Origin: Catajapyx aquilonaris
Taxonomy: Eukaryota
DNA: 33,576 bases
Direction: 5' to 3'
NCBI GenBank assembly: GCA_000934665.2
Contig: JYFJ02004362.1
Coordinates: 1-33,576 of the forward strand
The stretch's first letter is position 1, and each line of letters starts with the position of its first letter. The position numbers and the translations under genes are program-made. This document shows, piece by piece, positions 1 through 33,576 of this stretch. The notes under the pieces were generated by a model. That model ran no database searches. It saw only the letters and a program-made list of their open reading frames with translations, and was not told the DNA's origin.

Positions 1-28
1 CAATATGCACAGGTGTCACTAGGGATTA

Positions 29-297
29 CTCTCCGATTCTTTGGCTTCTTTGGATATAGATACACCCGAGGGGGTGACTCGCCACAAAATTAGTCCCCGG
101 TATCATTGGCTTTCTCGAAGAAACAGTGCTGGTACATGTAATTCGAATGCCTAATTATCATAGGCAGCCCATGCGGTAGCTCCAGCGCTACACAAACTGG
201 ACATTTTGTTGTGAGGAGCGGTAGGGCCCGGCATGGTGGACAGTACTTTAGGGCATATGGATATCCAAAAAGGTTCAGACTTATGTGCATCGGAGAG
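29..297. mobile_element. Possible TA-flanked MITE in an MFSD11 intron
   Basis: TA|CTCTCCGAT...ATCGGAGAG|TA termini plus a subterminal inverted tttggatat (49-57 vs 261-269). Confidence 0.45.
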
Positions 298-839
298 TAG
301 TAAGAGTACGCCGACCACTCAATACTGAGGCCAGTAACAATGCATTTTCCTTAATCAAGCCTCATTTATGTGAATACCTTTTCTTTCTTTCCTCAAGTTT
401 CAAAAAAACGTATTGCTTTTCTTTCTTCTATAGTGCAGAAAACTAAACAACGATCTGACATCAGCAAGATTTCCATACAAATAGCCTCACAGAACAATAT
501 GAGTAAACAGTGTCAACAAAAAGCAACAATGTAGGAAACGATGACGTCAGATCGTCGTTTGGTTTTCCGCACTATACCAATATTCACCTTTCATGGTATG
601 TTAGTGCAACCAGCCCTTTGAAATATAATTATTATACAGTTCAGTGAACTCTTTCCATTCCTCTTATAGCTGTGTTCAATTTTTGTTCCACTGTGCCTGT
701 ATCCATGGTTTCGGTTATGATTTGATGCAAATAAACAAGAACTTCTAATGCCAAGCGACAATAAGGTAGAACGTTTTCTGTGCTCTGCAATTTCTCCTGC
801 TGTGTCTTAAATGGTGGTCCATGAGGACATAACAATTGC

Positions 840-943
<104 letters not shown>

Positions 944-986
944 ATAAACAGAAGCCAGTTACAAGAAGAAAGCAGTAACTTATTAC

Positions 987-1888
987 CTTGGTGTAAAGAA
1001 GGGCATATCCCATGTGTTTCCAAGTGGTGCACTATCTGGAATGTTGCAGAAGATGCAGTAGAATGCAACCATATGCAGCAGGAATCCCAACAGCACTATC
1101 GGATCTCTGCCATACTTGGTGGTTCTCTTGCCCAGCAGTCCAAAGCAAGCCCCACCCAGCACTTCTCCAATCCCAGTGAAAATCCCAGACAACCCAACCA
1201 ACCTCTTGGGGCTTTCAAATTGCTGCGTAAAACCCAAGGATGACCCGTACACTCCGGAAAAGAAACTGAGTTCAACTCCAGTGTAGAAAAATGTTACACT
1301 CAGCAGCATCATATCTTTAGTAACAAATAGTTTCATAGAACGGCGTAAGGCTTGCACAGGTCCTTCCGGTGGAATGTTCTTATCCAGATCTTGTGGCGGT
1401 GGTCGAAGGATGACTAAAAAGATGATCCCTAAGATGGCTACTGCCAGCAGCACGCCAGTTGTGAGTTGCCGTGTTTGCGCTGGAATTGAAGTTTGTCCCT
1501 GGAACTCAAAGAACACAAACAAGTTCCCAATAAAGAGAGAACACTGCAGCATGGCCCAAAAGAGGCCAGAGTTCCGACTCATTGTGTCTGGGGTTGAATT
1601 TCGGGTCAGTGCACTCCCTTGGGCTGTCCATATCATAGCTGCTCCTAGTCCAACTACAACAGAGGCCAAGTAGAGCAGCCATGTTTTAGGCCAGAGAAAA
1701 GATGCAATGAAGAGAGTGTAGAATACGGCTCCCACGACCATGGATATTCTCTCCCCAACCACAGCCACCATACTGGGCGCCAGCCAGTTGGCCAGAGCAA
1801 ATACGATGTAGATGATAGCCAGCGATGTGTAGCCATCCCCTTTGAATTCGCCATGGGTGTCACTTTTGATGCTGTCCAGCATGGTTTG
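987..1888 (-). CDS. MFSD11: UNC93-like MFS protein MFSD11, coding exon 2; remaining 3' exon(s) lie left of the window
   Basis: Acceptor tgtttccag|CAA. Translation QTMLDSIK...GDGYTSLAIIYIVFALANWLAPS...GLGAAMIWTAQG...RNSGLFWAMLQCSLFIGN...YTGVELSFFSGVYG matches MFSD11/UNC-93. Donor CCAAG|gtaata. Confidence 0.93.
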
Positions 1889-2269
1889 CTGGAAACAATG
1901 AAAGCATGTGACAGAGCAAGTGCGTTGCAATGATATTGACAAGCGCTGTCAAGCAATAGGTGGAAATGAATGGTGCAAGGACATCCTCTATGTTGTTTAG
2001 TGTACTTTGGTGATGTAAGCATTATTGCCAATCACTAACTAGCAATATTATGAGTACTGGAGAGGATTTTGTATGAAAGTGATAAGTTTAATAAAATATG
2101 GTATTGCTCTTATGCTGTGCACAGCTGACATAACTCTGGTCTCTCTCCAAGTACGAGATAGACTTCAATGACTATAATGCATTTTTCTCACTCTATTCTC
2201 AAGCATGCATCTATTGAAAGACTGCACGCCTCAGTGTTGCCTAGCTAATGTAAACTGTGAGTGACCTAC

Positions 2270-2362
2270 CTCAATGTTTCCCATGGTCTGGAAGGCAGTG
2301 AAGACAAACATGAACCCAAATCCAAGCATGAGGACATTGTAGAAGGCCACGTTGAAATGCAT
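2270..2362 (-). CDS. MFSD11: MFSD11 coding exon 1 (MHFNVAFYNVLMLGFGFMFVFTAFQTMGNIE)
   Basis: ATG at 2362 in context acaaccATG. The LGFGFMFVFTAFQT motif is typical of the MFSD11 N-terminus. Phase-0 donor GAG|gtaggt joins in frame to exon 2. Not in the ORF track. Confidence 0.9.
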
Positions 2363-3274
2363 GGTTGTTGCAGTGGTTCAAAAGTACCGCCAGTCGAGGA
2401 TTGTTATTATTATTATTGGGGAGTGGGTCAGGTGTGTGTGTGGGGGGGNCACTCTTGTCGCACTGCCCTCCTTCCTTCAGACCACCTAGCAGACTGCCGG
2501 CGATGAGTGACTGTCCGTCCGGTCTCACTGCACGTCTGCAGTCACCACTGCATTGGGCCTGATTGGGGCGAGGGGGGCAGGGGGGCAGCAGGCAGCAGGG
2601 GGGCACGCTAGAGGGGGTAGTGTGGGTGGGAGTTGCGCTCCATGGCCACGTTTTGACAGGTGGCCACTCCCCCCATATACAGTACATGTGATCCCGGCGA
2701 TCTTATCCCATGTGATACACATCTGTCAGGTCCCAGAGGGCACTCCCCCCCAAGTTCGGCTTTAATTCGGGGTATAAATGTACCGTATGGTATAGGCCTA
2801 CTATGTATACACTCGCTGTACATATGTTGCACATAATCAACAAGGAAGGGAGGATGTGGGGTTGGCGAGTGGGAATTTGGAAGATAACCTGCTCGGGTGA
2901 CCTCCAAACAGATTAGGCTCGATAACACTTGATGCCTACTGTGCCCTTTCTTATCTAGAAGAAAATATAGATCTGCTGATGCACAATATATGAGCTATCT
3001 ACGCAAGGCGACGTAATATCTTGCATTCCTCTGGCGTCCTCGTCCGTGATTATAAAGAAAAATACATCGGTCCAGCCGGGTCCAGCTAATTGATTAATTG
3101 AAATATATATGCTGCACTTCTCCAGGAACTGCAGTACTAGCAGTAGCACTATAATTGACAAAGTATGTAATAAAAGCAAGTGGAGGAGGAATAGTATGTA
3201 GTTTACGGCATGAAGTTTCGGATTTGGCGGTCTGGTAGAGTCTAATGATAGAAATCTGACACCGAGATTGACTC

Positions 3275-3276
<2 letters not shown>

Positions 3277-3312
<36 letters not shown>
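3277..3312. repeat. (GT)n microsatellite
   Basis: Directly visible. Confidence 0.97.
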
Positions 3313-3314
<2 letters not shown>

Positions 3315-5513
3315 CCGGCTTGCTGTACTTCCTCGCATACTGGAGGGTGTACTGTACTGTACAATAACTGCCACACTGCATGTTTTTTTAACCCAATTGT
3401 TTAAAATACACGATATCGTTCATTATACTCGGTAGCACACTCATATTCGTATTCTGCATTAGCGTTGTGCAGATAACGCGATATTGATTAGATTAGCTTC
3501 ACAAAGAAACGTAAAAATATTCCTCCCTACTTGGAAGTGTACACCTTGCGGTTGCTATTCGAATAGTGGATAATATTTTGTTGGTATTAATTATCAGGTG
3601 ACGCACGTGTTCATGTACATGAAGATTACAGGACCTCATATTTATCACGCCTTGAGCTGTGCAGCTTAACATGGCATTGATAAGCATATCCAAACTACGT
3701 AGGCTACTTCGTTTCCTTGCTCGCACCGTCTATAAATTCAACACTCATAGTGGCATAGAAGATTGGCTGCTGTGTTTTATTTATTATTGCACAATTAGGA
3801 AGTATCTCATTGGTCGCAGTGGTACATGCGAATGCAGGAACCCATATTTACTACATGACTATAACACTGTCTTCGCAGAATTAACCCTGCTGGGATAAAT
3901 TTCATACTTATTAGACAATCCGGCCATATACTGTATTGTCCCTGATGAAAATACTCATCAATTGGAAGAATTTAATTAATCACCTGAAGTAATAATCAGT
4001 GCGGCACTTTGGGATGGGCGGTATTTGTGATTATACGGAACTTTTATTTACAGTATTAGGTTTTCAGAGGTATGCAAGTAATCGTGTCCTCCGGCAACTC
4101 AACCCGGGTCCCCTATAGGCTGCTACTGTACGGAGATATATAGGTATGACTGGTTTAGGGGAAATGAACCACAATGGCAAGTGGCCATATGGTGCTGGAC
4201 AGACCTCAAATCCATTAAAGGAACTCCCGTATGTATAGGCACACGAGCTGAAACGAAGTTGCGATCTTTGAAAGGCAATAGTCAAGTCCAAGGAATCGTA
4301 AAAGAAACCCGCCTATAAGAGTCCGCCATAAATTATATCAGGATTAGTAGGTTTCTTCTGCGAATGTGTGGTGAAAAGTGACTGGACTCTGCTATCTGAC
4401 ATCTACTACTACTGTACAAGACATCGTGACCGCAATATTATGCTAATCATTGATCTACTTCGACAGTAGAGTCTAGAATAATGAGAGCTGATGCGAATGA
4501 GTAAGACGATAATATTGTAAATGTGTGAAGGTTGTCGTTATTAGAGACCTGTCGATAAGAAAAGGTGATAAATTCTGCTCCATGATACAGAAGAACACTT
4601 ATTGCGCGGATCCTTTCATGCGTCATTCGCCTGTCTCTTACCACTCATTAGCCGCTTCATAATACACAGTCAAGTTATGCAATAGACTACTTGGCTGATA
4701 ATGAGACCACGTGGCTGAGACGATCATTAATGCAATTATTAGCCTAGTGGTTTTTTAAATTTATTTTTTTAGCTGCTGGTAGAGATGTAGGATTGATTGA
4801 ACATTGGTACAGTATAGGCTAAGTATACGACATCGATTTGTGTTTACAAGTCTCTTGCCGTAGATAACTGTAAAAGTCGCATGTAATTCATAAAAACAAA
4901 GCAAACTGGTGGAATCATATGATGTGCTCAGCCGAAATTAATTGAATCACATATCCTAAATGAATCATTGTGCTGAGTTTGATCTAGATCCACTTTCCGT
5001 ATAATAAGCTCACGATATAAGTCTAGTAATAACTTTAACATCCCTAACATGCAGAGTAGTTTTATATGCTGAAGCTGTGTTTATGGATACTGCGCAGAGT
5101 GCCTATGTAATTTACTCGTACTTCCCATTGAGGGGAAATGCTTGACGCTGCCGTATTATTTGCTGGCAAGCTGATTTTAGTACAAGCAAGTACATATAGG
5201 CTCTATATAATAGCTAGTTTCTAATAAGAGTCAGTGAATGACCCTTCGCCAGAAAAGTGTGTCAGGGGAAAAGTTCCTTGCGCAGTTCTCCTGGTCTATA
5301 TACGAAGGTCTTGCAGGCTGAACTCGTCGCAATCGGAGGGCACAGACTTATGTGCACTTTTCGAAATACCCGTAGCCTATATAGGCTATACCAGGCTATA
5401 CGCAATGGGGCAAGCCCACTATGATTATCATAGATCTTATAGTATCTGATGCATTAGTAAGGTCGATGCGGGGTCGATGCATGATATGTACGGTGTGTGC
5501 ACAGTAGTCGCAG

Positions 5514-5514
<1 letters not shown>

Positions 5515-5595
<81 letters not shown>
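5515..5595. repeat. (TA)n microsatellite
   Basis: Directly visible. Confidence 0.98.
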
Positions 5596-5599
<4 letters not shown>

Positions 5600-6163
5600 T
5601 GGCATACCTCGCTGACTCACCATCGCACAGCGCGCCTTTACTACAAAAAGACAACAAAAAGAAAAATAACAACAACGACAATCTGGCAACTCCTTGGGCT
5701 GGCAACTCTGCGCAGGGCACGCCGCCTAAATAGCAAATGGTTCGGCTGCTTTTTTCTAGACGTTATTTTTAAAATAACGGCTAATAGAAGCTGCTTATAA
5801 ATACCACATCGCCATTGCCATAGCCCGTTTACTCCGCCTTATTAAACCGACAGATCCGGGACAGATTATGGCCCTTTGGAAAAGTCGCAGGCTGGTCTCA
5901 AACCACATTTAACATTACGGAATGCTACATTCCTGGAGCTATTCCACGAGAGTTATTTAGTAACAGCTACGCTTTCCATCCATTTCCCCGATTTTTCCAC
6001 TCGCTCCCGCTCACCCTCCCCCCCTGCTCCCAACCCACCTCCCTGCAGTGACTAAGAAGTAGTCTGATCCAGTCTTGTCTCCTTTTACACCGCAAAGGCA
6101 CTCCGCCAGGTGGCAGGACGATCGAGCGTCAGAAGAGAAGAAGAGATTTACATTGTGTGTTTA

Positions 6164-6200
6164 TGGCTGAGCATGGTATTGGCAATACCATGCTCAGCCA
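6164..6200. repeat. 37-bp perfect palindrome
   Basis: tggctgagcatggtattg-g-caataccatgctcagcca, with 18-bp arms. Confidence 0.9.
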
Positions 6201-6701
6201 CGTATATTGGCATGGGGCATGGGCTAATCGCCCTTTTGCAACGTTTTTCAATATCTGGTGGATCCTTTCGCGGTCATATTACAAGAACACATGCCTGTGC
6301 CGTCCGGGGAAGTTCTCAGAGAAATAACAGTCCCACATTCCCACTTTAGATGGGAGAAAAATTCAAACACATACACCGCAAGCATTATTTAATATTATAG
6401 ATAATATATTTTGTCTCGTTAAGTTGCTTTATGCCTTTTGATTTTGCGCCGCATTTTGCTGGAACCAATTACCGGCGTAAAACTGGTACTACCAGCTACC
6501 AAGTAGTTCTTGGTACTACCAAGGTACTACAGTCTGTATCCTTATGGGGTCCGCAAGTACAAATCATGCTGCAAGTCGTCAGTATGCCATTATTATTATC
6601 AAAACCAGCACCTATATTTCAGAACACCAGGAAACGCGAATTTCTGATTTTGCGCCTTATATTTACGACACAGGTAAAAATTATTACCATGTTCATTGTA
6701 T

Positions 6702-6800
6702 GCAGGGGCGGATCCAGGATTTTTTTCTGGGAGGGGCACAAGGGAACTTCCCTGGGGGGAGGGGGGCGCAGGGCCCGCCGCAGGCGAAAATTTTTTCCGC
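6702..6800. mobile_element. One-ended MITE-like fragment
   Basis: Begins CAGGGGCGGATCCAGGATTTTTT, a terminus type common in invertebrate MITEs. Partner end not found. Confidence 0.35.
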
Positions 6801-7516
6801 TTCAAGGTCTTTGCCTATCACTATTTACTCTTGCTATATCACATATCCAGAGAACGGAAATCATGATCGATGATCCATAAACATGCAAAATCACAATGAT
6901 GATCAATTTAAAATTATGATAGCCTGGTTGTGAAACTGCCAAGAAAGATTTTCTATACCCGTTTTACGCCGCTCCATTTTACGGCGTTTCACATTAAAAG
7001 GACGTGCACAAGCAAAAGAACGCGTGAAACAAAATAATGTTTTGTTCAAGCTTGGCGGGTTCATGCATTCCGCGATGCAATCCATGATGGCTAACTGCTT
7101 CACCGTGCTGCCAACTGGCGGACAATATTCACTGCATCCAGCCAGACGTGCGGGTTAGAGGGACTACACCTTTTAGCCTCCCCACCACCCGTGTTCCGTC
7201 CCTCGCTCCTCCCTCCCACTCCCCTCCAAAACGCGAAACCCTCCGCCATGTTGGCTTCCCCCAAGTTGTAGTCACTGCGTCATTTGGGTCGCGTCTCCTC
7301 CCGCGAGTCTCCCTTTATCTGTTCTCGAGTCGCAGGCCGTGTGATTTTAGCAGGGCAGAGTCCCAGGGCCGCCCACCACCACCACTCCTCCGCCGCACTT
7401 ATAACCATACCCCGGCACCGCACCCTGCGTTGCCCTCCCGTTTCGCGCGTGATCCCGTAAGGCCCGCGGTCGCCCAACCGCCGGCCTCCATCCCACTGGT
7501 AACCGTGGTGTCCAAG

Positions 7517-7698
7517 ATGAGCTACGGCCGCCCCCCGCCCAACATCGACGGCATGGTGAGCCTCAAGGTGGACAACCTCACCTATCGGACCACCCCCGAG
7601 GACCTGCGCAGGGTCTTCGAGAAGTACGGGGAGGTCGGAGACGTCTACATTCCCAGGGACCGATTCTCCAGGGAGAGCAGGGGGTTCGCCTTTGTCAG
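7517..7698 (+). CDS. SRSF2: Serine/arginine-rich splicing factor 2 (SC35), exon 1, N-terminal part of the RRM
   Basis: [61 protein letters not shown] is near-identical to the SC35 RRM. Donor AG|gtcagt. Confidence 0.97.
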
Positions 7699-7806
7699 GT
7701 CAGTAGGGGCCCGTCCTTCCTTCCTTCCTTCTTTCTTTTTGTAAGACTCATGGGGACTGCTTGGGCCATGACTCTAATGAGGATTACTCGTCTACTCCCA
7801 CAACAG

Positions 7807-7935
7807 ATTTTATGACAAGCGAGATGCGGAGGATGCCATGGATGCGATGGATGGCCGCATCCTGGATGGCAGGGAGCTCCGTGTGCAGATGGCCAGGTAC
7901 GGAAGACCGGCCTCGCCCTACAGGCGCTACTCACG
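7807..7935 (+). CDS. SRSF2: SRSF2 exon 2 (end of the RRM and linker)
   Basis: Acceptor caacag|A. Translation [42 protein letters not shown]. Donor CG|gtatgg, phase 2. Confidence 0.96.
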
Positions 7936-8364
7936 GTATGGTCACCCTCCTAATCCCACTTTCCATTTGCATTTTACATTTGGTTGTGGGTGCCATTGTG
8001 CACAGGTTGGGCATACCTGAATATGCAATTAGACAAAATATGTTTATATTAATGTGAGCTGCTATTGCCATTTGAAAGTGATTCAACTCATTGCTATAAA
8101 CACCAAGTTAGGTGAATTTGTATAACTCAGTTTTTGTCAAGCTTTCACATGTGCAGTGCACTGGATGGATTGGTTGGGAACTGGATTGGTAGAGGCTGTC
8201 TTTCAAGGTTTTGGTGTGTGTCATGATAACAGGAAATTCATGAAAACCTAAAACTATTACTTATGTCTCCAACTGTGAAGCTTGGGTTTGAAACTTGCAA
8301 AGGATCCCTTCTGGGATCATTCTTTCATTGAACGACCACATCTTTATAGAAGGTCTTCGTAATA

Positions 8365-8968
8365 TGAGGGCTGTACTAAAATGATGGACACTTTATTTTT
8401 TTGCCACAAATTCATGGAGGTCGGGAAATAGGCACATATTATCGATAGAATTCTTATGGAGCCAACTGGACTGGAATCTTGGCCTGGAACCAGGGAGGGC
8501 CTGGAACCACTCCAGGCCCTCCAGGAGCCACTTTTTGGAGGTGCAGTGCACCCACTCCTGGACAACTGCTTGCAGTCAGCAGCTGTCAATGATGTCCTTG
8601 AAATGGCATCAGAGAATGGTTTATTTAATGGATCCGAACAGTTGAAAATTCACTGGTAGCCAGGCTGGGAGAGTACGGTGGGTTTGGAAGTACCCAAAGA
8701 CGGTTCCATGAAAAAGCCCTTTTCCAGCGCCATTTCAAGGACATGGTTGACAGTTGTTGAATGCATGCAGTTGTGTGGGAGTGGGGGCATCTCACCTCCA
8801 AAACATCATTCCTGTGGGGCCTAGAGAGGTTGACACACCCATGACTCCTATGCATTCAGCTCCAGGAGGGTTCTATCGGTAATGTGTGTGTATCTGCTGA
8901 CCTGCAAGGGCCCTGTATTTGTGGCAAAAAAAAATCAAAAAGTGTAAATGATTTTAGAACCGCCCTCA
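8365..8968. mobile_element. Tc1/mariner-type fold-back MITE in SRSF2 intron 2
   Basis: TA|TGAGGGC...GCCCTCA|TA termini resemble the mariner TA|CGAGGG end after CpG decay. Imperfect inverted arms cover almost the whole length, e.g. 8533-8607 vs 8729-8803 match at 62/75. Confidence 0.8.
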
Positions 8969-10150
8969 TAATATGAGATGAGAAAGGTAAACTCAATTGG
9001 TCTTCTCAATCCATCCATATAGTAAAAATCCACATTTGAAATTCACAATTTTGCAAGGTTTTCATATTTAAAATTGACACAGAAGCCGGAAACATTTGGT
9101 AATTTCTATTGAATGTTTTTCTTTCAAAATGAAGTTAAAGCTCCATTTCTTGTTGTGTATTATTCGAGAAGGTCCTGTTTTATGAACGAAGGTTAACGCA
9201 GGGAGATGGAAAACAACTGGCTGCCAGGGAAGTTATTGATCCAAGGTGGCATTTTTGAGAGCACAGGTGGCAACCACCTCCAGTGGCATCACAATCAATG
9301 GCAGGCCAAGCAGCCATCTTGGGTGGCGTTTTAAACTGATGGGGTGTGAGGGCGGACTCTGCGTGTGGACTGGACTGGGCGCTAACTACATGCAATGTGT
9401 TGACGCAGGAGTTCATGCGAGATGTTATTGCATGCAGTAAATACTGCAGATGTAGGGCATCTATCCGAGGTTGCAGTGGAAATCTTGAGTATAAAGTAAT
9501 ACAGATGGTCACAAAAGCAAAAATCTTAGCATTCCCTTTGCATTGGCTCTCCGGTAACCTCCCGGGCAAAGTTGGACTAGCTGCAAAGAAAGTACGCTAG
9601 TAGGAAGTAGCATTCTCAGTGGGTTTGAAAACTTGCATCTTTTTGCATCTCTCAAAAGTGCAGTTTCACTTTTAGCAGATCTAAAAGACATTGTACCAGA
9701 TGCAGTAAGGGAGGGTTGCAGTCAATTCGTCACAGGTCACTTTGTGCCCAAAGGGATGATCATATCAGCTGCTGCCAGCTATCAAATGATTTGAAATGGG
9801 CACTAGGAGTACTTTCTATAGGTTACTTTATATGGTGTCTGTTTGCTTATTAATGAAGACTTTTGGTGGATGTCATAACAAATAGAAAGGGGGGGGGGGG
9901 GGGGGGGNGGGGTAAAAGAGTGACTATTTCCCAAGATGTAGTGTAATGGTCAGAATGTTACATAATTGCAATTAGTTAATTGTTTATCGGTGATTCTAAA
10001 ACTTACCAATATATACAGGGTGTTCCAAATTCGGGGGTCACTTGATAACTGATATCATCCAATAGCAGTTATTTTTGTTTGTTGTGCCCGTAACCATGTC
10101 CCCCATTCTATAACTACCGCTACATTCGACCCACCTGCTTATCTTCTACC

Positions 10151-10396
10151 CAGGGTAACCTCCATGAGTGCCTCCCCCACCTAGAGAGGGTATTGTCTCT
10201 CCGACATATTGGACCTAAATGCTAAATCAGATTGGATCTGCATGCAGTGAAAAAATGTCCTTGAAAAAAAAATTGGATGCTTGCCAATTTCCTATCCTCC
10301 AGCATGCAATCTAGGTCCAATATGGACGCCCCATAAGGACTACGTGGAGACAATACCCTGGTTAGGGTGGGGGAGGCAACCATGTAGGGGACCCTG
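10151..10396. repeat. Imperfect inverted repeat, probably a MITE remnant, in SRSF2 intron 2
   Basis: 10151-10222 pairs with about 10306-10396, sharing the blocks tgcctcccccacc, agggtattgtctc and catattggaccta. Confidence 0.7.
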
Positions 10397-11130
10397 CTTC
10401 TACCTAAGTTCAGAGCAGTCCTGTAGGGTTGCCACATGTCTGTGAAGCCCTGAAAAGCGCTATCACGCAGCCACATGCTGCAAAACACCCAGTAAAGCCC
10501 CCTAAGGTGATTAGAGGGGAGAGACCATACCGTACTATTGTAAGACCATGGTCCTGACTTAATAGATTGGGATGTGCCGGGAGAAAGATTTTTTTTGCAG
10601 TGAAAAGTAATTGAATATTTCTCTTTGTATGGGGATGGATAGGTGTCAACTGATGCTACATATTTTTAAAAATGAACTCAGTCAATCCATTTTGAGTTAC
10701 TATGCCAGGACATAGTATTCATAATATTGGTAAATTTTAGGAGAATCACCCATATATGCTAGCATATGACAGGACTCTTTCAGTGGGATTTTATCTGGCC
10801 TTGAACTTTTACAGTACTCCTGACAATTTTTGGAGTGGGCCTTTCATTTTATTTCAAGAAAGATAATGAATTCTGGTGGAAGTTGTGCAGTGTAACATGG
10901 CATTGAGAGAATAGCACACTATCTAGAATCTTGGCTAGAGAAAATAAGTTTTCACAGGCTCAGCTTATAAGGAAGAATTTTCTCTGTGGCGTCAAATTAA
11001 TGTTAAAAGATTCTCATAACTTTTGTAGGCAATATGAGACTTGATTGTCTCACAATCAGTAACTATTTGGTGCTTACCAGTGTGGCTTTGGCTTGATTTG
11101 GATTTGGGTTCTTTGGGCCTTTCCTTCCAG

Positions 11131-11614
11131 ACGCAGCAGGAGCCGAAGTCGTAGCCGCTCTCGCAGGCGCTCATACAGCCGCAGCCGAAGTCGGTCTCGA
11201 AGTCGGGACAGGGGACGAAGGAGTGAGCGGGACCGGGAGGGAGGGAGGGGTGACAGGGATAGAGGGGATAGGGACCGTGACAGGGAGAGGGAGAGGGATA
11301 GCGGAAGGGGAGACCGCGATAGGGGAGACCGTGACAGGGATAGGGAGAGGAAGAGGGGGGCTGGTGGATCCCGGTCTCGGTCACGAAGTCGGGAGGGTGG
11401 GGAGCGAGGAGTTGGGGATATCGATGGGGAGAATGGCCACCATAAGAAGGGGATGAGTCGAAGTCCTCGCAGCCGTAGTCCCCGCAGCAGGACTTCAAGA
11501 AGCAGGAGTGGAAGCAAGAGTCCCAGGGACTTGGAGAGGAATGAGAGGAAGAGCGACTCCAAGGGGAGCTCCCGCTCACCTTCCCGCTCTAGGTCCCGTT
11601 CCAAGTCCAAATGA
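11131..11614 (+). CDS. SRSF2: SRSF2 exon 3 (RS domain with RD/RE insert), stop TGA at 11612-11614
   Basis: Acceptor ttccttccag|A is in phase with exon 2. RS dipeptide repeats. Spliced CDS totals 795 nt, a multiple of 3. Confidence 0.93.
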
Positions 11615-14600
11615 TGTGGCAGAGGGCAGGGGAGGGGAGGGATTGAAGAGGAAATGGAAAAGGACTGGGTGAGTACAATGTGTAACTGCAGCATTATGAC
11701 TTCTGCTGTACTTTTGCAGAACTCAATATGCTAAGTAGATAAAGAAGCTCATGTGAGCTTGCCAATGGAGAGATTGAGCTCATTATTATGACTAAGTCTA
11801 TTGGTTGGTAGCGATCAGTTCAGTTTAGCCCTGTGGCACTGAAGTTGATGGCCAGGAAAACTTGCATCCTAAAATAATGCTCAATGTCATTAAGATTGAT
11901 ACTTAATTGTGGTAATGAGCAAGAAAAGTTATGTGTCATGGTTATTTCAGGGGATGAAGATGGAAAGGAATGCAGCCTATGAGGATTGATGAAGGAGAGT
12001 TCAGTCAAGAAGGATAAGGAAGAGAAGGGAACGTGAATGTGGGAAATGGTGTGGATGGGAAGGGTTGAAATCGGGTTGGGTGGGATTGGGGGGAGGGGGG
12101 GGGGGTGAAGGGGGCATTTCTAAGGAGCCACTGCTTTAGCATGCGGTGCGGTTGCAATTGCAGTGTGCAGTTTGCAGTTGGCGAGGTGCTGCCCAGGTGG
12201 TGTGGTTGGTGAGCAGGAGGTTGGTGGAGTGGAGGTGTTTGGAGTGGTGGAGAGGAGGAGGAGGTGGAGGAAAAAGGAACGGGACAATACTTGGAAAAAG
12301 GTACTGGGCAAGCACAGTGGCTCCTATACAGAAAACTTTAAAAAAATAACAAGTTGAAAAAAAAAGTACGAACTTATTACACTCGTGATGCTTGTTATGT
12401 TCAGGTTCATTTCATGATACCCATTATAATCGTAGCTTCTTTAAGGATCATGATCCTTTTTTGCCTTTGATAGTTGTGTGTATTTCTTTTGTAGCTCTAG
12501 TTTAAGGCTGCCAGTTTCTGCCACCTTATATGTTTACCTTATTCACCCTGTCATCCCTTTTCAGCTGACGTCATTTAGCATCCTTCACATTCTTCTAAAC
12601 TCCCTCATCCTTGCCCTTTGACCCATCCAATATTTTATTGACCCAACATTGTCTTTGTTTCCTTTCATGGGGTAATGCAGAGACTGCAAGGTAGAGAGTA
12701 ATAAAAAAAAGGTGACTGAAGATAAAAGGATAAATGATGTATTGAAGCAAGATAGAATTGGTGTTTGATTGTTGTGAGGCAAACTTGGGAGGTGAATAAC
12801 GGGTGGCTTTTCTTTTCTTTCTTCCATTTTTGGCGTGCCGCAGGTGCGGTTGGCAGTAAGAGAGTCGGCTGCTGCCGCTGCTGGCCGTTGGTGGCGGTAG
12901 TTGCGGGTGGCAGTGTGGCTGAGTGGCAGAGATTGCGGGTTCCTGAGAGAGAGAGAGGGGGTTCCTGATAGTAGCAGAGCTGCCTGCTGAGCACACAAAC
13001 ATTCACACATAAGACACTCCCTTTGTCATTAGTTGGGTTGATTGGATGAAGCAGACCAAGCACACACAATACATGCAAACGAATGGAGGACAGAAGCAGA
13101 CTAATCAAGGGGGAGCAGAGCAGCTTGGGAGGCAAAAAAAAAAAAAAAAAATCTTTGTCATAATACCTTCCTACCCTGTGACCTGATGTTGAGAGACCAA
13201 GATGACAGGTAGCCAATTTAACTCATTTAGTGGGGGGTGCACATTGTGCTGAAGTTGGAGGACACTTTGCCTACTTGTCTTCTTGGTTGGTCTTCCATCT
13301 GATCTTGTTGGGTTGGGAGGGCAGCATATTGTGGTTCTGTTACCTTGACAGGTGCAGGCCTCTGACCCAGCTGGCAGATTTGGGGGAGAGCAGGAAGAGA
13401 ATGGAAGGAAGGCGGGGGTGTCTGCTGCATGCTGGCAGGGGTTTTGCTGAGGGGGCGCTTGCAGGGAAGGCTGCTGCCATCAGGATGCCCGGAAGTTAGA
13501 TAAGCAACTGGCCACCCACCCGATCTTTTCTTTAAGAATTTTTACAGGTGGAGTGAGAAGGGTAGGCCATGTTTGTAGGTGCTGCTGGGAGAAGGAGTGC
13601 AGACATGATGGAACATGTAAGCCTTGAGGGAGTGAACCTGCCTGTCCAGTCATGGTTGCTATTGCTGACCCTGGAATTATGTACCAGATTTTGCTGCCGT
13701 GGCAAGGAGGGGCAGACCCTTTATGCAGGAATGCAAAGCTGCCAATTTGCAGGTGATTGGCAACCAACCATTGGAGCTGCTACAAGGAATTCTCATTCTT
13801 ACACTTCCAGCAAAATAGGTGCTTTTTGGTAGCATGAAACACACCAACAGCTATTTTATTTCATGATTGTGAAACATCATGCTAGAAGTTAGATTATCAC
13901 TGGGTGCAGAGATGTGCAAGTCGATGTCAAGCTACACTATCAGATGTATATTTTTTTTTTGTGTGTTTCTGAGAGTTCACCATGGATTGAAATTGACATT
14001 CATTTTCCTACAATCGTGAGACTGGAAAAGCTGCACAATGTTGAATGGTGACAATTTTCTGTGGGTGTGAATTGACATTTGCAATGCTCACTGTTTTACA
14101 ATCCATGCTTTCCAATAACACTTGCCATTCAATGATTTTGTGGTACGAGATTAGAGGGTGACCAAACCTAAGTTGAGGCCCATGTGTCTGATCTTTCAAT
14201 TTTTCCGAATTAGTTCTCTTGCAGTGATGTGATGTATGCTGCAGTTACAGAACACTGACAATTACCAAATAATAAGGAAACCAACCTGGTCATCCAAGTT
14301 ATTAATGTGACCAGATGTCCAGTTTTTCCCGTACATGGAGGTTCAAGCGATAGAATGTGTCACTGTATAGTGTATTCGAAAAGCAAAAGAGGAACACAAT
14401 CGACATGCGAGCCTCTCTTCCTCCATTACTTCCAGTAGTGTTTTGTAATTATCTTTTATTTTATTAATTTACTTCGTGGAATAGTGCCATATGGAAAATG
14501 AACAAAATTAATGTCACATCTAATACATATATCTGGACGTATATCTGTCTGATCCTGATGCAAGTCCATACGGAGGCCTCCACATAAGCCCCAGGGGAAT

Positions 14601-17378
14601 GATAGGGGCAGTGTTTTACTGGGAAGGTCATAAGCACATTGGACTTTACCTCCGAGGNCCCCCCCCCCCCCACCTCACTCTCAATACTTTTGGTATAAGT
14701 AGGATGATCAGGTTAATTGTTTTTTTTTTACTGTTCAGTAATTTTTATTTTATATAATTGCAGTATACAATCAAATTATCACATTATCATTGCAAGAAAA
14801 CCACATGTGATAGGAAAAATGGAAAGTAGATCTGAAACCAGGGCCCTTGGGTTAGGTTAGGTGTCTCATTAAATCCCATACTCCAGAAGCTTTGCAAATT
14901 TTTACAGGGTAGTGCAATTAACATCAATGGAAAACAAGATCCAATGACAATATCGTTGTGCCATGTGAGTGGCGATAATGTCCCTTTCTTGGCCAAGGGC
15001 ACCACAGAGCTGTTTTAATTCTTTGAAACATTTACTAGGGCACACTGTGCAGTGGTGTGTAACCCTTTGCTTTCTGACAAATGGGGGCATGAGATATGTT
15101 GACCATTATTGATGTAGCCTACTGCTGCACAGGCAAGAAGCAGTTTCATGTCCTGAACATTAAGATGTTCTGAAGGTGGGCTTCTGGTGTAATTAATAGT
15201 TATGGGATGTCTTGGAGGTAAGTAATGGCAGCAGTGTGAAGTATCATTGTGAGCATAAAGATGAAAAGAGCTGGTTACAGAATGATGGGAGATTTCCCTG
15301 GAATGCCAGCAGGCATTGGTACAGTAGTACGGGACTACTAGTAATCTAGTCACCAGAAATTATACCTTGTGGCTTTATTAGTTGTCTTCCCTGCAATTAA
15401 AAAAACCGAAAGTTGGTTCCAGCTTTTGCAATTATTATGATCTCGTACATTACTCGATTTTTTAAACATTACCGTTCAGTCACCTCTACTATTGAGAAAT
15501 TGAATAAAAGTAATCCTGATCCTATTTTTGTCTTTATATTTGGGGCATAAGGGTTTCCCAGTTCTTTTCAATTGTGTCAGATGGGAAGAATGTGTGTCAA
15601 GTTATATTCACACCAGTGTAATGTGAGCCAAAAAGGGTGGCAAAAGTGTAGTCACATTACCCGTGGTGGTGACTAGCGGAAGCTGGTGGAAGGCATGAGG
15701 TTTTTTTTTTGTTGTTGTTTGGGTTATTATTTTATTGGTCTAAATTGGTCAGCTCCTATTTCTTAGATACTTAGAAGACTTATTAACAAGCAAGAGGTGA
15801 GGAACATCCTAATCAATGTCAACTGGTACAGTATAAGTCAGAAAATGCTCACTTCTCTGCAATGAGAACGCAGGAACTGGTGATTGTGAGTGCAGACAAA
15901 TTGAGACCTGACTGCTAGGGCTACAGGCAAAGAGGAGGTAACTGCAATTTCCAAGCACCTACAGGTTTTGCAGAAATAAGGTGGTATCTGCCAAGTGTGA
16001 ATAAATTTTGAACTATCCCTCAGAGATGAATTGGTGATTCAATGGCAGGTGAGGGTAATAAATCATCATTAATCCCAGTTAATTTGAGAAATAGTTTAGT
16101 GACTTCCCAGAAAACTCAATATTTGTGATAATGAGACAGACCATCAAGACTGGATTGTCAACTGCAGTGGGCAGCGCATAAATTACACGAGTCGCTTCCC
16201 CACTCCAGCTCTTGTAACTTGGTTAAGGAATGTATGGGCAACCAACATTAAATGCAGTTGGAAAACAATTTGGGACTGCTGGGTAGTTTGTTGCAAGAAA
16301 AATTCAAGTGAATTAGCATTGTGGAGAATACATCAAGGCCTCTTCAGGTATGAATCAACAGTTCAAAGGTGTATCCATGTCTATAACATCACAAGTGAAT
16401 TTGATTCAACCACTCGTATCTTGCACTTCTGATCAATTATTCAACTACTTGCCAATTTTTCTGCTGATGGCGTCTGTTCATATCCTTGGAATGTGACCTG
16501 CCCAGCCGTGGTGAGCCAGGAATCGTGGTCAAAGGCAACAGCTTCACCTATAGTTCCCATTCACAAATAGTCTGACCCACAGTCTCACCACTGCACTGCC
16601 CAGACAGGTAAGTTCCCATAAATTAGGATATGCCATGAATAGGTACCCATTATGCAGGTTGTTCCACTGCCTTGACACCTGCAACACTTGGGCAGGGTAA
16701 AATGTAATGTACCATTGAAGTGAGTATTCCATCTTGTCACCTCACCTCATTGTAGGAGACTGAAACTGTGGGATGAACCACTCCATATTGATAAACATAC
16801 TTGTACATTAAAAATTCCCTTGTATTAAAAAAACTTGGGGATTTAATAATTCTTTTCAATGCTTCCAACCTGAATTCCACTCAGTTAAAATATACACTCT
16901 TTCATGCACATCTTAAGTTCCCAATTTCCCTTTTAGTTTCTGAAGTAAGAGCATTCTAGTACAGTACACAAGGTCTTTCTATATTTGTTCATTTTTGAGT
17001 GAAATAGGTTTTCCAAAATAAAGTATTAACACAGTTCGTAAGCCAAAGGATCACTTTATACTGCACAAAAAGTGGGACCAAACATCTTGGGAATCTTGAT
17101 ACTGGGTTGGGTTGTGGAAAGAATAGGGATGTGGGAGTCAAAGGATGAAAAATTCTATATACAGATAAAATTTAAGTGTCTTCAACACTTTTTCTCGCTT
17201 GCTTCTCTTGCTACCTGGCAGCCAGCCTCAGAGTGAGGTTGGTTGGTCCCAACTGCTCAACGCACCACTGGTGCCAGCTGGACACTGCCGGGAGTTGCCT
17301 CTGGCGCGCAGCCATTCCTGTAGACCAGATAATCGGAGGGGGGCGACCAGGGGAAGGGGGCCTGGCCGCAGCAGAGGG

Positions 17379-17408
17379 TTACCTGCTGCACACCTCCTCC
17401 CTTCTCAT
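17379..17408 (-). CDS. RAI1: Putative terminal coding exon of the RAI1/TCF20-like gene (MRREEVCSR*); alternative in-frame acceptor at 17477
   Basis: Acceptor ctattcacag| is in phase 0 and followed by TAA and GC-richer UTR-like sequence. No homology support. Confidence 0.4.
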   Translation of the reverse strand: MRREEVCSR

Positions 17409-17544
17409 CTGTGAATAGATTTTGGGGTACCATGTAGGGTTCATCATGACACATGTCACGCAGTAATCACAGCAGACCTGATGGGATAGTCTGATTAGTG
17501 CTTCATTTAATGTAGTGATTGGCACTAACAAAGAAAACTTTGGA

Positions 17545-17602
17545 AAGTTTCAAGCTAATTGGTAACTCCCAAGTTTGGGAGTTACAAATTAGCTTGAAAC
17601 TT
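17545..17602. repeat. 58-bp near-perfect palindrome
   Basis: aagtttcaagctaattggtaactcccaa-gt-ttgggagttacaaattagcttgaaactt, 27/28 paired. Confidence 0.9.
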
Positions 17603-18005
17603 GCCCAGCAAGAAATCATTGGTGAAAGTTTTAGTGCTCATGTGCAGCTACGGGGTTGTGGTTCGAACCGCAATCTGCTCATTAAAAGCAGCCTCCTGCA
17701 GGCCACTGCATAACTCAACTTAATCCTTAACAAGAATAGCAGTGCACTAGGGAAGTGGCAATCCAGAATTCTCTTGATTCCAAGCCAAGTTTACCACCAA
17801 TTTTGCCATCATTATAGCTTATTGGCAGGAAATGGAATGCTACAATTTTCGAAAATAATTACATGCACCAGATTTTCATGTTGCCTGAGCATCATGCAAA
17901 TACTTTAATTTCAAGTGTCCAAGTTCTCCTTGTGAAACACTTTCAAATCCCAAATGACAAGCAAATGAAAGGGTTGCATGAATAGTCCAGCACTGCATCA
18001 CTGAC

Positions 18006-18149
18006 CTTGTGAGCTGAGCAAAGTGCCTGGAAATAGTCCTCATCCAGCGACCATCCTTCCTTCAGGGCACACCCGTAATGGACATGACGCTTGCACTTGT
18101 GCCTGTTACAACCTACGTTGGCTCCAGGCTGGTTACAGCTAGAGCAAAC
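18006..18149 (-). CDS. RAI1: RAI1/TCF20-like exon, PHD finger core
   Basis: VCSSCNQPGANVGCNRHKCKRHVHYGCALKEGWSLDEDYFQALCSAHK. Boundaries tag|GTT and AAG|gtcagt. Too short for the ORF track. Confidence 0.92.
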
Positions 18150-18592
18150 CTACATCATGTGAAAGACAATGCTCTTTAATGCTGGCCAATATTATATGCC
18201 AATGGCTGCATAATTAATCAAGCTCACCCTGCAGCTGAACACCAAAAGTTTTTTAAAATTGTAATGTGATTCCAGAAAACTTCCTTGTTCAAACAAAATC
18301 AAGTAATCAGTTTAACTGTGGCTGAATTTGAGATAATTTATGAAATGAAATGGAATGCCAGCGAAGTTTTGAGTGCTTGACAATGTACAAATGCAAGCAC
18401 AATTATTCAGTGCTAGTATTATTACCATTCATACGTGAAATGTCCCTCACCAATAAATGTGGTTCATTTCAAAATGATATTACTTCTTATCCTTATAATC
18501 CGCGACTTTTGAGAGCTGATCCCATGATGTGTCAGAACAGAATGGACAACTTCAAATGTCCCCGTTTCATTACTGTCTCAAGCATAACTTAC

Positions 18593-19117
18593 AGCTGCAC
18601 AGGCATCCCACACAGCCTCCTGCAGGCCAACAAGTCGTGGCCCCAACAGGTGAACCCCTGGCGCCCACACAGCACATGACTCGTGTATCCAAACCTCCTT
18701 AGGCCCATCTGCTGGCACCGGAGAAGGTGGAGGAGTGACAGGGGGAAGAATTGGAGGGGGTGCAGAAGAGGTTGAAGGTGCCCCAATTGCCACCAACTTT
18801 GATTTGGCAGGCTTTGTGGGCTGCTCTTTGCCTGGTTCTTGCGCTATGAAATAAGGTCCAAACAAGTCTCCAAGTCCATCTGCATGTGATCCCCGCCTAC
18901 AGAAGATACAAAGCCAGGACCGGTCGGGTGTGAAAGCATCGTACTTGGCAGCCAATGTTGATGCAAACCCAACACGTGATGCCTTCCCCCGGGCATCTAT
19001 CTCATGGTGGAATGATGAACTTGGCTGGGGCACCATAGGAGATGCTTGGACACCTCCAGAAGAAGACACTGAGTCAACTCTCCTGCCACCTTCATCCTTA
19101 GCCAGTGCATTCACAAC
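18593..19117 (-). CDS. RAI1: RAI1/TCF20-like exon, first part of the extended PHD (zf-HC5HC2H)
   Basis: CIFC...LGDLFGPY...EVWIHESCAVWAPGV...LVGLQEAVWDA matches the RAI1/TCF20 ePHD. Boundaries ag|GTT and GCT|gtaagt. Confidence 0.92.
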
Positions 19118-19536
19118 CTGCAAACAGTTAAATTGGGAGCTCAGAATACTACATAAATATAGATTCACAACAGTCACTAATGGAAAACCATCAAGATGTT
19201 ATTTTAAGCTGCAGAGGCACAATCTGGGAATTAGAAAACTTTAATGCCAAGAATGGAAATTGAGTGCCACATTTCCTTCAGATTAGATATTGGTTAGATA
19301 CAGGTACTGTGTTTGTATTGAGTGTATCATGCTTTTAGCTTACTTTAAACTAAATTGCATCTCTCTCATCATTGACTACCCCTTGCAAAGGGAAATGTGA
19401 TGATAATGTTGGAAACCTCGCCAGAAGCTAATGAAGTCACAGTGATATATAAATTAAAGCAAATGAAAGTTCAGCAGATAGAAAACCTCTTGTCAACAAG
19501 GAAACTTCTGATAAACAAATAAGTCAACCATCTAAC

Positions 19537-21002
19537 CTGGCACAACCCTGATTGATCCAAGCGGATGAATGGACCCTTCCATGGCGTTCCTGGTTTAGCA
19601 GGAGTGCCTACTGGTTCATCCATTGAGTCATCCTCCTCCTTCCGCTTCTTTTTCTTTTTCTTCTTGTCAGCCTTTGTGGGCTTACCAACACCCTTCTTCT
19701 TTGGAGTAACGCTCTTGCCCTTTTTGGACATTGCAACAGGTGATAGAGCACCTTCTACTCCAATTCGTCTCTTCTTAACAGGAAGTGCAAGTGCTACTTC
19801 CTCCTCACTTGACTTGCCACTCTTTCGTTTCTTCTTCTCTTTCGGCGAATCCTCTTCTCTCATCAATTGGTCAGTTTCTGGAGTGCCTTCATCATCCTGC
19901 CCCACATCAATACCTTGGAACATTTTCTCCAGCTCACTCTCCACAGCCTGGAATCTATCTTCAACAACCACACCACCAGTCTCCTTCTTTGAGTCACACT
20001 CTTTGTCTTTTTCTTTTTCTTCTACTTCAGTCACTGGAGTAATTTCAGTCAACTCAGTTGGTGCCTTTTCTTCAGTCATGTTTGGGACTGGATCCACTTC
20101 TTCAGTCAGAGTCTGCGGAGCTTTTTGTTCCGTCACTTCTGGGTGTGGTTCATTAGGCTGCACAGGGGGAGGGGGAGGGGGAGGGAGAGGTGTTGGCGTG
20201 GCTGCATCACTGGTGATTGTTGCTGGCAGAAGCCTCTGGATAGGGTTATCAGGCTTCCGTTTGCGGCGAGGTTTGTCTGCAATTGGTGAAGGTGATGAGC
20301 AAGCTTGAGAGTCCTCTGGTGATGGTGGGTGGATGGTAGAAGGAGGTAATCCTGCTGGTGGTGAGGTTGGGGATGGCTGTTGAAAAGCCTCCTCCTTTTG
20401 AGGGGCAGGACCACCATTATTAGCAACTGATGCAGGAGGAATAGGTGGTGGTGGTGGAGGTGGAGGTCTTGGGTTTGGCTGAAGTGAGGGTCCTGCCAAT
20501 GTCTCCAGCAGGGCATCAACCTTCCTGGCGCGTCTTAAGTTTGCCTTTGTTCTGGGCATATGAGGTGGAGGGGGATGGATGGGGAGGTGAGGGGGGTAGG
20601 AGGGAGGGGCAGGAGGATGGGAGGACTCCCCATTGATCAGTGGAGGGCAAGGGGATTGAGGGGGGGAAGGAGATAGGGTAGGAGAATCTGCAGCCACCAT
20701 CCTCTGAAGACTCATCAATGGAGATGGATTTCCACCACCTCCAGCCATTGAAGTTGTTACTGATGTGGAAGAAGGTGAACTGCTTCCTCCTCCTCCTCCT
20801 CCTCCTCCTCCTGGTGCTGCTGCTGCTACTGCTGTTGGTGCTCCACCACCTCCTCCAGCATTGCCAGTCACCCCCTGTTGTTTCCACCCCCATGCTGGTA
20901 CTTGTGGTGGCCCTCCCCATCCACCACTTTCTGGTTGTGGAGATGGTGCTGGGACGTAACCAGATGGTGACCCACCATAGTGACCACCATTGCGTATCTC
21001 AC
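19537..21002 (-). CDS. RAI1: RAI1/TCF20-like large exon (Pro-rich, acidic, and basic NLS-like segments)
   Basis: Acceptor ccttttcag|GT, donor CAG|gttaga. 488-codon open frame containing SPLMSLQRMV, KKKKKKKRK and GPFIRL. Confidence 0.88.
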
Positions 21003-21286
21003 CTGAAAAGGCCATAGAATTGGTATAGATAATAACTTATCATGCCTGCATAGCATGACCTATAAAATATTATCAAAATGGGAAGGCTAGTGGTTAACCT
21101 TACTCCAAGGCCTATTAAATGTTAAAGGGACTATTAATTATTTCACTAAATGTCATGCAAGTTTTTGTTTGGTAGAAGTGTGAAATAATGATCTGCAAAA
21201 ATGCCGCTACTCAATATTTTTATTGGACATTTGAGCATTACTTTTTCAAGGAATTGCTTTTTTGTGCCTTTGAGGGTAGCAACAGC

Positions 21287-21610
21287 CAAGGGGGTAGTCA
21301 CTTCATAAAAGTGTTCACCGGTTCTCGTGAATTGCAGCTCTCCTCGGCTCTCCGCAGCATCAGTGAGCCAGTAAGACCATGGGTGATCCGGTGTATACTC
21401 ACTGATGAGCAAGTTGGTGAGCCGGGAGAGCCACAGTGAGCAGCGGAGGGGGCAGGGTGGGCCGCAGAGAGCAGCAGTGGGCCAAGGAGGCCAAAGGCAA
21501 ACTATGTCATATGATGAGGAATGATGATGAACAAAGGTGCATTTATCCCGGGGGGCTCTCCACAGCTCACCAGTGAGGAACACCGGCTCTCCAAAGTGAC
21601 TACTCCCTTG
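21287..21610. mobile_element. MITE with 17-bp TIR and perfect 8-bp TSD (P-element-like, or hAT)
   Basis: TIR CAAGGG(G/A)GTAGTCACTT. TSD GCAACAGC at 21279-21286 and 21611-21618. Internal GGCTCTCC motifs recur in both orientations. Confidence 0.85.
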
Positions 21611-22645
21611 GCAACAGCATTGAACAAAAATCCTTCAAATTGTTTCCTATTGAGGATATCAGAGCTTCAGTCTACATTTAGGGCTGGTTGCGTCAAAGTA
21701 AGATTAAGGCTGAGGAAAGCTTATTTTGTCCTGGGCATTAATTGCTGGCAATAATGAACCTCACAAGTAGTAACTCAATTAGTAACATGTGAGTTAAGAA
21801 TCTGGTTCAAGAATGAACATTTTCCTAGGAATGAAACTGTTTCCAGAAACCTTGAATTGACATCAACACGTCACTTCTCTTCTCCTGAATCTCCACCTGC
21901 CTCCCAAACTCTGGTTAAAACAGGTTGTTACAAAATAATATAGAAGTAGTAGCTACTGTTTAAAACAAAGTTTTATTGATAAAATATTTGGCGCAAGAAA
22001 CCATCTCACAAAATAAGTAAGCATTTACTGTCCCAATTTCAAAATTTATTTACTTCTCCTTTCTAAAAATTTCCCTTAATTCACAGGTAATGCAAAATAT
22101 CCTGGATAATCAGGATATTTTAAAACATGTACAAGCAGTGTTATAAGTTTACACTATATTTTCTTCTAACTTTATACATAATTCCTTACTTAGTTGAATC
22201 AAGGTCAAAAATAACGTTTCTCATGGTTGCAGTTTGATGACCCAGTTACTAGGCTTTTTAAATCATGTTCATTTTCCATTATAATACATTTAACTTCAGA
22301 AAAGCTACGTAAACAGTACTGGTAATAAAGTAGCTACCATATTCATGAAACGTGTTCAGCCGCTTAAGTAACCGGCAGATAATTATTTCTGGGACTTGAC
22401 TCAAAATTCATTCTTGAGTGGTGAACAATGGCAAGGCTTGCCTGCGTAGGTGAGTTTCCTGGTGTGGCAGGATGGATAATGCTTTCCCCATCACAGAAAT
22501 GTTATTTTCTAATATGATTTGCCACCAACCATCTTAAGATTATTCAGCCAGGAGATTTAGTTTTCAACTATATGATTCAGCTAATTCTAAAGTTATTACC
22601 TGCAGACTATAGGAGTAATTCCATGCATTATCAGAGTGAGGTTAC

Positions 22646-23047
22646 CTTGGTGAGGATTAGATGCAGGTGGTGTTGGAGGATGGTGAGGATGAGGAGATGA
22701 TGCTGCCCATGTAGGAGAAGACATGTGTGCAGTGGTTGTCGGATAACTCCCACCACCCCCTGGCGACATTGGGGACATCGGTGACATTGAGCCTCCTGCA
22801 GATGGGTGTTGCTGCTGGTGGTGGTGACGCATCATGGCTGCAGAGTGTGGGTGCATGTTCTGCTGGTGTGCAGGGGTCAGGTGCTGCAGATGCTGTTGGT
22901 GATGCTGCTGCTGGTGGTGCTGGGAATAGTTCGGGGAAGAGGAAGGCCACACATGCACCGGGCTGCGGTATGAGGCCTGCTGCTGTTGCTGCATCTGGTG
23001 CGGGTGCTGGTGCTGATGTGGGTGCTGGGAGTGAGGGTGCTGCCCTC
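22646..23047 (-). CDS. RAI1: RAI1/TCF20-like exon, His/Gln/Pro-rich low-complexity region
   Basis: Acceptor gattgcag|GA and donor CAAG|gtaacc, phases 1/1. Open Q/H-rich frame. Confidence 0.82.
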
Positions 23048-23233
23048 CTGCAATCACCAGTGCAAAGACATGCCAAATATAGCTGACTTATGCTCAATTT
23101 CCATGTTTGTGTGAGGTTAAGACGGAAGTCTACAAAAACCTTCCTATTGCTTGATGGGGTTGTTATATGGAATGGTAGGAAAGGTGGGCCCTACCTCTTG
23201 GATTGAGGTTCCTGGAGACAGTCTAAGACTAAA

Positions 23234-23766
23234 TGAAGACCTCAGGGGAAGAACGATCAAGGTCCACATATCTCAGAAGATAGTTTCACTAGCCTAGAAT
23301 TTAGTGGTTTGGTCATGGTTGTGGAGTAGTGATCACAGGTCACTATGGAAGGGCCCGAAAGTGGGATCTGCAATAGAAGCTTATGGGTGTTCGAATTTTT
23401 AATTTGGAATAGCTAGACAGGGAGGCATGGTGGTTACGCCCCTGGCCAGCCAAGCGGGAGGCTGGGATTCAAAGCCTGTCCCCCGTCACCTCTGCTTGGC
23501 TGGGTCTTTTTCCGCTTTTCACCCGACATGCCGGGGCAGAATTGCACTCCCTACTCTGCCCAGGGCCAAGAGAAAAAGTCTGGTGTATTTCAGAAAGTCA
23601 GAAATGACTATATAATAATTACAGCGCCCTCCCTTGGGAACCTCCCCTTCTCCCCTAAAAGGGCTCCGCCCTATCACGGGGTGAACTTTAAAAATAAATA
23701 ATAAAAATTGGAATAGCTCAGTTTCACCTGAGGTGGACCTTCATCGTTCTTCCCCCGAGGTATTCA
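23234..23766. mobile_element. TIR element interrupted by a SINE
   Basis: 34-bp inverted repeat, 23234-23267 vs 23733-23766, with 3 mismatches. Confidence 0.7.
23415..23707 (+). mobile_element. tRNA-Gly-derived SINE
   Basis: TSD TTGGAATAGCT at 23404-23414 and 23708-23718. Head GCCAGCCAAGCGGGAGGC resembles the tRNA-Gly(GCC) anticodon and variable arm. B-box-like GGATTCAAAGCC at 23465-23476. A-rich tail. Confidence 0.75.
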
Positions 23767-24038
23767 AATGACCACAGTTAAGTGTGTCAATTTGGCTCCA
23801 TGATCGAGGTAATGCCAAGGAACCTTGTGCCTAGTGGAAGTGCATGCCTTTAGCACCATCCCATGCTTCGTATAATTTTTAGTGAACAGTTGCACTACTT
23901 ACATTTATTGTTAGTGTCATACAAATGAGTGAATAATGTAAAGCTAGATCGATTACTCGACTCATTCCTCACACAAATGTGGATTGACTCATATGATAAC
24001 AGCTATATAGTTTCTATTTGCTGTGCAAGTAAGTTCAC

Positions 24039-24144
24039 CTGTATGTGCCTGGTCTGGAACTCCATATCCTGAGCCGTAGTTGGCATGTGACGGAGAGGAT
24101 GAGGCAGAGGCCGAGGCTGATGGAGAACGTCCCAGGTAGCTCAT
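24039..24144 (-). CDS. RAI1: RAI1/TCF20-like protein, first coding exon (MSYLGRSPSAS...DQAHT); exon acceptor at 24227
   Basis: Acceptor cctgatttcag|, ATG at 24144. Phase-1 donor ACAG|gtgaac matches the phase of the next exon. Confidence 0.7.
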
Positions 24145-25040
24145 TGCTACAGCCAATAGTGGTCAGCTGTGATAGGGCTGCCCTGAATGTTGAGATGATG
24201 GTCAGCCAGGGTGGGATAGGTGAAAACCTGAAATCAGGTTGTATATAAATGAAGGTGTAAAACTGACAGGAACAAGCTAGAAATTGATTGTAGTTCCTGC
24301 AGGGAACTGTTCAGGGGTCAGCAGGAATAGTAAGTGAAATGTTAATGCATTTGCCTGAACTAGTTCTTCATAAGGCCATGACACAGATTGTTATTTTGAA
24401 CTTTGCATTGGAATATTGCTATACAATTTGTTGTCATCTCATCAATTGGAATAATGTCCACCAGTTTTACTTCAGAGGCATGCCTATTCTAAGCTAAATC
24501 CAGTGGGCCAGCCTGGGTCCACTCCTGGACTTGCATCCTACCTCCTGTTGACCTTCCCTTCCACACTGAGTCACTGACACAGGCCATGAAATGCAAAATT
24601 TGTGTTATCTCCCAAACAGTGACCCACAAACCACCCCATGAATATTTCTCCGGAATCCACACAGATACGAGAGACACGCCGACAGCATGCAGCCGTTCAT
24701 CCCTTCCCTCACCAGCCTCGCACTCGCTCGGTGTCTCTTCTTCTCCCGATTTCCATTCATTCATTTCCCCCCCCCTCCCTCCCCCCCGATGTCACCTCTC
24801 AGCCTCTCTCCTCCCGAACCTGCACCATTATCAATTACCTAATTTCAATAGTGTTCGGGGAAGGTCCTTTCCCCCTGCTGCTTGATTTCGCTCTTTTTCC
24901 CTACCCCCCCTCCTTCTGCTCTCTATTCCCCCCCTGCCCACCACCGATGGGATGTATTCGATGAGGGACTCGTCTTCTTCTTCCTTCCCGTGGACGGTAG
25001 TTTCCCGGCGCCGAGTGGAGGTGGCGCTGTGCCCACCTAC

Positions 25041-26493
25041 CCCGCACGCCCGCCCGAGGATTGTAGGGAAGCGAGCTACAGCCAGGCAGCCGGGGGTGTA
25101 TATACGAGGGGGGAGAAACTGCAACAAAGGGTCGCTCTCTCTCTCTCTCCCTATACCTCCTCCCCCCCTTGCCCTCCACCCAGCCAACCACCCACCCACC
25201 CACCGGGCTTCCCCTCCCACCACATGCGCCCACCGACGCAGCAACAGAGGGGCCAAGAGACGGCCAGAGAGCAAGCCTGGGGAAGCTGCAAGCTCGACCT
25301 ACACGCTTCTGCTCATGATCATTACACCGTACACTCTCATCGGATTTTGACACACAAATGCGTGTCGAGGGAGATTGCGACAGACAACGATAGATGGCGC
25401 TGGATCGTGTTTTTTTTTTTTTTTTTTGCAAAAATGATGATATCGTATTTTTTGCGCGCAGTTACGGTCGTGACGTAATCCAAATATACTTCGTGGCCCG
25501 GCAATGCGCGCTGAGTGAAATCATCATTTTTGCGATGTTAGGTTTCATCACTTTTGGTTTCATGCGAAATTATTTCGTATTCGCATCAATTGGCACATCA
25601 ATTAACTCGAATTGGCTCGAATAATTTGATAGCTCATTAGAGTAAAATCCAGCGCCAGTATTTTGCATACATTAGAGAGGAAAGCAACTGGTACATCGAT
25701 CTCTCAGCTGACTTCTGCAGTAGGGCAAATTCGCAAACCACATCCGGAGATTCAGGGCAACGGAGCCCTTTCAGCCAATCAGGGAAATCAGATTGCATGA
25801 CGTCATCCAAAGCGCGTATTCGATTTATCTCTTTTGCACGATTTCGCCCATATTCCTGCATTTCCTGTTAACCGACAGAGAGAGGCTCACCAATGAATGT
25901 CTAGCACCGTCCTAGACACGGTCTAGGTATCGCCAGCAGCTATAGCAGAAGAACATTGATTTGTATTTAACACAGTGCCAACAGTATTGCTAGCCATTAT
26001 TCGGATATGCCAGAAAAGTGCACTGGAAGAATTTGTCGTCCCCCCCATGCTGCATAGTGATTAGTGGTACATATTTCTTGATGATCATCTCTCTATCGTC
26101 TATCCCTGTCTATCAATTACCATACGACAGATAAGGAAAGGTGGGAGGATAATGCATGGGAAGAGCACATTGAATCCGCGCCTTGTGTAGGTCCATGGTT
26201 GATGTCATGCTCGTTCAAGCTCCTGATTGGTTGAGATGCGAATTTGCGTGCAAAAGCAGCTAGGCGTCCTTACGCTGCATTCCCAGGCTGTTCAATTTTG
26301 CACACATGCAGAATGACTTGCTTTAGTATTGTTTTTCCCTCCATGATATGCAGGCAAATGGAGCGTGATATTGATCAGTTGAATTGAATTGAAGTGGATT
26401 TCAAGTGGCCCACCCTTTTGCAGAGAGGGGGTGGGAGTGGGGGGAATGGGGAGGGGGGAACCACAGAAGCAGAAGAAACAACATAATTCCAAG
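25041..26493. promoter_or_regulatory. Divergent promoter region between the RAI1-like gene and GET4
   Basis: CpG-rich. Minus-strand donor GGG|gtaggt at 25040 suggests a non-coding first exon. CCAAT boxes near 25775 and 26225, TGACGTCA at about 25798, TAGATGGCGC at 25391. Confidence 0.6.
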
Positions 26494-26711
26494 ATGGCGT
26501 CCAACAGGAATGGAGGCGAGGTTCCAGCTGGTGTTGGTGGGGCATCCCTGGTGGATCCAGGGAGCGGGCAGAGGACCGCTGGGGGAGAGACGGCGACGGG
26601 GAGGAGAGGCGGAGGCCCCGGGGCGGCCCGAGTGCTGGCCAAGCTGAAGGAGGCACAGGCGCAGGGGCAGTTTTATGAGGCCCACCAAATGTATCGGACC
26701 ATTTACTTCAG
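26494..26711 (+). CDS. GET4: Golgi to ER traffic protein 4, exon 1
   Basis: Start context aagATGG. Translation ...RVLAKLKEAQAQGQFYEAHQMYRTIYFR carries the GET4 signature YEAHQMYRT. Donor AG|gtctgt. Confidence 0.93.
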
Positions 26712-27304
26712 GTCTGTTGGGAAACCAGTGCTTGTCTTTTCGCAAGCACACCTTGTGCTGCCTTGTGTACTGGCTCATGAAGGAATTGAAGTGATTATTC
26801 ATGCTGGAGGGTCATAGATTGCATGCAACTCCTGCATATTTTACCAAGAGGTGATACTACCAGTAGCCTACTTGGCAACCTAAGATCATATTCTATATCT
26901 ACAGGATCAGTTCTGTAGTATGATTGACTAGTACTCAGCAACCTTGCACAGAGTCACCAAAGTATGGCAAATAAAATGCTTGGACGAGAAATGGTCTAGA
27001 ACTCGAGATGAGCTTAACTTGCATTGCGTCAGGTATATTCCATGCTTGGTGTCATGACCGTATGTAATGTAACTGTAGATTCTACATACATTCTTCATGG
27101 GTGATGGGATATAGAGTGCATTGTTTCAGTACGATCTGGAAGTTGCATGGATCACGTCATGCTTGAGCAGGCTTCCACCTATCACTCATGAGAATATTGT
27201 CATAATTCTGGGCTTTTTTCAGTGATATACATACATACCTGTATTTTTTAACTATAAGCAACACAATTAAGAAATTCAAGACATTCACATACTTACATCC
27301 TCAG

Positions 27305-27778
27305 GTACCTATCCCAGAATCGTCATGAGGAACTTCAAGAGCTCCTCTATGATGGAGCCCTGACATTTCTTCAAAATGGACAAGCATCAAGTGGTGGGGA
27401 CCTTTCTGTTCTCATGGTGGATGTCTTGCAGCAGGGGAAGGCCATCCCCAATGAGCACTATTTTGAACGCCTATCGCAGCTGTTCTCCTTAATGGCTCGC
27501 GAATCCCCAGAGAGGCAGACCTTCCTTGGTGCTGCCCTGAAGTGGTCGTCCTCACAAACCATCACCCCACAAAACAAACCTCCGCCCCCTCTTGGACACC
27601 CTCAACTACACCGTCTCCTTGGATTGGTCTTGTGGAAGGAGAAGAGCTACCCGGAAGCTAGGTTTCACTTGTTGCATGCAGCAGATGGACACTCCTGTGC
27701 CAAGCTCCTTGTTGAATTTCACACACAGAAGGGTTACCCTTCAGAGGTTGACCTCTTCATTGTTCGTGCTGTTCTGCA
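27305..27778 (+). CDS. GET4: GET4 exon 2
   Basis: Acceptor cctcag|G. Translation YLSQNRHEELQELLYDGA...SGGDL...ALKWS...GHPQLH...EARFHLLH...GYPSEVDLFIVRAVL. Donor CA|gtaagt. Confidence 0.94.
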
Positions 27779-28309
27779 GTAAGTTCTTGTAATATATGGG
27801 TTAATGCATTTCTGCACTGCCACCTTACCAACATGGGAAGCAAGTGGTTGTGTGCAACTGAAATGTGGAGAGGAGCCTTGCAATGTTAATCAAGCGATAT
27901 GAATAATACAAGTTAAAGTGGGAGTCATTATTTTTGTCAAACGAGAGGGAGAGTTATTGGAACGCATTGTATGTTGTTTCTAATAAGTTACAACATGAAT
28001 GTAAAGACTGTATTTTAGACTTCTTAAAAAGAGTTGTTGTCACAATGTGATCTGGCAACACACTTTCGAGCATGACGGGGAGAATTTTCTTACTTCATCT
28101 TCAAGAAGACATAGTCCTATTGATCACCGTAACCTGGATTCTCTCTGTCAGGTGTCAACTATAATAGACATGTACAGTACCACTAGACATGTGAGAGAGG
28201 AAGAGGCAAATGCTTTGTTGATTTAAATGTGAGCGTACCTCATGCAGTGCCATTTTACTTCTGACAATTACGTAAGATTATATGACTGATATTTCACTAC
28301 CACATGGAG

Positions 28310-28501
28310 CAGTGGTTTCCAACCTGGGGGTCGCGGGCAGGGTTGTGGGGGGTCGCGAGCCTTTGTTAAACTTTTTTTTTTTTTTTGCAATTTCTGTGTA
28401 AATTGAACCATTTTTGCGGTCGTACAGAGTGTATGTTTTCTGGAAATGGGGCAGTNGGGGGGGGAAGGGGGTCGCAGTTGGTAAAAGGTTGGAAACCACT
28501 G
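28310..28501. mobile_element. hAT (Charlie-like) MITE in GET4 intron 2
   Basis: Perfect 16-bp TIR CAGTGGTTTCCAACCT. 8-bp TSD ACATGGAG/ACATAGAG matches at 7/8. Confidence 0.88.
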
Positions 28502-28635
28502 ACATAGAGGTTACGGTATGCTTGTATTAACAGATTTAGAATTCCATTAATGCACTCCACATTACTACAGGACTACTTGTGTAACAGCTGGTGTAGTGAA
28601 AAAAGCACTATAATGTTGTCACAATGTAAGTAGTA

Positions 28636-29325
28636 CCGTATTACCTATCATTAAGCGGCATGCCTGTCTAGTCGAGGTTGACCAGTTTTTAGAAATGCAT
28701 CATCTGGTGTCTATACTTGCATGCCGGTATAAGGTGAGGTTTTCACATAATTTACATTATCCTTTCTGAACTTGACATAAATTATGCCTGAAAATCGAAA
28801 TGCACGTAAAGGCTATCGATAAGGCACATTTTCCTAATAGGGTACCCGTACTATATATTATTTTCAATTGCAGTGTCTGGCAATAATCTCTATTTAAACA
28901 GTGTGTTGGAGCAGGTGGTTCCCCTGTCAAAGCAGGGTGACGATAGGATTGGTCACACACGCTACATATTTTATATGCACTCTGCTGCCATCAGATGAAA
29001 GAAAGAAAGAGTTACTCAAAAACTAGTAAGGGTGAAAGTTGCATGCATGCGACTTTCACCCTGACTCGTTTTTGAGTTGAGGTCTTCTTTCATCTGATGG
29101 CAGTGTGCAACAAAACTTGCATATTCTCACAGCCGGTACACTCGCCCATTTTCATTGTAACATTATTTTAGTATGGTACCAGAAGCATTCCAAAAAATTT
29201 GGCAAGGATCAAAATTACGGAAATCTACCTCGGTTATTGCGGCATGCCGGCCACCCCCGGGTTATACTGGCGTGCTGGTCGACCTCCTTTTATACCGTCA
29301 TGCCTCTTTATGAGAGGTAATATGG
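28636..29325. mobile_element. pogo/Tigger-like (TA|CCGTA) non-autonomous element
   Basis: Termini TA|CCGTATTACCT... and ...AGGTAATATGG|TA. About 50 bp of degenerate inverted termini. Confidence 0.7.
28985..29103. repeat. About 120-bp palindrome nested in the pogo-like element
   Basis: ctgccatcagatgaaagaa...actcaaaaac...gggtgaaagttgcatg|catgcgactttcaccc...gtttttgagt...ttctttcatctgatggcag, with no loop. Confidence 0.85.
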
Positions 29326-29975
29326 TAAATGAATGCCGCAAGGCTGTTTCACAAATTTGGCAGATAGATATGAAGTGGGTGGGAAATAGTTTGGCAAGAC
29401 ACGGATGGAATTGCAGGACCATAGCAATCCCATCTCCAAGAAAGCATATTCTGATTAACAGTTGTGACCCCTTTGATGCTGGGTCCCTGCCTATTTTCCA
29501 TCTGCCCAAAGCTCAGCCCAAAGTCCATGGAATTTGACTTTTGTGAACCCACCCTGTTCAGCCACCACGTTTGCAGCAAAAACATGAAATTTGTGAATTC
29601 CCACCATTAGTCGCATTCCGCACTTTAAACATACATTCCTTCCCCTGCCTTGCTTTCTCCTGACTTTGTGAAACACCTTTTATACCACATGCACCAAAGA
29701 GTACACCATTTAAAACAAATGCAGTATAGCTAGGCCACACCCCATTTTCCTTGCACTGGAATATGTAAATGCAGTCTTACACTGGAGTTGGATCAGGGCT
29801 ACACCAGCCCATAAACAAATGGACCTACTAATGAAACAGTCTGCAAAGATAGATGATTATTAGGCAGTGCTTCTCTGTATTATTAGATTGCAGTATACAG
29901 TGTATGAGTGTGCTTTTAAGTTACACCTACCTTATCATGACAGTTATGCCAGTTATTGGTCTCTATGCTGTTTAG

Positions 29976-30119
29976 CTTGCTGTGCCTGCAGGAGAAGGGG
30001 GCTGCCAGCTCAGCATTCAAAGGTTACACTTCTCAGCACCCTGGAATTCGGAGAGTTGGACCACCTTTTCTTCTGCCCCTGCTCAACTTCATCTGGTGCT
30101 TGTTACAGGCCATTGAAAG
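29976..30119 (+). CDS. GET4: GET4 exon 3
   Basis: Acceptor tttag|C. Translation LLCLQEK...YTSQHPGI...GPPFLLPLLNFIWCLL. Donor AG|gtactt. Confidence 0.92.
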
Positions 30120-30868
30120 GTACTTATTTTTGGGACCTTCTTCATATGGCGTTGAAACTTTTGGCATTGTTAAACGTCTTAAGGGCTGTCTATTCCAAGA
30201 TTACAGTGGCTGTTTGTCTATTACCATGCTTATGGCCAAACAGCCACTGAATTTGTATTAGATAGCCCATGTGAATTTATAATATTCATCTAGAAGCCCC
30301 TTGCCTGTGATGGCTTAGGTCAATAAGTTTTATATTTTAAGTAAAGAACTTTAAAATCTAGTTTGTCATGCCGTCATGAGTGAGGGCCAGTTTGACCAGC
30401 ACTTCGCAAGTGCAGTATTTCACAGCTATCTTCCCAGTCGTAGGGAGCTTCTAATCCAGGTCCTTGAACTTGGCCAACCCAGTTACGAATTTCAAAGTTT
30501 CAAAGGTTCTAACCTTTTCTTCTCATTTGTTCCAAAATATGGTGATTTGTTCGGAATTTGTCTATTGCTTGTGGTATTCTGTATACATCCTTTTCATGTC
30601 ATTTACGAGGAATTTTTAAAGTCGTGAATGAACTTTTAAAACGCTGTTGGTACGCTTTTACGAACTTCTTGCAGAGGATTTTGCAAATGAAACCACCAAT
30701 CACCTATGTCTGAAACTTCGTGCAAGCAGCTGTAAGTCAAGTATAGCATTGCTTTTTATAGAAACTGGGAAGTTCATTCTATACAATGAAGATAATGGAA
30801 GAAACAAAATAGGCTGAAACTGGAGATGAAGTGTAGCTGCTTATGTGATTCCTTACCCTTCAATGCAG

Positions 30869-31023
30869 CAGGCAGATGACTGCCTTTGCAGTACTTCTGG
30901 AGCAGTACCAGGGGGCCCTTCAGCGTGACCCAGCGTACATTACTTATTTGGAACGCATTGGAGAGATTTTCTTTGGCCTTCCCCCAGCAAACTCATCTGG
31001 ACCAGGGGCTCCTGGGATTTTAG
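30869..31023 (+). CDS. GET4: GET4 exon 4 (NAGNAG acceptor)
   Basis: Translation RQMTAFAVLLEQYQGALQRDPAYITYLERIGEIFFGLPP. Donor TTAG|gttgga. Confidence 0.92.
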
Positions 31024-31428
31024 GTTGGAAGTATTTTTATTTATTTGGGATCCCCCTTGAGACCAATTGGTCAATGCAGGGGGAGGAGATCGTCTCCATT
31101 TTTCTAACTTTACAATCTCACCGGTGCAGGGACAGGGAAGGGATAGGGAGGGAGGAACAAAGGTGCAGTGCATTGTCCTGTGGTTGGAAGTATTATTAAT
31201 GGAGTCTAGTGGGAGGTATATCCTGTTCAGGCTCCTAAAGCAACACTGACCCATAACTCCTACACAAATACGATAACTGAGGGCGTAAAAGACACTTGTG
31301 AAGGTGTGACATCGTCATGTCTGGCATATGAAAGTTTCTCAGGGACGATGTTCCAAATGCATAAAGATTGCACCCTTGCTAGCATATTTTTGCCGTCAGT
31401 TATGTTTGGGTTGGGATAGTGGAATTAA

Positions 31429-31538
31429 GGGCCAGTTTTGATAAAACCCCGGTTCTTTCGGAAAATGCCTATTCTATTTGCAGTGACTTTCCAAAAGAAC
31501 CGGTGTTTTATCAAAACCAGGCTTGGTGAAACCGGCCC
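31429..31538. mobile_element. PIF/Harbinger-type MITE in GET4 intron 4
   Basis: TAA|GGGCC...GGCCC|TAA, giving a 3-bp TWA TSD. Internal 30-bp near-perfect inverted repeat. Confidence 0.8.
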
Positions 31539-31768
31539 TAAGGCAGACAATAACCTTGAGGTGAGGATGGGTGAAGCCTTCAGCTACTTTGTATCATTAC
31601 TGAGAAGGATGTGTGAGAAACGAATAATGGTGTATGTATTCAGACTGGTTGATGGAACTAAAGATAAGTGCACATGTTTTATCATCTAAAATCTCTACCA
31701 TTCTCGATCTACTCTTGTTGAATGGGTGATACCAATACAGTACTAATCATACCATAATATTCCTCTAG

Positions 31769-31962
31769 GTGATATTCTGCAAGCATTTGCTGGTGGGCTG
31801 GAGGACTCAGACACAGAAAGTGAAGAAAGTGGTGGAGGAGGGACGGCAGCAAGAGGGAGCAGGAGTGGACCACAGTCTGCAGCATCTTTGTTGGGTTCTC
31901 TTTTTGGAGGAGGTGGCAGTGGACGTACGCAACGACAATTGCAGTCAGATGAATTGGACTAA
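31769..31962 (+). CDS. GET4: GET4 exon 5, ending in DELD*
   Basis: Acceptor cctctag|GT is in phase 1. Acidic, Gly-rich tail ends in ELD as in other GET4 proteins. Spliced CDS is 1185 nt. Confidence 0.88.
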
Positions 31963-31989
31963 TATTTTTTGTGAGAGGGTGTGGGGTCC

Positions 31990-31995
31990 TTTATT
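31990..31995 (-). terminator. Candidate polyadenylation signal of SHMT
   Basis: AATAAA on the minus strand (tttatt), 68 nt after the SHMT stop codon. Confidence 0.6.
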
Positions 31996-32020
31996 TTGGT
32001 TTTCCACTACCTTGGCAGTA

Positions 32021-32026
32021 AATAAA
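32021..32026 (+). terminator. Candidate polyadenylation signal of GET4
   Basis: AATAAA 58 nt after the GET4 stop codon. Confidence 0.6.
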
Positions 32027-32063
32027 ATGTGCTATTAAGCCCCAACTGTTTAATGAACCATGG

Positions 32064-32695
32064 TTAGTAGTTTGGCTTCCCTGGCAATGGGAATGTGAGT
32101 GCAAAAGTTTCAACCTTATTCTTCAGTGCATCCAGCTCCTCCTTGATGGCAGCATCTTCATGCAAGACGCGCTTGAAATCCACCAACTTTGGTCCCGATA
32201 CTTTCTGAACCTTCTGGGCTAGCTGGATCCCACAGTGGATGAAATCAACGACAACATCCATGTCCTTCTCATCAAATCCCCTGGTGGTAAGAGCTGGTGT
32301 TCCCAGACGTACACCAGAAGGATTCAACGCAGACTTATCTCCAGGAACAGTGTTCTTGTTGCAAGCAATAGACATCTCCTCAAGCACCAACTCAGCTTTT
32401 GTGCCAGTGACCTTTGCAGGCCGAAGGTCAAGAAGCAATAAGTGATTGTCAGTGCCTCCTGTGGCCACAGCATATCCATGTCCCTCTAACCCTTTGCAGA
32501 GTCGCTGGGCGTTGGCAACAACCTGACGCTGATACTTGTGAAATTCTGGGCTGGCAGCAAGACGCATGGCCACAGCTACTGCAGCAATAGCATTGTTGTG
32601 TGGACCACCCTGCAGGCCAGGGAAAACTGAAGCATTGATGCGGGACTCCAAGTCATACATGGTTTTGTTTCCCTTTGCATCAACGCTGCGCACAC
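32064..32695 (-). CDS. SHMT: Serine hydroxymethyltransferase, terminal coding exon; upstream exons lie beyond the right edge
   Basis: Acceptor ttattccag|GT. Contains the motifs [48 protein letters not shown] and the C-terminal FPLPG. Confidence 0.96.
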
Positions 32696-33576
32696 CTGGA
32701 ATAAGTGAAAACTCTTATTAGAGTTGCATCTGGAGTTGGGCTGTGTGAGGTCATATTAAAGAATCACTTGATCTGTACAGTACATGTTCGTGGTAATACA
32801 GTGCCAATAATTGTCCCAGAACAACTACATCGTTATTTTCTCCTTGGACTTGTCTTTTCTCTCAGAACTGAGAAAAGTTAATATGCATGGAGAATTATGC
32901 AAATATAAAAATAAAGGGTGGAAGCAGTACCTTTGCATTACACTGGTACTGCTAAGTTAAAAGTAATTAGTAGTAAGACGAAAATTCCACCCAACGGTTT
33001 AAGGTTTCACAACTGATAGAAAACTCATGTCGTCACTTGCTTGCATCTCTTTTAGAATAAAGGAATTGGCTTACAACTTTTGCAAATGATGCATGATGAA
33101 CTTTGGCCTGTTTTGTACAAACCATGCAACTCAACTTGATGCTTATGAAACACTTTGTGTATGAATGGCTTAAGGAAGAGGTCAGATGGGTATTAGTTCA
33201 CATCTGACAAGGTTGCCTGATATAACGGGACCTCAGTTAATCACTAGGCTGAGGTCATCTGGAATGGCATCAGTTGATGATCATGGTCATATCTACAGTT
33301 TTATGCACTGACTTGTAAGAGTCGAGTATGTTGTAAATTGGCATCTTCCACATGATAAAATCTGGACTTGATGGAACCTATTTAATGTAGGTTATTATGA
33401 CTATTTAGGAGGCTCTTTGTAATTGGAATTGTGGATGATTCTGAAGGATGATTCAACGAAGTCGGTCCTACAGATTTTCAGCCTTAAAAATTACAAGCCT
33501 ATCCTCATATTTTTGAACCAGAAACCCAAACTCCTAAATATAGTTGCATCACATCCCATTGGAAGCACCCCCCCCC

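Follow-up and report, generated by a model that had tools for sequence, protein, structure and literature searches.

The SRSF2 mRNA of an arthropod, Catajapyx aquilonaris, loses an intron from its 3'UTR just behind the stop codon. We identified this intron in contig JYFJ02004362.1, of which positions 1 to 33,576 were analysed and are referred to here as the window. At the level of sequence, the region behind the SRSF2 stop is laid out like its mammalian counterpart, with a candidate retained intron and enhancer-type words. We tentatively read the arrangement as an SRSF2-type homeostatic 3'UTR splicing module through which the gene may autoregulate by way of NMD, and we hold the chance of this to be a little under even. 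An earlier first-pass annotation of the same DNA had proposed a related module. Its observations were partly confirmed and its interpretation was partly supported.

The gene and the intron behind its stop codon

Judged from its sequence, the gene is an SRSF2/SC35 orthologue, as the first-pass annotation had called it. Coding exon 1 matched the RRM of human SRSF2 (chain 2lea_A) with an E value of 1e-30, the next non-SRSF2 family following at 3e-12, and was recognised by Pfam RRM_1 (E 4.8e-12). The RRM is completed by exon 2, which matched RRM_1 positions 46-70 with 20.5 bits, slightly below the gathering score of 20.7. Since the loose end of RNA contig 1 corresponds to window positions 7905-7934, exon 2 is joined to exon 3. 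Translation places an RS/RD-rich tail of 160 aa behind the single N-terminal RRM, and the RS-domain part, used as a query, gave no match in a homologous-protein search. For exon 3, RNA contigs span 11139-11252 and 11398-11667. The features that enter the argument are as follows, with a slash marking a splice boundary here and below.

7517 to 7698, + strand: coding exon 1 of SRSF2, with the opening portion of the RRM, ending at donor cag/gtcagt
7807 to 7935, + strand: coding exon 2 of SRSF2, with the remainder of the RRM and the linker (Pfam RRM_1, RNA contig 1)
11131 to 11614, + strand: coding exon 3 of SRSF2, with the RS/RD-rich domain and the stop TGA at 11612-11614 (translation, RNA contigs)
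11615 to 11668, + strand: start of the 3'UTR, 54 nt, 52% G, four G-runs at 11624-11641, ending at the used donor
11669 to 11950, + strand: 3'UTR intron A, 282 nt, GT..AG, 23% G (RNA contig joint)
11951 to 12300, + strand: U2, internal UTR exon-like block, 350 nt, 46% G (RNA contigs, composition)
12145 to 12154, + strand: first copy of GGTGCGGTTG, containing UGCGGUU, which fits UGCNGYY
12301 to 12843, + strand: block B, 543 nt, 19% G, candidate regulated terminal intron
12843 to 12852, + strand: second copy of GGTGCGGTTG, lying across the candidate acceptor AG/G
12844 to 13837, + strand: downstream UTR, 48% G in its first 117 nt (RNA contig 3)
13851 to 15410, + strand: more RNA-covered sequence, in contigs 13851-14646 (depth 12.3) and 14720-15410 (depth 26.3)

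The RNA evidence consists of assembled contigs of one public run (X1), which is not on record as RNA by type but behaves as such: contig 1 has a loose end that belongs to exon 2, and depth is zero at the end of intron 2 (10900-11086). Contigs assembled in this way drop rare variants. Past intron A they cover 11951-12030 and then 12273 onward, with a gap at 12031-12272 that includes the first motif cluster, and coverage ends at 15410. The stretch from 13851 to 15410 is probably distal 3'UTR, its membership in the same transcript being assumed.

The donor GG/GTGAGT, with its GT at 11669-70 and the exon ending at 11668, lies 54 nt past the stop and is used. An RNA contig of depth 38.3 joins 11668 to 11951 (11667/8 to 11950/1), with 81 letters on its shorter side, and the acceptor taken by this donor is 11949-50 (ttatttcag/GGG). 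The first-pass annotation had thus named the right donor at the right distance from the stop, and had sent it to the wrong partners (12140, 12495, 12565 or 12844). Because the spliced form was the only form assembled in this run, at a depth like that of the neighbouring contigs (28 and 44.3), splicing of intron A looks constitutive, unlike that of a rare unproductive isoform, and its product appears to be a stable mRNA. The junction at +54 is a borderline case for the 50-55 nt rule, and since it sits at this edge the main mRNA should be at most weakly NMD-sensitive. RNA continues far past 12140, so there is no early polyadenylation upstream of that position that would void the idea of a module further downstream. 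Readthrough of the stop codon was considered and rejected: the frame stays open for the 18 codons to the junction and for 12 beyond, which a rough hand estimate for such T-poor sequence puts at about 1 in 5 by chance. TGA-T is not known to be a leaky stop context.

Block B and the enhancer words around it

The published consensus for SC35-dependent enhancers is UGCNGYY (PMC3152345), and GGTGCGGTTG includes it. The motif was picked after the sequence had been seen. Its matches stand well above shuffle expectation in both G-rich blocks. U2 holds five of them (at 11971, 12147, 12166, 12173 and 12187) against 0.16 expected in 11951-12300, a count reached in 0 of 300 shuffles. Past the candidate acceptor three more follow at 12845, 12870 and 12873, against 0.38 expected in 12844-12960, and three were reached in 1 of 300 shuffles. 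Intron A, block B and coding exon 3 have none. This counts in favour of the first-pass interpretation. Proteins other than SRSF2 could also bind words of this type.

The first cluster begins 7 nt past 12140, and right after its GGTGCGGTTG copy TGCAGT occurs three times with a 7-nt period (12159, 12166 and 12173). GGTTGCAATTGCAGTGTGCAGTTTGCAGTT follows 12140 and GGTTGGCAGT follows 12844, and the acceptor-plus-motif element has a degenerate second copy at 12894-12914 (repeat D3). The two motif signals that the first-pass annotation had itself stressed fared less well. GGTGCGGTTG has only two exact copies in the window, at the two places it had given, and a repeat of this kind is expected by chance: dinucleotide shuffles of 11615-12960 gave at least one repeated 10-mer in 240 of 300 cases, and block-wise shuffles in 257 of 300. 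In the G-rich blocks SSNG occurs 11-18 times per 100 nt; G-poor blocks and flanks have a density of 2-4, and the window as a whole has 5.3. These counts equal the mononucleotide-shuffle expectation (z -1.2 to +2.1), so the density reflects a G content of 46-52% and carries no motif signal. GTTGCAGT, allowing at most one mismatch, showed a weak excess across the window (47 matches, 31 expected). RNA structure in 12100-12960 was no better than in shuffles (z +2.1). Because Rfam gave only one sub-threshold match over 11000-15600 (E 0.17), we take the region to host no snoRNA or miRNA.

Between the two clusters lies block B. Its ends resemble the splice-site consensus, running from AAG/gtactg at 12300/12301 through a pyrimidine tract to gccgcag/G at 12843/12844. 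These sites, like the stop, the donor at 11669 and the weak acceptor ctgctttag/C at 12139/12140, are present where the first-pass annotation had located them. Block B also contains an AATAAA at 12700-12705; after the stop, no other copy occurs on the + strand before the one at 15503. In the assembled RNA the block is kept: contig 3 (1564 nt, depth 44.3) passes through it without a break, extending from 12273 to 13837. The assembled contigs of this one run hold no joint between 12300 and 12844, and splicing of block B is hypothetical.

If block B is the regulated element of the proposed module, then SRSF2 in excess would bind the enhancer clusters and activate the weak sites around it (12300/12301 to 12843/12844). 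With block B excised, U2 would become an internal UTR exon, the proximal poly(A) signal would be lost, and a second junction would come to lie approximately 404 nt after the stop. RNA without block B would be less stable, through NMD or another decay route, or less productive, and SRSF2 output would fall.

Other SRSF2-like loci and rival readings

We compared the window with 80 SRSF2-like metagenome loci. None showed DNA similarity to the window UTR (best E 0.083), and the one vertebrate-like locus among them (L027) neither matched it nor contained GTTGCAGT. Within the set, no mRNA-like contig could be paired with a genomic contig of the same species at 88% identity or above. The 3'UTRs of other SRSF2-like genes do carry comparable motif clusters, a result in favour of the first-pass interpretation. 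An unbiased 6-mer count over 29 non-redundant mRNA-like SRSF2 3'UTRs (29.7 kb) returned TGCTGT (46, 7.4 expected), TGCAGT (36, 6.4 expected, antisense 5), GCAGTG (31, 3.7 expected, antisense 5, present in 15 of the 29 UTRs) and TTGCTG among its top words. The combined pattern TGC[AT]GT or GCAGTG occurred 113 times on the sense strand of these UTRs and 22 times on the antisense strand, with 12 occurrences in 5'UTR and CDS. In 21 genomic loci, 15 sense clusters (11 loci) lay downstream of the stop as against 2 antisense, while upstream there were 4 sense and 2 antisense.

The clusters are often found just past an AT-rich stretch that ends in a pyrimidine tract and AG. In seven contigs (L029, L030, L039, L049, L037, L064 and L036) the largest step-up in G falls within about 15 nt of the Y-AG that closes the AT-rich stretch, and in all of these except L039 a motif cluster follows within 120 nt after the Y-AG. 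Several mRNA-like SRSF2 contigs thus present the same picture as 12843/12844 in the window. Counted over clusters, an acceptor-like site lay at most 60 nt upstream of 5 of 18, compared with 15% of random positions, and by this strict definition the window's own clusters score 0.

The strongest rival to a regulated module is that a long UTR simply contains a constitutive intron of the ordinary kind. Intron A would then always be removed and have no regulatory role, or only the general boost that splicing gives to expression; block B would be plain UTR, and the clusters would serve other RNA-binding proteins, localisation or stability. We regard this as a real possibility, if a doubtful one. It accounts directly for the RNA, in which the spliced form of intron A alone was assembled at a depth like that of its flanking contigs and block B is unspliced, and a junction at 54 nt can be seen as the tolerated edge of the 50-55 nt rule. 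It is also at ease with Drosophila, where NMD is reported to be independent of exon junction complexes (PMC2689934), and with the consensus itself, which is absent from 16 of 35 orthologue UTRs and shows a modest excess when all 35 are pooled (54 observed, 31.3 expected, antisense 32). What it leaves unaccounted for is the confinement of strand-specific SC35-type words to two blocks flanking a segment that is bounded by splice sites and bears a poly(A) signal. The same words recur in other SRSF2 3'UTRs together with the transition from AT-rich sequence through Y-AG to G-rich sequence, and the layout parallels that of a human gene that has been dissected experimentally.

The model of the first-pass annotation, taken exactly, has donor 11669 spliced to a cassette at 12140-12300 and/or to 12495, 12565 or 12844, yielding NMD isoforms. 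Its sites exist, and a UGCNGYY cluster lies close behind its cassette acceptor. The cassette was not seen in assembled RNA, where much of it falls into the contig gap at 12031-12272, and an assembly that drops rare variants could have missed such isoforms. Against this model, 11668 is joined only to 11951, a single contig passes unspliced through 12300/12301, 12495, 12565 and 12843/12844, so that the supposed terminal intron 12301-12843 is retained along with the rest, and 12140 is preceded by G-rich, exon-like sequence whose pyrimidine tract is poor. We consider it improbable. Equally improbable is that the G-rich blocks and clusters are functionless by-products of slippage or local duplication in low-complexity DNA, as the 7-nt periodicity of TGCAGT, the triplet-like GCTGCTGCCGCTGCTGG, local duplications of 24 nt and 57 nt, the window-wide over-representation of TGCAGT (58, 24 expected) and the chance nature of the 10-mer repeat might suggest, since words related to these lead the strand-specific 6-mers of 29 independent SRSF2 3'UTRs, are rare on the antisense strand and in 5'UTR and CDS, and form clusters downstream of the stop in the sense orientation.

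Relation to known SR-protein circuits

SR-protein genes are a textbook case of self-limitation by unproductive splicing. Mammalian SRSF2 (SC35) reportedly autoregulates through unproductive splicing in its 3'UTR, a finding attributed to Sureau et al. 2001. The resemblance of the proposed homeostatic module to this system is one of layout. Both belong to the same gene family and splice inside the 3'UTR. The mammalian pairing of an internal UTR exon with a retained terminal intron that carries a poly(A) signal has its candidate counterpart in U2 and block B, where use of the AATAAA is putative, as are excision of the block, SRSF2 dependence and NMD. SC35-type enhancer words, here at the level of motifs, open the exon that comes next in both, set among G-runs and UG-rich sequence. 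The human SC35 gene has its proximal poly(A) site within the terminal intron that its stable forms retain (Dreumont et al. 2010, PMC2831310), its enhancers fall in the terminal exon's first 60 nt with the core GUUGCAGU, and hnRNP H and TDP-43 antagonise SC35 there (PMC2831310). The arthropod gene differs in that its ORF is spread over three exons, not two, and in that U2 is included in the main form.

A spliced intron close behind the stop of an RRM-protein gene also recalls the proximal 3'UTR-intron genes described in 2020 (PMC7310861), and human SRSF2 is among the genes with a conserved proximal 3'UTR intron (preprint 10.1101/677666). Such introns can still confer EJC-dependent NMD sensitivity (PMC7310861). 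The arthropod distance of 54 nt lies just outside the under-50 nt class of that study. No account of an SRSF2 3'UTR intron in an invertebrate turned up in literature searches, which does not prove that none exists. An invertebrate comparison is with C. elegans rsp-4, the SC35-type gene, and with rsp-6. Alternatively spliced, PTC-containing mRNAs of these SR genes are stabilised in smg mutants (PMC5765348, PMC2265522). Restraint by splicing and NMD is thus a feature of the worm genes and a putative one here. The worm event lies in the coding region and gives RRM-only ORFs; unlike the event in arthropod SRSF2, it does not concern a 3'UTR intron.

SRSF1 has 3'UTR-intron NMD isoforms, and in SRSF5 fungi and animals share a conserved poison exon or intron retention (PMC7764535; Lareau and Brenner 2015, PMC4379411). 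These cases share with ours the general principle that SR genes limit themselves through unproductive splicing and that such events can be ancient, and they differ from it in gene and event. According to the abstract of PMC4379411, most human SR-gene events arose independently. The opening part of its Results deals with SRSF4, SRSF5 and SRSF6 and follows only SRSF5 far back in evolution, and a term search of the text gave no 'SRSF2'.

A broader reading is that the SRSF2 3'UTR switch is ancient and not a vertebrate invention. Its parts would comprise an intron close behind the stop, a UTR exon internal to the transcript, a terminal intron that is retained and bears a poly(A) signal, and clusters of SRSF2's own enhancer word UGC(N)GU where the next exon starts. 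They would then be common to arthropods and several other invertebrate lineages, and would work even where NMD is thought to be EJC-independent. Taken whole, we think this rather unlikely. The intron and layout of the arthropod gene make it testable whether the SRSF2 feedback loop is ancestral to bilaterians, and the word clusters that recur in many other SRSF2 3'UTRs add to that question. Through this system one could also examine the working of such a loop in animals where NMD may ignore exon junctions.

The SRSF2 gene and its neighbourhood

At 7517-11614 on the plus strand the window carries an orthologue of SRSF2/SC35 with three coding exons. The human SRSF2 RRM (2lea_A) matched exon 1 with all 60 residues aligned (E 1e-30, vs 3e-12 for the nearest non-SRSF2 family), and Pfam recognised RRM_1 in exon 1 and, 0.2 bits below the gathering score, in exon 2. 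Upstream of SRSF2 and head-to-head with it (divergent) lies an UNC-93/MFSD11-type ORF whose best named relatives come from insects and crustaceans (51-62% identity), for which reason the animal is taken to be an arthropod. MFSD11 is the divergent neighbour of human SRSF2 as well, and the pair may represent conserved microsynteny.

Features of the SRSF2 locus
983-1948, minus strand: large exon of the UNC-93/MFSD11-type transporter gene (PF05978, E 4.9e-87)
7517-7698, plus strand: SRSF2 coding exon 1, RRM part
7807-7935, plus strand: SRSF2 coding exon 2, RRM part
11131-11614, plus strand: SRSF2 coding exon 3, RS/RD-rich tail, stop TGA at 11612-11614
First UTR segment, 54 nt, plus strand: 52% G
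11669-11950, plus strand: intron A, 23% G
11951-12300 (350 nt), plus strand: U2, 46% G
12301-12843 (543 nt), plus strand: block B, 19% G
Segment after block B, 117 nt, plus strand: 48% G

G-rich and G-poor segments alternate along the 3'UTR. Block B has a donor-like start and closes with a long pyrimidine tract and CAG/G, and it holds the sole plus-strand AATAAA from the stop to 15503. No unusual RNA fold was found in 12100-12960 relative to shuffles, and no Rfam family in 11000-15600.

Further genes and ORFs of the window lie at 27258-27782 (plus), 32064-32714 (minus), 18578-21036 (minus) and 22596-23087 (minus). Among them are exons of GET4 (E 1.5e-40) and of the C-terminal part of SHMT (E 4.2e-62), along with long ORFs rich in proline and in glutamine/histidine that have no Pfam match, one of which includes a cysteine/histidine-rich stretch. 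Long (TA)n microsatellites occupy ~640-960 and ~5400-5800, and four N bases adjoin homopolymer runs (9880, 14638).

Splicing of the 3'UTR

The first-pass annotation had proposed an SRSF2 autoregulatory module in this 3'UTR, acting through unproductive splicing, and all the motifs it named were in place on re-reading: GG/GTGAGT (its GT at 11669, which puts the end of the exon at 11668, 54 nt past the stop), ctgctttag/C at 12140, AAG/gtactg at 12300/12301 and gccgcag/G at 12843/12844. Evidence on their use came from Logan contigs of one public sequencing run (X1), its kind not on record, in which 61% of the words sampled from 11131-13200 were present; its contigs were examined across 10900-16500. 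X1 behaves as RNA, since the final 230 nt of intron 2 had zero depth and the loose end of the exon-3 contig was window 7905-7934, in exon 2.

In one X1 contig (depth 38.3), 11668 was joined directly to 11951, leaving out the 282 nt in between, which are bounded by GT..AG, and no contig retaining intron A was reported across 10900-16500. The proposed donor at 11669 is therefore used, its partner being ttatttcag/GGG (11949-50) and not 12140, 12495, 12565 or 12844 as had been suggested. A second contig, of 1564 nt (depth 44.3), ran unbroken from 12273 to 13837, unspliced across the supposed cassette donor (12300/12301) and all three later acceptors (12495, 12565, 12844). Further contigs covered 13851-14646 and 14720-15410, a gap was left at 12031-12272, and no contig of this one run joined 12300 to 12844. 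Rare isoforms, transcript ends and levels are beyond what contigs can show. The assembled RNA form is the one with intron A out and block 12301-12843 in. The safest statement is that in this arthropod SRSF2 possesses a real 3'UTR intron, starting 54 nt past the stop, that is removed efficiently.

The surroundings of the verified donor recur twice in degenerate form, at 12272-12290 and 12297-12315, and the acceptor-plus-motif element at 12837-12857 is found again at 12894-12914. Past the TGA, the reading frame meets no stop in the 18 codons before the junction or in the next 12 (11612-11668, 11951-11989), so a readthrough ribosome would cross it; by a rough hand estimate, chance is not an unlikely cause in such T-poor sequence. 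Sense-strand runs of the G-quadruplex type lie at 11624-11641, with four G-runs in 18 nt just upstream of the expected exon junction complex position (here about 20-24 nt before 11668), and at 12073-12107, a long G run with few interruptions; the X1 contigs break in the stretch containing the latter. A short repeat at 14555-14603 also occurs in other X1 transcripts (the sole place where contigs 5 and 6 match).

Putative enhancer words in this and other SRSF2 genes

Two signals on which the proposal had leaned did not stand out from composition. The 10-mer GGTGCGGTTG is present at 12145 and 12843 as described, and an exact 10-mer repeat arose in 240/300 dinucleotide shuffles and 257/300 block-wise shuffles of the 1346-nt stretch. 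SSNG density in the G-rich blocks was 2-6x that of the G-poor segments and flanks, a density that matches expectation from 46-52% G alone (z -1.2 to +2.1). The 10-mer contains UGCGGUU, and UGCNGYY is the published SC35-dependent splicing enhancer consensus (PMC3152345). That consensus was chosen after the sequence had been seen, so the motif test is post hoc. With the motif chosen in this way, U2 held 5 matches vs 0.16 expected (0/300 dinucleotide shuffles reached 5) and 12844-12960 held 3 vs 0.38 (1/300); intron A, block B and coding exon 3 held zero.

A metagenome contig scan with exon 1 matched 602 stretches, 409 encoding a relative, and the best 80 were kept as SRSF2-like loci (handles beginning with L). 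Among these 80, none was close to the window at the DNA level, and no same-species pair of mRNA-like and genomic contigs was found. A contiguous RRM-plus-RS ORF was present in 36; dropping L042, genomic by context, left 35 mRNA-like contigs. Three of the 19 contig ends inspected (L002, L030, L036) terminate 14-18 nt past AATAAA. Over the 35 UTRs UGCNGYY showed a modest excess (54 observed vs 31.3 expected, 32 antisense) and was absent from 16. After removal of L075, and of L001, L024, L025, L033 and L038 for UTR similarity to a kept contig, an unbiased 6-mer count over the remaining 29 placed GCAGTG, TGCTGT, TTGCTG, TGCAGT, GTGCTG and GTGCAG at the top, beside homopolymers. Matches to TGC[AT]GT or GCAGTG numbered 113 sense and 22 antisense in these UTRs and 12 in 5'UTR plus CDS; they were tightly clustered, mostly 400-700 nt past the stop, and all but one of the UTRs under 500 nt had none. 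Of 21 genomic loci with RS exon and stop, 11 carried a total of 15 sense clusters past the stop, against 2 antisense ones in that position; upstream there were 4 sense and 2 antisense clusters. Since several of the 21 come from related worm-like species, they are not all independent.

A motif-blind scan for G steps placed the largest G rise within ~15 nt of a Y-AG closing an AT-rich stretch in seven contigs (L029, L030, L039, L049, L037, L064, L036), the first four being one clade. A motif cluster followed at most 120 nt after the step in all except L039. Candidate donor-like AG/GT sites were seen by eye ~74-105 nt past the stop in L029, L030, L049, L036 and L037. A stricter automatic test found an acceptor-like site upstream of 5/18 clusters, vs 15% of random positions.

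Several loci showed features of their own. In the insect-like genomic L004 (2199-2210) and L007 (1918-2040), donor-like sites lie 1 nt (TGA G/GTAAGA) and 9 nt (GGCAG/GTAACC) past the stop; L007 continues with a pyrimidine tract plus AG, a short exon-like piece, a CAG/GTACTT donor and an AT-rich stretch, ending with ccacag/GCGCGGGTGG and a motif cluster. As read from sequence, this arrangement appears to resemble the window layout. The related worm-like L040, L042, L044, L047, L059 and L076 share a well conserved block in the first ~90 nt past the stop (..GTTGCAGCTGTGGAGTAGTAACGTTTGCAGTGGTGTCTCCGCAGTGGACA..), and their protein C-termini differ despite it. The mRNA-like L018, whose ORF stops early in the RS domain (..SRRRSRSLKIPASLS*) and whose 3'UTR matches L013 at 80%, could represent an isoform with a PTC or else a copy with a frameshift. 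Several contig 5' ends in L002, L029-L036 and L064 fall at or near a GCCATTTTG/GCCATCTT-type word, and CCGCCATGTTGG occurs at ~7240-7255 of the window, about 270 nt before the ATG; these may be a shared core-promoter word.

A candidate self-limiting switch

In the human SC35 gene the opening 60 nt of the terminal exon are taken up by SC35-dependent enhancers (core GUUGCAGU), at which hnRNP H and TDP-43 act as competitors, and the retained terminal intron contains the proximal poly(A) site (PMC2831310). A preprint also names human SRSF2 as one of the genes whose 3'UTR has a conserved intron close to the stop (10.1101/677666). The window runs in the order stop, short UTR, spliced intron, internal UTR exon, AATAAA-bearing retained segment and enhancer-word exon, matching the human layout point for point; the likeness put forward here concerns layout rather than sequence homology. 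In structure and word content the long 3'UTR resembles the experimentally defined mammalian autoregulatory region. The C. elegans SR genes rsp-4 and rsp-6 are NMD targets through coding-region events (PMC5765348, PMC2265522), unlike the 3'UTR intron here. In the text consulted, Lareau and Brenner (2015) treat SRSF4/5/6, and the term 'SRSF2' was not found there (PMC4379411). In our literature search no paper describing a 3'UTR intron in an invertebrate SRSF2 came up; supplements, outside the search, might list SRSF2 orthologues.

We tentatively take a self-limiting SRSF2 switch, which would be centred on block B, as the most likely function. Against it count the single assembled isoform, the missing 12300 to 12844 joint, the X1 gap over the first motif cluster, the post hoc choice of UGCNGYY, and the arthropod host, because Drosophila NMD is EJC-independent (PMC2689934). 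The main rival, which we consider somewhat less likely, is an ordinary constitutive UTR intron accompanied by unrelated regulatory words. The original observation is partly confirmed, and its interpretation as a feedback switch partly supported. The value lies mainly in the verified 11668 to 11951 junction and the cross-species pattern of motifs and retained segments, which together open the idea of an ancestral SRSF2 feedback loop to testing.
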